64,000 nt of DNA, taken from contig CAWDLW010000043.1 of NCBI GenBank assembly GCA_963803145.1, positions 1 to 64,000 on the forward strand, in the 5' to 3' direction. This document shows positions 1 to 64,000 of the stretch, in pieces. The stretch comes from Methanotrichaceae archaeon (GTDB lineage: Archaea; Halobacteriota; Methanosarcinia; Methanotrichales; Methanotrichaceae). How positions within the stretch are numbered: position 1 is the first letter of the stretch; every line of letters begins with the position of its first letter. The position numbers were made by a program, and so were the translations under genes. The notes under the pieces were generated by a model. The model searched no databases. It worked only from the letters and a program-made list of their open reading frames with translations, and was not told where the DNA came from.

Positions 1-1014
1 ATAAGAAAAGGTCTCTAAAGACAAGAGTAGGCGAAATAACCTTGAGACAAGCCCCAGCTAAGGGAAACGTCCTTCGAGACAAAAGTATTCGATAGATATT
101 CTCGAATAGAGAAGGCATTGATAAATGCTGTTGCAGAATCCTATATTCAAGGAGTCTCAACTACAAAATTCCAGGATATAGCTTCTCATCTTGGGCTTGA
201 TCAGCTATCACCTTCAAGTATATCGAGGATTTCAAAAGAATTAGACGATAAGGTTAATGAATTCCTCAATAGATCTATCGAAAAGAAGATAAAATATCTA
301 TTTGTCGATGCTAGCTACTTCAAGGTTAGGGTTGAATCAAGATATGTCAACAGAGCCTTTCTGATTATTACAGGAGTTCGTGAGGACGGTTATCGCGAAA
401 TACTTGGTGCAAGAATTGCAGATGGAGAGGATGAACTATTTTGGTCTGGACTATTTGACGATTTGAAGCTTAGAGGATTATCTGGAGTGGAGTTAGTTGT
501 ATCAGATGGCCATAAAGGAATTCAAAAAGCGGTTCAAGAATCATTTCTAGGTGCATCATGGCAGATGTGCCATGTTCATTTCATGCGTGCCGTATTGAAA
601 AATATACCTAACAAGTATAAAGATGAGATAGCCCAAAAAGTCAAAAAAGCTTTGGATAGTGAGCAAGCTATTCAAACTCTGTCTGATGAACTAGCGGATA
701 GAGGATATTCAAAGGCTCTTGATACCGTTGAAAGGTTTAGATTCGATTTATGGAATTATAGAGCTCTTCCAAAGAGCCACTGGAGACGGATAAGAATTAC
801 TAACTGTATGGAAAGAATAAATAAAGAACTTAAACGAAGATCTCAGTCGTTGGGGCTTTCCCCAATGATCAATCATTCATGAGATTAGGTGTCTCTATCT
901 TAATCGATATCAACGAGGAATGGGTCACAGGTAGAAAGTATTTATCTTGGGATGAGGAGTGACTAATGAAGGATACAGGGCTTGGACAAATTACAGAAAT
1001 ATCGTCACACTACC
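1..1014 (+). mobile_element. IS256-family insertion sequence (right part), degenerate; the left end lies outside the window
   Basis: Mutator-type DDE transposase motifs (YLFVDASYFKVR, VVSDGHKGI, WQMCHVHF, RITNCMERINKELKRR). An IS256-like terminal sequence TTACAGAAATATCGTCACACTACC ends at 1014. Confidence 0.85.
3..962 (+). pseudogene. IS256-family transposase, frameshifted
   Basis: Frame changes near 44-46 (RSLKTRVGEITL / DKPQLRETSFETKVF) and near 844-846 (KRRS / VVGAFPNDQSFMRLGVSILIDINEEWVTGRKYLSWDEE*). ORF track 118..882 covers only the middle part. Confidence 0.85.
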
Positions 1015-1158
1015 CCCTCAGAGCCCATCCCCATGTATATCGATTAAGAAAATATGTCGAAAGGATAGCTAGGCCGAAAGACAGTGATTTGATATAAAGA
1101 TATAAAGGATGTACGGGCGAGCTCAGCTCCCCGCACATTAAGCAAAAGGATTCACTGC

Positions 1159-1560
1159 TTAATACGGTATTTTAAGGGTGTTGTTTTTATAAATCGATCC
1201 TCCACCAGCCAACACTTTGGTGATGTTATTGTCCGGCGGCAGAGGCAGCCTGGTTACTCCAGTCTTGATCTCATCCAGCGGGTTCATTGTGGGATAATCT
1301 CCGCATGCGGGGAAGTCAGTTCCTATAGCAATAATAGCCCCACTATCAATGAAACTCTTCATGGGCATCATGTGTTCGGCCCTTTCAGGCCCGAGGTAAG
1401 CGAGATTATTCTTCTAGAAGGTCGCGTCGTAGTAGAACCAGTTGGGCGACGGCACTGGAATGACGCCCAGATCAGATCCTTGAAGCCGACAGGTCCTGAG
1501 GCGATACAACAACGACATGAGCTATCTTATGCCTGGAGTCTCTCTTGCCATGGCAGATGC
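1159..1560 (-). pseudogene. Amidohydrolase family 3 (YtcJ-like) fragment
   Basis: The minus strand reads RHKIAHVVVVSPQDL / DLGVIPVPSPNWFYYDATF*KNNLAYLGPERAEHMMPMKSFIDSGAIIAIGTDFP...NPLDEIKTGVTR. There is an in-frame TAG at 1414-1416, a frameshift near 1470-1490, and both ends are missing. Confidence 0.7.
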
Positions 1561-1586
1561 TTCAATCTATGTTCTGGGCCGTCTTC

Positions 1587-3815
1587 TCAGCTCCACCAGT
1601 GGAGTATGTTCCTGGCCACAGACCACCTGGTTGCATTATTCTGAGCCTGCTTTCCCAGGATCCAATATTCATATTTCTTATCCAGCTCGCCATAAGCCGA
1701 CTCCGTCTCCAGCCAGCCGTTTAAGAATCTCAGGAACTCCTCGTCGCCATTGAGGGCTATAGGATAGGCGAGCAGGACCTTGTAGGCATCATCGGGCTGG
1801 AATACGGCCACATCATAGTAGGGATGAAGTACGGTCATGACTGACCCACCTTCAGCAGTAGTCAGCAGTGCATCGGCCTTATCTCCTGTAAAGAACTCCT
1901 CAGTGTTGTTGAGCTTCATAAGAGCTGCCCGGGGAAATAGCCTTGTTGATATGTTCTGGAATATGGTTCCATTTTCAACAGCCACCCTCAGGCCCTCCAT
2001 CTTCTGGATCTCCTCCAGGCTCAGGAACTCATTCTTTCTGTGGTCTCTTACTATCATCGCCAGGTGGAGGGTCATGTACGACCTGGTGAACTTCATATCT
2101 TCCATCCTGCTATGGGTCATGGATATGCCGGCCATCACCAGATCACAAGTCCCCTGCTTTAATGATTCGGCCATGGACCCGTAGGAGATTGGCACAAACT
2201 CCAACTTACTGACGCCCATGAACTGAGCCAGTTCGTAGGCCATCTCCACGTCATACCCCACTAGAGATCCCTTTTTATTAAAGAAAGCAAATGGAATCGC
2301 GTCGGAGCTGTAGCCCACTCTTAGGACGCCGCTATGCTTTATGCGGTCGAGAGTGCTTCCAGCCGCCACATTATCAGTACCGGCCTTTGGAAGATCCGTT
2401 TTATTCTTGTACACAATTACGATGAGCGAGGTGTTCTCCCTCCAGCTTTCCTGCTTTGGAAGATCCATTCCTCCCACGATCTCCTCTCCATGGTATGGGT
2501 TTGCCAGCATATGAGCAAATCCGAGCTTTAGGCCTATTATGGCTATAGCAAAGACCACTATAATGAGCAAGATCCCCGGAAGCATCTTCTTCAGCCTGAA
2601 TTGAGCAGGGCCGATGAGTAAAGATATGCAAATAATGGTGAAGGTGAATATTGACATGATGCTCAAAGGGGCTAATATATTGTGGGTTATTAATGATGCC
2701 CCAATATACAGATCAAAGGCTTTAGCAGGAAGATGCATGAGGTTTAGCAAGAATGGAATAAGTATGGCGCCTGAGCCGAAGGAGCTGGGAATTCCGATGA
2801 TCAGCAGGGTCAACTGCCCTGCCAGTCCCAAAGAGTTATTGTAGAACCAGGCTGCGAAAAGTATGAATAGAAAGGAGGCGAAGGACCCAAGTTTAGGGAC
2901 AATATAGGCCATTGGTACCAGAATCTCGCTGTAGGATCGGACATCTTGATTGCTTTTTCCTTTGATGTCAGTGCTCTGAAATAAGTTCTGTACTTCTTCT
3001 GAGATCAATTGGAGCGTGATGAAGATATTGCCGGTTGAGGCTCCCAGAATGACGGCCTTACTGGATGCTGAAAGTATATCTTTAAAAGCAAAGGACGTAA
3101 AACAGGAAGCCAACAAAGGCAGCACCAGCAAGATCAACAGGATGGATGCCACAGCCAGGGTTATGATGTAGACCTGTAGCTCGATAAAGCGCTCAATTGT
3201 GAGCGTCCCAGCTGTGTTAGCCACTATGAAGAAGATTCCCAAAGGGCATAACCTGGATAAAAGACGATTCAGGCGAGAGAATGCCGAGGACAAACCATCC
3301 ATCAGAGCTATCAGTGGCTTATTTTTTTTGTCTCCGATCAAAATAAATCCCACAATGAAGGAGAAGAGAACAACTGCTGGAAGATCTCCCTCGGACAGAG
3401 AGCGGAATATGTTGGAAGGTATGAAAACATCGATCAGATCAGATCCTTTGGAGTTGAGGATATCATTGGGACTATAAAACGAGGCTGCTGAAACATCGGG
3501 AAAAGTCAGCTGCATGGAAAAGAGCGCTATGATCCCTATCGCCCAAATCATAAGCATGGCCAGGCTTCCATTTTTGGCTAAGGGCCTGGCATCAGAGCTG
3601 TTCAGGCCGCCAATATTGGCGATGATGGATGTGATCACAAACGGCAGCAATGACACTTGCAATATATTGACGTAGATGGTCCCAATCGGCTCCAAGACTT
3701 GGCTTTTCTCTCCAAAGAACAGGCCCACGATAATGCCGGAGATTAATCCGATAAAGGTCTGCGCAGACAAGCTTAGCTTCGGTACCTTCATCCCAAGATC
3801 CTTTAAGCGTATCAT
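1587..3815 (-). CDS. Dicarboxylate/amino acid:cation symporter (DAACS/SDF) fused to a C-terminal family-3 solute-binding domain
   Basis: About 10 hydrophobic segments with DAACS-like motifs (FIPSNIFRSL, ILGASTGN), followed by TLDRIKHSGVLRVGYSSDAIPFAF...GYDVEMA (SBP_bac_3). Confidence 0.85.
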   Translation of the reverse strand: MIRLKDLGMKVPKLSLSAQTFIGLISGIIVGLFFGEKSQVLEPIGTIYVNILQVSLLPFVITSIIANIGGLNSSDARPLAKNGSLAMLMIWAIGIIALFSMQLTFPDVSAASFYSPNDILNSKGSDLIDVFIPSNIFRSLSEGDLPAVVLFSFIVGFILIGDKKNKPLIALMDGLSSAFSRLNRLLSRLCPLGIFFIVANTAGTLTIERFIELQVYIITLAVASILLILLVLPLLASCFTSFAFKDILSASSKAVILGASTGNIFITLQLISEEVQNLFQSTDIKGKSNQDVRSYSEILVPMAYIVPKLGSFASFLFILFAAWFYNNSLGLAGQLTLLIIGIPSSFGSGAILIPFLLNLMHLPAKAFDLYIGASLITHNILAPLSIMSIFTFTIICISLLIGPAQFRLKKMLPGILLIIVVFAIAIIGLKLGFAHMLANPYHGEEIVGGMDLPKQESWRENTSLIVIVYKNKTDLPKAGTDNVAAGSTLDRIKHSGVLRVGYSSDAIPFAFFNKKGSLVGYDVEMAYELAQFMGVSKLEFVPISYGSMAESLKQGTCDLVMAGISMTHSRMEDMKFTRSYMTLHLAMIVRDHRKNEFLSLEEIQKMEGLRVAVENGTIFQNISTRLFPRAALMKLNNTEEFFTGDKADALLTTAEGGSVMTVLHPYYDVAVFQPDDAYKVLLAYPIALNGDEEFLRFLNGWLETESAYGELDKKYEYWILGKQAQNNATRWSVARNILHWWS

Positions 3816-3904
3816 TCATTCCTATAATTAAATGTATAGGTCGAACTCCGCCAAAAGGCTGTATAAATATTAAAATTAAGTACATGCAACTATGATATAT
3901 GGGA

Positions 3905-4529
3905 TTGAGCCAGGACAGATGGAAAATAGTTAAATGGTCCTCTTCTTCAGAGTGACCGCTTTGTCCTTATGTCCTATTCAGAGCATATTTTACCGCAGCT
4001 TCTGAGTGTATCTTTGTGGTATCAAAAAGTGGGTCCGCGATGCTTTGGCCAGGCCAATGATCATCTCTTAGGCATTCAAGGCATCCAGTGCAGGATGTCT
4101 CTGGCTGTGCACCAGCGAGGCGACGCCTTTTGGGCTTCTTTTCGAAGTCTAGAAGAATCCAATAGTTCAGTAAATTGAGCAGAGATCGTCCTTGCTTTTG
4201 GCTACTGGATAGGCATAGAAATCGCAATGTGCGTCGTTTGGTTCAAGCTGGACCATGCCAAGATCCTGAAATACGAACAGGGAATAGCCATGGTGCGCCT
4301 TGTCGGCCCTGTGCATCTGCTGAACAATCAGCCAGCGCCCAGAGATATCGGAATCTGCATGGTGGTGGCCTTTGAGGGGACGATAAGCCGAGGACGAAGG
4401 CCCGAGGTGGGCGAGACTGTGCGCTTTTTGCCTGAGCACTGCATGATGCAAAAGGTGCATTCGGGCGTTGTGGTACACTCGGAGGGGAATAGGGTGAGGA
4501 TTGAGGGGATTGATCTGAAGGTCTGGTAG
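3905..4529 (+). pseudogene. Conserved hypothetical protein, multiply frameshifted; only the 3' part 4227..4529 is open
   Basis: Protein-like segments hop frames (LCPYVLFRAYFTAASECIF / RCFGQANDHLLGIQGIQCRM / GYWIGIEIAMCVVW...[18 protein letters not shown]). The 3' part has a paralogous copy at 6852-7126. Confidence 0.55.
4256..4529 (+). repeat. Direct repeat copy 1 (about 275 bp; copy 2 at 6852-7126)
   Basis: Long shared tracts, e.g. gagcactgcatgatgca, cctgtgcatct and gattgaggggattgatctgaaggt. Confidence 0.9.
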
Positions 4530-5045
4530 CCACATCAAGCAGTTTATTCATTCCTTCAGAGATATTGTACTCCATCTGAGTCTGCACTCCAGCAAAATAA
4601 TACTCCAGCGAAGCTGATGATAAAAGAAGTACTCTAGCTGGCATAGCAATCCCAATTTTATATTTTCTATAATCCATTTTCTCAGCTTTGATTATATAAA
4701 TCAGCTGAATTCGTAACTGTCCTAGATTCTATATAATCAAAACAGTTTTTATAAAAAGATCCTTATCAAGTGCATTTTGGCAAATAAGGATTTAAGGGAG
4801 AAATATGACGTGAAACTGTATTTGCTGCGAAGAATAATTATATTTGAATAGATGCGCAATAATGTCCGGTGATAAATTACGGAATTAACGACTTAAAAAT
4901 ATTTTTGTTTCATCTGATCTTGTTACAATTTGTCTGCCCCTCAAAATATTCAATTACTTTAAACGCTGAAAAAAATTAGAACAAAAGTTATTTATATGTA
5001 TATGCATTAATTTCAATTACTTAAGCAAAATATGAGGGATGATTT

Positions 5046-6536
5046 ATGAGAAGAGGAGAGAGAGTTAATCTTCCTTGGGTAGTGCCTATTGTTGCAATAC
5101 TACTGATGTTATTTTTGCTGAGCGCTTCAGGTAGTCAGCCCTCACTTGGTGAGGGAAATCAAAGCTCATGTGGAGCCTGTGGTCAGCAATCCAATATGCC
5201 AACGGAAAATGATAGCATATTAATGCAACAAACAAGCGGCATTGAGAGTGCTATTTTAGATCTGAATACATTTAGCGCGACGCAAATCACGTTTAATCTT
5301 AAGAAAAGTTCGTCTTCTACACAAGCCCAGAAAGTCATAACTGCAAATGATACAGCCAAGCATATCCTACTTAGAGCGAATGATGCGAGCAACGATAAAC
5401 TTAGATATGAAATTGTCAGCCTGCCCAAACATGGAGCCTTTAGCGGAAAAGCGCCCAATATAGTCTATAGGCCGGAGAAAGGTTACACTGGTAATGACTC
5501 ATTTAACTTCAGCGCCGATGATGAAAAAGGTAACAAGCAGATTGTTACTGTCGCGATCGATGTAGTTCAGCTTTATCATCCGCCCAATGTAATAATTCGT
5601 AGCCCTCAAAATGGGATGATCTTTACTGAAGATCCAGGATTATTGGCCGCATTAGTAACTATTCATGCCACTTCAACAGGGTATGTGTCGAAAGTGACGT
5701 TCTACGATGGTTTGACTCCACTGGATTCAGTCGATTGCCCCCCTGGCGAAGCTGATTGTCCTGTTAGCCTCGATGATTATCCATTCGATATAGGCACACA
5801 TACACTGATTGCAAAGGCAACGGATAGCTATGGCAAAACCTGTACTTCTCTGCCGGTAGTAATTATTGTTAATCCTCCAGAACCTACTGTAAAAATCACC
5901 AATCCTGTTGATGGACAATTATTTACCGCGCCTGCTGATATCTCCATTGCAGCCGAAGTTTCTGGCAGCAGCCCTGTGACACAGGTGGAGTTCTTTGCGA
6001 ACTCACAGAGCCTTGGTGTAGTCGAAACTGCACCTTATCAGCTCGATTGGACCAATGTGATGCCTGGGGTATACCATCTGGTCGCCAAAGCTACAGATGA
6101 AAACGGCGATGTAAGCATATCTAAGACGGTCTTCATCATAGTTGTACCAGCTAATCCGAATGCCAAATCCAACTTAGTTATAACTATGAGTTCCTCACCA
6201 ACTTTAGTACGCAAAGGCGGGAACTTCAACTATGTGCTAACTGTGACGAACAGAGGACCTGATAGTGCGAGCGATGTCGGGGTAACAGATCTTCTGCCAG
6301 ATGAGGTGACATACAAATCTTCCAAGGCTACCTTGGGCACCTACGATAGCTCTTCTGGAGTTTGGAGTCTGGGAAGTCTTACCAAATACCAAAGCGCAAG
6401 ACTAGTTATCACAGTGAATGTACCCCCCAACACTGCACCTGGGCAGATTACCAATACAGCAGATGTTGGAGGTGCAGAGACCGATCCTGACGACTCAAAT
6501 AACCATGCCACAACAATCACCAAGATAAGAGGCTGA
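5046..6536 (+). CDS. Secreted/surface protein with tandem Ig-like domains and a C-terminal DUF11 domain
   Basis: N-terminal hydrophobic signal, a cadherin-like/Big_9 unit (PKHGAFSGKAPNIVYRP...GNDSFNF), two Ig-like units (PTVKITNP...HLVAKATD) and DUF11 (YVLTVTNRGPDSA...TDLLP...DPDDSNN). Confidence 0.8.
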   Translation: MRRGERVNLPWVVPIVAILLMLFLLSASGSQPSLGEGNQSSCGACGQQSNMPTENDSILMQQTSGIESAILDLNTFSATQITFNLKKSSSSTQAQKVITANDTAKHILLRANDASNDKLRYEIVSLPKHGAFSGKAPNIVYRPEKGYTGNDSFNFSADDEKGNKQIVTVAIDVVQLYHPPNVIIRSPQNGMIFTEDPGLLAALVTIHATSTGYVSKVTFYDGLTPLDSVDCPPGEADCPVSLDDYPFDIGTHTLIAKATDSYGKTCTSLPVVIIVNPPEPTVKITNPVDGQLFTAPADISIAAEVSGSSPVTQVEFFANSQSLGVVETAPYQLDWTNVMPGVYHLVAKATDENGDVSISKTVFIIVVPANPNAKSNLVITMSSSPTLVRKGGNFNYVLTVTNRGPDSASDVGVTDLLPDEVTYKSSKATLGTYDSSSGVWSLGSLTKYQSARLVITVNVPPNTAPGQITNTADVGGAETDPDDSNNHATTITKIRG

Positions 6537-6539
6537 ATT

Positions 6540-6570
6540 TGGGGGTAAATCCCCCCAGCCTAATTTTATT
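6540..6570 (+). terminator. Putative terminator hairpin
   Basis: tggggg-taaatc-ccccca stem followed by a T-rich tract directly after the stop at 6536. Confidence 0.45.
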
Positions 6571-6851
6571 ACCATTAGTAACTTAAAATTCATGGTCATC
6601 ATTCTATTCGCTTCAATTTTAGCGCTGCAATTCAATAGAAATTTTATTTGGGGTGAGGAAAAGTTCTACGATTAACATAAGGCAGCAAGTTATTTGCAAA
6701 ACCTTGGACCAACATTAGAGAAAATATTGTACTGGCTCTAATGGGGCAAGACACCCTGCTACTAGTTCCTGCATCCCTTCAATCCAGATGCCCATCCAAA
6801 AGAAGGGGAAATATTGCGCTACAGGCCATTGGGCTGTCCGATAACTCACTT

Positions 6852-7126
6852 TGCCAAGACCCTCAAATATGAGCAGGGAATAGCCGTGGTGCACCTTGTC
6901 GGACCTGTGCATCTTCTGAACAATTAGCCGGCGCCCAGAGACATTGGAATCTGCATGGTGGCGGCCTTCGAGGGGACGATAAGCCGGGGTCGAAGGCCTG
7001 AGGTGGGCGAAACTGGGCGCTTTTTGCCCGAGCACTGCATGATGCAGAAGGTGCATTCGGGGGTGGTGGTGCACTCGGAAGGGGATGAGGGTGAAGATTG
7101 AGGGGATTGATCTGAAGGTGTGGTAG
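6852..7126 (+). pseudogene. Second, more decayed copy of the 4227..4529 gene 3' end
   Basis: CAG to TAG change at 6925-6927 and a 1-nt indel near 7080-7090 relative to copy 1. Confidence 0.8.
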
Positions 7127-7340
7127 TCGTTGCTATCGATTTGGCGAAAATAAATTTAAGTTAATTAGCCGTGTGGAAAAATTCGTCCTTCGGACAATCA
7201 TAATCCTCCAAAAAATAGGAAAGACGGCCACTATGACTGTTATCCTGTGGACGTACACAATTCTGTAAGAAAAGATTAAGGTCGAAGAACATAAATATAG
7301 CCAATACTATGCTTATGCAAAAAGCCATTGGTGATAAATA

Positions 7341-8165
7341 ATAAAGGAATTAAATATACATCCTGACGCGGTTAGATATTTCAATGATGAAGCTGAAAGA
7401 TTATATCAGGAGCTAGTTTGTAGCCCTATCCAAGTCTCGAAAAAGGAAGAAGACTCATTTAAGCCAAACTATTATATCTCCGCCAATCTCACTGAGAAAG
7501 ATATAATAGGGGACATAAAATCCAGCACGGTTGATTGGATAGGTAACGAGACAGCAGTCTTTTTTTATCATGATGGAGAAAAAATAGGAATATTCGAAGA
7601 AAACTACAAGAAATTGGTGAAATTATCCGAGAGCATGCAAAGAGTTCCGCAATTATCTCCTTTTGTTAGCGTATCTTTTATAAAAAACTCCATATTTGAT
7701 TGGATGAGGGGTAAATATCTTAATGAGTTCTCTTGCCCAATAATCGAATATATAAGTAGGATCTGCGAGAAAAAAGTGACGGAATCAGAGATCTGGATTC
7801 CACTTGCCTATACATATATTCAATCAGAAGTAAAGATTGGAAAAATAATATTAAAAACTATTACCAAAGAAATGCTAAATGAGTGGATCGATAGATGGGA
7901 TATGGTTAATGGGATAAAAAAGAAAGCTAAAAGTGAATTCATGGAAGAATACCAAGAAAAGCTGCAAGGGCTTGCTGCAGCAACAATTAGTCTTTATGCA
8001 GAGCCTCAAAGGGCGAATGAAATCGCAATAGAAGAAGCTGAAAAGGCTGCAAGTATCTTGAGAATTTTTTCTCCTGGAGTTTTTCATCCGAAAGTAATTT
8101 CTTGTTGTACCTTGATTGGAAATGAACACATCAAAATCAAACTGCGTGCGGCCACCCCACCCTAA
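7341..8165 (+). pseudogene. AT-rich hypothetical gene, truncated by the palindromic element at about 8143
   Basis: The frame is open from ATA at 7338/7341 (after GGTGA) through ORF 7614..8165. The last codons (LRAATPP*) derive from the inserted element. Confidence 0.55.
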
Positions 8166-8395
8166 AGGGATGGGGTATGCTTCGGGCCGCACGCCGATCG
8201 GTTTTCTGGAATCTAGTAATTGTCTATTTTTTGTTGTCCAGATCTCATGATCTGAACAATCGGAACCTTGCTTTCGGTTTCTAGAGATTCCTTGTTAATC
8301 AATCTAAGAAACATGAAAACCGGGCGAGGGTTCACTTCATCCCCAACCTAAAGGTCGGGGTATTCGTGACCCTCTGCACTCCCAATGTAATAAAT
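8143..8395. mobile_element. Non-autonomous palindromic element (IS200/IS605-type MITE/PATE-like)
   Basis: Left end: gcgtgcggcc (8144-53) pairs with ggccgcacgc (8185-94) and encloses hairpin ccccaccct-aa-agggatgggg. Right end: gagggttcac (8326-35) pairs with gtgaccctc (8366-74) and encloses ccccaacct-aa-aggtcgggg. No ORF inside. Confidence 0.65.
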
Positions 8396-8590
8396 TTGAG
8401 TTTATCGAGAAAATCGAAGAAATCCGATTAAGTTAAGTTCCGTCTAATAAATTTAATTTTATCAAATCTAATGGACTGCACCCCACCAACTAGACAATGA
8501 GTTAAGCAATGAGAACATTTAGAGGGAAGCTGGAGTAAAACCCCTTCGAATGGACAACAAGTCAAGCAATAAGATCCCTTGGAGGGTATT

Positions 8591-8737
8591 TCAAGCCTCT
8601 TTGAGCTTCTTGAACTCCATTAATAATGTGGCCATTGCTTCATCGCGGGTCGAGATCTTCATTTTCTCCTGGTATTCCTTGAGGACTAAAAAAGCATCAT
8701 CAGGGATTACTATCGAAAGACGCTTCATATCATCCAT
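8591..8737 (-). CDS. Small ribbon-helix-helix-like protein (48 aa, not in ORF track)
   Basis: MDDMKRLSIVIPDDAFLVLKEYQEKMKISTRDEAMATLLMEFKKLKEA*: an alternating beta-strand RLSIVI followed by two helices. Confidence 0.6.
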   Translation of the reverse strand: MDDMKRLSIVIPDDAFLVLKEYQEKMKISTRDEAMATLLMEFKKLKEA

Positions 8738-8819
8738 CCTTAAGTCTACCTACATTTAACTTTATTCTTAGTATACGTATATTACCTTAAGGGCGTAATC
8801 TGTTTATACCTTAAGGTAT
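8738..8819. promoter_or_regulatory. Divergent promoter with three CCTTAAG palindromic boxes (putative operators)
   Basis: CCTTAAG at 8738-44, TACCTTAAGG at 8783-92, and a perfect ATACCTTAAGGTAT at 8806-19 overlapping TTTATA at 8803-08. Confidence 0.55.
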
Positions 8820-8843
8820 TAGATTCTATAAAGGTGAGAGAAT

Positions 8844-9059
8844 ATGCCGGGCGCTGTGAAAATAAACGTTAAAATCCCGAACATCCAGGAAGCAGCTGAT
8901 AGATTGAATAACATGGGCTTAGCTGTTGGCGAATTCTCCGAGGCCATGCACGTCTTTAACTTGGAATTTCCCTTCGAAGTCGCCATAACGATCGTCGATG
9001 GCTGCGAAGGCTCTATCCGAGGCTCCTCTCAGGAGATCGCAGAAGCAGAGGCGGTCTAA
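8844..9059 (+). CDS. Hypothetical protein (71 aa)
   Basis: AGGTGA RBS upstream of ATG; abuts the next ORF. Confidence 0.55.
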   Translation: MPGAVKINVKIPNIQEAADRLNNMGLAVGEFSEAMHVFNLEFPFEVAITIVDGCEGSIRGSSQEIAEAEAV

Positions 9060-9623
9060 ATGGCTGCCCCAAACCATTCTGAAAACGCTGTTCTGACAGC
9101 CACCGATTCAATAACCGCAGGCATGCTATCAGAGCTGAGCACATCACTGGATGAGCTTTATCCTCTAGCTTCCAAGATTGCCGATCTGAAAAAGGAAACC
9201 CTGGAGAGAGAGGCAGCTGTCCTGAAAGCGATCCTGGAGAAGGTCACGCCTCTGGTGCCTCTGCTGAGTGAAGACTGCGAGCAATGTTACCGCCGTGAGA
9301 TTATCATCCTGACCAGAGAAGAAAGAGTACAGCTTGAGGAGGGTTTGGGCTTTTTTAGCGAGTACAATCTGATTCTCTATGAGAACGGACTGCTGGTAAG
9401 GACACATCGCTATGGCGAATTATCGGAAGGTCTGCACCTGGGATGGGAGAATACAGATGAAGATGTGCTTACACCTGAGGCGGCAATAATTACATTCGGT
9501 TTCACGGCCATTTCGAAGGGCTTGATAAAGGTTCTTGGTGATGCATCCTCGATGGTTATCCTCAAAGAGAAGCTTGAAGGCGATCTAGCGGCTTTAGCTA
9601 AGGCACTGGAGGCTTTACAATAA
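9060..9623 (+). CDS. Hypothetical protein (187 aa)
   Basis: Clean ORF starting immediately after the 9059 stop; acidic and helical composition. Confidence 0.6.
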   Translation: MAAPNHSENAVLTATDSITAGMLSELSTSLDELYPLASKIADLKKETLEREAAVLKAILEKVTPLVPLLSEDCEQCYRREIIILTREERVQLEEGLGFFSEYNLILYENGLLVRTHRYGELSEGLHLGWENTDEDVLTPEAAIITFGFTAISKGLIKVLGDASSMVILKEKLEGDLAALAKALEALQ

Positions 9624-9647
9624 AGGGATGAGCAAATCCTATCTTAT

Positions 9648-9830
9648 TCAACCTTATAGCATATGATATCCAAAACCTTCCCCCAGCGAGGGGTTATAAC
9701 CGGGGGGGGTAGCCCGCCCGGCGATTGAGGGCGCTGGAAAAGCCGTTTGTGTTAGCCCCAGAAAGTCAGTGCAGCTCTTGAATTATGTCGATCAGACAAT
9801 AAAGCAAAGTAAGGGTGGTTCTGCAATGTA
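9648..9830 (+). repeat. Structured dispersed repeat, copy A
   Basis: Shares aaaccttcccccagcgaggggtta, gtgttagcccca, gtgcagctcttgaattatgt and ctgcaatgta with copy B. Stem cgccc/gggcg closes loop ggcgattga (9715-9733). Confidence 0.85.
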
Positions 9831-9973
9831 CACCCTCATCCATGAACCCTCAGATTTCCTGCGTTAAGCGTTTTTCGCCTAGTTCCGATGATGTTTATGC
9901 TATCTGATAAAGGATCAAATTTTGCCATCTGACCATAAGCCCAAGTCTTAGTCAACTTTACACCGCTCTAATT

Positions 9974-10058
9974 CCGGGGTGCCCGCGAGTCGCTTCGCTC
10001 CCGCGCTGGCTGTCTACGGGCTGTCGCTCAATCGCCGCGACGGGCTAACGCCCTCCGG
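9974..10058 (-). repeat. GC-rich multi-hairpin element containing an inverted core of the same repeat (copy D)
   Basis: The minus strand reads gggcgttagcccGTCGC-ggcgattga-GCGAC. It also has an outer ccgg..ccgg stem and an extra cgcgag-tcgcttcg-ctcccgcg hairpin. Confidence 0.7.
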
Positions 10059-10130
10059 GACGGTTCACATGAGAAGAGACTACAGTGCGATCGTTTCCCC
10101 TTTGGCCACGATTCATTCCTCTTGTTTTCA

Positions 10131-10306
10131 TCAGCCTTATGGGCTATCGTTTTTCTGAAACCTTCCCCCAGCGAGGGGTTAGGGGTAGCCCGCGCGGCGA
10201 CTGAGCGCGCTAGAAAAACCGTTAGTGTTAGCCCCAAAAAGTAAGTGCAGCTCTTGAATTATGTTGATCAGACACAAATGCAAAGTTAGGGTGGCTCTGC
10301 AATGTA
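10131..10306 (+). repeat. Structured dispersed repeat, copy B
   Basis: Aligns with copy A and copy C. Stem cgcgc/gcgcg closes loop ggcgactga (10191-10209). Confidence 0.85.
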
Positions 10307-10400
10307 TGCTCATGAATTTCAGTCTATAGAGCTAATTGAATCTCGTTCGTTAAGTGATAGTCAAACAGGCGCACCCTGTAGCAAGCTTCGGGATAATCAC

Positions 10401-10658
10401 TTAAGAATAAGCATAGTCGTGATGATCAAAATTCACGAACCAAATTTCGTTGCCTACAATTTTATAAATAATAACCCAGTTTCCGACATGGCAGCTGCGA
10501 TAACCGGCTAAGTTCTGGGTTAAAGTCTCTCCGATTTCAGGATTATTAAGGATCTCTCGAATCTTCCTGAGAGTCCTATCCTTTAGAACCGCGTTCTTTT
10601 TTGTCAGTCGCTTAAAGTTTTTATCATAAAGAGGCGATGAGCGCGGCACATACGCCAT
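10401..10658 (-). CDS. RelE/ParE (YafQ-like) type II toxin
   Basis: 85-aa basic protein with NPEIGETLTQNLAGYRSCHVGNWVIIY...FDHHDYAY. Confidence 0.85.
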   Translation of the reverse strand: MAYVPRSSPLYDKNFKRLTKKNAVLKDRTLRKIREILNNPEIGETLTQNLAGYRSCHVGNWVIIYKIVGNEIWFVNFDHHDYAYS

Positions 10659-10664
10659 GTAGAT

Positions 10665-10829
10665 CTACAGTTTTTCCAGGTATTCTATGCACTCATCAAC
10701 ATTCTTGAATGTCTTTCCAAGACCGGCCCTGATTTCAGCTTCCCCTTTCAAAGTTCCGGCCACGATACGCTTATCTTCTTCGAGTGGCACTACCTTCTTT
10801 TTGGGCTTCTTGGCAGCTTTTGCCTTCAT
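10665..10829 (-). CDS. Putative cognate antitoxin (54 aa, not in ORF track)
   Basis: MKAKAAKKPKKKVVPLEEDKRIVAGTLKGEAEIRAGLGKTFKNVDECIEYLEKL*. The C-terminus resembles RelB/DinJ-like tails, and the gene ends 6 nt before the toxin start. Confidence 0.7.
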   Translation of the reverse strand: MKAKAAKKPKKKVVPLEEDKRIVAGTLKGEAEIRAGLGKTFKNVDECIEYLEKL

Positions 10830-10833
10830 CCGT

Positions 10834-10848
10834 GAACTCTTAGAGTTC
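10834..10848. promoter_or_regulatory. Palindrome upstream of the TA operon (putative operator)
   Basis: Perfect inverted repeat GAACTCT-T-AGAGTTC, 4 nt upstream of the antitoxin ATG. Confidence 0.45.
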
Positions 10849-11028
10849 CTATGTTAAGCCTTTTTCGGTAAGTTTCGGCAATATCTTATGCTAATTCAAG
10901 CGAACTTTCTAAGGAACCTTTATCAATGGGATTTACCTTAAATGGACCAAGCAACAATATTTGCATAGGAGGGAAATCAATTAGAGTATTTACCGCATTA
11001 AGTTACAGTCTATTAGTAATTTTTGTAA

Positions 11029-12600
11029 TTGTTTCGATCGAGTGTCATCACATCCTTGGCCTCCAACCAGTCAGTCTCAGCGAAGGATCTGACCTACATA
11101 ACCGAGCAGTATCCGCCTTATAATTTCCAAGAGGACGGCAAGCTGCAAGGCATCTCCGTCGATCTGCTGGAAAAGATCTGGGTGAAAATGGGTGTAAACC
11201 TGAACGGAAGCGCCATCCAGGTTCTGCCTTGGACGGAGGGTTATGAAAAAGCGTTAAAGGAAAATAATACTGTTCTCTTTACGACTTTCCGAGCCCCGGA
11301 AAGGGAGCAGCTATTCAAGTGGGCGGGACCAGTCGCATCTGGCAAAGATGTGCTCTTGGCAAAAAAGGATAGAAACATCAGCATTAAGGCCCCCGGAGAT
11401 CTGAAAAAGTATAAGATAGCAGCTGTTGAGGACGATCTGGATGTCCAGCTGCTTCTAAATATAGGCTTAAAAAAAGAGGATCTAATACTGGAGAAAACTT
11501 CAGCGCCTATCATAGAGATGCTGGAGAACGGAAGCATCGATGCCTGGGCGTACACGGATGTAACCGGCCTCTGGGAGATTCAGGAATCGGGTCAAAACGC
11601 GAGCAATTACGAAGCAGTCTATACGCTTGCCCAGGGTACTGGATACTATGCATTCAACAATAAGACTCCCGATTCAGTAGTGCAGTCTTTCCAGCAAGCC
11701 CTGGATTCTGTTAAAAGCAGCAGAGATGCGATCGGAGTAAGCGATTACGAAAAGATTCTAATTAAGTATATCCCTGCAACGTATACTGCCAGTGTTTCGA
11801 AACAAGATGCAGTCAAAGCATTTTTGGATGAGGCAGTAGCCTATCTGAAAGATAATGGCCAGAAGAAGGCTTTTCAAGAGTTCAACAACCGCTCGGGACC
11901 ATTTGTCAGAGGAGATCTCTACATCTTTGGCTATGACCTGAACGGAACAGGTATCGTCCATCCCATCAATTCTTCATTAATTGGGCAAAAAGGCCTGTCG
12001 GATGCCAACGGCGTAGATATTGTCGGCCGTGAGATTGCACTCGCCCGCAGAGGCGGCGGGACATTGTATATTGTGTTCCCAAATCCGGCGCATGGAGGTA
12101 AACCGGAGCTGAAGCAGCTCTACATTGAGACTGTGAATAATAGCTTCTATCTGGGCTCTGGATTATACCTCTCCAACATCTCCGCATCCTTTGATCAATC
12201 GGATAGGGACGCGCTTGTTGCCTATGTGAATGATGCACTTCAGTTCGCCAAGAAGAACGGCAAGCAGAAATCTCTGGCTGTCTTCAACGATCCAAAAGGC
12301 AACTTCACGAGAGACGGACGTTACATCTTCGCCTATGACTACGATGGAAATAATTTGGCACTTCCTTACCAGCCTGATCTGATAGGCACAAACCGTATCG
12401 ATGTCCGAGATCCCAATGGAGTCGATTTCGTCCGGCAGGCCATCGACCTGGCAAGAATGGGGAACGGTTTCCATTACTACATCTATCCCGACCCATCCAG
12501 GAACATGACGCCGGAGCTGAAGCTAAGTTATGTGACGAACGTCGATGGTACCTGGTTCCTGGGCGCCGGGATCTATGCGAAAGGTGAGGGAACAAACTGA
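11029..12600 (+). CDS. Solute-binding (family 3) domain fused to two single Cache domains; the signal peptide may be frameshifted
   Basis: TEQYPPYNF...GISVDLL SBP domain, then two repeats of (A)FN.(P/R).G.F....YIF(A/G)YD..G...DxNGVD.V typical of sCache_2. Confidence 0.8.
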   Translation: MFRSSVITSLASNQSVSAKDLTYITEQYPPYNFQEDGKLQGISVDLLEKIWVKMGVNLNGSAIQVLPWTEGYEKALKENNTVLFTTFRAPEREQLFKWAGPVASGKDVLLAKKDRNISIKAPGDLKKYKIAAVEDDLDVQLLLNIGLKKEDLILEKTSAPIIEMLENGSIDAWAYTDVTGLWEIQESGQNASNYEAVYTLAQGTGYYAFNNKTPDSVVQSFQQALDSVKSSRDAIGVSDYEKILIKYIPATYTASVSKQDAVKAFLDEAVAYLKDNGQKKAFQEFNNRSGPFVRGDLYIFGYDLNGTGIVHPINSSLIGQKGLSDANGVDIVGREIALARRGGGTLYIVFPNPAHGGKPELKQLYIETVNNSFYLGSGLYLSNISASFDQSDRDALVAYVNDALQFAKKNGKQKSLAVFNDPKGNFTRDGRYIFAYDYDGNNLALPYQPDLIGTNRIDVRDPNGVDFVRQAIDLARMGNGFHYYIYPDPSRNMTPELKLSYVTNVDGTWFLGAGIYAKGEGTN

Positions 12601-12624
12601 TTGGTACAGAGGGATCTTTGCATA

Positions 12625-12657
12625 AGTGGCAATTTTAAGCCACTTCGCTTTTTTTTG
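12625..12657 (+). terminator. Putative terminator
   Basis: agtggc...gccact stem followed by cgcttttttttt. Confidence 0.5.
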
Positions 12658-12888
12658 CACAATCGCTGTTCAACCTATAGTCTATAGCTTTTAAACCCCC
12701 ATATGCAGCCTGCATATTTAGCCTAAATTGGCCTAATTGCCCTTCTACCTGACGAATCCTCCTAAAGAACATAGAAGTCGATATCCTGCCAGCGCGTTAT
12801 TGGCTAATTGATAGCTTCGGCTATCCTTGATATCATCGAATCGTTTTAATAAATAAGGGAAAGGGGAAATGCTGGCTATTTGGTCTGG

Positions 12889-14037
12889 CTACTTGGCAGA
12901 ATTCTTCCCAGTCTTTTCCCCTCCGCACACAACTTCAAACCACACCAATGTGCTATTCAGCCCTGTTCCTACATCATTCGCCGCCTGAACCTGCCAGAAG
13001 AAGTCGATATCATCGGTTGGAAGAATTATCGGCGAGAGCAAATAGCATCTATAGCCCTGAGTCACATCTTCTGCCGGATACGTATCGTTATAGATGATAC
13101 CAGTTTCGTTTTCTATATAGAGGTTGTATTCGGTAGCGCCCGGCACTGCAGTCCATACGAATGTCGGAGTGCGTGTCGAGATGAGGCCGCGTGGCGATAT
13201 TGGACTCGGTCTGCTTGGCACCTTGGCCGTTACAGTGAATGACAATAAAAAGCTCCACGGACCGTCTCCTAGGCAGTTCCCTGTCTGAATCCACCATCTA
13301 TAGCTGCCGGGGGTAAGAGCGACATTGGGCTTTACAACGGCTCCCTGATCAGTAATCACATCAGTTGCATTATACCATATATCTATCACTGGATTGCTGA
13401 TGTCATTTACATTCGCCACCTTTAGGCGGTATCGAGTGGCGCCAGCTACTGGATTCCAGATGTAAACCGGTTTGGTGGTACCTATGCTTCCTCTTGGCGA
13501 TACCAGAGTTGCCCTTCCGGGAAAGGTTTTAGAGGTGCAGACTTCAAAGGCCATTTCATTGCTCGGTACAGGACCGTCAGGGTCCCAGGTTAGAATCCGC
13601 CACTTATAATCGCCGGGTTTAAGAGTGAAAGATGGTGTTACCCTTATTCTCGATGACGCATCCGGAGCTAGCTCAGTTTCCTTAAACCATTGGCTAAAAA
13701 CGACCTTGTTAGATGAATCGTTTACCAACAATTTGTAAAATACAGCACTTGGAACATCATACCAAATATAGGTTGGGCTTCCGGTAATTATGACGCCTGA
13801 GGGCGAATAAAGAGTGGCCACACCAGGCAATGCAGGCGATGCACCTGCAGCTAGGCTGCTATTGCTGCTGTAGTCAGCCGGATTGCTATCAACGCTATTT
13901 ATTCCGCCCAGGGTATTACTTTCCATCTGAAGCGGCTGGCTGTCAGGGCTGGCAGAGGATACCCCTAAAGATAGCAGAAGTATTCCTGTAAGCATGACCA
14001 ATATAGTTTTTTTATAGCTTAATTCCCCTATACCCAT
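12889..14037 (-). CDS. Secreted protein with three Ig/FN3-like repeats
   Basis: Signal peptide followed by three roughly 100-aa repeats: (A)TL.SP.G.I.T..P.Y.W..V..A..Y.L...Y.W.I. Confidence 0.7.
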   Translation of the reverse strand: MGIGELSYKKTILVMLTGILLLSLGVSSASPDSQPLQMESNTLGGINSVDSNPADYSSNSSLAAGASPALPGVATLYSPSGVIITGSPTYIWYDVPSAVFYKLLVNDSSNKVVFSQWFKETELAPDASSRIRVTPSFTLKPGDYKWRILTWDPDGPVPSNEMAFEVCTSKTFPGRATLVSPRGSIGTTKPVYIWNPVAGATRYRLKVANVNDISNPVIDIWYNATDVITDQGAVVKPNVALTPGSYRWWIQTGNCLGDGPWSFLLSFTVTAKVPSRPSPISPRGLISTRTPTFVWTAVPGATEYNLYIENETGIIYNDTYPAEDVTQGYRCYLLSPIILPTDDIDFFWQVQAANDVGTGLNSTLVWFEVVCGGEKTGKNSAK

Positions 14038-14321
14038 GAGATCGACTCCTTCTTAACACAATTATAGATTGTAGACAGTAAATATATATTTTTCCATTCA
14101 AAGACGTCATCTTCACGGGTACACGGCAAAGTCAATGCGATATATCACGTTGTAACTGGAAATAAGCCTGAAGAAAGGTATTAAAATAAATAGGGAAAAA
14201 TTCGTTTTTGCATTCCTTATGATACTCCTGTGTTGCTGGACAAAGCGAGGTTGGGATCAAGTGAGATTATGATCCTTAAGTGAGATTAAGATCCTCAAGG
14301 TATCCGTGAGATACCGAGACC

Positions 14322-14609
14322 TCAATGTGTGATAAGTGTATTTACCAGCGCTCGTAGATCCGGCTCCTCCTTAAACTCATGGATGCTCTCAATATCATCC
14401 AGGGAGTAATAGGCTGGGTGGGCTATTTTTGGATTCAGAAGGATATAGAGGCCATCATCATTCAGTTCAGTATAGTATTTGTAGAGCACTCCCCTGACCA
14501 GCTCTGACTTATCTCTCAACTTTACTAATACGGTCTTACGCCTATTTTTAGTGCAGAAGTTATAGAATGCATCCAGGCTGCCACCATTATACCAGCTAGC
14601 GATCTTCAT
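14322..14609 (-). CDS. Small hypothetical protein, possibly Sm/LSm-like fold
   Basis: KTVLVKLRD...VRGVL...YILL...YYSLDDIESI pattern; GGGGTGTG RBS-like sequence upstream. Confidence 0.45.
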   Translation of the reverse strand: MKIASWYNGGSLDAFYNFCTKNRRKTVLVKLRDKSELVRGVLYKYYTELNDDGLYILLNPKIAHPAYYSLDDIESIHEFKEEPDLRALVNTLITH

Positions 14610-15191
14610 TTTATCACACCCCTTAGGCTGTCAGACGGACCTATTCTGTACCGTACCATCTCGTACCATCTGCCGCCCCTTCAAAAGGCCATCTGACTTC
14701 GCGAAATATAAAGATATAGTATATATTTGGATTTGCATAAAATACAGTTTCTTTTTTGTGATACTGATTCTCAGTAAGCTCACTTATTACATCTTCAGCA
14801 AATTTAGACGTACTTAAAGTTCTCCAAATTATGGAAATATCATCTATGGACGCATAATAGTGCCAAATTAATCGAAATTCATCCTGACATATTTGAAAGG
14901 TTCCTAGATAAACAGATTGGATACATGTATGATTTTATTAGATTTGACAGATACGCTATTTCATAGATGTTAAAATCTCGGCTGCAATAATCGCTGGAGT
15001 AGAGGTCCACAAGGGATCTCTATCTTATCCATCAGCCGTAGAGCAATGTTTTTACAGCTAGGCTATTACTATTAATTTATGCATAGGGATCTGGTAGACA
15101 ATTGGCAAAATAATGTATCCATATAGAACAAAGAGTCAGACATTTCGTAGCAGTAATCGTAATATCTAATAAAACAATATCAAAAGGAGAC

Positions 15192-15689
15192 ATGAACCCA
15201 AGCCAAGCAGTTTATCTCGGCCTTAAGCACGCGAAAATAGACTTTGTCGCATCCGTGCCCTGCATAAATTTATGCGAGCTTCTGAACCTTGTAGGTTCTG
15301 ATTCAGAGATATTCCATGTTCCGGTCACTCGCGAAGAAGAGGGCGTTGGACTCTGCGCCGGCGCATGGATGGGCGGCAGACGCCCTTGCCTGCTCATGCA
15401 GAACTCGGGCCTGGGAAACAGCATCAATGCCCTAGCATCTCTTGACTTCCTCTACGAAATTCCCCTGCTCATGCTGATAAGCCATCGCGGTAGCGTTGGC
15501 GAGACCATCGCGGGCCAGATCCCCATGGGCCAGCTTACGCCAAAGCTTTTGGACGCGATGGAGATTCCCCGCTTTTCTCCCTTGCCGGCGGAGGCCGAAG
15601 AGACCGTAGTTCAGGCTTGGGAACTTTCATCTGAGCTACACAAGCCAGCTGCTGTTCTTTTCGACATTAATTTCTGGAGGGGCGCATGA
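15192..15689 (+). CDS. comD: Sulfopyruvate decarboxylase alpha subunit
   Basis: FVASVPC, VTREEEGVGLCAGA, LMQNSGLGNSINAL and HRG motifs. Confidence 0.9.
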   Translation: MNPSQAVYLGLKHAKIDFVASVPCINLCELLNLVGSDSEIFHVPVTREEEGVGLCAGAWMGGRRPCLLMQNSGLGNSINALASLDFLYEIPLLMLISHRGSVGETIAGQIPMGQLTPKLLDAMEIPRFSPLPAEAEETVVQAWELSSELHKPAAVLFDINFWRGA

Positions 15690-16270
15690 AGAGGATTGAG
15701 GCGATAGCCACTGTTGCCTCTGAGGCCGGTGATGCCCTCATAATCTGCAACATCGGCTTCCCAAGCAGAGAGCTTTATGCTGTAAGAGACCGCCCTGAGA
15801 ACTTCTACATGCTCGGCTCAATGGGCATGGCATCATCGATAGGCCTCGGCCTTGCATTGGCTCAAAGACGCCGCGTCATAGTCCTGGATGGCGACGGCTC
15901 TGTGCTGATGAACCTCGGAACACTGACGACGATAGCAAACTACGCGCCAGAAAACTACCAATTGGTGATCCTCGATAATTGCGCTTACGGATCTACAGGC
16001 TCCCAGCCCACCTGCACCTCCTGCAAAACAGACCTTGCGGCAATGGCGAAGGCTGCAGGGATCGGCAGGGTTGAAGTGGCCAAGGGGGTTGATGGAGTTT
16101 CATTGGTAAAAACTGAGCGGGAGCTGAAAGAAGCGTTATCCAGTAAAGCAGTAGTAATAGTAGCTAAGGTAGACCCTGGAAATGCAAACGTGCCCATTAT
16201 CGATCGTTCTCCCGAGCAGATAATCAAGCGTTTCAGGAGTATATGCGCTCGATCGGCTGAGCAATCTTAA
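15686..16270 (+). CDS. comE: Sulfopyruvate decarboxylase beta subunit
   Basis: NIGFPSREL, NFYMLGSMG and the TPP motif DGDGS...DN; ATGA overlap with comD. Confidence 0.9.
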   Translation: MKRIEAIATVASEAGDALIICNIGFPSRELYAVRDRPENFYMLGSMGMASSIGLGLALAQRRRVIVLDGDGSVLMNLGTLTTIANYAPENYQLVILDNCAYGSTGSQPTCTSCKTDLAAMAKAAGIGRVEVAKGVDGVSLVKTERELKEALSSKAVVIVAKVDPGNANVPIIDRSPEQIIKRFRSICARSAEQS

Positions 16271-17498
16271 AGGTGCCTTCGAGCACCCGCCGCTTAAGCT
16301 CTTCTGCGAGCGCTAGCGCCCTGAATCTATCCGATTGCCGCAGAACCACAGGAACCATCTTATCACAAACTTTGATCTGGCCCATATTGCATTTGAAGGC
16401 TCCAGATGGACATTCGCCGACACAAAGGCCGCAATGGAAGCATTTAGATTCGTCCCTATCGGAATGGCCACTGAAGCTTACAGCCTTCATCGGACATATC
16501 TGCTCGACATTGCACCGTACACAGCCCTTACACTTTTGAGAATCAAACTCGACCGCCAGATCAACACCCTCCCAAACATCTCCATAGTCGGCTGAGCCAA
16601 GAGGCGTTCTTGTGACTACATCCATGATCGGCAAACAGATATCTCTGTCAAGCCTGGCAATCTCGCTGAGGATTGTATTTGTAGTAACAGGGATCGGCAC
16701 AGCCCAGGAGCAGATGCATTCAGGGCCGGCTGAAGTTAAGAATCCCCCCATATACTCAGGGTCCATCTGGTGCATATCACCGAATCCCGCCAGGTTCGGC
16801 CGATCTGAGCAGCTTCGTGTTCCAGTGCCTATTACAAAGCCATCTCCACCATTGAGCAATATCCGCGTCCCAGTCCCTATGGATTCCAATAGCGGGTCAT
16901 TCTTGATTGGATTTATCTGGCCGCAGCCTGAGAACGTCGCTCCTCCACAGCAAGGCTCAAAGCCTCTGGCATGGAAGATCGTCGAGATGGGCTCATCGCT
17001 GGGATTTACAAATGCGGAATAGTTCTTGAATGCATGGCGCGACCCAAACAGCCTTGCGTGAGGCATCTCATCCAGTCCGACCTCCACTGTGAAGCGCCTT
17101 CCCTTATCGGTAGTCACATCTACCAGAACAGGTCTTCTTTCAACCAGATCTCTGAATAGGTGGCCTCCGCCATACTCAGGATTATCACGGCTGTGTGTCG
17201 TCCCGAAGATCACAACATCTAAAACTCCGAGATTCTCATTGGGGCAAGGCCCGACCTGCGCGGGAACACCATTCATCCGGACCATCTTTGCCCTGAGAAA
17301 CGTATGCGGCTCGGCTACAGGAAATGATAGGACTGCATAGGTTCCGCTCATGACCGCTCGCGTAGCTGTGGTGACAACATCTACCCTCTTCAGTTCTTTC
17401 GCATTGCCTGAACCTACAAGCTCACAGACCTCCTGTGAAGTCATGACAACCGCTTTGCCGCGCTTGACGCGATCGACGATCTCCGAGAAAGGCCGCAT
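16233..17498 (-). CDS. Methanogenesis marker 16 metalloprotein (homocysteine-biosynthesis-like domain plus ferredoxin domain)
   Basis: VDVVTTAT, GPCPNE, YGGGHLF and FSGCGQINP motifs; C-terminal CxxCxxC...CP and CFHCGLCVGECP. Confidence 0.85.
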   Translation of the reverse strand: MRPFSEIVDRVKRGKAVVMTSQEVCELVGSGNAKELKRVDVVTTATRAVMSGTYAVLSFPVAEPHTFLRAKMVRMNGVPAQVGPCPNENLGVLDVVIFGTTHSRDNPEYGGGHLFRDLVERRPVLVDVTTDKGRRFTVEVGLDEMPHARLFGSRHAFKNYSAFVNPSDEPISTIFHARGFEPCCGGATFSGCGQINPIKNDPLLESIGTGTRILLNGGDGFVIGTGTRSCSDRPNLAGFGDMHQMDPEYMGGFLTSAGPECICSWAVPIPVTTNTILSEIARLDRDICLPIMDVVTRTPLGSADYGDVWEGVDLAVEFDSQKCKGCVRCNVEQICPMKAVSFSGHSDRDESKCFHCGLCVGECPSGAFKCNMGQIKVCDKMVPVVLRQSDRFRALALAEELKRRVLEGTFKIAQPIERIYS

Positions 17499-17828
17499 AG
17501 ATGATAGTAAAAAAGTATTGGTAACGTGTATTAATCTATCGTTCTACATAATTGTCCTCTGCTCAATAGGAATTTGTTCATTTAGGATAAACACTCACGA
17601 TAAATACTCATTATCGATCAAGAGAGATACCCTGATGATTGGAGCTAATGCAACTGCCTTTTGGGGAGCTAGCTCGTTAAAACCAGAAATACAATTTATG
17701 AGCTACAAACTTTATTCGTGGCCGATAGTATAATCTGTTTTGGGTTTTATCCCTTTTAGAGAAATATCGTGCTACCGTAGGAAAAATATATACGAACATC
17801 TCTTCAAGGGTGAAACAAGTCTTCACAG

Positions 17829-18830
17829 GTGATTGAGCTGAGGAAACTAGTGCTTATGGCAATACTGGCCGTAGTTGTAGTGATGTCCCTGGGATGCATC
17901 TCAACTCCACCGAAGAATACGTCCCAAAATGTCACAACACTGCGGATAGGATATCAGCCCAGTACCCATCAGATTGCAGAGATGGCAGCATCTGAGCTGG
18001 GATGGTGGGCGAGGGATCTGAAACCATTTGGTGTTCAGAAGATTGAGGAGAAGGAGTTCCCGTCAGGACCGCCTGAAATGCAGGCAATGCTGGCTGGGGA
18101 TTTGGATATTGCTTACGTAGGCACAGCTCCGCCAATAACTGCTATAGCTGCGGGACTGCCGGCGAAGATAGTTGCAGCCGCAAACATCAACGGATCTGAT
18201 CTGGTCTTCAGGCCAGGTGTACCATATAGTGGGCCCAAATCTCTCGAAGGGCTTGGCATTGGCACATTCCCACCCGGTTCGATTCAGGACATAGTCATGA
18301 AGAAATGGCTGACAGATAATAACGTGGATATCTCTAAGATCAAGATATACCCCATGGGACCCGGAGATGCGGTTACCGCTATCGAGGCCGGCAAAGTAGA
18401 TGGAGTATTCCTGCCTCATCCGTCCCCATCTGCGATAGAACTCGCTGGAAGGGGCAATACAGTTGTTTCTTCAGGCGAGATGTGGCCTAACCATGCATGC
18501 TGCAGCCTACTCGTCAGCGAGAAGCTGATTAAAGAGCACCCCGATCTGGTCGAGCAGATAGTTAAGACTCAGATCAACGCAACCAACTACATCAACGCAA
18601 ATCCAGAGGAAGCAGCGAAGATATACGCGAATAAGGTAAAAGGCCAGAACCTGACTGTGGCTGAATATTCCATAAAGAACTGGGATGGAAGATGGGTCAG
18701 CGATCCAAATATACAGATCCCTTCAACACTTGAGTATGCCAAGATCGACAAGACTCTGGGCTACATCAACAAGACCCTGACACAGGATGACCTCTTCGAT
18801 ACCAGCTTCTATCAAAGGGCGTTGGCTTAG
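17829..18830 (+). CDS. ABC transporter substrate-binding lipoprotein, SsuA/TauA/NrtA type
   Basis: Lipobox SLGC; RIGYQPSTHQ, FPSGPPEMQAMLAGDLDIAYVG and WPNHACC motifs. Confidence 0.85.
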   Translation: MIELRKLVLMAILAVVVVMSLGCISTPPKNTSQNVTTLRIGYQPSTHQIAEMAASELGWWARDLKPFGVQKIEEKEFPSGPPEMQAMLAGDLDIAYVGTAPPITAIAAGLPAKIVAAANINGSDLVFRPGVPYSGPKSLEGLGIGTFPPGSIQDIVMKKWLTDNNVDISKIKIYPMGPGDAVTAIEAGKVDGVFLPHPSPSAIELAGRGNTVVSSGEMWPNHACCSLLVSEKLIKEHPDLVEQIVKTQINATNYINANPEEAAKIYANKVKGQNLTVAEYSIKNWDGRWVSDPNIQIPSTLEYAKIDKTLGYINKTLTQDDLFDTSFYQRALA

Positions 18831-18841
18831 GACCAGGGAAT

Positions 18842-19624
18842 ATGGCCGGGAACTTGCAACATATAATTGGCAGGCAGGGAATTGAGGCCATCTCTATACT
18901 AGGCCTGATAGCCATCTGGCAAATTGCCGCAGCAGCAGTGAACGATACTCTGCTGCTGCCCAGTTTTCTCCAAGTGGTCACTGCCTTTTTCAGCATCTGG
19001 CAGACGATTTTAGTTGAGGATCTTCCAACAAGCCTGCTTCATTTTCTAATAGGCTTATTGGGAGGTCTGGCAGTAGCTTTGCCTATAGGGATGGGAATGG
19101 GCTGGTTCAGGTCTATAGATAGGATATTGGACCCTATAGTTGAGATCTTCAGGCCGATTCCTCCCTTAGCATGGATCCCCTTTGCAATCGTCTGGTTCGG
19201 CTTAACGGATCAGGCTGCGGGCTTCATAATTTTTGTTGGCGCAGTCTTTCCAATACTCATAAACACATACGTTGGCTTCAGGAGCCTGCCAAAGGTGTAT
19301 GTGGAATCAGCAAAAGTGCTGGGTGCAACGAAAGATATTGATCTCGTAAGGTATATTGCCCTTCCTTACGCCCTTCCCTCGATTGCAGGCGGCGTAAGGA
19401 TCGCTATGGGTATAGCATGGATGTGCCTCGTAGCCGCCGAGGAGTTCGGAGTGAGCACCAGCGGACTTGGCTATAAGATCTGGTCCTACTACTATTTGCA
19501 CGAAATGGATTATGTGCTGCTCTATATGATAATATTAGGTCTGCTGGGATTGTTGATAGATCACACCTTCCGCTACATAGTTGAGGAGAAGATGCTCAAA
19601 TGGCGTGTAGGTCTGACACAGTAA
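18842..19624 (+). CDS. ABC transporter permease, SsuC/TauC type
   Basis: RPIPPLAWIP motif, EAA loop (ESAKVLGA) and AWMCLVAAE. Confidence 0.9.
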   Translation: MAGNLQHIIGRQGIEAISILGLIAIWQIAAAAVNDTLLLPSFLQVVTAFFSIWQTILVEDLPTSLLHFLIGLLGGLAVALPIGMGMGWFRSIDRILDPIVEIFRPIPPLAWIPFAIVWFGLTDQAAGFIIFVGAVFPILINTYVGFRSLPKVYVESAKVLGATKDIDLVRYIALPYALPSIAGGVRIAMGIAWMCLVAAEEFGVSTSGLGYKIWSYYYLHEMDYVLLYMIILGLLGLLIDHTFRYIVEEKMLKWRVGLTQ

Positions 19625-19652
19625 TTCGGATGCCGAGATATCTAAAATATAT

Positions 19653-20612
19653 TTAAGGCAGCTCGATAGTTCCAACGACTCTGAGCTTGCCTCCTTCAGG
19701 ATATGCCATTATGGCCTTTGTGCCAGGCTTGTAGACGAGCATTTTATCAAGCTTCAATGTCAGCTCAGGCTTATGCCAGTCCTTCCCGATCTTCACAGCC
19801 TCAATCCTGGCGGGAACGAATTGCATCCAAAGGCCGAGATGAAGCACCATTCCCTCCTTCATTGGAGTTGGCCAGTACTTCACCACGTCTGCTTTTGCAG
19901 TCACAGATGAGATAGATTTGATCGATTTATCATTTGTGAGAATTGTACCTCTATCCAGCTCTTCCACATCCACGCCTTTCAGTGCCATGCCGGTCCTATC
20001 ACCTACGGAAGCACAATCGAAGTCCTCATCATGCTTCTGTACAGATCTGACCTGAGCTGTTTTATCTCCTGGCAGTACCTTCAGTTCATCGTGCTTTTTA
20101 ATGGCGCCTTCAACAATGGAGCCCAATACGACAGTCCCAACTCCGCGCACATTGAAGAAATGATCAACCGGCATAGTTCCTGTCTCACTATTGCAATCCG
20201 ACTCTATCTGTTCCGCTTCGAGAAGGAGCTTCTCACGTAAGGCATTTTTATCGTCCTCCATAAATTCATAGCCCTCGATGACAGTTCCTTTTATCAGAGG
20301 CAGGATTTGATCGCGTGAGATATAGTTTCTTAATATTGCTATGCCGTTCTTTAGCCCTGCACATTGGAGCATCACAACGCATTCCCCGAATACAGGATCG
20401 ATTTTATCCACTATCAGAATAGCCTTTTGGCTTAGGGAAACAGCATAGAATAGTGGCGCAAGCCGCTCTGGATATCGCGTAGGCTCTATGATTGTGACTG
20501 TGTTCTCACCCTTCTTTAGATTATAAAATGTAAGATCGCTAGTTGTCCCTTTTTTTCCAAAATCCTTGGCGTAATCCATTGCCCCTAGGACCGCTACGTT
20601 CAAATTGGCCAT
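19653..20612 (-). CDS. SelB/EF-Tu-like protein with degenerate G domain (aSelBL type)
   Basis: EF-Tu domain II motif VDHFFNVRGVGTVVLG...VRSVQKHD; no intact GxxxxGK(S/T). Likely start is ATG 20612 (MANLNV). Confidence 0.8.
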   Translation of the reverse strand: MANLNVAVLGAMDYAKDFGKKGTTSDLTFYNLKKGENTVTIIEPTRYPERLAPLFYAVSLSQKAILIVDKIDPVFGECVVMLQCAGLKNGIAILRNYISRDQILPLIKGTVIEGYEFMEDDKNALREKLLLEAEQIESDCNSETGTMPVDHFFNVRGVGTVVLGSIVEGAIKKHDELKVLPGDKTAQVRSVQKHDEDFDCASVGDRTGMALKGVDVEELDRGTILTNDKSIKSISSVTAKADVVKYWPTPMKEGMVLHLGLWMQFVPARIEAVKIGKDWHKPELTLKLDKMLVYKPGTKAIMAYPEGGKLRVVGTIELP

Positions 20613-21064
20613 ATTGATCTGGAATATGCCCATGATAATAGGGTTTACGGTGATCATCCGAAACTCTATTTATAGCAGTGGTACTTGTTTTTCAAATATG
20701 TGCGGAGCAGATATTCCTGATATAATTGAATCTGATAGCCGGAATGAGAAGAAAAAAAAAGATGATGATCAATCCAGGGCCGCGGATAAGCATAAAGATT
20801 GATTGAGATACTACCGTTAGCCCATCGATCGGTTTCTTGGGCGGATCGTAAACGGTTACCTATTTATTGGCATCATTAAAGGCATATATCAAATTTATCT
20901 TATTGTTACTTTAACTATAATTTAAATACATCGCTGCCAGAACTGCGATAATGCATCACGATACCAGGCGCTTGGTTGAAAAGATATTTATCATATAACA
21001 GTATAGAATTAGATGATAGGATCACAATTTTCTGAAGCGATCCGCATTATAAGAGGCGATATAA

Positions 21065-21346
21065 TTGGCGAAGGATTTTGCGAAGGATGACAGCATCGGA
21101 AAGGTAATAGAAGAGATTGGCACAGGAAAGACCTGCTTCACTCAGGGAAATATAGATGATCTAAGAAATGCCCTGACGAAGGGTGGCTGGGATGCTGCAG
21201 AGGCCAAGGCTGCACAGTTTGCAGGGACCGATGGATATACTGATCTTCTGGGCATAATTGCGATTATGAGGAAGCATAAGCTTAGCCCTGAGGCTGGGGA
21301 CGACTTGCTCAAAAACATATTCCAAATAAAGGCCGGTCACTCGTAG
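21065..21346 (+). CDS. Hypothetical protein (93 aa)
   Basis: GAGG RBS before TTG; protein-like composition; AT-rich flanks. Confidence 0.6.
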   Translation: MAKDFAKDDSIGKVIEEIGTGKTCFTQGNIDDLRNALTKGGWDAAEAKAAQFAGTDGYTDLLGIIAIMRKHKLSPEAGDDLLKNIFQIKAGHS

Positions 21347-21399
21347 CTATTGACACTTTATAAAACTTAAATTTCTAAATTTTTATATTTAAACCTCAT

Positions 21400-22022
21400 T
21401 CAAACAAATGCATAACTAATAGCGCTAGTCTTACTGATACTATTGCCACTAACCGTGCTGACTCCGTTGGGGCCGCTAACTGTGGTGACTCCATTGGCTG
21501 AGCTGACGGTCGTGCCTGTACCCATATTGCCAGTCACACCCGTTCCCGTTGTGCTTAAGTTGCCAGCCGTACCTGTTGTGTTTATGGCTAATGGACCAGT
21601 CTCAGTGGTACCACTTCCAAGCGGGACTACGCCGGTGTTGCCAATATTGCTAGACGGTGCTCCGTAGCTTATTACAATAGGTTGAATAGCCGTCCCAGTG
21701 CTGCCTGAGGCTGCCTGGCCAATTGTAGTAACTGGTCCATTAGTTCCAATCGATCCAGCCATCTGCCCCAAAGCTCCTTGTCCCGGCAAGTTCACTCTGA
21801 AGGATGCCATCACCGGCACGCTGTTCGGCCCTACGACCGGTATATCGGGGCCAGGATACTCAAAACAGCCCTGCTTCCCGAGATCTCTATGCATCTCTGC
21901 AAAGAGGGCTGTTGTGGCAATCTTTGGATCAATGGTGACGTGATCTTAGCTGCTGTTCCTATCCCGGTTATGTTGCTCGGCAATCCCTGAATATTCTGGC
22001 TTTGGTTGGGATTATTAACCAT
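21400..22022 (-). pseudogene. Gly/Thr/Ser-rich low-complexity protein with a probable 1-nt frameshift near 21945
   Basis: MVNNPNQ...GIGTAAK joins DHVTIDPKIATTALFAEMHRDLG... (ORF 21400..21894) by a one-base shift. Confidence 0.45.
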
Positions 22023-22101
22023 CTTAAACAGTTTACATTATTTAATACTCAATGAGTTATATAATTTCCTAAAACTGATTGTAATCCTTGATACGCAAGA
22101 C

Positions 22102-22150
22102 TTATATATGATGTATTAATTGATACATCATAGTACAAGTTTATACATCA
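22102..22150 (+). promoter_or_regulatory. trp operon promoter with putative operator
   Basis: TTATATA box at 22102-08; inverted repeat ATGATGTAT (22108-16) / ATACATCAT (22123-31); AGTACA and TATACA boxes downstream. Confidence 0.55.
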
Positions 22151-22166
22151 AAGTTGGTGATTATAA

Positions 22167-23192
22167 TTGAGTTATCTTCAGAAGATCGTTGAGGGGCAGG
22201 ACCTCAGTGCTGATGAGGCTGAGGCTCTTCTTGGCGAAATCTTCAACGGTGCGACAGATGCGCAGATAGGCGCACTTCTCATTGCCATGAGAATGAAGGG
22301 CGAATCTATATCTGAGATTGCTGGACTGGCCAGGAAAATGAGAAGCTCTTCCATCCAGATTCACCCAAATGTGGAGGGCCCACTTGTGGATACCTGCGGC
22401 ACTGGCGGAGATGCATCAAATACCATAAACATCAGCACCGCTGCAGCCATAGTTGCAGCATCCTGCGGTGTGCCCATCGCAAAGCATGGAAACTATGCGA
22501 TCAGCTCAAGATGCGGAAGCGCCAATGTGCTATCTGAATTGGGCGTAAATATCTCTCCCGAGCCTGATGAGGTCAGAAGAGCGATCGAAAAGCTGGGAAT
22601 AGGATTCATGCTCGCGCCTCTGTTTCATCCTGCAATGAAGCGGGTTGGGCAGATAAGACGTGATCTTGGCACCCGCACAATCTTCAATATCCTCGGGCCA
22701 CTAACGAATCCTGCGGGCGCAAAGGCGCAAGTGATGGGTGTTTATGATCCCAACCTTTGTGAAAAGCTTGCAAATGTCCTGATGCTCCTTGGGTCTGTTA
22801 GGGCAATGGTTGTCCATGGCCAGGGTATGGATGAGATAACGAACACCGGCGAAACTAACGTTGCAGAGCTGAAGGACGGATCTGTGAGAAGCTATCGCTT
22901 ACACCCTGAAGACTTTGGCTATCCACTATCAAGGGCTGAGGATATAGCAGGAGGCACACCATTCGAGAATGCTCAGAAGCTTATGAATGTGATGAAGGGC
23001 AAGAGGGATCCTGCCAGGGATATAATTGCCATAAACTCAGCTGCTGCCCTCTATGTATCAGGCAAGGCATCATCACTGCAGGAGGGCGCTAAGATGGCAG
23101 AGGACGCGCTTGATTCGGGCAGAGCTTTGGAAACGCTGAAGGCAATGGTGAAGATGAACGGCGAGCCCGAGAAGCTGGGGCGGTTCCTTTGA
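22167..23192 (+). CDS. trpD: Anthranilate phosphoribosyltransferase
   Basis: DTCGTGGD, NIST, KHGN, FNILGPLTNP and GMDE motifs. Confidence 0.97.
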   Translation: MSYLQKIVEGQDLSADEAEALLGEIFNGATDAQIGALLIAMRMKGESISEIAGLARKMRSSSIQIHPNVEGPLVDTCGTGGDASNTINISTAAAIVAASCGVPIAKHGNYAISSRCGSANVLSELGVNISPEPDEVRRAIEKLGIGFMLAPLFHPAMKRVGQIRRDLGTRTIFNILGPLTNPAGAKAQVMGVYDPNLCEKLANVLMLLGSVRAMVVHGQGMDEITNTGETNVAELKDGSVRSYRLHPEDFGYPLSRAEDIAGGTPFENAQKLMNVMKGKRDPARDIIAINSAAALYVSGKASSLQEGAKMAEDALDSGRALETLKAMVKMNGEPEKLGRFL

Positions 23193-23824
23193 CAAGGGCC
23201 AAGGTCTGTGGTATAATGAGCAAATCAGATCTTGAATCTGCCATTTCAGGAGGCGCCGATGCAGTAGGCTTTATAGTTGAGATTGAAGGGTCGCGCCATA
23301 TGATTTCTGTTGAGGCTGCAAGAGATATGATAATGAAAGTGCCTGTGTTCGTCAAAAGTGTCGCAGTGATTGCTCCGAATAGCGTCGATGAAGCTGCAGA
23401 GCTCGCTCATAAGACAGGTGCTGATCTTCTCCAGATACATGGGTCTTTGGGCCCGAAAGAAATCATAGCTCTGAAGGCCAGAGTCTCTCAGAGGATAATT
23501 GCGGCCGCGCCTGCAGGATCGGATAATATCCATAATATCCTCGGCCTGAGCACGGCAGCAGATGCTGTTCTTCTCGATACCTTCAAGGACGGTCAGCTTG
23601 GCGGCACCGGCGCAACACACGATTGGAACTTGAGCGCTAGCATTGTCAGGGATCTCAAGGCGCCAGTTATACTCGCAGGAGGCCTGAACCCTTCCAATGT
23701 GATAGAAGCGATAAAGACAGTCAGGCCTTATGCAGTGGATGTATCCAGCGGCGTAGAAACTGAAGGCATGAAGGACCCTGAAAAAGTAGCAGCTTTCGTG
23801 AAGGCGGTGAGAGCATGCCCCTAG
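23189..23824 (+). CDS. trpF: Phosphoribosylanthranilate isomerase
   Basis: KVCGI, QIHG, GGTG, ILAGGLNP and DVSSGVE motifs. Confidence 0.95.
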   Translation: MTRAKVCGIMSKSDLESAISGGADAVGFIVEIEGSRHMISVEAARDMIMKVPVFVKSVAVIAPNSVDEAAELAHKTGADLLQIHGSLGPKEIIALKARVSQRIIAAAPAGSDNIHNILGLSTAADAVLLDTFKDGQLGGTGATHDWNLSASIVRDLKAPVILAGGLNPSNVIEAIKTVRPYAVDVSSGVETEGMKDPEKVAAFVKAVRACP

Positions 23825-25254
23825 AGCCAGTTCTTGTAGACGTAACAGATAAAGTCAGCGTGGATGCGCCCTTATCGCTCTATCTAGCCTTAAGGTCTAG
23901 AAGATATCCTTATTTGCTGGAATCAGTTGAGAAATCGGGTAACAAAGCACGCTTTTCATTTGTCGGCGCAGATCCTTCTGCCCTTGTCACTATAAAGAAC
24001 CGATACTTAACAATGGAGTTCTTCAATGGCGAAATAGAGAAGATGCAAGAACGCCTGTCAATATGTATCGATGCCGAGCGAAATGGCTCCAAGATCGTTG
24101 GCATGATTAGAGAAGGCTATGATCTCTTCGATGCTCTGAGGGCGGCCATACCTTGCCAGAGGTGCAGCGAGCCTAACTCCTTCGGACGCCAGATGTTCTC
24201 AGGCGGCGGCATAGGTTATCTTGCCTACGACCTTATCAAGGAGCGCCTGGGCAGAGGCTCAATCTCAAATACGCCCGATGCCCAGTTCGCTATAACCGAG
24301 AGCACATTCATCTTCGACCATCTCACAAGGAAGGTCTATTTTACAGTAGCTCCAATCTTCCCAGGAGCCAAGACTGATCTGATAGAGATCATAGAGGGAT
24401 TTGATCCTGAGGGTGCCGATATAGAAGATCTGGATGGAGGCATTCTAAGCATCGGAGATAAAGACAGATACCAGGAGGCCGTCCTGAGATCGAAGACGCA
24501 CATAAAGGATGGCGATATATTCCAAGTAGTCCTTGCGAGGTCAGCCAGGATAAGCTGCTCAAACCCTATCGGACTTTATAGAAGGCTTCGCAGCATAAAC
24601 CCGAGCCCCTACACATACCTGTTCGAGTTCGGAGATCTATCGATAATTGGCGCCTCTCCTGAGACTCTTTTCAGCGCCTATGCGGGCAAGCTCAAGGTAA
24701 ATCCAATAGCAGGCACATGTCCTCGCGGAAAAACGCTTGATGAAGACGATGAGCTTGCGAAGGCAATGCTGAACGATGATAAAGAGAGGGCTGAGCATAT
24801 TATGCTTGTCGATTTGGGAAGGAATGATGTGAGATCAGTCTGTAAATCAGGAACTGTCAAAGTTGAAGATTTCATGTCGGTCCTGAAATACTCCCATGTG
24901 CAGCATATCGAGACAACTGTGGTCGGAGATCTCAGAGATGAGTGCGACCAATTCGATGCTGCTCGTTCAGTCTTTCCAGCAGGGACACTCTCAGGAGCGC
25001 CCAAGCTCAGGGCTATGGAGATCATTGATGACCTTGAGACTGAACCGCGAGGAATTTACGGAGGAGGCATTGGCTATTTCTCAGTTGACGGCAGTGCGGA
25101 TTTCGCAATTGCTATTCGCAGCATCCTAATCCAGAACGGCGTGGCGACTGTCCAGGCTGGGGCCGGAATAGTTGCAGATTCAGATCCATATCGTGAATAT
25201 CTGGAGACTGAAAGGAAGATGGCTGCCATGAAGCATGCCCTGGGGGCTGCATGA
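23815..25254 (+). CDS. trpE: Anthranilate synthase component I
   Basis: LLES, GDIFQVVL, NPSPY, ASPE, KERAEHIMLVDLGRND and PAGTLSGAPK motifs. Confidence 0.95.
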   Translation: MPLEPVLVDVTDKVSVDAPLSLYLALRSRRYPYLLESVEKSGNKARFSFVGADPSALVTIKNRYLTMEFFNGEIEKMQERLSICIDAERNGSKIVGMIREGYDLFDALRAAIPCQRCSEPNSFGRQMFSGGGIGYLAYDLIKERLGRGSISNTPDAQFAITESTFIFDHLTRKVYFTVAPIFPGAKTDLIEIIEGFDPEGADIEDLDGGILSIGDKDRYQEAVLRSKTHIKDGDIFQVVLARSARISCSNPIGLYRRLRSINPSPYTYLFEFGDLSIIGASPETLFSAYAGKLKVNPIAGTCPRGKTLDEDDELAKAMLNDDKERAEHIMLVDLGRNDVRSVCKSGTVKVEDFMSVLKYSHVQHIETTVVGDLRDECDQFDAARSVFPAGTLSGAPKLRAMEIIDDLETEPRGIYGGGIGYFSVDGSADFAIAIRSILIQNGVATVQAGAGIVADSDPYREYLETERKMAAMKHALGAA

Positions 25255-25847
25255 GGCCAATCCTTTTTGTGGATAACCAGGACTCCTTTGTCTGGAATCT
25301 CGTTGATTACGTTTCACAATTCTATGAGAACACGGTTGTAAGGCCAAACACGGTCAAGCTCTCTGAAGTTGAGGAAATGGATCCTCTGAGCATAGTGATA
25401 TCACCTGGGCCCGGACATCCTGCGAACGCGAGGGACATAGGCAGCTGCCTGGATATAATAAGACATTTCGGCAAAACCCCTATTCTGGGAGTCTGCCTTG
25501 GGCATCAGGCCATGAACCTGGCCTATGGGGGCACAATAGCACACACAAGTCCACTGCACGGCAAGACATCACAGATAAAGCATGACGGCAGAGGCATCTT
25601 TCGCGGCATAGAGAGTCCTCTGACAGGCGGACGCTACCATTCGCTGGCAATAGAGAAGCTTGCATCGCCGCTGGAGATATCGGCAGTTACGCAGGATGGC
25701 GTGATCATGGGCATAAGGCATAAAACGCTACCATCCAACGGCCTCCAGTTCCATCCTGAATCTGTGCTTACGCCGCAAGGAAAGAGGATCATATCCAATT
25801 GGATTGAGGATGTTGCAGGATGCACGCGACTATCGATGAGATCCTGA
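25251..25847 (+). CDS. trpG: Anthranilate synthase component II (glutamine amidotransferase)
   Basis: DSFVWNL, SPGPGHP, GVCLGHQ, RYHSL and QFHPES motifs. Confidence 0.95.
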   Translation: MRPILFVDNQDSFVWNLVDYVSQFYENTVVRPNTVKLSEVEEMDPLSIVISPGPGHPANARDIGSCLDIIRHFGKTPILGVCLGHQAMNLAYGGTIAHTSPLHGKTSQIKHDGRGIFRGIESPLTGGRYHSLAIEKLASPLEISAVTQDGVIMGIRHKTLPSNGLQFHPESVLTPQGKRIISNWIEDVAGCTRLSMRS

Positions 25848-26548
25848 AATCTTCACGAGAGCGCGGCTTTAGCCCTTCAGGCTGGGTGCCGGGAGAGCGC
25901 CGAGACCTCATCAGCTCAGCCAGGTCACTCAAATCCAGGGGCTTTATTCCAGTCATAGCGGAGATCAAGCCGAAGGCTCTTGGCAGGCCGCTGTCTCCTG
26001 AAGAGGTGGCTGCCTATTCAAAAGCCTATGCCGATAACAATGCCTGCGCTATATCTGTTCTGACAGAGCCAACTCACTTCAAGGGCTCTTTGGAAAATGC
26101 CAAGATAGCTAGGAATGCAGGTTTGCCGGTTTTAAGAAAGGATTTCATATTCGATGAAAGGCAGCTTCAGGAGGTGCAGGCTGATCTGGTTCTGTTGATT
26201 GCTTCTCTGGGCATCGACCTTGATAGATTTGTAGATATTGCCAGGGCCAATGAAATGGAGCCGCTGGTAGAGGTTCATAATAAAGAAGAGCTGAATAGCG
26301 CTCTGAAGACCGACGCTAGGATCATTGGGATCAACAATCGCAACCTGAATACTCTGGAGGTTGATCTCGGCACATTTGAGCGACTGGCGCCTATGGTCAA
26401 AGATATTGGCCTATTTCTAGTGGCTGAAAGCGGGGTTCACACCAGGGAGGAGGCCAAAAGGATGATAGAGGCAGGGGCGGATGCCCTGCTGGTAGGGACG
26501 ACCTTGATGGAGAGGCCGGAGAGGCTGAGGGAGCTAAACCGTTTATAG
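25820..26548 (+). CDS. trpC: Indole-3-glycerol phosphate synthase
   Basis: IAEIKP, SVLTEP, LRKDF, GINNRNL and AESG motifs. Confidence 0.95.
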   Translation: MHATIDEILKSSRERGFSPSGWVPGERRDLISSARSLKSRGFIPVIAEIKPKALGRPLSPEEVAAYSKAYADNNACAISVLTEPTHFKGSLENAKIARNAGLPVLRKDFIFDERQLQEVQADLVLLIASLGIDLDRFVDIARANEMEPLVEVHNKEELNSALKTDARIIGINNRNLNTLEVDLGTFERLAPMVKDIGLFLVAESGVHTREEAKRMIEAGADALLVGTTLMERPERLRELNRL

Positions 26549-26687
26549 CCCCATTGCTATGAAAAACATTAGATTGTCAATAGCTAGCGATCACTTTTAT
26601 CCTTCGGCTATGGTTCAAAAAACCAACCATTAAAAGAATCAGAGTTTTCATCTTCAACATAAGGAAGAATCGCTCATATTGTTCTCA

Positions 26688-26802
26688 TCAACCTTATAGC
26701 CTATCGTTTTCTGGAGCCTTCCCCCGCAGAGGGGTTAGGGGCAGCCCGCGCGGCGACTGAGCGCGCTAGTATAACCATTAGTGTTAGCCCCGAAAGAAGT
26801 GT
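26688..26802 (+). repeat. Structured dispersed repeat, copy C
   Basis: tcaaccttatagc...ccttccccc..gaggggttaggggcagcccgcgcggcgactgagcgcgctag...gtgttagcccc, matching copies A and B. Confidence 0.85.
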
Positions 26803-26975
26803 AGAGCTAATGACCATTTTCATTCTCCGGGCGTGATTCAATCACTCAGGGACTTCATGCTCATATTAAACATAGATGAGTTGAATAGTATTTTTCAAGA
26901 AGCTTTGAGTTTGGAGGCACAATGGCTAATCCGGACAGATAAGGCCATATACAAAAAACAACAGGAATCATTTGG

Positions 26976-27636
26976 ATGAAGAAGCTCACGGCTAATCGTC
27001 TCGGGCAGAGTCCAGGAGGTCGGCTATCGGGGCCGGGTAATCGAGATAGCCAGTGCTTTCGGCCTTAAGGGTATGATCGAGAACCTGAAAGATGGCAGGG
27101 TGAAGATCATAGCCGAGGGCGAGGATGAAAGGCTAAAATGGTTCGAGAGCGCCATTGATATAAGGAACACTTTGATCAATGTTTCTTCTATCGATAAAGA
27201 GTACTCGCCAGCACGCGGCGAGTTTGATCATTTCGGGAAGCTTGTGATCAAGGGCGAGACCGACGCCAGGCTGGATAAAGGCGTTGAGGTCATGAAAGAT
27301 CTGCTTGCCGGCATCAAAGATATTAATAAAACTCTGGCTGATATGAACTCCAATCTTGGCGGCAAGATGGATTTGATGATCAAGGGACAAGAAGGGCTCA
27401 GCGGCAAGACAGATTTAATGATCGAAGGACAAGAGAGGTTCAGCGGCAAGATGGACAAATCTCTAGCCAAACAGGACCGCATGCTGGAAAAGCAGGACGA
27501 GCTTCTTGTTGAGGTTAAAGATATGAACCGAAGCCTGAATGAGAAGCTTGACAAGGTTCTGGACAAGGATATAGTTGAATTGAAGGCCGATGTATCCGAG
27601 ATTAAGGCCGCTCTGAAGGCGAAGGGCATAATCTGA
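26976..27636 (+). pseudogene. Acylphosphatase-domain plus coiled-coil protein with a +1 frameshift at about 26994
   Basis: MKKLTA / IVSGRVQEVGYRGRV...GMIENLKDGRVKIIAEG (acylphosphatase signature) is broken by one extra A. The tail contains 14-aa (42-bp) repeats GKxDLMIxGQExxS. Confidence 0.8.
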
Positions 27637-27676
27637 ATTCTTCTATTGTTAAACCACCAAAAGGTGTTATGATACC

Positions 27677-30253
27677 TTAATTTCCTTTCGCCTTGAGATA
27701 ATCCTCAAATATGCTGTATTCCAAATTGTACAATGCCGTTATATCATACCGATTCTCGTCAACCGTTCTTGGGTCTAACTTGGAGTATCCCATATAGCCG
27801 GGCCCTCCGTAGAGACCGTCCTTGAATACTTGGGAGTCGGTGAAAAGCACGAATTTACCCTTGCCATAGTCCCTCCCGGCCAAAACGACTCTTCCATCCA
27901 CAGTCAGCATTGCACTTCCGCCTTTGATGGCCAGTCCCCATGGTTTTATGGGCAGTCCGTTTTTCGAACTCCAGTTCGCATTATCAGGTTCAATTGTCGA
28001 GTAAGTCGTCATTCCAAAGCGGTTGATCAGGCTGGACCATGGCCCTTCCGAGCTTATCATGAGCAGCACTGAATTGCCGTCCCTGACATAACTCAAGAGG
28101 GAATCAGTCTCTTCTGATGAAAGCGGTTTGACTGGATCTATTATGACAACCATTCTGCCCTTAGACATTCCATCTTCCATACTGCTGTCCAGCGATGGCG
28201 TCAGGTTAACTCTCTGGGTCCAAATGAAAAACGTCTCATACTGTCCCATCTGGTTCCCTCGAGTGGTTATGATATCCGAATGCTCTCCATCGAAACTGAC
28301 GGTATGGTTTCGAGCATAAAACAAACTTGGAACTGAATCCTCAGCCTTAATGGAAGTCGTGAGCAATGCCCCGCTGACCGATAGAGCACATAGGGACAGC
28401 ACCAGGACCAGAGCAGCCATCTTTTCATCTCCCCAGGTCCTCCTTCCGAGCAGGCAAGCCGCCATGATTGCTGTTATCAAGCCTATGATGAATAAGATCT
28501 GATTTATATTCTGGTAGGAGTTCTTATAGTTGAGGTACTCCATGACCCCGATTATCAGATTTGGAGATCCCCCGAAGAAAATCCTGAAATCAGAGGTTAT
28601 AGTTGAATCTGCAAAGGCTACGACTCTTCCTTTTCCATATTCGGTGGCTACAGCCTGATTCATCAACCCCCAGTTCGTATCTGTAGAATGAGTAGGATCG
28701 TTGCTTCTCGTCTCTCTGAAGAAGCCGACTGAAGAATATTCCCCGGGTTCAGCACCCATTCCAAATCCCAAAATCACAGGCTCGCTTCCGAGGGGCGCTT
28801 TCAGGCTGCAGCCTGTCATGAAGTCCAGTTCAGGCATGTACTTAATGGCGGGATGGAATAGTTGCCCCCTCGTGTAGTGGTATAGAGTCCCGTTTATGGA
28901 GTTGACTTCGTCAAATCCGAACTCTATCCCTAACCTCTTTGAAATTTCATTTAGATTTGTGCCGGTTCCTGCGAAGTTTGTATGATCACCTATCAGGAAC
29001 AACCCACCCCCATTTTCAACAAAACGGACTATTGCATCAATTTCTTCAGGCTTATATTGAGATGGCGTCTCCATTATTAGAATATCATAATTTTTCAATA
29101 TATCATAGGTCAGTTTATCGGATACGATGTCAGGCGCGACCTTTTCAGCACCTGGGACCTCCATATACTTAAATGAAGGATCTACTATTCTGTCCACATG
29201 ATATGTATCTTTAAGCCATTCGATCATGCTGTACGCGTTGTATGTTGAACCTTCTCCATACCAATTCTTGTCCAGCTTTAGTGTGGAGAGCTCCCAACGA
29301 GAGTGGATCTCATCCACAAGCACACGGCCGTCCTTTTTGATTCCCGGATCGTGGAAGATTACTGCAGATGTCAAACAGAATGAGCTTATTAAAACAATTG
29401 ATAAAGCTATGGCCAGGTTCCTATCGATATTCAATCTGATATCGAACCTCGATGGTCCATTCGCCGGATAAAGCCAGAGAAACAGCAGCACTAAGGGGAT
29501 AAAGCTGCCAATCAGCCACCACGGATCTATGAAAATCTCGATTCTGTCCATAGCGAACTCGGGCATATCCTTCCAGAAGAATATATGAACCAGGACCAGA
29601 TACCTCAGCAGTAAATATATGAAGCTAGCCGCTAGAAAGACAAAAATGCGTTTTGCAGAAGCTAATGTTCCCTGGGAGGTCAAGGATATCAACAAAACGG
29701 AGCCGACTAATATTAAAATCCAGGGATGAAATCCCAGCTTTTCCATATTTATATTAAAAGGAAAGACATCTTTTTGCGCAAATATCAGAAGCATACCCTG
29801 ACTCGACACGGCGTTCAGTCCTGAAAGTCTTGCGAGGACTGCCAATATGGGTGATAGCCAGCTCGCATCACGATAATTCGGTGTCACGATATAATAGATC
29901 GATAGAGCGAAAGAATGCAAGATCAGGACTGCCCCTGCGAAGAGAGGACCCAGCCAAATAGGTCCGAGTTCCGGTGCAATTAGAGATATTACCAGAGCTA
30001 CAGCAGTTACAATCAAACCTGCATTATAGGGATAAGGTATTATCAGACATGATAGAATCAAGGGCACCAGGACGACTGCATATCTTTTATCAACCACAGC
30101 CGAGCTTCCTAGAAATCCTGTCATAGAGATAGCTATTCCCAATAAAATGAATGCTGCTGCTGGGACAGGACTGGATGTAGGGCCGTTAATATCCACTTCA
30201 AACAGCCAGAATACGGTCAATGGTATCAGGGACAACCATAGTAATCGCTTCAT
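27677..30253 (-). CDS. Multi-TM membrane protein with two GATase1-like (GldG/DUF4350-like) soluble domains, paralog B
   Basis: About 10 N-terminal TMs; domain 1 GRVLVDEIH...YDILI..EIDAIVRFVENGGGLFLIGDHTN...GKGRVVAFADS; two TMs; domain 2 ...GKGKFVLFTDS. The true start is probably ATG 30253, which forms an ATGA overlap with the upstream gene. Confidence 0.75.
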   Translation of the reverse strand: MKRLLWLSLIPLTVFWLFEVDINGPTSSPVPAAAFILLGIAISMTGFLGSSAVVDKRYAVVLVPLILSCLIIPYPYNAGLIVTAVALVISLIAPELGPIWLGPLFAGAVLILHSFALSIYYIVTPNYRDASWLSPILAVLARLSGLNAVSSQGMLLIFAQKDVFPFNINMEKLGFHPWILILVGSVLLISLTSQGTLASAKRIFVFLAASFIYLLLRYLVLVHIFFWKDMPEFAMDRIEIFIDPWWLIGSFIPLVLLFLWLYPANGPSRFDIRLNIDRNLAIALSIVLISSFCLTSAVIFHDPGIKKDGRVLVDEIHSRWELSTLKLDKNWYGEGSTYNAYSMIEWLKDTYHVDRIVDPSFKYMEVPGAEKVAPDIVSDKLTYDILKNYDILIMETPSQYKPEEIDAIVRFVENGGGLFLIGDHTNFAGTGTNLNEISKRLGIEFGFDEVNSINGTLYHYTRGQLFHPAIKYMPELDFMTGCSLKAPLGSEPVILGFGMGAEPGEYSSVGFFRETRSNDPTHSTDTNWGLMNQAVATEYGKGRVVAFADSTITSDFRIFFGGSPNLIIGVMEYLNYKNSYQNINQILFIIGLITAIMAACLLGRRTWGDEKMAALVLVLSLCALSVSGALLTTSIKAEDSVPSLFYARNHTVSFDGEHSDIITTRGNQMGQYETFFIWTQRVNLTPSLDSSMEDGMSKGRMVVIIDPVKPLSSEETDSLLSYVRDGNSVLLMISSEGPWSSLINRFGMTTYSTIEPDNANWSSKNGLPIKPWGLAIKGGSAMLTVDGRVVLAGRDYGKGKFVLFTDSQVFKDGLYGGPGYMGYSKLDPRTVDENRYDITALYNLEYSIFEDYLKAKGN

Positions 30254-32850
30254 GCTTTTCCTTCCCGATACTTGGTTAACATCTCTCGCAGCAGCTCTAT
30301 ATTTCCTAACCACTGGAGCTGGTAAGGCTCTTTTGTCTCGGCACTGGAACCTTCGGATAAGTATTCAAGATTTTCATTTAACAAATATCTTGAATCGCCT
30401 ATCAGTATCACCTCTCCTTGGCCGACTCTCTTCGATATTATTAGGTTGTATTCGCGCCCGCTATAATTCAACCAAGTTATTATGCTGTAGTTACCAGCAG
30501 CCGTGACAGGGTAGGCATCCATGAACTTAGGTTGATGCCAGTATTTTTCCAGGTTTTCTGGCGTCACTGTTCCCTGACCCATGGTTCCTGTTCCGTGAGT
30601 ATCGACGATCCATGGAGGTGAGCCGAGGGGAAGATCGCCTATATGAAGTCCAAAGGAACTTAGTATTGAGTCAAGCGAGTCCGAGCTCTTATGGCCTGCA
30701 CTTATGACCAGCAAGCCGCCTTTGTCCACAAAGCTTCTTACAGCGGATGCTTCCTCCTGGGTATAACCGGCATTGGGAGCTATGATGAACATGAGCTTTC
30801 CGGTTTGAAGCCCCGGAAAACCATTTTTGTCATCTATAACCATCGGCAGATAGCCATTTCTGTAGAGATTTATCACCAATCCTGCAATGCTGTCGTCCTG
30901 GAAGTTCTCCATATTGAACTGGTTTAAATGTGAGTGGTCTATAAAGGCCACATTTTCATTTGTTCCTGTTGAGCCTTCGATTAGAGATCCATTTATGCCT
31001 TCAGCGATTACAAGCGAAAGGGCAATGATCACTGCAAATGAAGCGATCAGCGAGATCGTGACTTTGATATGACGTCGCATGATAACGATATATGTGATCA
31101 GAGCCGCAAGTATTACAAACGATAACCAGACAAGGTCTGAAGCATAACCCAACTCCCTGCTCATCAACCAGGCGATGGAATCGCAGACCATATTATATCT
31201 GAATGGCAGCACTGAGTTGAATATATAAGATGTGTCTCCGAACACAAGCACATTGCCCTTGCCGTAGGTTGAGGACGCAGCAACGACCAGATCGCCTAAC
31301 TCTTCTCCTTTTTCGTATGTCCTGTTCCCAAGGTGTCCAGACGAATTCGGGTTGGGTTTATCCGAGAACGAATACCGACCAATGAGGATAGGTCTCGCGT
31401 TTCCCTGCAGATCAAGAGACGCTCCGACTGATGAGGTAGTGATCTCAAACCCCATGTTTCTGGTAATATAATGAGGCAGAGGTATATCGGAATATGTCCA
31501 ATGGCCCTGGATATTATCGGCGGTGTCGGTGTTAATCTTGATTCCCGTGGGCTCGAGCACCTCGTCCAGGTAATCCTTTCCAGATGCATAATCCTGATCT
31601 GAAACAAACATGGAAGTATGATCTGCAAAGACTAGAAGATTTCCGCCACTTTTTATAAACTCATGGATATCGTTTAACTCAGATGAGCTGAATTCTTTGT
31701 TCAAATTTATCATCATCAATACACCGGCACCGTTAAGCGCTTCTTTTAAAGTGTGCGGATCGGTGTCGTTAAGCTCCTCAACTGAATACCCGAGATTCTT
31801 CAGATAAAGTCTCAAAGCACCAACTGAAAAATCAGTTTCAGGCATAAAGGATTGGTTTAGTCCTGGAAACTTGGGAATATAGAAGCCCATCGAGGAGTTC
31901 CGTTCATAAATAACCACCTTGTTTGCGTTGCCGGGAATGCTATAATACGGAAAAATACAGATCAGCGTCAGAGAAAGAAATAATGCAGTTAGTATGACGG
32001 CATTCCTTGATATTGGGACCGGAGATCCATAATCTATGGGTCTGACTTTGAGTCCAGGAATGAACAATATAAAAGGTATAAGAAGAATAAAAAAAGCCCA
32101 GTAAAGGTTATCCATAGCCATACCTGCAGTCATCCAGTCGGTGGAAAGGACCCAGATGTAACATCCATAAGCCAGAGGTAGCCCGACAGCAGATGCCAGG
32201 ATCTTCCATTGCCGGGACCTTTCTCTTTCGGACAGAATAAAAAACGCTGCCGCACAAGAGACAAATGTCAGGAGGATCAAGGTACCGCTCATTGTGGGAC
32301 CTATATTCAACTGGACTCCTGAAAGCCGACCTATGATACCCGAAATCATTTCAGACAGCGATCTGATTTGCATCCATATCATGGGGACATGTATATAAAA
32401 TATATAAAAGATGGTATAAATTGTACTTCCCAGGGCAAGGGCGATCAGATGGCCATCATTATCATTGGCTGATTTTGATATTAAATCCAATCCGCAAACG
32501 AATATTATAAGGCCGATAAGCCAGAATTCCGGGCTAAGTGTGAAAAGAATTGTCGAAAAAGATGCCAAAAGAAGCGCCATTCCCAAAACAGCAGGCGTTC
32601 TTTTAGATATGTTTACATAATTATTGGTATATAATAATAATGTTCCTGCCAATGACAGGACTCCACATAAGCGGAAAAATATTGGCGATCCATATCCTAA
32701 ATTTAGAGAAAAAGCATTTAATGTAAATAAAATTAAAGCAATAGATATCCATTTTTTCATCAGTAATTTGATTTCACTTAAAAAGTTTATTTTGGATTTA
32801 ATATTTATCCCCTTATCGACTTGCATTGAAATCTTACTCGACCCCCACAT
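30250..32850 (-). CDS. Multi-TM membrane protein with two GATase1-like (GldG/DUF4350-like) soluble domains, paralog A
   Basis: About 9-10 TMs; domain 1 ELNDIHEFIKSGGNLLVFADHTS...GKGNVLVFGDTS; two TMs; domain 2 FIDHSH...EASAVRSFVDKGGLLVI...GQGEVILIGDS. The start may be ATG 32760. Confidence 0.75.
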   Translation of the reverse strand: MWGSSKISMQVDKGINIKSKINFLSEIKLLMKKWISIALILFTLNAFSLNLGYGSPIFFRLCGVLSLAGTLLLYTNNYVNISKRTPAVLGMALLLASFSTILFTLSPEFWLIGLIIFVCGLDLISKSANDNDGHLIALALGSTIYTIFYIFYIHVPMIWMQIRSLSEMISGIIGRLSGVQLNIGPTMSGTLILLTFVSCAAAFFILSERERSRQWKILASAVGLPLAYGCYIWVLSTDWMTAGMAMDNLYWAFFILLIPFILFIPGLKVRPIDYGSPVPISRNAVILTALFLSLTLICIFPYYSIPGNANKVVIYERNSSMGFYIPKFPGLNQSFMPETDFSVGALRLYLKNLGYSVEELNDTDPHTLKEALNGAGVLMMINLNKEFSSSELNDIHEFIKSGGNLLVFADHTSMFVSDQDYASGKDYLDEVLEPTGIKINTDTADNIQGHWTYSDIPLPHYITRNMGFEITTSSVGASLDLQGNARPILIGRYSFSDKPNPNSSGHLGNRTYEKGEELGDLVVAASSTYGKGNVLVFGDTSYIFNSVLPFRYNMVCDSIAWLMSRELGYASDLVWLSFVILAALITYIVIMRRHIKVTISLIASFAVIIALSLVIAEGINGSLIEGSTGTNENVAFIDHSHLNQFNMENFQDDSIAGLVINLYRNGYLPMVIDDKNGFPGLQTGKLMFIIAPNAGYTQEEASAVRSFVDKGGLLVISAGHKSSDSLDSILSSFGLHIGDLPLGSPPWIVDTHGTGTMGQGTVTPENLEKYWHQPKFMDAYPVTAAGNYSIITWLNYSGREYNLIISKRVGQGEVILIGDSRYLLNENLEYLSEGSSAETKEPYQLQWLGNIELLREMLTKYREGKA

Positions 32851-33066
32851 CCTTCGCAGTCCTATTTCAACTGCAGATATAATTCTGTCGGTCTTTTATC
32901 GGAAACCAGATGCCAGCGATAAACATCGGCGGAAATAAAATTGTTCAAAATGACGAAGAATACGAACTCCTCGATAGTTTTTTATACTTTATTCCAAATT
33001 CGTCAATAACAGAAAGAAATTTGAAGTGGAGTGAATTAGTTTTTTGAGGGAACAAGGAGGGTTTAA

Positions 33067-34482
33067 ATGAAACTAAGATTGGAATTGCTAGTAGCCATTG
33101 GTTTTTTAATAGCAATATTAAATGTGGCCATATCCTTTGGCGCTAGCTCAGATGCCAATGCAAATGATCCTAACTTCTCACCTCTTTATGATTATAGGTA
33201 TCAGCAGGTTAGTGAGAAGCTGGGGGTTTTGGCAAATGGAACTTCAGATAGCAAATTGAGCTATGGCAGCATAAAGACGACGAGTTTGCATCCAGAAAGC
33301 GCAGTTGAAGGGACTGCATGCAAACTTACTATCAAAAGTGATGAATCTGGGGCTCAAGATACCTCTAAATGCTTCAACCAAATAGGGGATACCGTCTATG
33401 AGACCTGTGGCGATTGGCCGACATGCAGTAGCACTTGTGGCAGCACTTGCGCTGCATCCTGCGGCGACTCCTGCAGCGACACTTGCGGTAGCACTTGTGG
33501 CAGCACTTGTGCCTACTCTTGCGGCAGCACATGTACCCTTGATACTTGTAGCAGCACTTGCGCCGACTCCTGTGGCAGCACTTGCGGTAGCACTTGTGGC
33601 AGCACTTGTGCCTACTCTTGCGGCAGCACATGTACCCTTGATACTTGTAGCAGCACTTGCGCCGACTCCTGTGGTAGCACTTGTGGCAGCACTTGTGGCA
33701 GCACTTGTGCCTACTCTTGCGGCAGCACATGTACCCTTGATACTTGTAGCAGCACTTGCGCTGCATCCTGTGGCAGCACTTGTGGAAGTACTTGCGCTGC
33801 ATCCTGTGGTGGCACATGTACCCTTAATACTTGCGTCAGCACCTGCGGCAGCACTTGCGCTAACACCTGTCGTGGCACATGTGGCAGCACTTGCGCTAAC
33901 ACCTGTCGTGGCACATGTGGCAGCACCTGCGGCAGCACTTGCGCCAATACCTGTCGTGGCACATGCTCAGCTACCTGTTGGGCCACTTGTAGCCCCAAGT
34001 GTATACCTGCCCCCATACCCATAGTTCCAGCAGTCAATAGTGTGCTGAAAAATATCCCTTATGCCAATAATACACTCAAATCTCTACCGGCAGCAGAACA
34101 AAACAGGCTGTATCCATATAACATCCAAAAATACCCACCTCAATCGGTTTACTATCAAGGAACAATTATTCCTTGGTCAGCATTCCTCCAGAGCTTCAAT
34201 GGAGATCAACCACTAGCGTGGATCGATATCATAGGCGGTTGGGGTGTTACTGCAAAAACTCCTCAAAACACCTGGGTGCCTGAGATCTTCTATGTCCCGA
34301 CAGCCGGAAGACTGACATTGATCGAGACATCACCAGACGGCAGGACCATTACACTGGACTTTGGTAGCACTACACCAGGGTACAAATACCTGTGGTTCAA
34401 TGTAAACCAGCTTGGCAAATTTACAGATGCCTTCGCTATAGGGTATATATCAAGCAATAGTGTAACATTATACGGGTATTAG
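33067..34482 (+). CDS. Secreted protein with a long Cys-x3 (S/T-C) repeat array and a globular C-terminal domain
   Basis: GGAGG RBS and signal peptide; about 200-aa array of 49 Cys (TCGSTCAYSCGSTCTLDTC...); Cys-free aromatic-rich C-terminal domain. Confidence 0.85.
   Translation: MKLRLELLVAIGFLIAILNVAISFGASSDANANDPNFSPLYDYRYQQVSEKLGVLANGTSDSKLSYGSIKTTSLHPESAVEGTACKLTIKSDESGAQDTSKCFNQIGDTVYETCGDWPTCSSTCGSTCAASCGDSCSDTCGSTCGSTCAYSCGSTCTLDTCSSTCADSCGSTCGSTCGSTCAYSCGSTCTLDTCSSTCADSCGSTCGSTCGSTCAYSCGSTCTLDTCSSTCAASCGSTCGSTCAASCGGTCTLNTCVSTCGSTCANTCRGTCGSTCANTCRGTCGSTCGSTCANTCRGTCSATCWATCSPKCIPAPIPIVPAVNSVLKNIPYANNTLKSLPAAEQNRLYPYNIQKYPPQSVYYQGTIIPWSAFLQSFNGDQPLAWIDIIGGWGVTAKTPQNTWVPEIFYVPTAGRLTLIETSPDGRTITLDFGSTTPGYKYLWFNVNQLGKFTDAFAIGYISSNSVTLYGY
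33403..34002 (+). repeat. Coding tandem repeat: 12-bp units (e.g. ggcagcacttgt) organised in about 3 copies of a 99-bp higher-order unit
   Basis: 33481-33579 recurs at 33580 and 33679; 36-bp GSTCANTCRGTC-type units follow later. Confidence 0.9.
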
Positions 34483-34490
34483 GTGAGAAG

Positions 34491-34526
34491 GTATCCCAAG
34501 CCAAATCTTGGGATGCCATATTTTTG
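34491..34526 (+). terminator. Putative terminator hairpin
   Basis: gtatcccaag-ccaaat-cttgggatgc followed by a T tract. Confidence 0.55.
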
Positions 34527-34629
34527 AAATGTGTCTTGATGTCACCAATACAACAGTTCAGGCATTGCTTGGAAAGGGCAGAGAACTCAATCTCAGCCAT
34601 GTTATGCATAAATAGCTAGAAGGCAGGCC

Positions 34630-36588
34630 TTAAGTTTGCTTGAGCTTCTTGCGCTCTTCTTTTCTTCTCTCAACCCTATAATCGCGTAGCATGCCCTCCA
34701 GCCAGTCAGCTTTACGTTCAGCCTGGCGAAGCTTCATCTTATCCTGCCACTGCCCCAATGCAGCCTCAACATTGTCGGGCTTGACAAAGGCAACGCCATC
34801 TACCTTGTGGATCTGAACCTCCCTGCTTGAGAAGACGGGTATACCCTTCTCATAGAAGTATTCTCTAACTGCAGGGGCCATATCGCCGTCTGTTATCACA
34901 GCCTTGATACTCCTCTCAACCAGAAGGTCTGTTGTATTCGGCCCACCGCCGCTCGCATCCTCCAGCAGCACAACATCACCCTTCTCTATCCCCCAACGCT
35001 CAGAAGCCGCAGCAATAGATTCCTTTGAAAACGTTTCCAGCACCTTAAGCCTCTGGTAGCCCTTCATCTCCTCAATCTTCTCTGCCTTCTTCTGCTTATT
35101 CCGGTCCTGCTTCAGCTTGCGGATGTACTTGCGTTCTGAACGCAGCAGTGCACGTAAGCGATCGATCTCCTTATCCCTTATCTTTATCTCCTGGTCTCGT
35201 TTGATCTCCCTGGCGGCCTTATCCCTCATCCTATCCATCTTGTTCTCTAACCTGTTCAGGGCATCATTCCTCTCAGCCAGATCAGCATTCAGCTCGTCCA
35301 CATAAGCCCTCAATGTTTTGATCTGTTCAGCAAGCTGCTGGTTCTGGCTTCTTAAGGCTGCCACATCTGGTGCCACTACAGCCTCGGAAGGTGGAGCAGG
35401 CCTCGCCTCATGAATGGGTTGGGCTGTAAACTCTGCTATGGCATTCTCTATCGAATAGCCCTTCACAACCAGCGCCTTGACTTCGTCAGGATCTACTTCA
35501 GGAGGGACCTTTTTGTCGACCTGCATGAACTTGTTTTTATATTTTTTATAAGCGCTTATTGCTGCAGCCAATGAGTCGCGCTCATGATCGTTCCTGTAGC
35601 CGAACTCCTTTGCAAGGGCTATCTTTTCCTCTGCAGGCACATCAGAACCAGGGGAATAAAGAACTGCATTGAAGGCTCTCTTAACCTTCTCAACTGCGCC
35701 TGGCGTTGGGAAGACATCTGTTGCGACAATTAACGGCCTTCCTCTGGCGGCGATCCACTCGATAACATCAGAAGAGGACATCTCTCTGGCACTTATGACC
35801 TCGATCAGGTCTCCACCCAGTGTCAGGGCTGCGATGCCAGTCGTTGTCCCTGGATCAAGGCCGATTATAGTTAGCTCGCGTCTCTGTGCCAGCGGTTTGT
35901 ACTGAAGCTGAGGCCTCTCTACGCCCTGCACCTTTACCTGAGCATCGCAATAGTAGCCTGGACTCACATGCACCTTCTCACGGGGCGCATCTACAACGAA
36001 CTCTGCCCTGGTGTATCCGCCTAAGCCTTCGGCTGCCCTGCTTGTGAAATCCAGGCCGGCTTCCCGGAGCTGGCTTTCAACCTCACGAGCCAAGCCCTTC
36101 ACCGCGCCATGGATCTTCCTAGAGTATCTGTTCTGGCTCCAGCCGCCTCTTCCAGGGCTGCGTCTTCGGCTCACTTTAATCCATGTTCTATCCTCGAAGG
36201 CAGAGAGAACCTGGCCAATGCCCTTGGCCGCAAGGCGGGCGCACACCTCGGCTTCCTCAAGAGGATTCAGTCTATCAAATGTTATGCCATGCCATTTTGC
36301 GATCTTAGTTAGAGCCTCAGGCTTATCTCCTCCTGTAACCTGTACGAGCTTTGTGGAGGGTGGAAGGCGTCTGAGAAGCGAAATGAGCTCCGCCCGATCT
36401 GATGCAAGCTCATGAACGTTATCCATTGCAACTATTTCGGGCTGTTTTTCCCTTATCAGCCGGATCAGCTTATGCCTGCTGATCATGTGATATGTTGATT
36501 TGTTATCTCCGTCCAAGATTACCAATGAGTAGCTTGGTGGGCGGCGGCTGTTTGGAGAACCACTGGCGATATCAACGCCAAATATCAT
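34630..36588 (-). CDS. DUF460 domain protein (RNase H-like domains plus coiled coil)
   Basis: IFGVDI, RSPGRGGWSQNRY, IIGLDPGTTTGIA and NDHERDSLAAA motifs. Confidence 0.85.
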   Translation of the reverse strand: MIFGVDIASGSPNSRRPPSYSLVILDGDNKSTYHMISRHKLIRLIREKQPEIVAMDNVHELASDRAELISLLRRLPPSTKLVQVTGGDKPEALTKIAKWHGITFDRLNPLEEAEVCARLAAKGIGQVLSAFEDRTWIKVSRRRSPGRGGWSQNRYSRKIHGAVKGLAREVESQLREAGLDFTSRAAEGLGGYTRAEFVVDAPREKVHVSPGYYCDAQVKVQGVERPQLQYKPLAQRRELTIIGLDPGTTTGIAALTLGGDLIEVISAREMSSSDVIEWIAARGRPLIVATDVFPTPGAVEKVKRAFNAVLYSPGSDVPAEEKIALAKEFGYRNDHERDSLAAAISAYKKYKNKFMQVDKKVPPEVDPDEVKALVVKGYSIENAIAEFTAQPIHEARPAPPSEAVVAPDVAALRSQNQQLAEQIKTLRAYVDELNADLAERNDALNRLENKMDRMRDKAAREIKRDQEIKIRDKEIDRLRALLRSERKYIRKLKQDRNKQKKAEKIEEMKGYQRLKVLETFSKESIAAASERWGIEKGDVVLLEDASGGGPNTTDLLVERSIKAVITDGDMAPAVREYFYEKGIPVFSSREVQIHKVDGVAFVKPDNVEAALGQWQDKMKLRQAERKADWLEGMLRDYRVERRKEERKKLKQT

Positions 36589-37460
36589 ACGGTCTCCTTG
36601 CTGACGGCCCTCACTGTAGACAGGGCATCCTCCGAAGGCATATCTATCCTATATCTGCGCTCGAAGAACCTCAAGATGTTGCCAACATCCCTCTCCAAAA
36701 GCTCAGCCGCGCTTGGGTGATTGATATCAACTGCCTGTGGCCAATCGATTATCTTAAGATCATCCTCCATTACGATCACGTTGAATTCGCTCAGATCCGC
36801 GTGAATGATGCCTTTCTCATAGGTTTTCCTGACCTCATCAAGGATAATCTCCAAACATTCCTGAGGATCGCTGAGGATCACCCGGTTGAGCTGATCGCCG
36901 GATAAGAGTTCCATCGCCAGTGCATGTCTGCTGATTGCCACAGGTTTTGGAATGGATACATCTGGATAAAGCCTCTTCATAATTTGGAACTCATGACGTG
37001 CAGCCAGAGATGCGGCATAAAGCCAGGGGACCCTAGGCATATCCTTGAGATGGTCGCGCGCCCGGCGCACATGCTTAAAACTTGTCCGCCCCTGGCGGTG
37101 AAATTTTATCACAAGAGGAATTTCGCCAAGGGCATCGAACACAACGGACTCCTTACCAACTCCTACCCTGCCTCCGATGCATTTTACAAAATCGCGCTCT
37201 ACCAGGTCTGAGAGCGCTATGAGATCATATGCATCAAAATCTATCTGATAGCCCTCATAGTGCATTGTCGTTCTAGTGACAAGCTTCGCTTCAGAAAGGA
37301 TATGCAACCGGTATTCAGCCTTGCGAAGGTTGATGCCGGATAAACGCGAAATCTCAGGGAGAGGGACCCATTCATAATCCCTCATCCCTGCCTCAATTGA
37401 GCCGAGGATAGTTAGGTCTTCTTTGCTCAGCTTTAGAAAGGTCTCTGCGAGGTTGTCCAC
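36585..37460 (-). CDS. rio2: RIO2-family serine/threonine kinase
   Basis: N-terminal wHTH; GVGKES, KFHRQGRTSF, HADLSEFN and IDWPQ motifs. Confidence 0.9.
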   Translation of the reverse strand: MDNLAETFLKLSKEDLTILGSIEAGMRDYEWVPLPEISRLSGINLRKAEYRLHILSEAKLVTRTTMHYEGYQIDFDAYDLIALSDLVERDFVKCIGGRVGVGKESVVFDALGEIPLVIKFHRQGRTSFKHVRRARDHLKDMPRVPWLYAASLAARHEFQIMKRLYPDVSIPKPVAISRHALAMELLSGDQLNRVILSDPQECLEIILDEVRKTYEKGIIHADLSEFNVIVMEDDLKIIDWPQAVDINHPSAAELLERDVGNILRFFERRYRIDMPSEDALSTVRAVSKETV

Positions 37461-37491
37461 GTATTCTAGTTTGTCTTATTCGACTAAATCT

Positions 37492-38691
37492 TTACCTCTG
37501 AAATCCTGCCCATCTGCTCTCCAGATCGGCAGATCTGACGGTTTCCATCACATAATCCGCGAACTGCGCGCCCGTAGCACCATCCGGCCGCCCAGTAATT
37601 GCAACCTTCCTCTCAAACTGTCCGCAGATATCAAGGGCCATCTCCATTCTCTTGGCCTTCTCAATGAACCCTATGTGCCTGAGCAGCATCACAGCAGCCC
37701 TCATTATGCTTGAAGGATCAGCGTATTCTGCTCTACCCTCCTGCACCATCCTCGGGGCAGACCCGTGAATAGCCTCGAACATGGCGTATCTCTTTCCAAT
37801 ATTCGCGCTTCCTGCAGTTCCCACGCCTCCCTGGAACTCTGCTGCCTCATCTGTGAGGATGTCGCCATACAGGTTCGGAAGCACTATCACCTTGAACTGA
37901 GTCCGCCTCTTTGGATCGATAAGCTTGGCTGCCATGATATCTACAAACCAGTCATCGAACTCGATTCCAGGATATTCGCGGGATATCTTTCTGGCAGTCT
38001 CAAGGAATTTGCCGTCAGTGGTCTTGATAACGTTAGCTTTTGTCACTGCAGATACGCGATTGATGCCGTTGTTCTTGGCATACTCAAAGGCGAGGCGGAT
38101 GATTCTGTCGGAACCTTGTGTAGTTATGACTTTAAAGTCCACTGCCAGATCATCTGTCACATTGAACCCCTTGCTTCCCAGGATGTACTCGCCCTCTGTA
38201 TTCTCCCTGAAGAATATCCAATCTATTCCCTGTTCAGGGACCTTGACAGGACGTACATTGGCAAACAGATCGAGCTCACGGCGCATGGCTACATTGGCGC
38301 TCTCAAGATTTGGCCATGGATCGCCCTTCTTCGGCGTTGTCAGAGGCCCTTTCAAAAGGACATGACATTTCTTTAACTCCTCAAGCGCCGTATCTGGCAG
38401 GGCCTTCATGGCCTTGGCACGTTCCTCGATGGTCAGACCATCGATCTGCCTCAGCTCGACAGTCCCTTGCGCGAGCTCATCATTAAGCAGATACTTGAGA
38501 ACACGAACTGCCTCGCGGGTTATATAAGGCCCGATCCCATCTCCACCCACTACTCCTACTACTATCGGTTTCACCTTGGAGTAGTCAACCCAATCGGCAC
38601 CAGCCTTCATCGCTTCAACATATCTGAGCTGTTGCTCAATGAGCTTGCCGAAATGCTCCTTCGCCTTCTCCACTACCTCGGGTTGCGTCAT
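37492..38691 (-). CDS. Isocitrate/isopropylmalate dehydrogenase family protein
   Basis: GDGIGP, KGPLTTP, SANVAMRR, RENTEGEY, NLYGDILTD and FEAIHGSAP motifs. Confidence 0.9.
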   Translation of the reverse strand: MTQPEVVEKAKEHFGKLIEQQLRYVEAMKAGADWVDYSKVKPIVVGVVGGDGIGPYITREAVRVLKYLLNDELAQGTVELRQIDGLTIEERAKAMKALPDTALEELKKCHVLLKGPLTTPKKGDPWPNLESANVAMRRELDLFANVRPVKVPEQGIDWIFFRENTEGEYILGSKGFNVTDDLAVDFKVITTQGSDRIIRLAFEYAKNNGINRVSAVTKANVIKTTDGKFLETARKISREYPGIEFDDWFVDIMAAKLIDPKRRTQFKVIVLPNLYGDILTDEAAEFQGGVGTAGSANIGKRYAMFEAIHGSAPRMVQEGRAEYADPSSIMRAAVMLLRHIGFIEKAKRMEMALDICGQFERKVAITGRPDGATGAQFADYVMETVRSADLESRWAGFQR

Positions 38692-38928
38692 GTAGTGCGA
38701 TGATACATCCTAAGCACATCAATCTTTTGAGAGAGCAGCAGAGATATAAGCACGAATAGCCACGACCTAAGCTACATGGAGACAGGCACTATCATATTCT
38801 ATGCAGTATTATTCCTCTTGGCATTCATGATCGCCAGGATTATCATGAGAATCATTAGAGGCTACTAAATCATCTTGAACCAGCCTCTGGCGACAGGCTT
38901 AATATCAATTCTATAGTAACTGTACAGC

Positions 38929-40197
38929 ATGTTTCCCCATGTCCTTGCCACAGTCGGCGGCTCCGGGACACGTCTATATCCACTCACCCTAGAGCAGCCG
39001 AAACCGCTGGTGGAGCTATGTGACACAGCAATCATAGCGATACTTTTCAGAGTCCTGGCAATACAGGGCTGCAGGAAATTCATTCTGGGCAGCAAGGGCG
39101 CAAATAATACGCTAAACCTTAGCAACTACTTCAAAGCCGGAGAGGGTTTTTTCAGGAGGATGGGCATCGATGATCATGAAGACTTCAGCTATCAGCCGTT
39201 ATACGATGATAAGGGCAGTGCCGATTCAATGAAATATTGCATAAATTATTTTGATATAAACGATGACCTGTTAGTCGTATCCGGCGATAATCTAATTGAT
39301 ATAGATCTCAATAAGTTCGTCAACTTCCACCATGAACACAAGCCCATACTTACTGTTGCCTTAAAGGAGCTAGGCCCAGAGGAAAACGTTTCTCAGTACG
39401 GAGTTGCTAAGATCGATGAGGATATGCGCATTAAGGGCTTCGTAGAAAAGCCCAGGGACGGAACAGAGCCAAGCAGGATGATCAACACCGCCTTCTACTT
39501 ATTTTCACCCGAAATTCGCGATGTTCTTAACGAGATGGGAGAATCTGCAAAAGATATTGGCGGGGACCTTATACCATACCTTACTGAGAATGGCTATCCA
39601 GTCTACGGCTACCCTATCAGCGGCTACTGGATAGATATAGGCACACCTGATAGGCTTCATCAGGCTGCCATGGATTGCTTAGGAGGCAGGGTCAGGCATT
39701 TCGATAGGAAATATCAGTATGGTCCGAATCAGTGGGTACACCCAAGCACTTTAGAGAGGATAAGGGAATATCTGGACACTGGGGAGATAAAACTTATAGG
39801 AAATGTGTCCATCGGAAGGAACTGCCTCATAGAGCGCGGCACGGTAATAGAAAATTCGCACATCGGCCATACGAGCCTAATAGGTCGAAATACAGAGATA
39901 AGAAACAGCCTCGTAATGAGCTTCTGCAACATTAAGCGCGGAGTCGTTATGAACCGTGCCATTATCGGTAGGCATTCAATAATTGAGGCTAACAGCATTC
40001 TAAGTGCAAATGGAGGAGACAATAGCAAAGTACCTGTCGTTGGCGAGAATGTTATTTTGCCTGCAGAGTCAGTTGTTGGCGCAGGAACTAGGATTGCCCC
40101 TCTAAAACATAGCCATAGTATCCTTGCCACAGGCAGATTTGCAGAGCTTGGAATCGATGATAAAAATATTTACTTTACAGAAAAGACGCATAAATAA
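38929..40197 (+). CDS. NDP-sugar synthase / sugar-phosphate nucleotidyltransferase
   Basis: GGSGTRLYPLT...KP, SGD, FVEKP, YWIDIGT and C-terminal hexapeptide repeats. Confidence 0.88.
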   Translation: MFPHVLATVGGSGTRLYPLTLEQPKPLVELCDTAIIAILFRVLAIQGCRKFILGSKGANNTLNLSNYFKAGEGFFRRMGIDDHEDFSYQPLYDDKGSADSMKYCINYFDINDDLLVVSGDNLIDIDLNKFVNFHHEHKPILTVALKELGPEENVSQYGVAKIDEDMRIKGFVEKPRDGTEPSRMINTAFYLFSPEIRDVLNEMGESAKDIGGDLIPYLTENGYPVYGYPISGYWIDIGTPDRLHQAAMDCLGGRVRHFDRKYQYGPNQWVHPSTLERIREYLDTGEIKLIGNVSIGRNCLIERGTVIENSHIGHTSLIGRNTEIRNSLVMSFCNIKRGVVMNRAIIGRHSIIEANSILSANGGDNSKVPVVGENVILPAESVVGAGTRIAPLKHSHSILATGRFAELGIDDKNIYFTEKTHK

Positions 40198-40225
40198 CAA
40201 ATATTTTGGGGAGAGCGCTATTAGT

Positions 40226-40471
40226 CTACCAGTAGCGCTCCCATGAACCATCTAGTTTGCGAATCTTATATTTCTTGGCGTTTGCCATAAGGAATCTGTT
40301 GAGATCAGGGGCATCTCTAAAGAAGCGCTTATCTCTGAGGTTGTTATAGATATCCTCAGTTGTAAAGCCCTTCAGATTGCCACGGCTATAAACGATCCTC
40401 TCTATAGTGTAGTAGATATCATCGAACTTCCTTAAGGGAGACGTTAGCTCTGCGAACCTCATCTGCGCCAC
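40226..40471 (-). CDS. Hypothetical protein (81 aa)
   Basis: Compact ORF convergent with the nucleotidyltransferase; possibly wHTH-like. Confidence 0.5.
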   Translation of the reverse strand: MAQMRFAELTSPLRKFDDIYYTIERIVYSRGNLKGFTTEDIYNNLRDKRFFRDAPDLNRFLMANAKKYKIRKLDGSWERYW

Positions 40472-40650
40472 CTTTGGGTTGAAACGGTTTTAGCGAATAA
40501 GAACCTTTCGTTACTTCTCGTCTGGATTTCAAATCTTGATGAAGCTTGCCTTTGATCGCTTCGAAGCCGAGTTACCAAAAACTTTTAATCCTACGTTATT
40601 ATTGCTGACGAATAGTAGGAGGGTTATCGCTGTCCAGGTTACCTCTATAT

Positions 40651-42183
40651 ATGGCCCTAATTGCTTGTATGTTCTTTCTTCCTGAAGCCTATTCAATTGG
40701 GATCTCGTTCTCAGCGCAGGACGGCAGTGGTTCTGTAAGCTTGATCAGCATCTTCCATCTGGATGATAGCGTATCCGCGAATGAAGGAAGTTCAATGAGC
40801 TTTGGCCAGGTCGGAATCTTTGATACCAGGGTCCTCTCTGGAACAGGCGATATCAAAGCTGATCAATACTATTTAGGGAGCGGCGGATACATGGGCTCTG
40901 CAAGCTTCTCCACTACTGGTTCGGGATCACTGACAGGCACGGCCAACCTGACTCCGAGCTCTCTGAGCGCCTCTCAGGGCATATCAGCTTCAGGATCTTC
41001 ATCGGCCCAGATGATCCTGACCAACGGCGGCACGGCTGGCGTGAGCCTTCAAGTGCCCCAAGGCTCGATGATATCAACCCAAAGCCTGAGCATCGGAAGC
41101 GCCCATGCGTCAGGCAATTCTCATATTACGGGGAGCTTCACAAGCAATACTTATTCCACGGGCTCATCGCCTATAGACAGGAATAATGTTCCTGATGTTT
41201 ATGAGAGTGTGGATCTGTATCAGAATGCCCAGGCACCCGGAACGCCAGGTACATACGATCATGCAACCTTCAATGTCAATCCTCAAACCAAGATTCAACC
41301 TTCGGTAGATGTGGCCAGGCCTTATGATACCGTCAGCGCAGGTCAGGGCATCTTCGGAGAGAGCGTGGATGTCTGGCAGTCTCTGACTGTACAGGGAGCA
41401 GGTGCTGGCAGCACTATAGTGGATAGTGGAAATCAGGGCTCTGTGTTCACTGTGAACTCCGGCGTTAATACGCTGATCTCGGGCATGACAATCCAGGGCG
41501 GTACCGGGACTCAGGATAGTACTACGGGCGAAATGTTTGGTGGAGGCATATACAATCTTGGCACTTTGACTGTAGATAGCTGCACCATCAGCGGCAATAC
41601 TGCAACTAATGGCGGCGGAGTCTACAATAGAGGCACAGCAACCATTAACGGCGGCACCATAAGCGGTAATAAAGCACTATGTGGCGGCGGAATCTGCGAT
41701 TATGGCACAGTAACCATTAACGGCGGTACCATAAGCGGCAATACTGCAACCTGGGGCGGTGGAGTCGAAAGCGAGGGCATAACAACAATTAATGGTGGCA
41801 CCATCAGCGGCAATACTGCAACTAATGGCGGCGGAGTCGAAAATGAAGGCATAACGACCATTAACGGCGGCACTATCAGCGGTAATACTGCAGATTATGG
41901 CGGCGGAGTCTATAATTACAACACGGGCACAACAGCCATTAGCGGTGGCACTATCAGCAGTAACTCTGCACAGATCAACGGCGGAGGAATCGTAAATGAA
42001 GGCACAATATACCTATACAAGTATCTAGGACTGGATAATATAGCGATAAAGAAAAACAGCGCAGCTTTAAGCGGCATAGGCAGCGGCGGCGGAATCTACA
42101 ATACTGGCACGATCCCCACCGGCTATGGCAACTGCAACTTCGGCATTGGTGCGGATGCCAACACGCCGAATGATCACAATTGA
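40651..42183 (+). CDS. Secreted beta-helix (pectin-lyase/Pmp-like) surface protein
   Basis: Signal peptide, Ser/Gly-rich N region, and about 6 copies of a 24-aa TISGNxAxxGGGxxxxGxxTINGG repeat (41584-42000). Confidence 0.8.
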   Translation: MALIACMFFLPEAYSIGISFSAQDGSGSVSLISIFHLDDSVSANEGSSMSFGQVGIFDTRVLSGTGDIKADQYYLGSGGYMGSASFSTTGSGSLTGTANLTPSSLSASQGISASGSSSAQMILTNGGTAGVSLQVPQGSMISTQSLSIGSAHASGNSHITGSFTSNTYSTGSSPIDRNNVPDVYESVDLYQNAQAPGTPGTYDHATFNVNPQTKIQPSVDVARPYDTVSAGQGIFGESVDVWQSLTVQGAGAGSTIVDSGNQGSVFTVNSGVNTLISGMTIQGGTGTQDSTTGEMFGGGIYNLGTLTVDSCTISGNTATNGGGVYNRGTATINGGTISGNKALCGGGICDYGTVTINGGTISGNTATWGGGVESEGITTINGGTISGNTATNGGGVENEGITTINGGTISGNTADYGGGVYNYNTGTTAISGGTISSNSAQINGGGIVNEGTIYLYKYLGLDNIAIKKNSAALSGIGSGGGIYNTGTIPTGYGNCNFGIGADANTPNDHN

Positions 42184-42195
42184 GAAGCCACATCG

Positions 42196-42411
42196 ATGAA
42201 GATACTCGCGCTCATAGCACTGCTGGCTCTGATGTCCAGCGCCAGCGCCGCCTCTTGGTCCAGCACAGTTAGCACGAATGCCAACTCCTGGTCCATCTAC
42301 CGCCAGAGCGAGAGCTTGCTCTTCAACGACAAGAAGGGCTTTGGGGCGAGCACAAAGGATTGTTTGATTGCACCTGCTACAAAGTGCTCTCAAAAGCTTC
42401 AGTTTCCATAG
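42196..42411 (+). pseudogene. Truncated secreted protein (signal peptide plus short mature N-terminus)
   Basis: MKILALIALLALMSSASAASWSSTVSTNANSWSIYRQSE, then apparently unrelated sequence and an early stop. Confidence 0.4.
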
Positions 42412-42457
42412 TGAAAGCAGAATCTCAAATAGTAATACTTGACAATATCAAGTTAAG

Positions 42458-43003
42458 ATGAACCTTGAAGATCTAAGGAGTAGGATCATTTCTTGTCAAC
42501 TTTGCAGGCTCGCGAGGAGCCGTACCAATGCCGTTCCTGGCGATGGGCCAAAAGACGCGAGGATTATGCTCATTGGGGAGGCTCCAGGGGCCGAGGAGGA
42601 TCTGACCGGAAGACCGTTTGTTGGCAGAGCGGGGCGGCTGCTGGACAAGCTTCTGGCCGATGCAGGGATAGAGCGGTCTCAGGTATTTATTACAAGCGTC
42701 AATAAGTGCCGCCCACCGAATAATAGAAAGCCTAAAGTGGACGAGATGGAGATCTGCGTCGGAACTTATCTTCGCCCCCAGATGGAGCTGATCAGCCCCA
42801 AAGTAGTATGCCTAATGGGCAACGTCGCATCTCAGGCGGTAATAGGCAAGCAGGGCGTGACATCGATTCATGGACAGGTCTATAACGGCCGTTTCCTAGT
42901 AACGTTTCATCCAGCAGCAATCCTGAGAAACATGAATCTTAAAGATGCATTCGTCTCTGACCTGAAAACTGTTCGCAATATTGCCGAAGCAGAAAAGCCT
43001 TAA
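42458..43003 (+). CDS. Uracil-DNA glycosylase, family 4 (Fe-S)
   Basis: CxxC, IGEAPG, GRPFVGRAG, KCRPPNNRKP and HPAA motifs. Confidence 0.93.
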   Translation: MNLEDLRSRIISCQLCRLARSRTNAVPGDGPKDARIMLIGEAPGAEEDLTGRPFVGRAGRLLDKLLADAGIERSQVFITSVNKCRPPNNRKPKVDEMEICVGTYLRPQMELISPKVVCLMGNVASQAVIGKQGVTSIHGQVYNGRFLVTFHPAAILRNMNLKDAFVSDLKTVRNIAEAEKP

Positions 43004-43029
43004 AGGAACTTAGCCGAGGTTACTCTGAG

Positions 43030-43509
43030 ATGTACAATATTACTTATGACCTCTGGAATGATATCATCGATGATTGTATCGAGGCTCATGTGCCTCTTTT
43101 TGATGCAATGCGTCAGACAGCAGATAAAATTCAGCTATCGAGAGAACAGCTGGATGAGCTTAAGCAGAAAGGCTTCAATGAGATATACAATGAACCCTGG
43201 CACTTCATTCTCAAGATAGAGCTTTACGATGACGAGATAGAAGGTTTCGCGATCACCCTCCTGGCTGCGGAGACTCTGGAGGTATTCGATCAGATTAAGA
43301 TTAATGCCGCTTCTGCCCGTGGGATATCGGATGAGGAACTGAGCGGCTTTGAAGCTGAACACGGACTCGACATTGACGAGGAGATTTTTAAAGGGATGAA
43401 TGAGGGATTCGATATTGCTGCTGAAGCTGCTGAAAACGGAGTACTATTTGAGCTGATCGTATTCGATAGCGAGGATATAGATAATAGCGGCAACATCGAT
43501 AGATGGTAG
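43030..43509 (+). CDS. Acidic hypothetical protein
   Basis: 159-aa D/E-rich ORF with GAGG RBS. Confidence 0.65.
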   Translation: MYNITYDLWNDIIDDCIEAHVPLFDAMRQTADKIQLSREQLDELKQKGFNEIYNEPWHFILKIELYDDEIEGFAITLLAAETLEVFDQIKINAASARGISDEELSGFEAEHGLDIDEEIFKGMNEGFDIAAEAAENGVLFELIVFDSEDIDNSGNIDRW

Positions 43510-43562
43510 GCATTGGCTTATGCCCGCCATATAATAGCAGGAATTCTGCGATAGTCTCGCGA

Positions 43563-44075
43563 TCAATGATCATAATCGGAACACTGACCCTCACGGAACT
43601 TGTAGATAAAGTAATCGCCAAACGGTATCTCCTTGTTATCTATTGACAGGAGCTCGCTTCTATCGACATCGGCGACAGCAGCATCAATAAGCGCACTTAT
43701 ATTGCCACACTTGCCGACTACGCTCAGAAGTGCCTCGTTGAGAATGTCCGTTTCAACATCCTCATCCATAATGGTACAGAGCCTGTCGACCATCTGCGTA
43801 TCGGATGCGGAAAGATTGGCTGCATTTCCTATAAAGACAGAGTCAAGGTCGCTTAGGTTGTGCTCGAAATAGCCGCGGATTCCAGCATCTATTTCCTCAT
43901 CTGTGCCCACCAGCCAAAGCATCTTCTTCGCCTGAAATGTCGCCAAATTATTTATCCTGGTTGAGCAGATCGATATTTCGTTTGGATCTATCCTGAGATG
44001 GTCTGCAAGCGCCTGCTTCTTGCGCTCAAAATCCATCTCATCCTTTATCTCTGCCTCCACATTTTCACAATTCAC
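43563..44075 (-). CDS. Acidic hypothetical protein
   Basis: 170-aa ORF with AGGTGA RBS before GTG. Confidence 0.65.
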   Translation of the reverse strand: MNCENVEAEIKDEMDFERKKQALADHLRIDPNEISICSTRINNLATFQAKKMLWLVGTDEEIDAGIRGYFEHNLSDLDSVFIGNAANLSASDTQMVDRLCTIMDEDVETDILNEALLSVVGKCGNISALIDAAVADVDRSELLSIDNKEIPFGDYFIYKFREGQCSDYDH

Positions 44076-44253
44076 TCTGAATCACCTAAGTACGATCACC
44101 CTCATTTGAGCAGCGATCATATATAACAAATTGTGCAAGACATGAATTTGTAATTATCGCATGAAAGCATAGATTTCAAAGAATCTGAGGAGCCCGAGAA
44201 AAATGATGTAGGTTAAACCAACTTATTTCTACTACCAGATCATCAAAATATCT

Positions 44254-45201
44254 ATGCTTATCCACGAATCAGAGTTCAAAGCAAACATCAGCAAGCACAA
44301 TGATATATTATACCTCTGCCACCGTAACGCAGATCCTGATGCCATTGGAAGCGCCTTTGCCCTCCAGCAGGCATTCGGAGGTGTCATCGGTACTGTCGAT
44401 GATATGAGCAGGTCGGGCAAGGCACTGGCCGATGCACTAAGCGCAGAGATCTTGATGAATCCTCGAATCCAAAACTTCAATCTAGTAGTGGTAGTAGATG
44501 CATCTGTAGGACTTCAGCTGGGAAATATCAGATTCGCAAAGTATGCCGTGGTAGACCACCACCTGGACGATGGACTTCTTTCACAGGCCGAATTCTATAT
44601 CCAACGTCCTGCCAACTCGACTGCGGAGATTGTTTGGAAAATACTTCTTGAAAGCGGCGTCCAGGTCAGCAGAGAAATGGCGCTGGGCCTGCTCGTAGGT
44701 ATTATCTCTGATACAGGCAGATTCAGGCGCGGATCGCCGGAAGCCTTTAAGGCTGCCGGAGAGCTCTTAGAAAGATGCGGCGCTGGATATGATGAAGTTC
44801 TAAGTGTTCTGTCGATGCCTACCGATGTATCTCAAAGGATTGCGGTACTTAAGGCTGCCTCAAGGGCAACGATCGATAGATTTGGCAGCTGGCTGATCGC
44901 CACAACAGAGATAAACGCCTTCGAGGGGTCGGCTGCAATGGCGCTTGTAGATTTGGGTGCAGATATCGCCTTCGCGAGTAGTAAACGCGATGATGTCTCA
45001 AGGGTTAGCGGCAGGGCTAGTCGCACAGCGGTAAGAGCCGGCCTCAACCTGGCAGAACTCATGAGTTCAGTTGCCAGGGCCTATGGGGGTGAAGGAGGAG
45101 GCCACAGGGCTGCCGCTGCACTTGAAGCCGATGAGGAGTCGGCTACACTAATCACAGAATGCAAGAAAAGAGCAATTGAAGGCCTGAGAATACAGGTATG
45201 A
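44254..45201 (+). CDS. DHH/DHHA1 phosphoesterase (NrnA-like)
   Basis: HRNADPDA, VVVD, DHH, GIISDTG and GGGHRAAA motifs. Confidence 0.9.
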   Translation: MLIHESEFKANISKHNDILYLCHRNADPDAIGSAFALQQAFGGVIGTVDDMSRSGKALADALSAEILMNPRIQNFNLVVVVDASVGLQLGNIRFAKYAVVDHHLDDGLLSQAEFYIQRPANSTAEIVWKILLESGVQVSREMALGLLVGIISDTGRFRRGSPEAFKAAGELLERCGAGYDEVLSVLSMPTDVSQRIAVLKAASRATIDRFGSWLIATTEINAFEGSAAMALVDLGADIAFASSKRDDVSRVSGRASRTAVRAGLNLAELMSSVARAYGGEGGGHRAAAALEADEESATLITECKKRAIEGLRIQV

Positions 45202-45210
45202 GTTATTAAT

Positions 45211-46431
45211 TCAGGCCTTTCTCTGCCTCTGTGCGGCCTTTTTCAGAGCCTCTATACCTGGCATAGCATCGCCGGATAGGTAGGTTATGCTCGCTCCGCC
45301 ACCAATGCTTACATGTGAGAACTTTTGCTCAAGGCCAAGTTGCTCTACAGCCGCAACTGTATGCCCTCCGCCTGCAATGGAATAACTCGATTCTGCAGAA
45401 GCTTTAAGCGTCGAGGCCGTCCCGAGCTTGAACTTTTCCTGCTCAAAGATTCCTGTTGGCCCATTGAAGATTGTAACCCTTGCATTCTTCAGCTCATTTG
45501 TATATTGATCAATTGTCCCCTGTCCAATATCTGCAATCGGCAAGTCCGCGGGAATCTTATCAGCGCTTACCTCAATCCTTTCACCGCCCTTATTTACGGC
45601 GACATCCACGGGGACGAGGATCTTTTCAGGATAATCCTTCATTAGCTTTGCAGCAATTGGTATCTGCCCCAGATACTCCTGATCCTCAATGAACTTTCTA
45701 TTTGCTTCTCCAACGTTTACTCCAGCGGCCATCATGAAAACAGTAGCTACTACACCTGATGTTAGGATTCTATCAGCTCCGCCTCTCGCAAGAACGTTCT
45801 GGGCCACCTTTATCGAATCATCCGCCTTGGTGCCGCCAAGTGCAAAGACTGTTGGGTGCTCATGTCCCTTCAGGCCTTTATCAAGAGCCGTAACCTCTTT
45901 ATCGATAAGAGGTCCTGCAATGCTTGGCAGTACCTCTGTAAAACCAACGACTGAGAGATGAGATCTGTGGCAGACCGCAAAGGCATCGTTTACGAAAAGA
46001 TCGAAGAGAGGCGCAAGCTGTTTGATCATTATGCTCTTTGCATGTTCGGCAGGAGTTCTGGTCATGTTCTCCTCAGAGAAGAACCGCGTATTCTCAAGAA
46101 GTAAGACCTCTCCAGGCTCAAGCGACTTAATGGCCTCGCGAGCGTGAGAGCAGAATATATCATCGCAATATATGACATCCTTTCGCAGCAGCCTTGAAGC
46201 AAGCTTGGCGTGTGCCTCAAGTGTCGTGAAATCCTTCTTGCCTGCTCTACTCTGGTGTGCCATGAGGACAACTCTACAATCCTCAAGGGCTCGAAGTGTC
46301 TCAAGGTGGCTCCTGACCCTTTTATCGTCGAGAATATTGCCGTTCGGGCCCATGGGTGAGTTGAAGTCCACCCTTACAAGAGCCCGCTTGTTATCTAGTA
46401 CGACATCATCCAATGTGAGATAATCCTTCAA
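45211..46431 (-). CDS. pgk: Phosphoglycerate kinase
   Basis: RVDFNSP, LLENTRF, NDAFAVCHR, GGTK, GGGHT and HVSIGGGA motifs. Likely TTG start at 46431 after GGAGG (the ORF track starts at 46494). Confidence 0.96.
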   Translation of the reverse strand: MKDYLTLDDVVLDNKRALVRVDFNSPMGPNGNILDDKRVRSHLETLRALEDCRVVLMAHQSRAGKKDFTTLEAHAKLASRLLRKDVIYCDDIFCSHAREAIKSLEPGEVLLLENTRFFSEENMTRTPAEHAKSIMIKQLAPLFDLFVNDAFAVCHRSHLSVVGFTEVLPSIAGPLIDKEVTALDKGLKGHEHPTVFALGGTKADDSIKVAQNVLARGGADRILTSGVVATVFMMAAGVNVGEANRKFIEDQEYLGQIPIAAKLMKDYPEKILVPVDVAVNKGGERIEVSADKIPADLPIADIGQGTIDQYTNELKNARVTIFNGPTGIFEQEKFKLGTASTLKASAESSYSIAGGGHTVAAVEQLGLEQKFSHVSIGGGASITYLSGDAMPGIEALKKAAQRQRKA

Positions 46432-46556
46432 CTCTGTTCCTCCCGGTGTGATAAAGGTTGACATAAGAGCTATATAGCCGTTGCTAATTCTCAACGTATT
46501 GGCGGCCTAGAATTGCTATCGATGGTAGCATTACTAAAGGAAACACATGTAAGAGG

Positions 46557-47330
46557 ATGGCTGTGGATACAAACATCTCTGAATACAGAGAGGTTCAGGC
46601 GGACGAGATCCTAGCAAGGATCGAAGAAGGAGAGTCCGCAGAGTATGATCATATCCATGTGCTCGGCGACCTTGATCTGGATGAGATCAAGCTTGCAACT
46701 ATTGATAAAAAGAAATCAGTTGTATCGAGAATAAGGATCGTCTCCTCTGAGGTTCAGGGTTTCTTAGGCTTCGCCGATTCGATCTTCGAGTCCCCTGTGA
46801 GCTTCAGGGAGACTACCTTCAAAGGAGATATAGATTTCTGGGAGTCTCATTTCCTTAGGGATGCTGATTTTTGGGAGTCAAAATTCTGCGGTGATGCTAA
46901 CTTTTGGGGCTCTCATTTCGGAGGCATAGCCAACTTTACCGAGGCGGAGTTCTCGAAGAATGCCGATTTTATTATGGCAAAGCTTGATCTTGGCGGAGAA
47001 CTCTGGAAGGCATTCTTTAAAGGCGATGCTAACTTTTGGGGCGTCTGCTTCCAAGGGACGGCCAACTTTTGGAAGGCCAGGTTCTGCGAGTATGCCGATT
47101 TCAGGATATCATCGTTCGATGAGGATGCCAACTTCGCAGATGTAGTCTTCGTAAAGAATGCTGATTTTCTTATGGCCAAGTTCATCGGCGATGCTAGTTT
47201 TGCTGGGGCTGAGTTCTGCAGAACAGCGGATTTTAGGAAGGCGGAGTTCAGCAGTGCTACAAGGTTCAGAGATGCAACCTTCAAGGGGAAGCTTGACCTT
47301 ATGAGGGCAAAGCTGCCTGGCTACAGATGA
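46557..47330 (+). CDS. Pentapeptide-repeat protein
   Basis: 11-aa repeats FxxxAxFxxxx throughout the C-terminal two thirds. Confidence 0.85.
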   Translation: MAVDTNISEYREVQADEILARIEEGESAEYDHIHVLGDLDLDEIKLATIDKKKSVVSRIRIVSSEVQGFLGFADSIFESPVSFRETTFKGDIDFWESHFLRDADFWESKFCGDANFWGSHFGGIANFTEAEFSKNADFIMAKLDLGGELWKAFFKGDANFWGVCFQGTANFWKARFCEYADFRISSFDEDANFADVVFVKNADFLMAKFIGDASFAGAEFCRTADFRKAEFSSATRFRDATFKGKLDLMRAKLPGYR

Positions 47331-47508
47331 CCTTTGTCATCCTAAACAGAACTATCATTCCATAGAGGCTCGTCCGACTTGTGATAATGTCAATAGTTAC
47401 ATATCCTTAAAAGGCTAAACACGGCAAACGTCGAGATAAGTCCTTATATTTGTTCGCCGATCTGCCTCAGGAGGATCTTATGATAATAGCAACGCAGCAC
47501 TCGGTGAT

Positions 47509-50500
47509 ATGATGCTGAATTCAAAATTGATTCTGATTATGGTGGCGGCTCTGCTCTCTATATGTGCCTGCGCCGCAAGCGGAGCTGACTGGGGGAAGGA
47601 ACACCCCGTAGCGATCATCTCCGGATCGCAGCAGGAACAGCCTGCAACTGATGGCCATATCGTAGCCTGGGCCGATAATCGCAGCGGAAACTGGGACATA
47701 TTCATGTATGATCTGGAGACTGGCCTTGAGAAGTGGGTCTGCATCAATCCGCTCTTCCAGATTAACCCATGCGTCTCAGGAGAACGCATAGTCTGGCAGG
47801 ATATGCGCGCAGGCAAAGCAGACGTCTACATGTATGATGTTATAAATAGGACTGAGATTCCCATTGCAATCTCGCCTGGAAACCATACCCAGCCTGCCAT
47901 AAGCGGCGATAGAATAGTCTGGGCTGATGATAGAAATAGCAAATCAAGCATCTATATGTATGATCTGAGCCAGAAAAAGGAGAGGCTCATAGCCTCAGGG
48001 CCTGGAAGCAGGATATCTCCCAAAATCAGCGATGACAGAATAGTCTGGATGGACAGGAGCGCTGGAAAGTGGGAGATAATGCTCTATGATTTAGATAGCA
48101 GCAAAGAATCGCCTGTATCTCCGAGCGCTGGAGATCAGACGCTTCCAACCATCGGCGGGAATATCATCGCCTGGGCAGATAGCAGCACGGGCAACTCAGA
48201 TATCGCATTCTACGACCTATCGACTCAGAAGCTTACACACCTATCGAAGCCAGGCAACCAGACTGCTCCTGCGGCGTATGGGGAGTATATCGCCTACGAG
48301 AACAACAATACAGATGTCTGGCTCTACGATATCAAAACGGGAAGCGATTTCCAGATAGCTCCCGGCTCTATCAAAATGGAACCCGCCATAGGTGAGAGAG
48401 GCGTTGTCTGGTCAGATTACAGAGAAGGTGCAAAGGATCCAGATATCTACATGTACGACTTCAAGATCCTGGCAGATATACCTATAACGTCAGAGAACTA
48501 TAACCACACGAATCCTTCGATCTCAGGGGATAATATCGTCTGGACGGACAATAGAATTGGCAATTTCAATGTTTATCTATTCAATACCAAAACCAATCAG
48601 GAGAAGAGTATAACCAATGACAAGATGGATCACAGTAGCCCAGATATCAGCGGCAATAATATCATCTGGACCGACAAAAGCAAGGGCAACCTCAATATCT
48701 TCCTCTACGACCTTTCGACTGCCAAAGTGAAGCAGGTGACGACTGATGCGTCAGACCACCGCTATTCAATGATTGAAGGAAACAACATTGTCTGGGTGGA
48801 CAACAGGACAGGGAGCGACCAGGTCTATCTGTACAACATTGCAACCGGAAAGGAAAGGCAGATCACCAATCAAAAATCGATGAAGCTATCGCCTGTCGTA
48901 AGCGAAGACAAGATAGTATGGATCGATGACAAGAATCAGTATTGGCAGGTGTTCCTATATAACATGACCTCCGGATCAGAGGTTCAAATAACCAAGGATC
49001 CACATAGGCACGCCCAGCCATGGATTTACGGGGATACCATTGTGTGGGCTGATGGCAGAAACGGAAACTGGGATATATATTCCTACAACCTGACCACTAA
49101 GACGGAGAAGCCTATTTCCACAGATCCATCCAACCAAGGATCTCCATGCGTTTATGGGAAATATGTAGCCTGGCTCGATGAACGCACTGGAAATCCATCC
49201 ATTTATCTTTACGACCTTGAAAAGGAAGTGGAGGTGCCGATAGCCACCAACCCAACTATCCAGACGCCCAATGACGGCAAGGGAGATCCTAACAGATTGA
49301 AGCCATATTCGTCCTCAAAGATACTGAGCGGAGATAAGATAGTCTGGATGGACCAAAGCGGAACATCATCTCAGATAATGATGAGATATATCATCACAGA
49401 TCCTATGCTGCTCTTGAGTGCTGATTTTCCAAACACCAATGGCAGCCTTATGGTCTGGAGCGACAACCGACGTAGCAAATTGAATAGCGGTGATCTCTGG
49501 AATATCTATGGATTCGATTCATCCACAAGATCTGAGAAACCCATCTCGATATCGGACGCAGACGAACTCTATCCGCACGTATCAGGCGATAAAGTAGTCT
49601 GGTCGGATTACAGAGGAGGCAACGCTCAGATCTATATGAAGAATCTGACCACAGGCGTTGAATCTGCCATAACCTCAGGCAAAGGCGATAAGATCTGGCC
49701 ATCCATTTCCGGAGACAGGATCGTTTGGATGGACAATTCAAGCGGCAATTGGGATATTTACCTTCGCGATCTCAAGGGCAATGCAACCTTGCCGGTATAC
49801 AAAGGTCCAGGCCAGCAGATGTACCCCGTGATAAGCGGAAATCTTGTTGTCTGGCAAGATAATCGCAATGGCAAGTGGGATATCTATGCCTACGACATAG
49901 GGAACCGCAAAGAGACCAAGCTGACAGCAGATCCTGGAGATCATGTATACCCCGATGTATCAGGCAATATCATAGCCTGGGAAGACAAGAACGCTGGCCA
50001 TATATCCTACTACTTCTGGGATTTGAAAAAGAGCAGGACCTATACGCGATCAGGCGTGCAGTCGAGTCCTGTTGTCTCCGGCAATAATATCGCATACGTG
50101 GATGGAATAGGAGCGAACACATCTATACGTAAGCTGGATGTCAGCACCTGGAAAGATGAGTTAGTTTCGCTCGGACCTGGTCAGGTCAAGCCAAGTATAG
50201 ACAAAAAGCTGGTCTGGCTCGATGCTCCGACCGGCAAGCCAAGATCGATAACTATTGCCTCAGGCCAGATCAGCGTGATTTGCGATGCTCCAGGAGATCA
50301 GAGCCGCCCAACTGTGGGAGGCGACGACCAGGTAGGATATTATGTAGCCTGGATGGATAACCGTACCGGAAATCCAAACGTTTATGTCTACAGCCTGACC
50401 CAGGAGATAGAGATACCGCTAGCGGCAAGTCCCTTCCCGCAGATGTACCCGGACATTCATGGAGAGGTCATCAGTTGGATGGCGTTTGATCCTCTCAAGA

Positions 50501-51165
50501 ATTACTGGGCGATTCAAACATTCGATATTGCCAGAGTCAACAGATCAGAGCTGGTCTGGGGACTGTACGATCCTGCGCCCATCTCCCAGAGCGATCAGTA
50601 TCTGACGTATGTAAATAAACCTGTAGAAAATTTCGGCTGGAGGATCTACAAGAAGCTGCTCTACGGCACTGAAACTTCTCCTGCCATACCTCCCGGAGGC
50701 GAACATCCACGCGCGGGAGGAGATACTGTCGTTTACCAGGACAGCCAGAGCGGCAAATGGGATATCTGGCTATGGAAGCAGGGCAGAGATCCGAGTCAGC
50801 TTACCAGCGGATCTGGCGATAAGATAAACCCTGCAACCGATGGAAAAACTGTAGTATGGCAGGATAATCGCAACGGCAAATGGGATATCTATGCTCTGGA
50901 TCTGAGAACCAATAAAGAGACACGGATAACCAAAGGCGGAGCCGACCATACCAACCCCGATGTCGAGAACGGAATTATAGTCTGGCAGGATAAACGCAAC
51001 GGCAACTGGGATATATACTCTTACAACCTTAATACCGGAAGCGAGAGGCCGATATGCGTCGCCCGAGGAGATCAGACAGAGCCGCGGATAGGAGGAAACG
51101 GCAGAATCGTCTGGACCGATAATAGTAGCGGGAACAAAGATATCTACATCTATGAGAACTACTAA
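47509..51165 (+). CDS. Secreted beta-propeller repeat surface protein (Methanosarcina type)
   Basis: Signal peptide; roughly 28 repeats of PxIxGxxIVWxDxRxGxxDIYxYD. Confidence 0.9.
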   Translation: MMLNSKLILIMVAALLSICACAASGADWGKEHPVAIISGSQQEQPATDGHIVAWADNRSGNWDIFMYDLETGLEKWVCINPLFQINPCVSGERIVWQDMRAGKADVYMYDVINRTEIPIAISPGNHTQPAISGDRIVWADDRNSKSSIYMYDLSQKKERLIASGPGSRISPKISDDRIVWMDRSAGKWEIMLYDLDSSKESPVSPSAGDQTLPTIGGNIIAWADSSTGNSDIAFYDLSTQKLTHLSKPGNQTAPAAYGEYIAYENNNTDVWLYDIKTGSDFQIAPGSIKMEPAIGERGVVWSDYREGAKDPDIYMYDFKILADIPITSENYNHTNPSISGDNIVWTDNRIGNFNVYLFNTKTNQEKSITNDKMDHSSPDISGNNIIWTDKSKGNLNIFLYDLSTAKVKQVTTDASDHRYSMIEGNNIVWVDNRTGSDQVYLYNIATGKERQITNQKSMKLSPVVSEDKIVWIDDKNQYWQVFLYNMTSGSEVQITKDPHRHAQPWIYGDTIVWADGRNGNWDIYSYNLTTKTEKPISTDPSNQGSPCVYGKYVAWLDERTGNPSIYLYDLEKEVEVPIATNPTIQTPNDGKGDPNRLKPYSSSKILSGDKIVWMDQSGTSSQIMMRYIITDPMLLLSADFPNTNGSLMVWSDNRRSKLNSGDLWNIYGFDSSTRSEKPISISDADELYPHVSGDKVVWSDYRGGNAQIYMKNLTTGVESAITSGKGDKIWPSISGDRIVWMDNSSGNWDIYLRDLKGNATLPVYKGPGQQMYPVISGNLVVWQDNRNGKWDIYAYDIGNRKETKLTADPGDHVYPDVSGNIIAWEDKNAGHISYYFWDLKKSRTYTRSGVQSSPVVSGNNIAYVDGIGANTSIRKLDVSTWKDELVSLGPGQVKPSIDKKLVWLDAPTGKPRSITIASGQISVICDAPGDQSRPTVGGDDQVGYYVAWMDNRTGNPNVYVYSLTQEIEIPLAASPFPQMYPDIHGEVISWMAFDPLKNYWAIQTFDIARVNRSELVWGLYDPAPISQSDQYLTYVNKPVENFGWRIYKKLLYGTETSPAIPPGGEHPRAGGDTVVYQDSQSGKWDIWLWKQGRDPSQLTSGSGDKINPATDGKTVVWQDNRNGKWDIYALDLRTNKETRITKGGADHTNPDVENGIIVWQDKRNGNWDIYSYNLNTGSERPICVARGDQTEPRIGGNGRIVWTDNSSGNKDIYIYENY

Positions 51166-51166
51166 A

Positions 51167-51199
51167 GAGGCGGCAGTTTCCGCCTTTCTTTTCTTTTGT
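51167..51199 (+). terminator. Putative terminator
   Basis: aggcgg...ccgcct stem followed by ttcttttctttt. Confidence 0.55.
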
Positions 51200-51297
51200 T
51201 AAGCTTTCAGATTTTATAACATATCGATCTGCTGCGGGGCAAAGTTTATTTATCTAAGGGGCATTAGCTCGGCATTTAAGAACGTTTGGAGCAATCC

Positions 51298-52191
51298 ATG
51301 GAGCTTGAAAACCTTCGATTCGGTACGGAACTGCTTAAACGCGGTTTCGCAAAGATGCAGAAAGGTGGCGTCATAATGGATGTCACCACTCCCGAACAGG
51401 CAATCATAGCCGAAGAGGCTGGAGCAGTTGCAGTCATGGCTCTGCATGCTGTGCCTGCAGATATCAGAAAGATGGGCGGCGTGGCCAGGATGGCAGACCC
51501 TGCGATCATCGAGGCAATCATTGATGCCGTAACCATTCCAGTAATGGCCAAGGCGAGAATTGGCCATTTCGTCGAGGCTCAGATTCTAGAGGCTATCGGT
51601 GTGGATATGGTGGATGAGTCGGAGGTGCTTACGCCTGCTGATAAGTTCCATATAGATAAAACGAAGTTCACGATACCATTCGTCTGCGGTGCACGGAACT
51701 TAGGTGAGGCATGCAGACGCATCTCTGAGGGCGCCGCCATGATCAGGACAAAGGGCGAGGCAGGGACTGGCGATGTAAGCCAGGCTGTGTTGCATATGAG
51801 ACTGATCATGGGCCAGATTAGAAGCCTAAAGGGCATGGATGAGCAGCAGATAATGAGCGTCGCCCGTGAGATTGAAGCGGACTCGGATCTTGTCGTCGAA
51901 TGTGCCGAGATCCAAAGGCTGCCTGTCGTCAACTTTGCCGCAGGCGGCGTTGCAACACCTGCAGATGCTGCTTTAATGATGCAGCTGGGCGCCGACGGCG
52001 TGTTTGTGGGTTCTGGAGTTTTCAAATCTGAGAATCCTGCTGCAATGGCCTCGGCCATAGTTCAGGCTGTCCACAACTACGATAATCCTCAGCTTCTCGC
52101 TAATATTTCAAAAGGCCTTGGAGCTGCAATGAAGGGACTGGATGCTAGCACCATTCCTGAGTCAGAAGCGCTTCAGACAAGAGGCTGGTAG
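51298..52191 (+). CDS. pdxS: Pyridoxal 5'-phosphate synthase lyase subunit
   Basis: [27 protein letters not shown] and [17 protein letters not shown] motifs. Confidence 0.97.
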
Positions 52192-52205
52192 TGAAAGAGC
52201 TGGTA

Positions 52206-52787
52206 ATGACAAGAATAGGTGTAATCGCCTTCCAAGGGGACGTTTCTGAGCATATCAAGACAATGGAGAGGGTCTTGAATGACAAGGGCTCGGTGGTCCC
52301 CGTAAGGCATTCCGGCATAATTCCTGAGTGTGACGGCCTTGTTCTGCCGGGAGGCGAAAGCACAGCTATCTCAAAGCAGCTGAAATCATCAGGCATGAGA
52401 GATGAATTAAAGGCTGCAGCGGAATCGGGTACGCCCATTCTTGCTACATGCGCCGGCCTAGTGCTTGTGTCCAGAGAAATTGAGGGTGATTCCAGAGTCA
52501 CACCTCTGGGGCTGATGGATATCAAGATCGGTAGAAATGCTTTCGGATCACAGAGGGAATCGTTTGAAGCTGATCTGGATATCAAAGGCTTTGATAAGCC
52601 GTACCATGCAGTCTTTATACGTGCGCCTGCAATAGTAGATGTCGGAAAAGATGTAGATGTTTTGGCGCACTTTGACAGATTTATAGTGGCAGCCAGACAG
52701 AGAAATATGATCTGTTTGGCGTTTCATCCAGAGCTGGTTGATGATTTGAGGTTCCATGAGATGTTCTTGAAAATGGTGGAGGTATGA
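52206..52787 (+). CDS. pdxT: Pyridoxal 5'-phosphate synthase glutaminase subunit
   Basis: QGDVSEH, LPGGEST, TCAGL, RNAFGSQ, FIRAP and FHPEL motifs. Confidence 0.96.
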   Translation: MTRIGVIAFQGDVSEHIKTMERVLNDKGSVVPVRHSGIIPECDGLVLPGGESTAISKQLKSSGMRDELKAAAESGTPILATCAGLVLVSREIEGDSRVTPLGLMDIKIGRNAFGSQRESFEADLDIKGFDKPYHAVFIRAPAIVDVGKDVDVLAHFDRFIVAARQRNMICLAFHPELVDDLRFHEMFLKMVEV

Positions 52788-53149
52788 TCATGTTCTCTGA
52801 AAAAGATCTAGTTACCAGGAGCATCGAGGATATGGCCCTTGATGTCAATGATCTTCTGGCGGAATCTGTTAGGCTCAGGGCTGAATATGACGAGTCCCTT
52901 CAAAGAGAGGAGAATCTTCGCAGGGAATCTGTAGAGGCTAGAGCTGAAAATCCTGTTCTGGCAGAAACTCTATGGCTGGAGGCTGAACAACTTCGTACCG
53001 ATTACCGTGAGCTGTTGCGCCAGTCTATAGAGATGCGACTACGGGCAGCGGAGATCCAACACAGAATAGATATCAGATCCCAGATCGAGGCAATAGATAA
53101 TAGCTATGATGAGATCTGGGCAAAGGCATCTAAGGCAGGAAGGATCTGA
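52784..53149 (+). CDS. Hypothetical coiled-coil protein
   Basis: ATGA overlap with pdxT; GGAGG RBS; helical E/R-rich sequence. Confidence 0.65.
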   Translation: MIMFSEKDLVTRSIEDMALDVNDLLAESVRLRAEYDESLQREENLRRESVEARAENPVLAETLWLEAEQLRTDYRELLRQSIEMRLRAAEIQHRIDIRSQIEAIDNSYDEIWAKASKAGRI

Positions 53150-53194
53150 GATCAGAGGTATTCTGGAGATCTCTTCCCCTTAATTCTATTAATT

Positions 53195-56100
53195 TTACCG
53201 CCCGCCATCATCGAACTTGATCTTCTTTTGAGTCTGGAATGAACCAGTGTACTGCTGATCTGCCTTCATCTTTCTATAGAACTGCGCATATTGAGTCTGT
53301 ACGTTCCAGTTGCCATCGAACGCCTGATCGGTGCTGAAAGACAAAGTGTTATAGGTATAATTGGCATTCCTCACCATATCTGTTTCGCTCTTGTCTACGT
53401 GGCTTAAGTTATACCTCTCTGTAATGCTCGCACCCATGCCCCCATCAAATGAAGGGGACGCAAGGCTCTTCTGGCCCTTGAGTATACCACCAGAGAATAC
53501 TAGATCCCTTCTCTCGCTGAAGTTGGTGCCAGGTCTGCTCTTGTCCACGCTCCTCTCAGATTCGAGGTTTATGGATCCATTGCCCTTCATCCTCTCGTTA
53601 TAACTAACGGCCGAATCATCGACATTATCCTTTATTGAGACCTCGCCCTTGCCATTCACTACTGTGGATTCTACGAAGAGCATGCCCTTTCCTGAAGACG
53701 CTATAGCCCTGGCTGGCCCAGGCATCTGGTCCGATTTGACTGTGCTCCAATGAAGCATGTATGGCCCATCCTCCGTCGACTTGCTTCCATCTGTGAATGC
53801 AACAGAGAGAACCATATATGTTCCTGCGGTCCTTCCAGGAATGGTACAGCTCCAGTAGCCGTCACTGCTATCGCCAGACTCAAGAGTCATAGGCATGGTG
53901 TGGATCATGTCCACATCCATCATATCCTGCTTTGTGAGGGGCATATCTGAGAGACCCCACTTGGCTTTGGCTGATCTTATGGAATTTGTACTCTTAGCAT
54001 GCACCGAGACCTTCACAGGTTGCCCGGCTGCAGGTTGAGATGGGGATGCACTGACATCCAAAATACTCAGGGCTCCATGCTCTGAGCCTCTAACGCTGGC
54101 TATGCTCAGCTCATAATCCCTTGAAACGTTTGTGCCCTCGCGGTTATCAGAAGGACTGGAAACTTCGTTGCTCGAATCATAACTGGTATTATAAGCAGCT
54201 GTGCTTTCATTATCTACATTATCGGTATTTGTATTAGATTCCGTTGAGTTATAATTTGTATTAGATTCTATTGAATTATAATTCGAACTTACATCGGCTC
54301 CAGCATGCCCCAGCATTCTTTGGATATAGCGTATCATGCCCTCTATGCCGCTAAGTAGATTGTTTCCTGAATTCGTAACTGTGGAGTTGAGGGCGGATTT
54401 TATGCTGCTCCTCTTAGGCATATCTGTTGCAGAAATATGCTTAGCATTATCTATTCCCTGATCTATATCAGGCAGAATTCTTCTTGCCTCTGGGGACTGC
54501 ATACTTTCGGGAGTTGGATATTGTTTAGGCACGGATATGAATAGCCTGCAGGAAGTATGAACCGGCTGCTTCTCGAATGTGAATGCTTCTATCGATATTA
54601 CATCATCAACATCGGTGGTGACTTGTCTCTCGGCATTAACATATCTCTGACCCTTTGGCGGAATGTAATCTATAGTCCCAAGCGGCCCGAATGCCTTGCT
54701 CAAAACAAAGGTATTGTAGAGCGCCACGTTCCCAAAGTTTGTCACTTTACATGTTATGGATGCTGTCTCTTCTGACATAGTAGCGCTGGCCGAGGCTTTA
54801 ATCCCTGATGTAACTATATTTGCTTCAAACGGCACTGAGTCTGACCAGACCCTGCCATTAGAATCCTGACCTTCTGCCCTGAACTCAAATGTAGTGTTCG
54901 AGTTTACTGCAAGCCGCAAGGATGTCACTCTGAACTCACCTGGATCCAGATTATCCGCAGTTGCTACAACTCCACTACCCTCCAGCAGTACAACATCTGT
55001 CAGAGGATCGTCCCCAGTGTTGGTTATAAGACAGCTCAGATTCACAATCTCTCCTTTGGACGCCTCGATCTCGGGAGGCATGACCTTCAGGCTGATTCCC
55101 GGTGAGATTGTCTTTATAAGGACGCTTCCCGTACTGCTGACTGTATAGCCTTCTGGATTGTATCCTTCTGCAGTCACATTGACTGCGGAGGTATTCTCTT
55201 TTACGTAGACGCCCTCTATTTTCGAAGAGCTGCCAGGGCGTAGTTCCTCGAGCCTGCATCTCTTACCATCGCAGCTAAGAGTTACGTTTTTTAGACATTC
55301 CTCACCTGTGTTCTTCAGCGTCCAGACGACATTGACGGGTTGATTGGAATAGCTTGTGACCTCTGATTGATCTGCAGAAATATTGAGGCCAGATGTGAAG
55401 ACATTTAGGTCCATCATCTTCGAGGCATAAACTTCCAAACCTGAGGAATCCTGCCCAATGGCCTGCACCTCATACTGCATATTTTCATTGAGGCTCACAT
55501 TTCGCTGAAGCCTTTGAGATTCTCCAGGTTGAAGTAGAGATATCCTTCCGAATTCTCCGAATGAATCTGAGATTGAGAGATTAGCAAGTCTATCCTTGCC
55601 GATATTTGCCACATCCACAGCCAGACTGATGCTCTGGCCTCGATGGACCTTATCAGGCGCAGTGATGTTCACACTCAGCAGAGGATAAATCATCCAGACC
55701 TTCGACGTGGCATTGCTCACCCAAAGACTGCCGCCGAGATCTTTGCCCTGAACTCCTGCGCTGATATTCATGCTGTCATTTAGCACAAGGGTTCCTTTGA
55801 GACTGACCTCATCTCCCGGAGTAAGGTATGTGGTCGAAGTCGTCTGTCCTGCGCAGAAGAGTTTGACGTCGGATAAAGCATCCTTGTAAGCGTTCACCGC
55901 TCTACAATTATACTCTATGACATCGCCCTTATATCCAGAGGATTTATTGGTTATAATAGAAATATTGAACCTGGGAAGGGCCTCCTGGTGGGTCTGATTG
56001 CTCTCAGCAGACTTAGGCGGTTCCTCTACAGCCTGTACGCTAAGATGCTGCTGTGATGGTCCTACAGAGGGCGAAGAGCCCCCGGAAAAGATGGGCTCCG

Positions 56101-56617
56101 TCTGAGGTTTAAATTGCTTTACATCATCGCCCTGCTTCACATAGCGGACATCTCCCGATATCTCCTTATTGGATGGATCTATGGCAGTGACCGCCACATC
56201 CTTAAGATCGCCCTTTGTAGCCATGATCTTCCTCTCATCAGGCGCAAGCTGTGAGAGAATTCCCAAGACTCTTCCGCCGTCTGCCATGACTTTAATGTGC
56301 CTGAACTGAGAAGAGCCTGCATTCTCGACCTGAACTTTGGTCAATGCCTCGCCTTGAGAGAAGCTCACAGTCGCTATAAGGTCTGAATCTGCAGTTGCAA
56401 CTTTAAGCATGCCCATATCACTGGAAGATGAATTGGCAGTTGATGGACCTTGAGACCATGACATGATATGCAACGGCATGATATGCAGGACGAAGGAAGA
56501 AGCTAATAATACCGAAAGAAAGGCCAGGCCAACCAAAGCCGGAGCTATATAGTTATTATAACGACTACGGCTATGTCTACCCTGAGGTAGTCTACGCCTA
56601 AAGCTACCTCTTTTCAT
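53195..56617 (-). CDS. Large membrane-anchored surface protein with repeated Ig-like (DUF11/CARDB-like) domains
   Basis: N-terminal TM; repeated (V/I)xNxGxxxLxxV...L.PGE units; Asn/Ser/Thr-rich linker. Confidence 0.7.
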   Translation of the reverse strand: MKRGSFRRRLPQGRHSRSRYNNYIAPALVGLAFLSVLLASSFVLHIMPLHIMSWSQGPSTANSSSSDMGMLKVATADSDLIATVSFSQGEALTKVQVENAGSSQFRHIKVMADGGRVLGILSQLAPDERKIMATKGDLKDVAVTAIDPSNKEISGDVRYVKQGDDVKQFKPQTEPIFSGGSSPSVGPSQQHLSVQAVEEPPKSAESNQTHQEALPRFNISIITNKSSGYKGDVIEYNCRAVNAYKDALSDVKLFCAGQTTSTTYLTPGDEVSLKGTLVLNDSMNISAGVQGKDLGGSLWVSNATSKVWMIYPLLSVNITAPDKVHRGQSISLAVDVANIGKDRLANLSISDSFGEFGRISLLQPGESQRLQRNVSLNENMQYEVQAIGQDSSGLEVYASKMMDLNVFTSGLNISADQSEVTSYSNQPVNVVWTLKNTGEECLKNVTLSCDGKRCRLEELRPGSSSKIEGVYVKENTSAVNVTAEGYNPEGYTVSSTGSVLIKTISPGISLKVMPPEIEASKGEIVNLSCLITNTGDDPLTDVVLLEGSGVVATADNLDPGEFRVTSLRLAVNSNTTFEFRAEGQDSNGRVWSDSVPFEANIVTSGIKASASATMSEETASITCKVTNFGNVALYNTFVLSKAFGPLGTIDYIPPKGQRYVNAERQVTTDVDDVISIEAFTFEKQPVHTSCRLFISVPKQYPTPESMQSPEARRILPDIDQGIDNAKHISATDMPKRSSIKSALNSTVTNSGNNLLSGIEGMIRYIQRMLGHAGADVSSNYNSIESNTNYNSTESNTNTDNVDNESTAAYNTSYDSSNEVSSPSDNREGTNVSRDYELSIASVRGSEHGALSILDVSASPSQPAAGQPVKVSVHAKSTNSIRSAKAKWGLSDMPLTKQDMMDVDMIHTMPMTLESGDSSDGYWSCTIPGRTAGTYMVLSVAFTDGSKSTEDGPYMLHWSTVKSDQMPGPARAIASSGKGMLFVESTVVNGKGEVSIKDNVDDSAVSYNERMKGNGSINLESERSVDKSRPGTNFSERRDLVFSGGILKGQKSLASPSFDGGMGASITERYNLSHVDKSETDMVRNANYTYNTLSFSTDQAFDGNWNVQTQYAQFYRKMKADQQYTGSFQTQKKIKFDDGGR

Positions 56618-57043
56618 CTACTCCCTTCCATCCCCTCTGATATTCCCTTCTAAATGATGAGCGCTAAAGTTTTGAGCCTAAATCCCTTAAGTTCTTTTTT
56701 ATTTTCCAGCCTATATATGCGTTTCGGACAAAACCAGAAATATTTAATAAGTGATAACTAAATTTTTATAGCGGCTGTTGAGCATTTGCTTTTATGGATT
56801 AATCATAAGCCTTCATGATATCGGTTATTCTTGTCGGCACTCTCATACCGAAGTGTGGTCCTTTTTTAAGCTTGGTGATATCTTCAGTACATTATAGGCT
56901 CATCGCGGGAATTGGCGCGGAGCTTATGATCTATATTATCGACTGTCCCGGCAAAATCTTCTCATCCCTGGCAATTGTGGTTTTCTCAGAAGCGGTAATT
57001 GCAAAGCATCTCAAAAAGACTGGCTATGGAAGGATCAGATCTG

Positions 57044-57574
57044 CTAATACTTACTACTATCACGAGTAATATGAGTGCCGATATCAGGACTGGAGCCACT
57101 ATGAGCCCTTTCTACGACAGCATACATTCTTCGAATATCGGTTGAGAAATGAAGATGGCTCGGGCAGCGGCAGTCTGTACACCCAAAGCCTGGAATAGAT
57201 ATCAGCTCTGCGCCTATTCTCTGGGCGATGGCACATTCGATGTTCTGGGCTGTATAAGTAATCACAACATCCTCGAAAGATGTGTTTGGCAAAAGGTAAT
57301 CTATATGCCATCGCCTAGCGGTATTTATCCCAGCTAGAACATCCAGGTGCCTTCTCACCCTTTTGATTCCGCCAGGGCCTCTGGCAGAGCCGGTGTAGGC
57401 AAAGTAGCCTTTCATAAAGGATATCATGCCCAGGGAGCCTACATGAATTCCCCTATCCCTATCCAGCCTGAGTATGAGGGTATAGATGCCTGGATTATAG
57501 CAGCCAGGATTATAAATGCTATGATTATAGAAGCCAAGATTACAGAAGCCAAGATTACAGATGCCAGGGTCCAT
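57044..57574 (-). CDS. GIY-YIG (Uri superfamily, DUF123-like) endonuclease with an N-terminal 5-aa tandem expansion
   Basis: GIYTLIL...YTGSA, RWHIDYLL, EC and GFGCTDCRCPSHL motifs. Confidence 0.85.
   Translation of the reverse strand: MDPGICNLGFCNLGFYNHSIYNPGCYNPGIYTLILRLDRDRGIHVGSLGMISFMKGYFAYTGSARGPGGIKRVRRHLDVLAGINTARRWHIDYLLPNTSFEDVVITYTAQNIECAIAQRIGAELISIPGFGCTDCRCPSHLHFSTDIRRMYAVVERAHSGSSPDIGTHITRDSSKY
57480..57574 (-). repeat. 15-bp tandem repeat (about 6 units) at the nuclease 5' end
   Basis: Plus-strand units attatagcagccagg, attataaatgctatg, attatagaagccaag, attacagaagccaag, attacagatgccagg. Confidence 0.8.
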
Positions 57575-57707
57575 ATTGGATAATCCAATATTGCGATCCT
57601 TGAGCGGAGATATTTGAGCTTGTTGCTCACGCAGGGATAATACGAGACCTATATTAGAGCAAGTCTTTTCTACAAAGACAATAAAGAAGCAGTTGGGTGA
57701 AAATTGA

Positions 57708-58271
57708 GTGAGATTATTATTAGCAATGGCAACAGTGCTGATGCTGTCTTCGTTGGGTTTAGCAGCCCATGAGACCTCTCAGCTCGGACCATATACGGCA
57801 TCGTTCGATATGAATACCAATCTTAAATATCAGGTTCAAGTAGCGAACCCAATAGATCTTCCAATCGCTACAGTCTACAGTATGCGTGTAGCTACCGATA
57901 ATTCGACTAGAGCACAAATAACTCTAACCGAAAATAAGAACCTCACAGATTCGACTTCGGCGATGTATAAGCAACTGATGATAATGGACTTGGCTTTGGT
58001 TGGCTTCAATACAACAAACGTAAATGATATGATGATAGATGGCAAGAATGGCTTCCTAGTAACCGCCTCGCCGATCTCAGGAAACAATATACTTCCGGCT
58101 ACAACTAATCTCTTCAGGGCCATCTACTGGCTGGATAGCAAAAACTGTGAATGTGGACCCGTCTCAGTGGGCACAACAAGCGTGGATATAACTTCAACCT
58201 ATCCTCAGGATGTAACTCAGGGCCTGCTGAACAGCCTGCATGTCGTAAAGGGCACGGCACCTGCCAAATAG
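57708..58271 (+). CDS. Secreted hypothetical protein
   Basis: GGTGA RBS; signal peptide MRLLLAMATVLMLSSLGLA. Confidence 0.7.
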   Translation: MRLLLAMATVLMLSSLGLAAHETSQLGPYTASFDMNTNLKYQVQVANPIDLPIATVYSMRVATDNSTRAQITLTENKNLTDSTSAMYKQLMIMDLALVGFNTTNVNDMMIDGKNGFLVTASPISGNNILPATTNLFRAIYWLDSKNCECGPVSVGTTSVDITSTYPQDVTQGLLNSLHVVKGTAPAK

Positions 58272-58397
58272 ATGCTGCCTATATAAACGCTAAAAACATA
58301 GATGCTTCAGCATACATCCTCCCGCTGAAGCTTCTTTATACTTTTTAGATGAGGGAAACTATTTATCTATCGTATCCTACTGTCGCTTGGATTATCA

Positions 58398-58481
58398 GCG
58401 GGGTTTGCCAAGCTGGCCAAAGGCGCAGGACTTAAGATCCTGTCTCGCAGGAGTTCGCGGGTTCGAATCCCGTACCCCGCA
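58398..58481 (+). tRNA. tRNA-Leu (anticodon TAA)
   Basis: Acceptor GCGGGGT/ACCCCGC plus A; anticodon arm CAGGA-CTTAAGA-TCCTG; long variable arm; GGTTCGAATCC; CCA not encoded. Confidence 0.96.
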
Positions 58482-58624
58482 TAAGTCAAGTCGTTAGATA
58501 CTGATTTTTAGAGATTGCTTCCTAAAGTGATTACCAGTAAATATGACCCAATTCCATTTTCACAGCTTTCAGCTCATGACTATCCTTTAAGAGAATCACC
58601 ACACTATTGTGATAATAGAGCACG

Positions 58625-58745
58625 ATCACCTGGCGCTGATTCCTACTATGATGAGCCGGTAAGGAATGCTGATAGTGTATCCTACTTCGATGAAGGCTCG
58701 AGGGCGAAGGCGAAAGCGAAAGCTAAGTCAAAGGCATTCCAGAAG
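58625..58745 (+). pseudogene. Degenerate duplicate of the 3' end of the 59978-60492 gene
   Basis: SPGADSYYDEPVRNADSVSYFDEGSRAKAK versus APGADPFLEELV/KNADGVFHFDEGSRAKAR. Confidence 0.6.
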
Positions 58746-58842
58746 GTGCTGCTGCATATAGAGTTGCTGCAATAAATATAGAGGTCAAAAGATTGTGGTC
58801 TTTTCAATTATATCAAGCGCTTAAGGACGCCAAGATCACAGG

Positions 58843-59085
58843 CTATCTATTTAACCCGGCCTGAACTAGTTTCATGCTCCTCAAGGTTCCCATACCTCGA
58901 GATGTTATCTTGTATGATCCCTCGTCAACTTCGATTAATCCATTTCTACTAAGCATCTCTATGTAGGGATTAACGACTCTGAAATTTAAGTTTGCTTTAT
59001 AGACTATTGCAGTCTTACGCGCACTGAGACAACATATCTCAAGGATTTGGGAAATTATTTCCTCTCTGCATCGTTTTTGTACCAT
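58843..59085 (-). CDS. Winged-helix (HTH_45-like) regulator
   Basis: IISQILEIC...KTAIVYKANLNF...YKITSRG. Confidence 0.85.
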   Translation of the reverse strand: MVQKRCREEIISQILEICCLSARKTAIVYKANLNFRVVNPYIEMLSRNGLIEVDEGSYKITSRGMGTLRSMKLVQAGLNR

Positions 59086-59589
59086 AGACTACCACCCATA
59101 AAATTTAATGTTAGAAGAGATTGGAATATTCCTTTTTCTGGAAAACCCTCATGACGACTAACATAAGAATATAAAACTCCTAAACTATTTAAATCTTTAT
59201 AAAATCTGTTGTTATGAGATAATTACAGAAGGGCAGGTAATTATCATCAATCCTTATAATCGATTGTCTTTCTGAAGGATTTTAGGGCGATGGGTTCATA
59301 TCCTACCTGCTGCATTAATTAGGTTAATATTTCGATGTCGATTTTTAGCGACATTATTGTAGGCAAACATGGAATGCAATTTAAATACGGCATTGTCACG
59401 GCGTAGTGAGCTATTGGAGCTTATTGCGGCTGCGGCCGACGAAATAGCGGAAATAGATCGCCATTTGCTGATTTTGCATAATCAATCCCCAGAGGCGGAT
59501 CTTCTCCGGAGCGAAGAAAACGTGTCAGCTCAAATCCGCTAGCGCCCGCATTTTAGCGACGTTCTTGTGCGAATTAATTAAATTCCCTA

Positions 59590-59808
59590 TTAACTTTTTT
59601 TCAAGCTCTCTGCAACCGCTCTTTCGCGTTCGGTGGTGCGGTATTTATCATTAATTTTCTCCAAAAGAACGCTTTCTGTTAATAGGTTTAAGTAGTAATC
59701 GACTGTTTTGGAGTTCAGATTTACGTCATAGACTATCTGGGTCTTGCTTTTTGGCTCTATACAAAGCTGAAGCACCTCTTCTATGATTTGGATCTTACTC
59801 CTTTTCAT
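59590..59808 (-). CDS. Winged-helix (HTH_45-like) regulator, paralog
   Basis: MKRSKIQIIEEVLQLC...KTQIVYDVNLNS...YRTTE. Confidence 0.8.
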   Translation of the reverse strand: MKRSKIQIIEEVLQLCIEPKSKTQIVYDVNLNSKTVDYYLNLLTESVLLEKINDKYRTTERERAVAESLKKS

Positions 59809-59977
59809 AATTATAGATCAGTACTTAAGATACTAAAAGCCGTTGCTTTCAGAGGTCTTGAACCTACCATTATTGAACGGAAAAGCAAAGTGAGCTATAC
59901 CTAGTGAATTTAATCTTTTTACTTTCACGCCGCTCTTACACCTCGCCCTTTAATCCTGAAGTTAACCCTCTATTAGT

Positions 59978-60492
59978 ATAGACTTCGAGTTATACCACAC
60001 AATAACCCTCAGATCCATGTCCTTCAATGCCCTGCTAGCCCCAAGGGAGATGTTCATCCATGCCTTGAATAGCCATCTCAACCTCCAGAGGTTCAAGGTA
60101 ATCTACGTCTGCGGGAACTATTCCTCAATCCTTAGCAGCCTGGACCGCAGGTTCGAGGCCTTAGAGGTTCGCCGAGCCTTCACGGTCTTCCACCTCATGA
60201 CCATATTTGAGGAGAATCACCATACGATTGTGATGATAGAGCATGATCCGCTGCCGTATGAAGATGCCCAAGAGATGATAGATTATGTCTTCCAGGCCAT
60301 GAAAGAGGCTTCTAAGGAGACGGCAGTGCTGCTCTATGCGCCGGGCGCCGATCCCTTCCTGGAAGAGCTGGTAAGAAGAACGCTGATGGAGTGTTCCACT
60401 TCGATGAAGGGTCGAGGGCTAAAGCGAGAGTTGTAGCAAAGGCTATTCCAAAGACTAAGAAGAGCCAGACCACATTGGAGGCTTTCTCATGA
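59978..60492 (+). pseudogene. Inactive RecA/RadA-like hypothetical gene, frameshifted
   Basis: ATA start (IDFELYHTITLRSMSFNAL...); YVCGNYS, VRRAFTVFHL and IEHDP motifs; frameshift near 60375 continuing KNADGVFHFDEG...QTTLEAFS*. Confidence 0.6.
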
Positions 60493-60527
60493 TCTTATGG
60501 CATAATCTATCGCCTTGGTGAATAGAC

Positions 60528-60788
60528 ATGGGCAGAAGCTTTGAGAGCATTAGGGTGGCCGTGAAGGATGTCTCGGCCAGGTGGCTGAAGGCTTCAAAGG
60601 CGCTGAAGAAAGAAGACTAGATTTACGGCCAGATGATTGCCGAAATGGCCAAAAAACATTCAAGCGTGGCATTCTATGAGCTGGATGACTCTTTGGAGGC
60701 GGCGGTGTTTTCGGTGCTGGTGGAGATGATGAAGGGGAGGAATCAGGCCATAGCAAAACAAAGTCCTGCAGATGATGGTGATTGTTAA
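60528..60788 (+). pseudogene. Small MGR-motif protein (PolB2-associated, arCOG07300-like) with an in-frame TAG
   Basis: MGRSFESIRVAVKDVSARWLKASKALKKED*IYGQMIAEMAKKHSSVAFYELDDSLEAAVFSVLVEMMK; TAG at 60618-20; GGTGA RBS. Confidence 0.65.
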
Positions 60789-60893
60789 ATCTCTTAGGTT
60801 TCTCCTAATCCATTACCGGCCAATAACAATAGCTGAAAGGTAACTATAGATAGTAAAACGCGATTATCTATGGCAGTTTAGGCCAGGTAGAGA

Positions 60894-63398
60894 ATGACCG
60901 CCGACAATCTTTCCCAAAGGGTCTCCGAGCTTTCTGAGCGTTTAGAGGAACTCAAGATAAAGTGCTTGAGCGATCCAGCAAATGCGCCCGAAGTCCTAGC
61001 CGATGCCTTGGAGAGTCTTCAGGCCAGTCTGAAGGAGCTTTCTGCTACAGATAAGGAACTTATGCATTTTCGATCTGAGCTACAGGCAAGCGAGTCTATT
61101 CTTCGTGCCTTCTTCGATAGCCCTGGAATGCTTAGAGGGGTTGTCGAGCTTGAGGAAGACGATCTTCGATATATATTAGTCAATCAGGCGGTAGCTGATG
61201 TACTTGGCTTGATGCCGGATGTGGTCGCAGGCAAGCTTATCAGTGAGCTTGGCGTTCCGCCGGAGATAGTACGGGACTACGTGAACGGCTGCAAAGAAAG
61301 TTGCCGGCTTGGTCTGCCCGTATCCCTTGAAACGCACCGCCAGTTTCCTAATGGTTACCGATGGTTTCATGTGACTATCAGTTACCAAGGGGCGGGGCCA
61401 ACAGGGCGCCCCCGATTTGCATACGTAATACTCGATATCACCGAGCGCAAGCTGGCAGAGGAGGCTTTAAGGGAGAGTGAGAAGAAGTACCGTACCTTCA
61501 TCGAAACAGCCAATGAGGGCATATGGATTATAGATGCGGAGGCTCGAACGACCTACGTTAATGAGAAGATAGCCAAGATGTTGGGGTTTGAGCCCGAAGA
61601 AATAATTGGTAAATGCTCCTTTGACTTTATGGATGAAGAAAACAGGGCAGCTTCGGAGCTAAGACTTAAAGAGCGCAAGCGTGGTATTAAAAGCAATCCG
61701 GAAGTAAAATATATTCGGAAAGATGGCACGCCTCTCTGGACGATCTCAAGTATTACGCCACTAGTTGATGAGGCGGGCAATTTTGCTGGCGCTCTGGGCA
61801 TGGTTACAGATATCACCGAGCGCAAGAAAGTTGAAGAAGAATTGAAGGAAAAAGAAAGAATTTACAGCTCTATTTTTGATAACACTCTGGATGGATTCCA
61901 ACTCGTTGAATTAATATATGACGAAAGAAAAAAAGTAGTTGATTTTAAGTTTTTAAGAGTCAATTCCACCTATGAAAGCCAAACTGGTCAGAGAGAAGAC
62001 TTTGTTGTTGGCAAAACAGCGAAACAATTTAACCCGCATATTGAAAAATACTGGCTGGATTATTATGGTGAAGTCGACCAAACGGGCAAAGCATTACATT
62101 TGCAAAGCTATAGCCAGGGCACAAAGCGTTGGTATGACGTTTACACCTACTCATTCTCCAAAGGTAAAGTAGGTTCTCTTTTCAGAGATATAACAGATCA
62201 AAAGAAGATAGAGAAAGAGCTTAGGGATGCCAAGGAGGCAGCAGAGTCCGCAGTCGAGGCCAAAGCTGCGTTCCTTGCAAATATGAGCCATGAGCTTAGG
62301 ACACCTCTAAATGCTGTTATAGGCTTCTCAAACCTCCTCCTGGATGATAATCTCACACAGGATCAGAGGGAGTACATCGAAAGAATCAGGAACGGTGGCG
62401 AAATTCTTCTCGCCCTTATTAGCGATATCCTTGAGTTTTCAAGGGCAGAAAAAGAGAAGATAACGCTGGAGCATCAGCCACTCAGCCTCAAGCACAGCAT
62501 TGAGGAATCTATGGGTATGGTGGCAGCGCAGGCCATCAATAAAGGCTTGAACCTCGCTTATACCGTCAGCTATGGAACCCCAGACACTATCATCGGTGAT
62601 CCTGGCAGGCTTAGACAGATATTGGCCAATTTGCTTTCCAACGCTGTTAAGTTTACCGATGATGGAGATATATCAGTATCATTTTCCTCCAAAGTCATCG
62701 AAGGCAACAGGCGCCAGATAACATTTTCAGTTAAGGACACTGGCATAGGTATGCCCCAGGATAAGATGGACAGGCTCTTCCAGCCCTTTGGGCAACTTGA
62801 GTACACAATTAGCCGTAAGCGTGATGGCGCAGGACTCGGACTCGCTATAAGCAAGAAGCTCGTTGAACTCATGGGCGGAGAGATTTGGGCTGAAAGTGAG
62901 GAGGGCAAAGGCTCTACTTTCAGATTCACTATTCAGGCTGAGGCCATACCAGGCAAGCAACTAGATTTAGGTGAGAAGGATAAAGCTGCTGTCTACGAGA
63001 ACCTCGCGGCTCAAAAACCCCTGAGCATTCTTGTTGCCGAAGACAGTCCTTCAAACCAGAGAGTTCTTGTTGAAATGCTGAAACGTCTGGGCTATCGGGC
63101 TGATGCTGTTGCAGATGGTGTCGAGGTTCTACAAGCCCTCCAAAACCGGCCATACGACTTGATCTTCATGGATATTAAAATGCCAGAAATGGATGGACTC
63201 ACTGCCACAAGGGAGATACGAAAGCTCTGGCCTGAAAACGGCCCTAAGGTAGTGGCCATAACAGCCTTCGCAATGGATGGCGATCAAGAGAAGTGTCTTG
63301 AAGCAGGCATGGATGGCTATATTGCAAAGCCTGTGAAAGTGGATGACCTTGCCACGCTAATACGCAATATTACCCCCCCCCCCAAGAATAAAATTTAG
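60894..63398 (+). CDS. Cytoplasmic hybrid sensor histidine kinase (3 PAS, HisKA, HATPase, receiver)
   Basis: Three PAS/PAC ends (DITERK, DITERK, DITDQK); FLANMSHELRTPLN; NAVKFT; DTGIG; GLGL; receiver MDIKMPEMDG. Confidence 0.95.
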   Translation: MTADNLSQRVSELSERLEELKIKCLSDPANAPEVLADALESLQASLKELSATDKELMHFRSELQASESILRAFFDSPGMLRGVVELEEDDLRYILVNQAVADVLGLMPDVVAGKLISELGVPPEIVRDYVNGCKESCRLGLPVSLETHRQFPNGYRWFHVTISYQGAGPTGRPRFAYVILDITERKLAEEALRESEKKYRTFIETANEGIWIIDAEARTTYVNEKIAKMLGFEPEEIIGKCSFDFMDEENRAASELRLKERKRGIKSNPEVKYIRKDGTPLWTISSITPLVDEAGNFAGALGMVTDITERKKVEEELKEKERIYSSIFDNTLDGFQLVELIYDERKKVVDFKFLRVNSTYESQTGQREDFVVGKTAKQFNPHIEKYWLDYYGEVDQTGKALHLQSYSQGTKRWYDVYTYSFSKGKVGSLFRDITDQKKIEKELRDAKEAAESAVEAKAAFLANMSHELRTPLNAVIGFSNLLLDDNLTQDQREYIERIRNGGEILLALISDILEFSRAEKEKITLEHQPLSLKHSIEESMGMVAAQAINKGLNLAYTVSYGTPDTIIGDPGRLRQILANLLSNAVKFTDDGDISVSFSSKVIEGNRRQITFSVKDTGIGMPQDKMDRLFQPFGQLEYTISRKRDGAGLGLAISKKLVELMGGEIWAESEEGKGSTFRFTIQAEAIPGKQLDLGEKDKAAVYENLAAQKPLSILVAEDSPSNQRVLVEMLKRLGYRADAVADGVEVLQALQNRPYDLIFMDIKMPEMDGLTATREIRKLWPENGPKVVAITAFAMDGDQEKCLEAGMDGYIAKPVKVDDLATLIRNITPPPKNKI

Positions 63399-63726
63399 AA
63401 GATAAAAATGGTTGCAATCAGAGATATGTAAGCTCATCTTTGGTATGAGATCATTTCCGATCCACTTATTACATTCAATTCTCTCAGGCATGGTAGGTAT
63501 AAAGAAAAAAGTGATCACCGATCCTGAGCTGTATTTCGCAATTCACAATCCTAATAATTTATAAATCAGATACTTCTATGTGATGTATAATTAGAAAAAA
63601 AATAATCATATCCCTTAGTGGGCAGCGATCAAAATTCCGTACAATGCCTTTAAATCGCGGGGCATGACAAGGCGACGGCCCTGAATAAGTAAGTTGGGGT
63701 CGCCCAAAGAAAGGAGAAGATGAACC

Positions 63727-64000
63727 ATGTCGAACCATTATTCCGGTCCCAACTTCGGGTTTCCCCGTGGAGACGCCCGCCTCGACTTCACTGATCTGTT
63801 TGCTTTCCCCAAGCCGGGAGATCCCAGCAAGTCGATCCTCATTATGAACGTGCATCCGTCCGTCGGCGTGAACCCGCCAGGACCTACTACCGCCGAGCCC
63901 TTCGCGCCTGAGGCGCTCTATGAGATCAAGATCGACACGGACGGCGATGCTGTCGCCGATATCGCATATCAGGTGCGCTTCACGTCTTCCGGGAGCGGGG
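63727..64000 (+). CDS. DUF4331-family protein, 5' part (runs off the window)
   Basis: AGGAG RBS; MSNHYSGPNFGFPRGDARLDFTDLFAFPKPGDPSKSILIMNV...YEIKIDTDGDAVADIAYQVRF. Confidence 0.75.
   Translation, partial: MSNHYSGPNFGFPRGDARLDFTDLFAFPKPGDPSKSILIMNVHPSVGVNPPGPTTAEPFAPEALYEIKIDTDGDAVADIAYQVRFTSSGSG

Follow-up and report, generated by a model that had tools for sequence, protein, structure and literature searches.

A candidate three-part envelope module in a Methanotrichaceae genome: two paired GIFT-domain membrane proteins and a tagged, Cys-rich secreted protein

It is already known that a membrane machine can be encoded beside variable secreted proteins that carry a short terminal tag, as in the exosortase/PEP-CTERM and archaeosortase/PGF-CTERM systems and for the T9SS C-terminal domain, and that exosortases and archaeosortases have a conserved catalytic Cys. 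GldG, the auxiliary of the Flavobacterium gliding-motility ABC transporter GldAFG (PF09822, TIGR03521), is membrane-anchored and holds a GIFT-type domain outside, while IFT52 and OST48/Wbp1 are eukaryotic scaffold subunits. The archaeal arCOG01314/DUF4350 proteins have a DUF4350/GldG-like outside domain in a layout that pairs a signal peptide with one C-terminal membrane helix, and are predicted to act in a complex for secretion or membrane remodelling, as given in the part of Makarova et al. 2015 (PMC5898192) drawn on here. For Methanothrix, the passages of Medvedeva et al. 2024 (PMC11576556) that concern us describe SH proteins with a core of two six-stranded beta sheets and sheath hoops that are disulfide-linked, and state that none of the assembly factors is known.

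In this study, a locus of three genes (A, B and C) was analysed in a 64,000-nt stretch of DNA, called the window, to which all positions refer. A and B share the membrane anchoring and the outside GIFT-type domain of GldG and, like the sorting-signal systems, would combine a dedicated machine with a tag that adjoins a hydrophobic helix. Unlike GldG, each of them carries two GIFT-type domains and, at the N-terminus, about nine membrane helices, and they stand as a fixed pair with a tagged partner. They also share the DUF4350/GldG-like outside domain of the arCOG01314 proteins but, unlike these, are polytopic, with 9-10 N-terminal hydrophobic segments, an internal hairpin and two GIFT-type domains each, and a tagged partner is not mentioned in the cited part of the arCOG01314 account (PMC5898192). 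Unlike in the exosortase, PGF-CTERM and T9SS systems, the tag is N-terminal. The features of the pair are as follows:

30250..32850, minus strand: gene A, 866 aa (ORF list, hydropathy, Pfam, AlphaFold2 model)
31945-32850, minus strand: A membrane domain, residues 1-302
31135-31944, minus strand: A domain D1, GIFT-like, outside, residues 303-572
31615..31623, minus strand: A D410-H411-T412, right after strand 404-408 of the AlphaFold2 model
31006-31134, minus strand: A helical hairpin, residues 573-615
30253-31005, minus strand: A domain D2, GIFT-like, residues 616-866
30250..30253, minus strand: A/B stop/start overlap ATGA (TCAT on the plus strand)
27677..30253, minus strand: gene B, 858 aa counted from the ATG at 30253, laid out like A (residues about 1-300 form the membrane domain, about 300-584 D1, 585-631 the hairpin, and the rest D2)
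28979..28987, minus strand: B D423-H424-T425, the counterpart motif in the first outside domain of B

Since the A stop overlaps the B ATG, the length of B is taken as 858 aa, and the 878-aa form with a GTG start is just the longest ORF. Kyte-Doolittle hydropathy gave 9-10 hydrophobic segments in the N-terminal part of both proteins and two further segments in each (A 573-615, B 585-631), and AlphaFold2 modelled A (pLDDT 77.2, pTM 0.77) with ten N-terminal helices ahead of two alpha/beta domains, between which lies a helical hairpin. A sequence-only reading of the window had pointed to two membrane proteins of about 860 aa with this architecture and to the ATGA overlap, and both were found as described there. 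It had also called A and B paralogs, which holds for the soluble halves, to which their alignment is confined (21% identity over 383 aa, E=3e-12), but not for the N-terminal membrane domains, between which no homology was detectable (hhalign probability 1.1%). Because the basic loops of A at 207-216, 268-283 and 591-596 share one membrane side, in a by-eye reading of sequence, hydropathy and model, both soluble domains are placed outside.

The tandem is widespread. Among 80 related loci (11 from Methanotrichaceae, 32 from other archaea, mostly Thermoplasmatota, and 37 from bacteria of many phyla), B follows A in 68 by script and in 70 by manual reading, which makes the pair a conserved two-gene unit as had been supposed, the claim of a heterodimer itself aside; the exceptions are nine loci cut at contig ends, one with B 6.8 kb off and one without B. 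The median gap between the genes is -4 bp, and in 53 of the 69 loci compared their reading frames overlap. A profile of the A membrane domain matched 134 clusters among 1.84 billion representatives, with full-length matches mostly of about 780-930 aa. Within Methanotrichaceae the pair was found in just 26 of 105 genomes, and therefore it does not provide a core envelope function.

Divergent from the pair lies the secreted protein C, and the remaining features of the locus are:

32851..33066, no strand: A-C divergent spacer, 216 bp, AT-rich
33067..34482, plus strand: gene C, 471 aa, a secreted, tagged Cys-repeat protein with a signal peptide at about residues 1-25
33178..33288, plus strand: C N-terminal tag region, S38-L74 (SPLYDYRYQQVSEKLG...), the best-conserved stretch of C
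33406..34002, plus strand: C Cys array, residues 114-312, 49 Cys, mostly CxxxC
34099..34479, plus strand: C C-terminal all-beta domain, ten predicted strands, low confidence
34493..34526, plus strand: inverted repeat 11 bp past the C stop, ATCCCAAG..CTTGGGAT, then a T-run
27372..34616, no strand: island relative to same-genus genomes, which contains the trio plus the 3' portion of a 187-aa ORF

The signal peptide and the 49-Cys array previously noted in C are both present. C has 51 Cys in total, of which 49 fall in residues 114-312 with a spacing of mostly four (Cys content of the array 25%), and its DNA repeats with a period of 12 bp (41.8 copies) and also has a unit of 99 bp (3.4 copies, 94% matches). 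Six orthologues of C were obtained (43-47% identity), among which the array conserves the C and T positions only. The tag itself, F-S-P-L-Y, occupies residues 37-41 downstream of the signal peptide of about 25 residues, and P39, L40, D42, Y43, R44, Y45, Q47, V48, E50, L52 and G53, among others, are invariant in 7 C orthologues. The AlphaFold2 model of C has a pLDDT of 38.6, and a structure search returned just Ig-like matches (Z about 7, residues 389-471). The A-C spacer, to which the lowest-GC 500-bp bin of 32500-32999 was assigned (GC 0.338), contains TTTATA-like boxes on both strands, which we read as putative promoters, and a GGAGG ahead of the C ATG; the inverted repeat past C is terminator-like.

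The trio is flanked by trp genes, DUF460 and Rio2, and a dispersed repeat with dozens of copies lies nearby at about 26554-26841; these surroundings, together with an AT-rich divergent gap of about 215 bp, agree with what the sequence-only reading had reported. Compared with both same-genus genomes (G001 and G002), from whose corresponding site it is absent, the trio is a 7-kb island: the flanks 22024-26549 and 34617-40000 match at 86-89% nucleotide identity, and the interval between matching flanks measures 8.1 kb here vs 1.8 kb (G002) and 4.5 kb (G001). No flanking repeat of at least 11 bp was found at the island borders.

If the pair had a dedicated Cys-rich partner, a secreted Cys-repeat ORF should be syntenic with it, as was proposed from the sequence, and this was seen in part: of the 19 Methanotrichaceae loci whose flanks could be read, 16 have such a gene next to the pair, in three distinct gene orders (it is absent at three well-flanked family loci, L019, L023 and L032), and 17 of 37 bacterial loci have one as well, but no Cys-rich neighbour was found in the 32 other archaeal loci. 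In 22 of those 32, the neighbour is a protein of about 110-250 aa (mostly 220-250) with 2-7 Cys that carries the N-terminal motif. As these neighbours are tagged and not Cys-rich, the conserved partner is the tagged protein, and Cys richness is a trait of some clients only; among the bacterial ones, most have it.

The tag was defined as a hydrophobic N-terminal segment followed by [ST]P[LAVI][FY] within about 40 residues, and the proposed family of tagged partners additionally comprises only genes at most 3 kb from an A/B pair; C has all of these properties. The motif after the signal peptide, plus a helix, is one that C shares with neighbours of the pair in other phyla. There were 48 tagged ORFs in 313 kb within 3 kb of a pair vs 7 in 414 kb further out, about a ninefold enrichment. 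By this definition a tagged ORF occurs in 37 of the 69 non-family loci and none was seen in the other 32, while a count by eye put it at 22 of the 32 loci from other archaea and 19 of the 37 from bacteria. A tag profile from which Methanotrichaceae sequences were excluded failed to recover C among the 20,798 ORFs of its own genome, where a second family client ranked sixth (E=2.1); the homology of the tag across clades therefore rests on a motif of 4-8 residues, its position and synteny. In Methanotrichaceae there is also a 700-aa variant of the pair, whose Cys-repeat neighbours lack the tag. In the genome studied here, only 21 secreted Cys-repeat ORFs were found among 3261 ORFs of at least 150 aa, and 17 of the 21 secreted Cys-rich genes are located away from any pair. 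One bacterial client also bears a T9SS C-terminal domain, so both signals can coexist. No curated family covers the tagged partners, and a system of an A/B pair and a tagged partner was not found described in the literature.

Its recurrence in many archaea and bacteria makes the trio look like a cell-envelope system that has not been described before, and to our estimate the chances are about even that A, B and C function as one unit, the local copy of a widespread three-part envelope module. The domain families of A and B are known already, and the function that we propose for the module is a candidate drawn from sequence. To hypothesize, A and B would be anciently diverged, co-translated polytopic membrane proteins that may form a complex and, on the membrane's outer face, jointly expose four domains of the GIFT type (GATase1-like, non-amidotransferase). 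Their partners would be Sec-exported and carry, after the signal peptide, a short tag of S-P-hydrophobic-F/Y and then an amphipathic stretch. The tag may be docked by the ectodomains or by the conserved outer-face membrane loops, which hold the motifs LNxFSLNxG in A and IPYPYN and FPF..EKLGF.PW in B, and the client could thereby be held, assembled or handed over at the cell surface. The local client would be C, with its CxxxC/Thr array and then a beta domain common in secreted proteins of Methanotrichaceae.

The assignment of the soluble domains to GATase1-like GldG/IFT52/DUF4350 types, first made from the letters alone, is confirmed by profile scores and structure searches. Both proteins pass the Pfam cut-offs of ABC_transp_aux (PF09822; A 56.9, B 40.9, cut-off 34.7), DUF4350 (PF14258; A 56.8, B 45.2, cut-off 30.4) and IFT52_GIFT (PF23355; A 27.9, B 35.3, cut-off 27.2). 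The best structural match of A D1 (303-567) is the IFT52 GIFT domain 5fms_A (Z 18.7, rmsd 3.0, 205 residues), then 3rht_A (Z 16.5) and OST48/Wbp1 (6s7o_G, Z 16.3; 6c26_B, Z 15.7), with Foldseek E values of about 1e-5 to 1e-4 for matches of the IFT52/OST48/Wbp1 type; at 11-19% identity, this fold likeness implies no common function. A D2 (629-866) matches 8uw8_A, an S1P GATase-like domain (Z 15.2). The common DHT and G(K)G motifs that had been pointed out occur in A and B as SGGNLLVFADHTS / NGGGLFLIGDHTN and GKGNVLVFGD / GKGRVVAFAD, and mapping of conservation, which had been suggested as a check for the DHT motif, showed H411, T412, G538 and D539 to be invariant in 46 A-type sequences, and G422, D423, H424, D549, S550 and T551 in 30 B-type sequences, where T425 is at least 90% conserved. 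The conserved residues of the putative pocket of A are H411, T412, D442, D497, E516, D520 and D539, and B carries the matching motif. No Cys is invariant in the 46 A-type or 30 B-type sequences, D-H-T standing after strand 404-408. We rejected A/B as an active class I glutamine amidotransferase, as there is no conserved nucleophilic Cys after the central strand.

This pocket may also be read as an active site, with A and B acting as extracellular enzymes on the tagged clients, which they would modify, for instance by glycosylation of their Ser/Thr-rich bodies, or process, for instance by cleavage at the tag. H411 stands three residues after strand 404-408 of the model, at what we take to be the nucleophile position of class I amidotransferases, several acidic residues are invariant in both types, the oligosaccharyltransferase subunits OST48/Wbp1 are among the fold neighbours, and peptidase families with a GATase1-like/GIFT-type fold exist. 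We nevertheless consider such an activity unlikely, because in the closest folds (IFT52, OST48/Wbp1, the GH42 middle domain and ThuA-like proteins) the domain is, to our knowledge, not catalytic, and there is no glycosyltransferase or other enzyme gene in the 25 largest neighbour clusters.

Improbable, in our opinion, is that the membrane domains are exosortase-like and read the signal-anchor and tag as an N-terminal sorting signal that mirrors PEP-CTERM. Clusters labelled exosortase/archaeosortase are among the nearest language-model matches (0.77 and 0.82, a range at which they are leads only), and the tag adjoins an outer-face membrane helix as C-terminal sorting signals do. However, PF09721 matched none of 13 A and none of 12 B membrane domains even at E<=10, neither protein has the invariant Cys expected of such enzymes, and the A membrane domain is poorly kept across phyla, with G189 as its sole invariant residue.

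It is very improbable that A and B are GldG-type accessories of an ABC exporter with C as an unrelated neighbour, despite PF09822 and database names such as 'Gldg family protein' on related entries. The TIGR03521 equivalog lies far below its cut-off in A (12.6 bits vs 389.85) and has no match in B, tagged partners are enriched near the pair, 24000-38000 contains no ORF that resembles an ATPase or permease (ORFs of at least 80 aa, the flanking ones identified by Pfam), and no ABC genes were seen in the 25 largest clusters of neighbours across 69 loci (by eye from example sequences, with few run on Pfam). Equally hard to credit is the idea of the sequence-only reading that the pair loads metal onto, or exports, a Cys-rich metal-binding or redox device, which the 25% Cys of the array and the anoxic lifestyle of Methanotrichaceae would suit, since in 22 loci of other archaea the partners of the pair have just 2-7 Cys, and the neighbour clusters contain no conserved gene for a metal transporter or chaperone.

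Returning to the three-part module, we propose only tentatively that A/B is a new sorting or anchoring machine that reads an N-terminal tag in archaea and more than 10 bacterial phyla, and that in Methanothrix relatives it brings Cys-repeat proteins into the sheath or envelope. If the trio works together, it would be a conserved envelope system of archaea and many bacterial phyla without a described function. The known signals for protein sorting would gain an N-terminal tag, as a counterpart to the C-terminal signals of sortase, exosortase and T9SS, and the system would give a handle on the surface placement of variable proteins, very Cys-rich ones included. Methanothrix relatives matter for methane production, and A and B would be candidate accessory factors for their envelope or sheath proteins, of which the cited part of the 2024 survey (PMC11576556) reports none.

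The family of the C-terminal domain of C has traits similar to those described for the SH proteins (PMC11576556, in the part used here), and proteins described as cupredoxins in an mBio 2023 table are absent from the SH genes listed in the portion of the PMC11576556 supplement considered here. Homologues of this domain are present in 95 of 105 Methanotrichaceae genomes and in 16 of 16 genera searched, as signal-peptide proteins of about 230-450 aa that are multi-copy and often form tandem clusters; the domain also shares 27% identity (E=4e-8) with a separate 271-aa protein that adjoins a second kind of cassette. Some of its relatives carry cupredoxin domains.

A pair of membrane proteins, translated together and bearing four GIFT-type domains on the outside, is conserved in both archaea and bacteria, and genes for secreted proteins with a common N-terminal motif recurrently accompany it. 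In the window, the ORF listing gives the genes concerned as follows:

30250-32850, minus strand: A, a large membrane protein
27677-30313 as the longest frame, minus strand: B, a large membrane protein, 858 aa from the ATG in the overlap at 30250-30253
33067-34482, plus strand: C, a secreted cysteine-repeat protein, divergent from A and B

The plus strand reads TCAT at 30250-30253, where the TGA of A overlaps the ATG that gives the 858-aa B, and the ATGA stop/start overlap noted in the sequence-only reading is therefore real. Hydropathy gives 9-10 N-terminal hydrophobic segments and two more mid-protein in each of A and B, in agreement with the roughly ten transmembrane segments followed by two later ones that had been proposed. 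In the AlphaFold2 model of A (based on 41 orthologues; pLDDT 77.2, pTM 0.77), ten helices at the N terminus precede an alpha/beta domain at about 303-567 (D1), a helical hairpin at 570-623 and a second alpha/beta domain (D2). As the basic loops 207-216, 268-283 and 591-596 share one side of the model when read by eye, both soluble domains of A appear to be extracellular, with helix 156-176 at the surface.

Both A and B score above the cut-offs of three Pfam families, ABC_transp_aux, DUF4350 and IFT52_GIFT, and the GldG equivalog, with 12.6 bits, is far below its cut-off of 389.85. In Foldseek and a wide structural search, where matches to the A model involved residues 303-866 almost exclusively, D1 matched the GIFT domain of IFT52 at Z 18.7, a GATase1-like protein at Z 16.5, OST48/Wbp1 at Z 16.3 and 15.7, and also ThuA-like proteins; D2 resembles the site-1 protease GATase-like domain (Z 15.2) as well as the GH42 middle domain. 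The Pfam scores and the structure search thus uphold the assignment of the soluble domains to the GATase1-like/GldG/IFT52/DUF4350 type. The proposal that A and B are paralogs holds for the soluble half, which aligns with 21% identity (E=3e-12), but not for the membrane domains, whose profiles do not match each other (hhalign probability 1.1%). The DHT and glycine/Asp motifs pointed out earlier in both proteins are present and deeply conserved, with H411, T412, G538 and D539 invariant in 46 diverse A-type sequences, and G422, D423, H424, D549, S550 and T551 invariant in 30 B-type sequences. Since no Cys is invariant in either set, A and B are not active class I amidotransferases. Most A orthologues are labelled PF27016 among precomputed Pfam domains; these proteins may already have a family of their own in a recent release of Pfam.

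Among 1.84 billion representatives, a profile of the A membrane domain matched 134 clusters; full-length matches are mostly about 780-930 aa long, and their source names, where given, are "hypothetical protein". A scan of one genome per species returned 147 relatives, and 80 loci were kept, namely 11 from Methanotrichaceae (the family of the source genome, as source names of close homologues also indicate), 32 from other archaea, mostly Thermoplasmatota, and 37 from bacteria of many phyla. In 68 of the 80, by script, a B-type gene follows the A-type gene at a distance of at most 300 bp; reading raises this to 70, the two added loci having a B hidden by ORF extension. Among the loci without a close B, nine are truncated at contig ends, in one B is 6.8 kb away, and one has none. 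The median A-B gap is -4 bp, with overlap in 53 of 69 pairs. In a FastTree phylogeny of 66 A proteins, the Methanotrichaceae group together as a single clade (support 99) beside one Thermoplasmatota record, and archaea are separate from bacteria (support 94). As far as a quick method with several long branches allows, this tree of A sequences argues against frequent recent transfer between domains.

The neighbour clusters of the 69 non-family loci comprise the pair, tagged proteins, a 353-aa signal-peptide protein and lineage-specific housekeeping genes. The tag is a short motif, [ST]P[LAVI][FY], placed after an N-terminal hydrophobic segment; in most cases a pattern such as xxRT or xxxLxxAIxxLE comes next. 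Read by eye, tagged proteins occur in 22 of the 32 other archaeal loci, where there are one to three per locus, usually directly after B, with about 110-250 aa (mostly 220-250) and 2-7 Cys. They also occur in 19 of the 37 bacterial loci, and 17 of these 19 have 12-92 Cys. Under fixed criteria, 48 tagged ORFs were found at most 3 kb from the pair (37 of 69 loci) in 313 kb of DNA, and seven further away in 414 kb, five of which look like true extra copies. The earlier proposal of a Cys-rich partner thus stands for the family loci and for many bacterial loci, but at the set thresholds Cys-rich neighbours are missing from all archaeal loci outside the family; judged from sequence, the conserved partner of the pair is the tagged protein.

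The motif reads SPLYDYR in C and SPLYQVR in the client (tagged partner) of the second family cassette. A tag profile of 36 columns, built with family sequences included and hence circular as a test, found only these two clients among the 20,798 ORFs of the source genome. With the family sequences left out, C was unlisted among the same ORFs and the other client ranked sixth (E=2.1). Because this profile missed C, the family tag is tied to the tags of other clades by short motif, position and synteny; no significant sequence similarity between them was found by profile. The partners have no Pfam or NCBIfam match except for the T9SS C-terminal domain of one bacterial client (L095:15245-17503, plus strand; L-numbers denote loci with related pairs and their flanks). 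This client, of 752 aa and 92 Cys, has the sorting domain at its end, so that an N-terminal tag and a known C-terminal sorting signal coexist in one protein. At L092, from Desulfatirhabdium butyrativorans, a stop-to-stop frame of 1016 codons has the tag and, downstream of the tag, 66 Cys; Exilibacterium tricleocarpae is another cultured carrier of the pair. The 353-aa protein follows the tagged proteins in 19 loci of other archaea, mostly Thermoplasmatota (e.g., L064:9240-10301, plus strand); it has no Pfam or NCBIfam match and is a possible fourth component of the system in that lineage.

Within Methanotrichaceae, B-type matches are present in 26 of 105 genomes and in 9 of 16 genera. The source genome has three cassettes. 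Besides the window copy, there is another pair of 860 aa on contig 20, with 55% identity, and a variant pair of 700 aa. For the family loci, flanking DNA was taken and ORFs were called by a purpose-written script. A secreted Cys-repeat ORF adjoins the 860-aa pair in 11 of 19 distinct loci (window, L015, L016, L017, L026, L027, L029, L030, L031, L044 and L049), and is absent at L019, where the flanks are good; at seven loci the flanks are too short to judge. The 700-aa variant has one or two such ORFs in five of eight loci and none at L023 and L032, the eighth locus being cut. Synteny of a secreted Cys-repeat ORF with the pair, as had been suggested, is therefore seen in 16 of 19 informative family loci, although these share descent and are not independent events. 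The position of the Cys-repeat gene varies by locus: divergent upstream, convergent downstream or same strand upstream. Across the source genome, 31 of 3261 ORFs of at least 150 aa have at least 8% Cys; 21 of the 31 look secreted by a hydrophobic N-terminus, some being up to 978 aa long, and four of these 21 are at the three cassettes.

The 700-aa cassette lies on contig 20 of the source genome at about 144-152 kb (L025); the same kind of cassette is seen at L022, L024, L033 and L035. It opens with a protein of 250-276 aa, which has a signal peptide and, at the C terminus, a membrane helix; two GIFT-domain membrane proteins of about 700 aa follow, and the cassette is flanked by secreted CPTGxG hexapeptide-repeat proteins with Cys at every sixth residue and up to 68 Cys. 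The Cys-repeat neighbours of this variant have no SP[LA][FY]-type tag motif. Divergent upstream of the second family cassette there is a conserved secreted protein of 276-293 aa with two similar halves (L015:3510-4340, minus strand; L016:12374-13255, plus strand; L019:14274-15107, plus strand), with a Pfam match to DUF4785_3rd (E=3.9e-8).

C consists of a signal peptide, a highly conserved stretch (S38-L74), a Cys array and a C-terminal domain predicted to be all-beta. The secreted 49-Cys repeat protein of the sequence-only reading is thus confirmed, with the 49 Cys within residues 114-312 at a spacing of mostly four. The array DNA has a 12-bp period and a 99-bp unit (3.4 copies, 94% matches), indicating recent expansion. 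Among six C orthologues (43-47% identity), the tag region is nearly invariant, while the array keeps its C and T positions only. The AlphaFold2 model of C (seven sequences) has a pLDDT of 38.6, and its structure search gave low-Z helical and Ig-like matches only. Neither C nor the other Cys-repeat proteins nor the tagged proteins of Thermoplasmatota fall into any Pfam or NCBIfam family. Other reading frames of the Cys array, on both strands at 33374-34037, contain ORFs of 108-208 aa that are Cys/Arg/His-rich or Ala/Leu/Val-rich; these are repeat by-products and not genes.

The C-terminal domain of C (34003-34479) has 27% identity (E=4e-8) to a secreted protein of 271 aa that is encoded separately, beside a Cys-repeat gene of the 700-aa cassette. 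By genome search, every one of the 16 genera and 95 of the 105 family genomes have matches to the domain, with several copies that are often in tandem; a homologous-protein search with C residues 313-471 was blank, which is put down to the limits of that method. For the 271-aa protein, databases list 574 relatives; none of them is named, and some contain cupredoxin domains. Since it is widespread and multi-copy and has many relatives, the domain is a common secreted module of the family and not cassette-specific. Its traits are like those given for sheath proteins by Medvedeva et al. 2024 (PMC11576556), where sheath hoops are joined by disulfides and no assembly proteins could be found; as a lead from these described traits, the domain may be related to sheath proteins.

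To hypothesize, A and B would form one complex, on which the tag, 10-15 residues into the mature protein, would dock, either at the His/Asp pocket conserved in the outside domains or at outer-face motifs conserved in the membrane domains, and the docked client would thereby be held or assembled at the cell surface. The main rival to such docking is that A and B process the client enzymatically or glycosylate it. An exosortase-like reading of the membrane domains is unlikely, as it comes from weak language-model scores only and the HMM test gave no match. Nothing supports metal loading by A and B, or an ABC-transporter role, and no ABC transporter is visible among the neighbour clusters of the 69 non-family loci, as judged from example sequences, some of them compared with Pfam. 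A full-text search of the literature outside subscription journals found no published description of the pair or of its tagged partner; the nearest published analysis deals with DUF4350 proteins whose architecture differs from that of A and B.

The flanks of the trio (22024-26549 and 34617-40000) have 86-89% nucleotide identity to both same-genus genomes, and the interval between them is 8.1 kb here versus 1.8 or 4.5 kb there. These genomes have only their own different pair, located elsewhere (65-67% at nucleotide level). Since the interval is shorter in both, the trio represents an accessory island of about 7 kb, with no flanking direct or inverted repeat of at least 11 bp. The dispersed repeat reported beside the trio was identified as MITE-like (26554-26841, just left of the island; about 120-300 bp), with dozens of copies in the source genome and in both same-genus genomes. 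Additionally, the first 54 residues of a 187-aa ORF (27073-27636, plus strand) match positions 31-83 of the 85 of acylphosphatase, i.e., its last two thirds only, and are followed by a repetitive coiled-coil-like tail. Near this ORF, the same-genus genomes conserve 26901-27371 only, so its 3' part is either island-borne or a fusion remnant.
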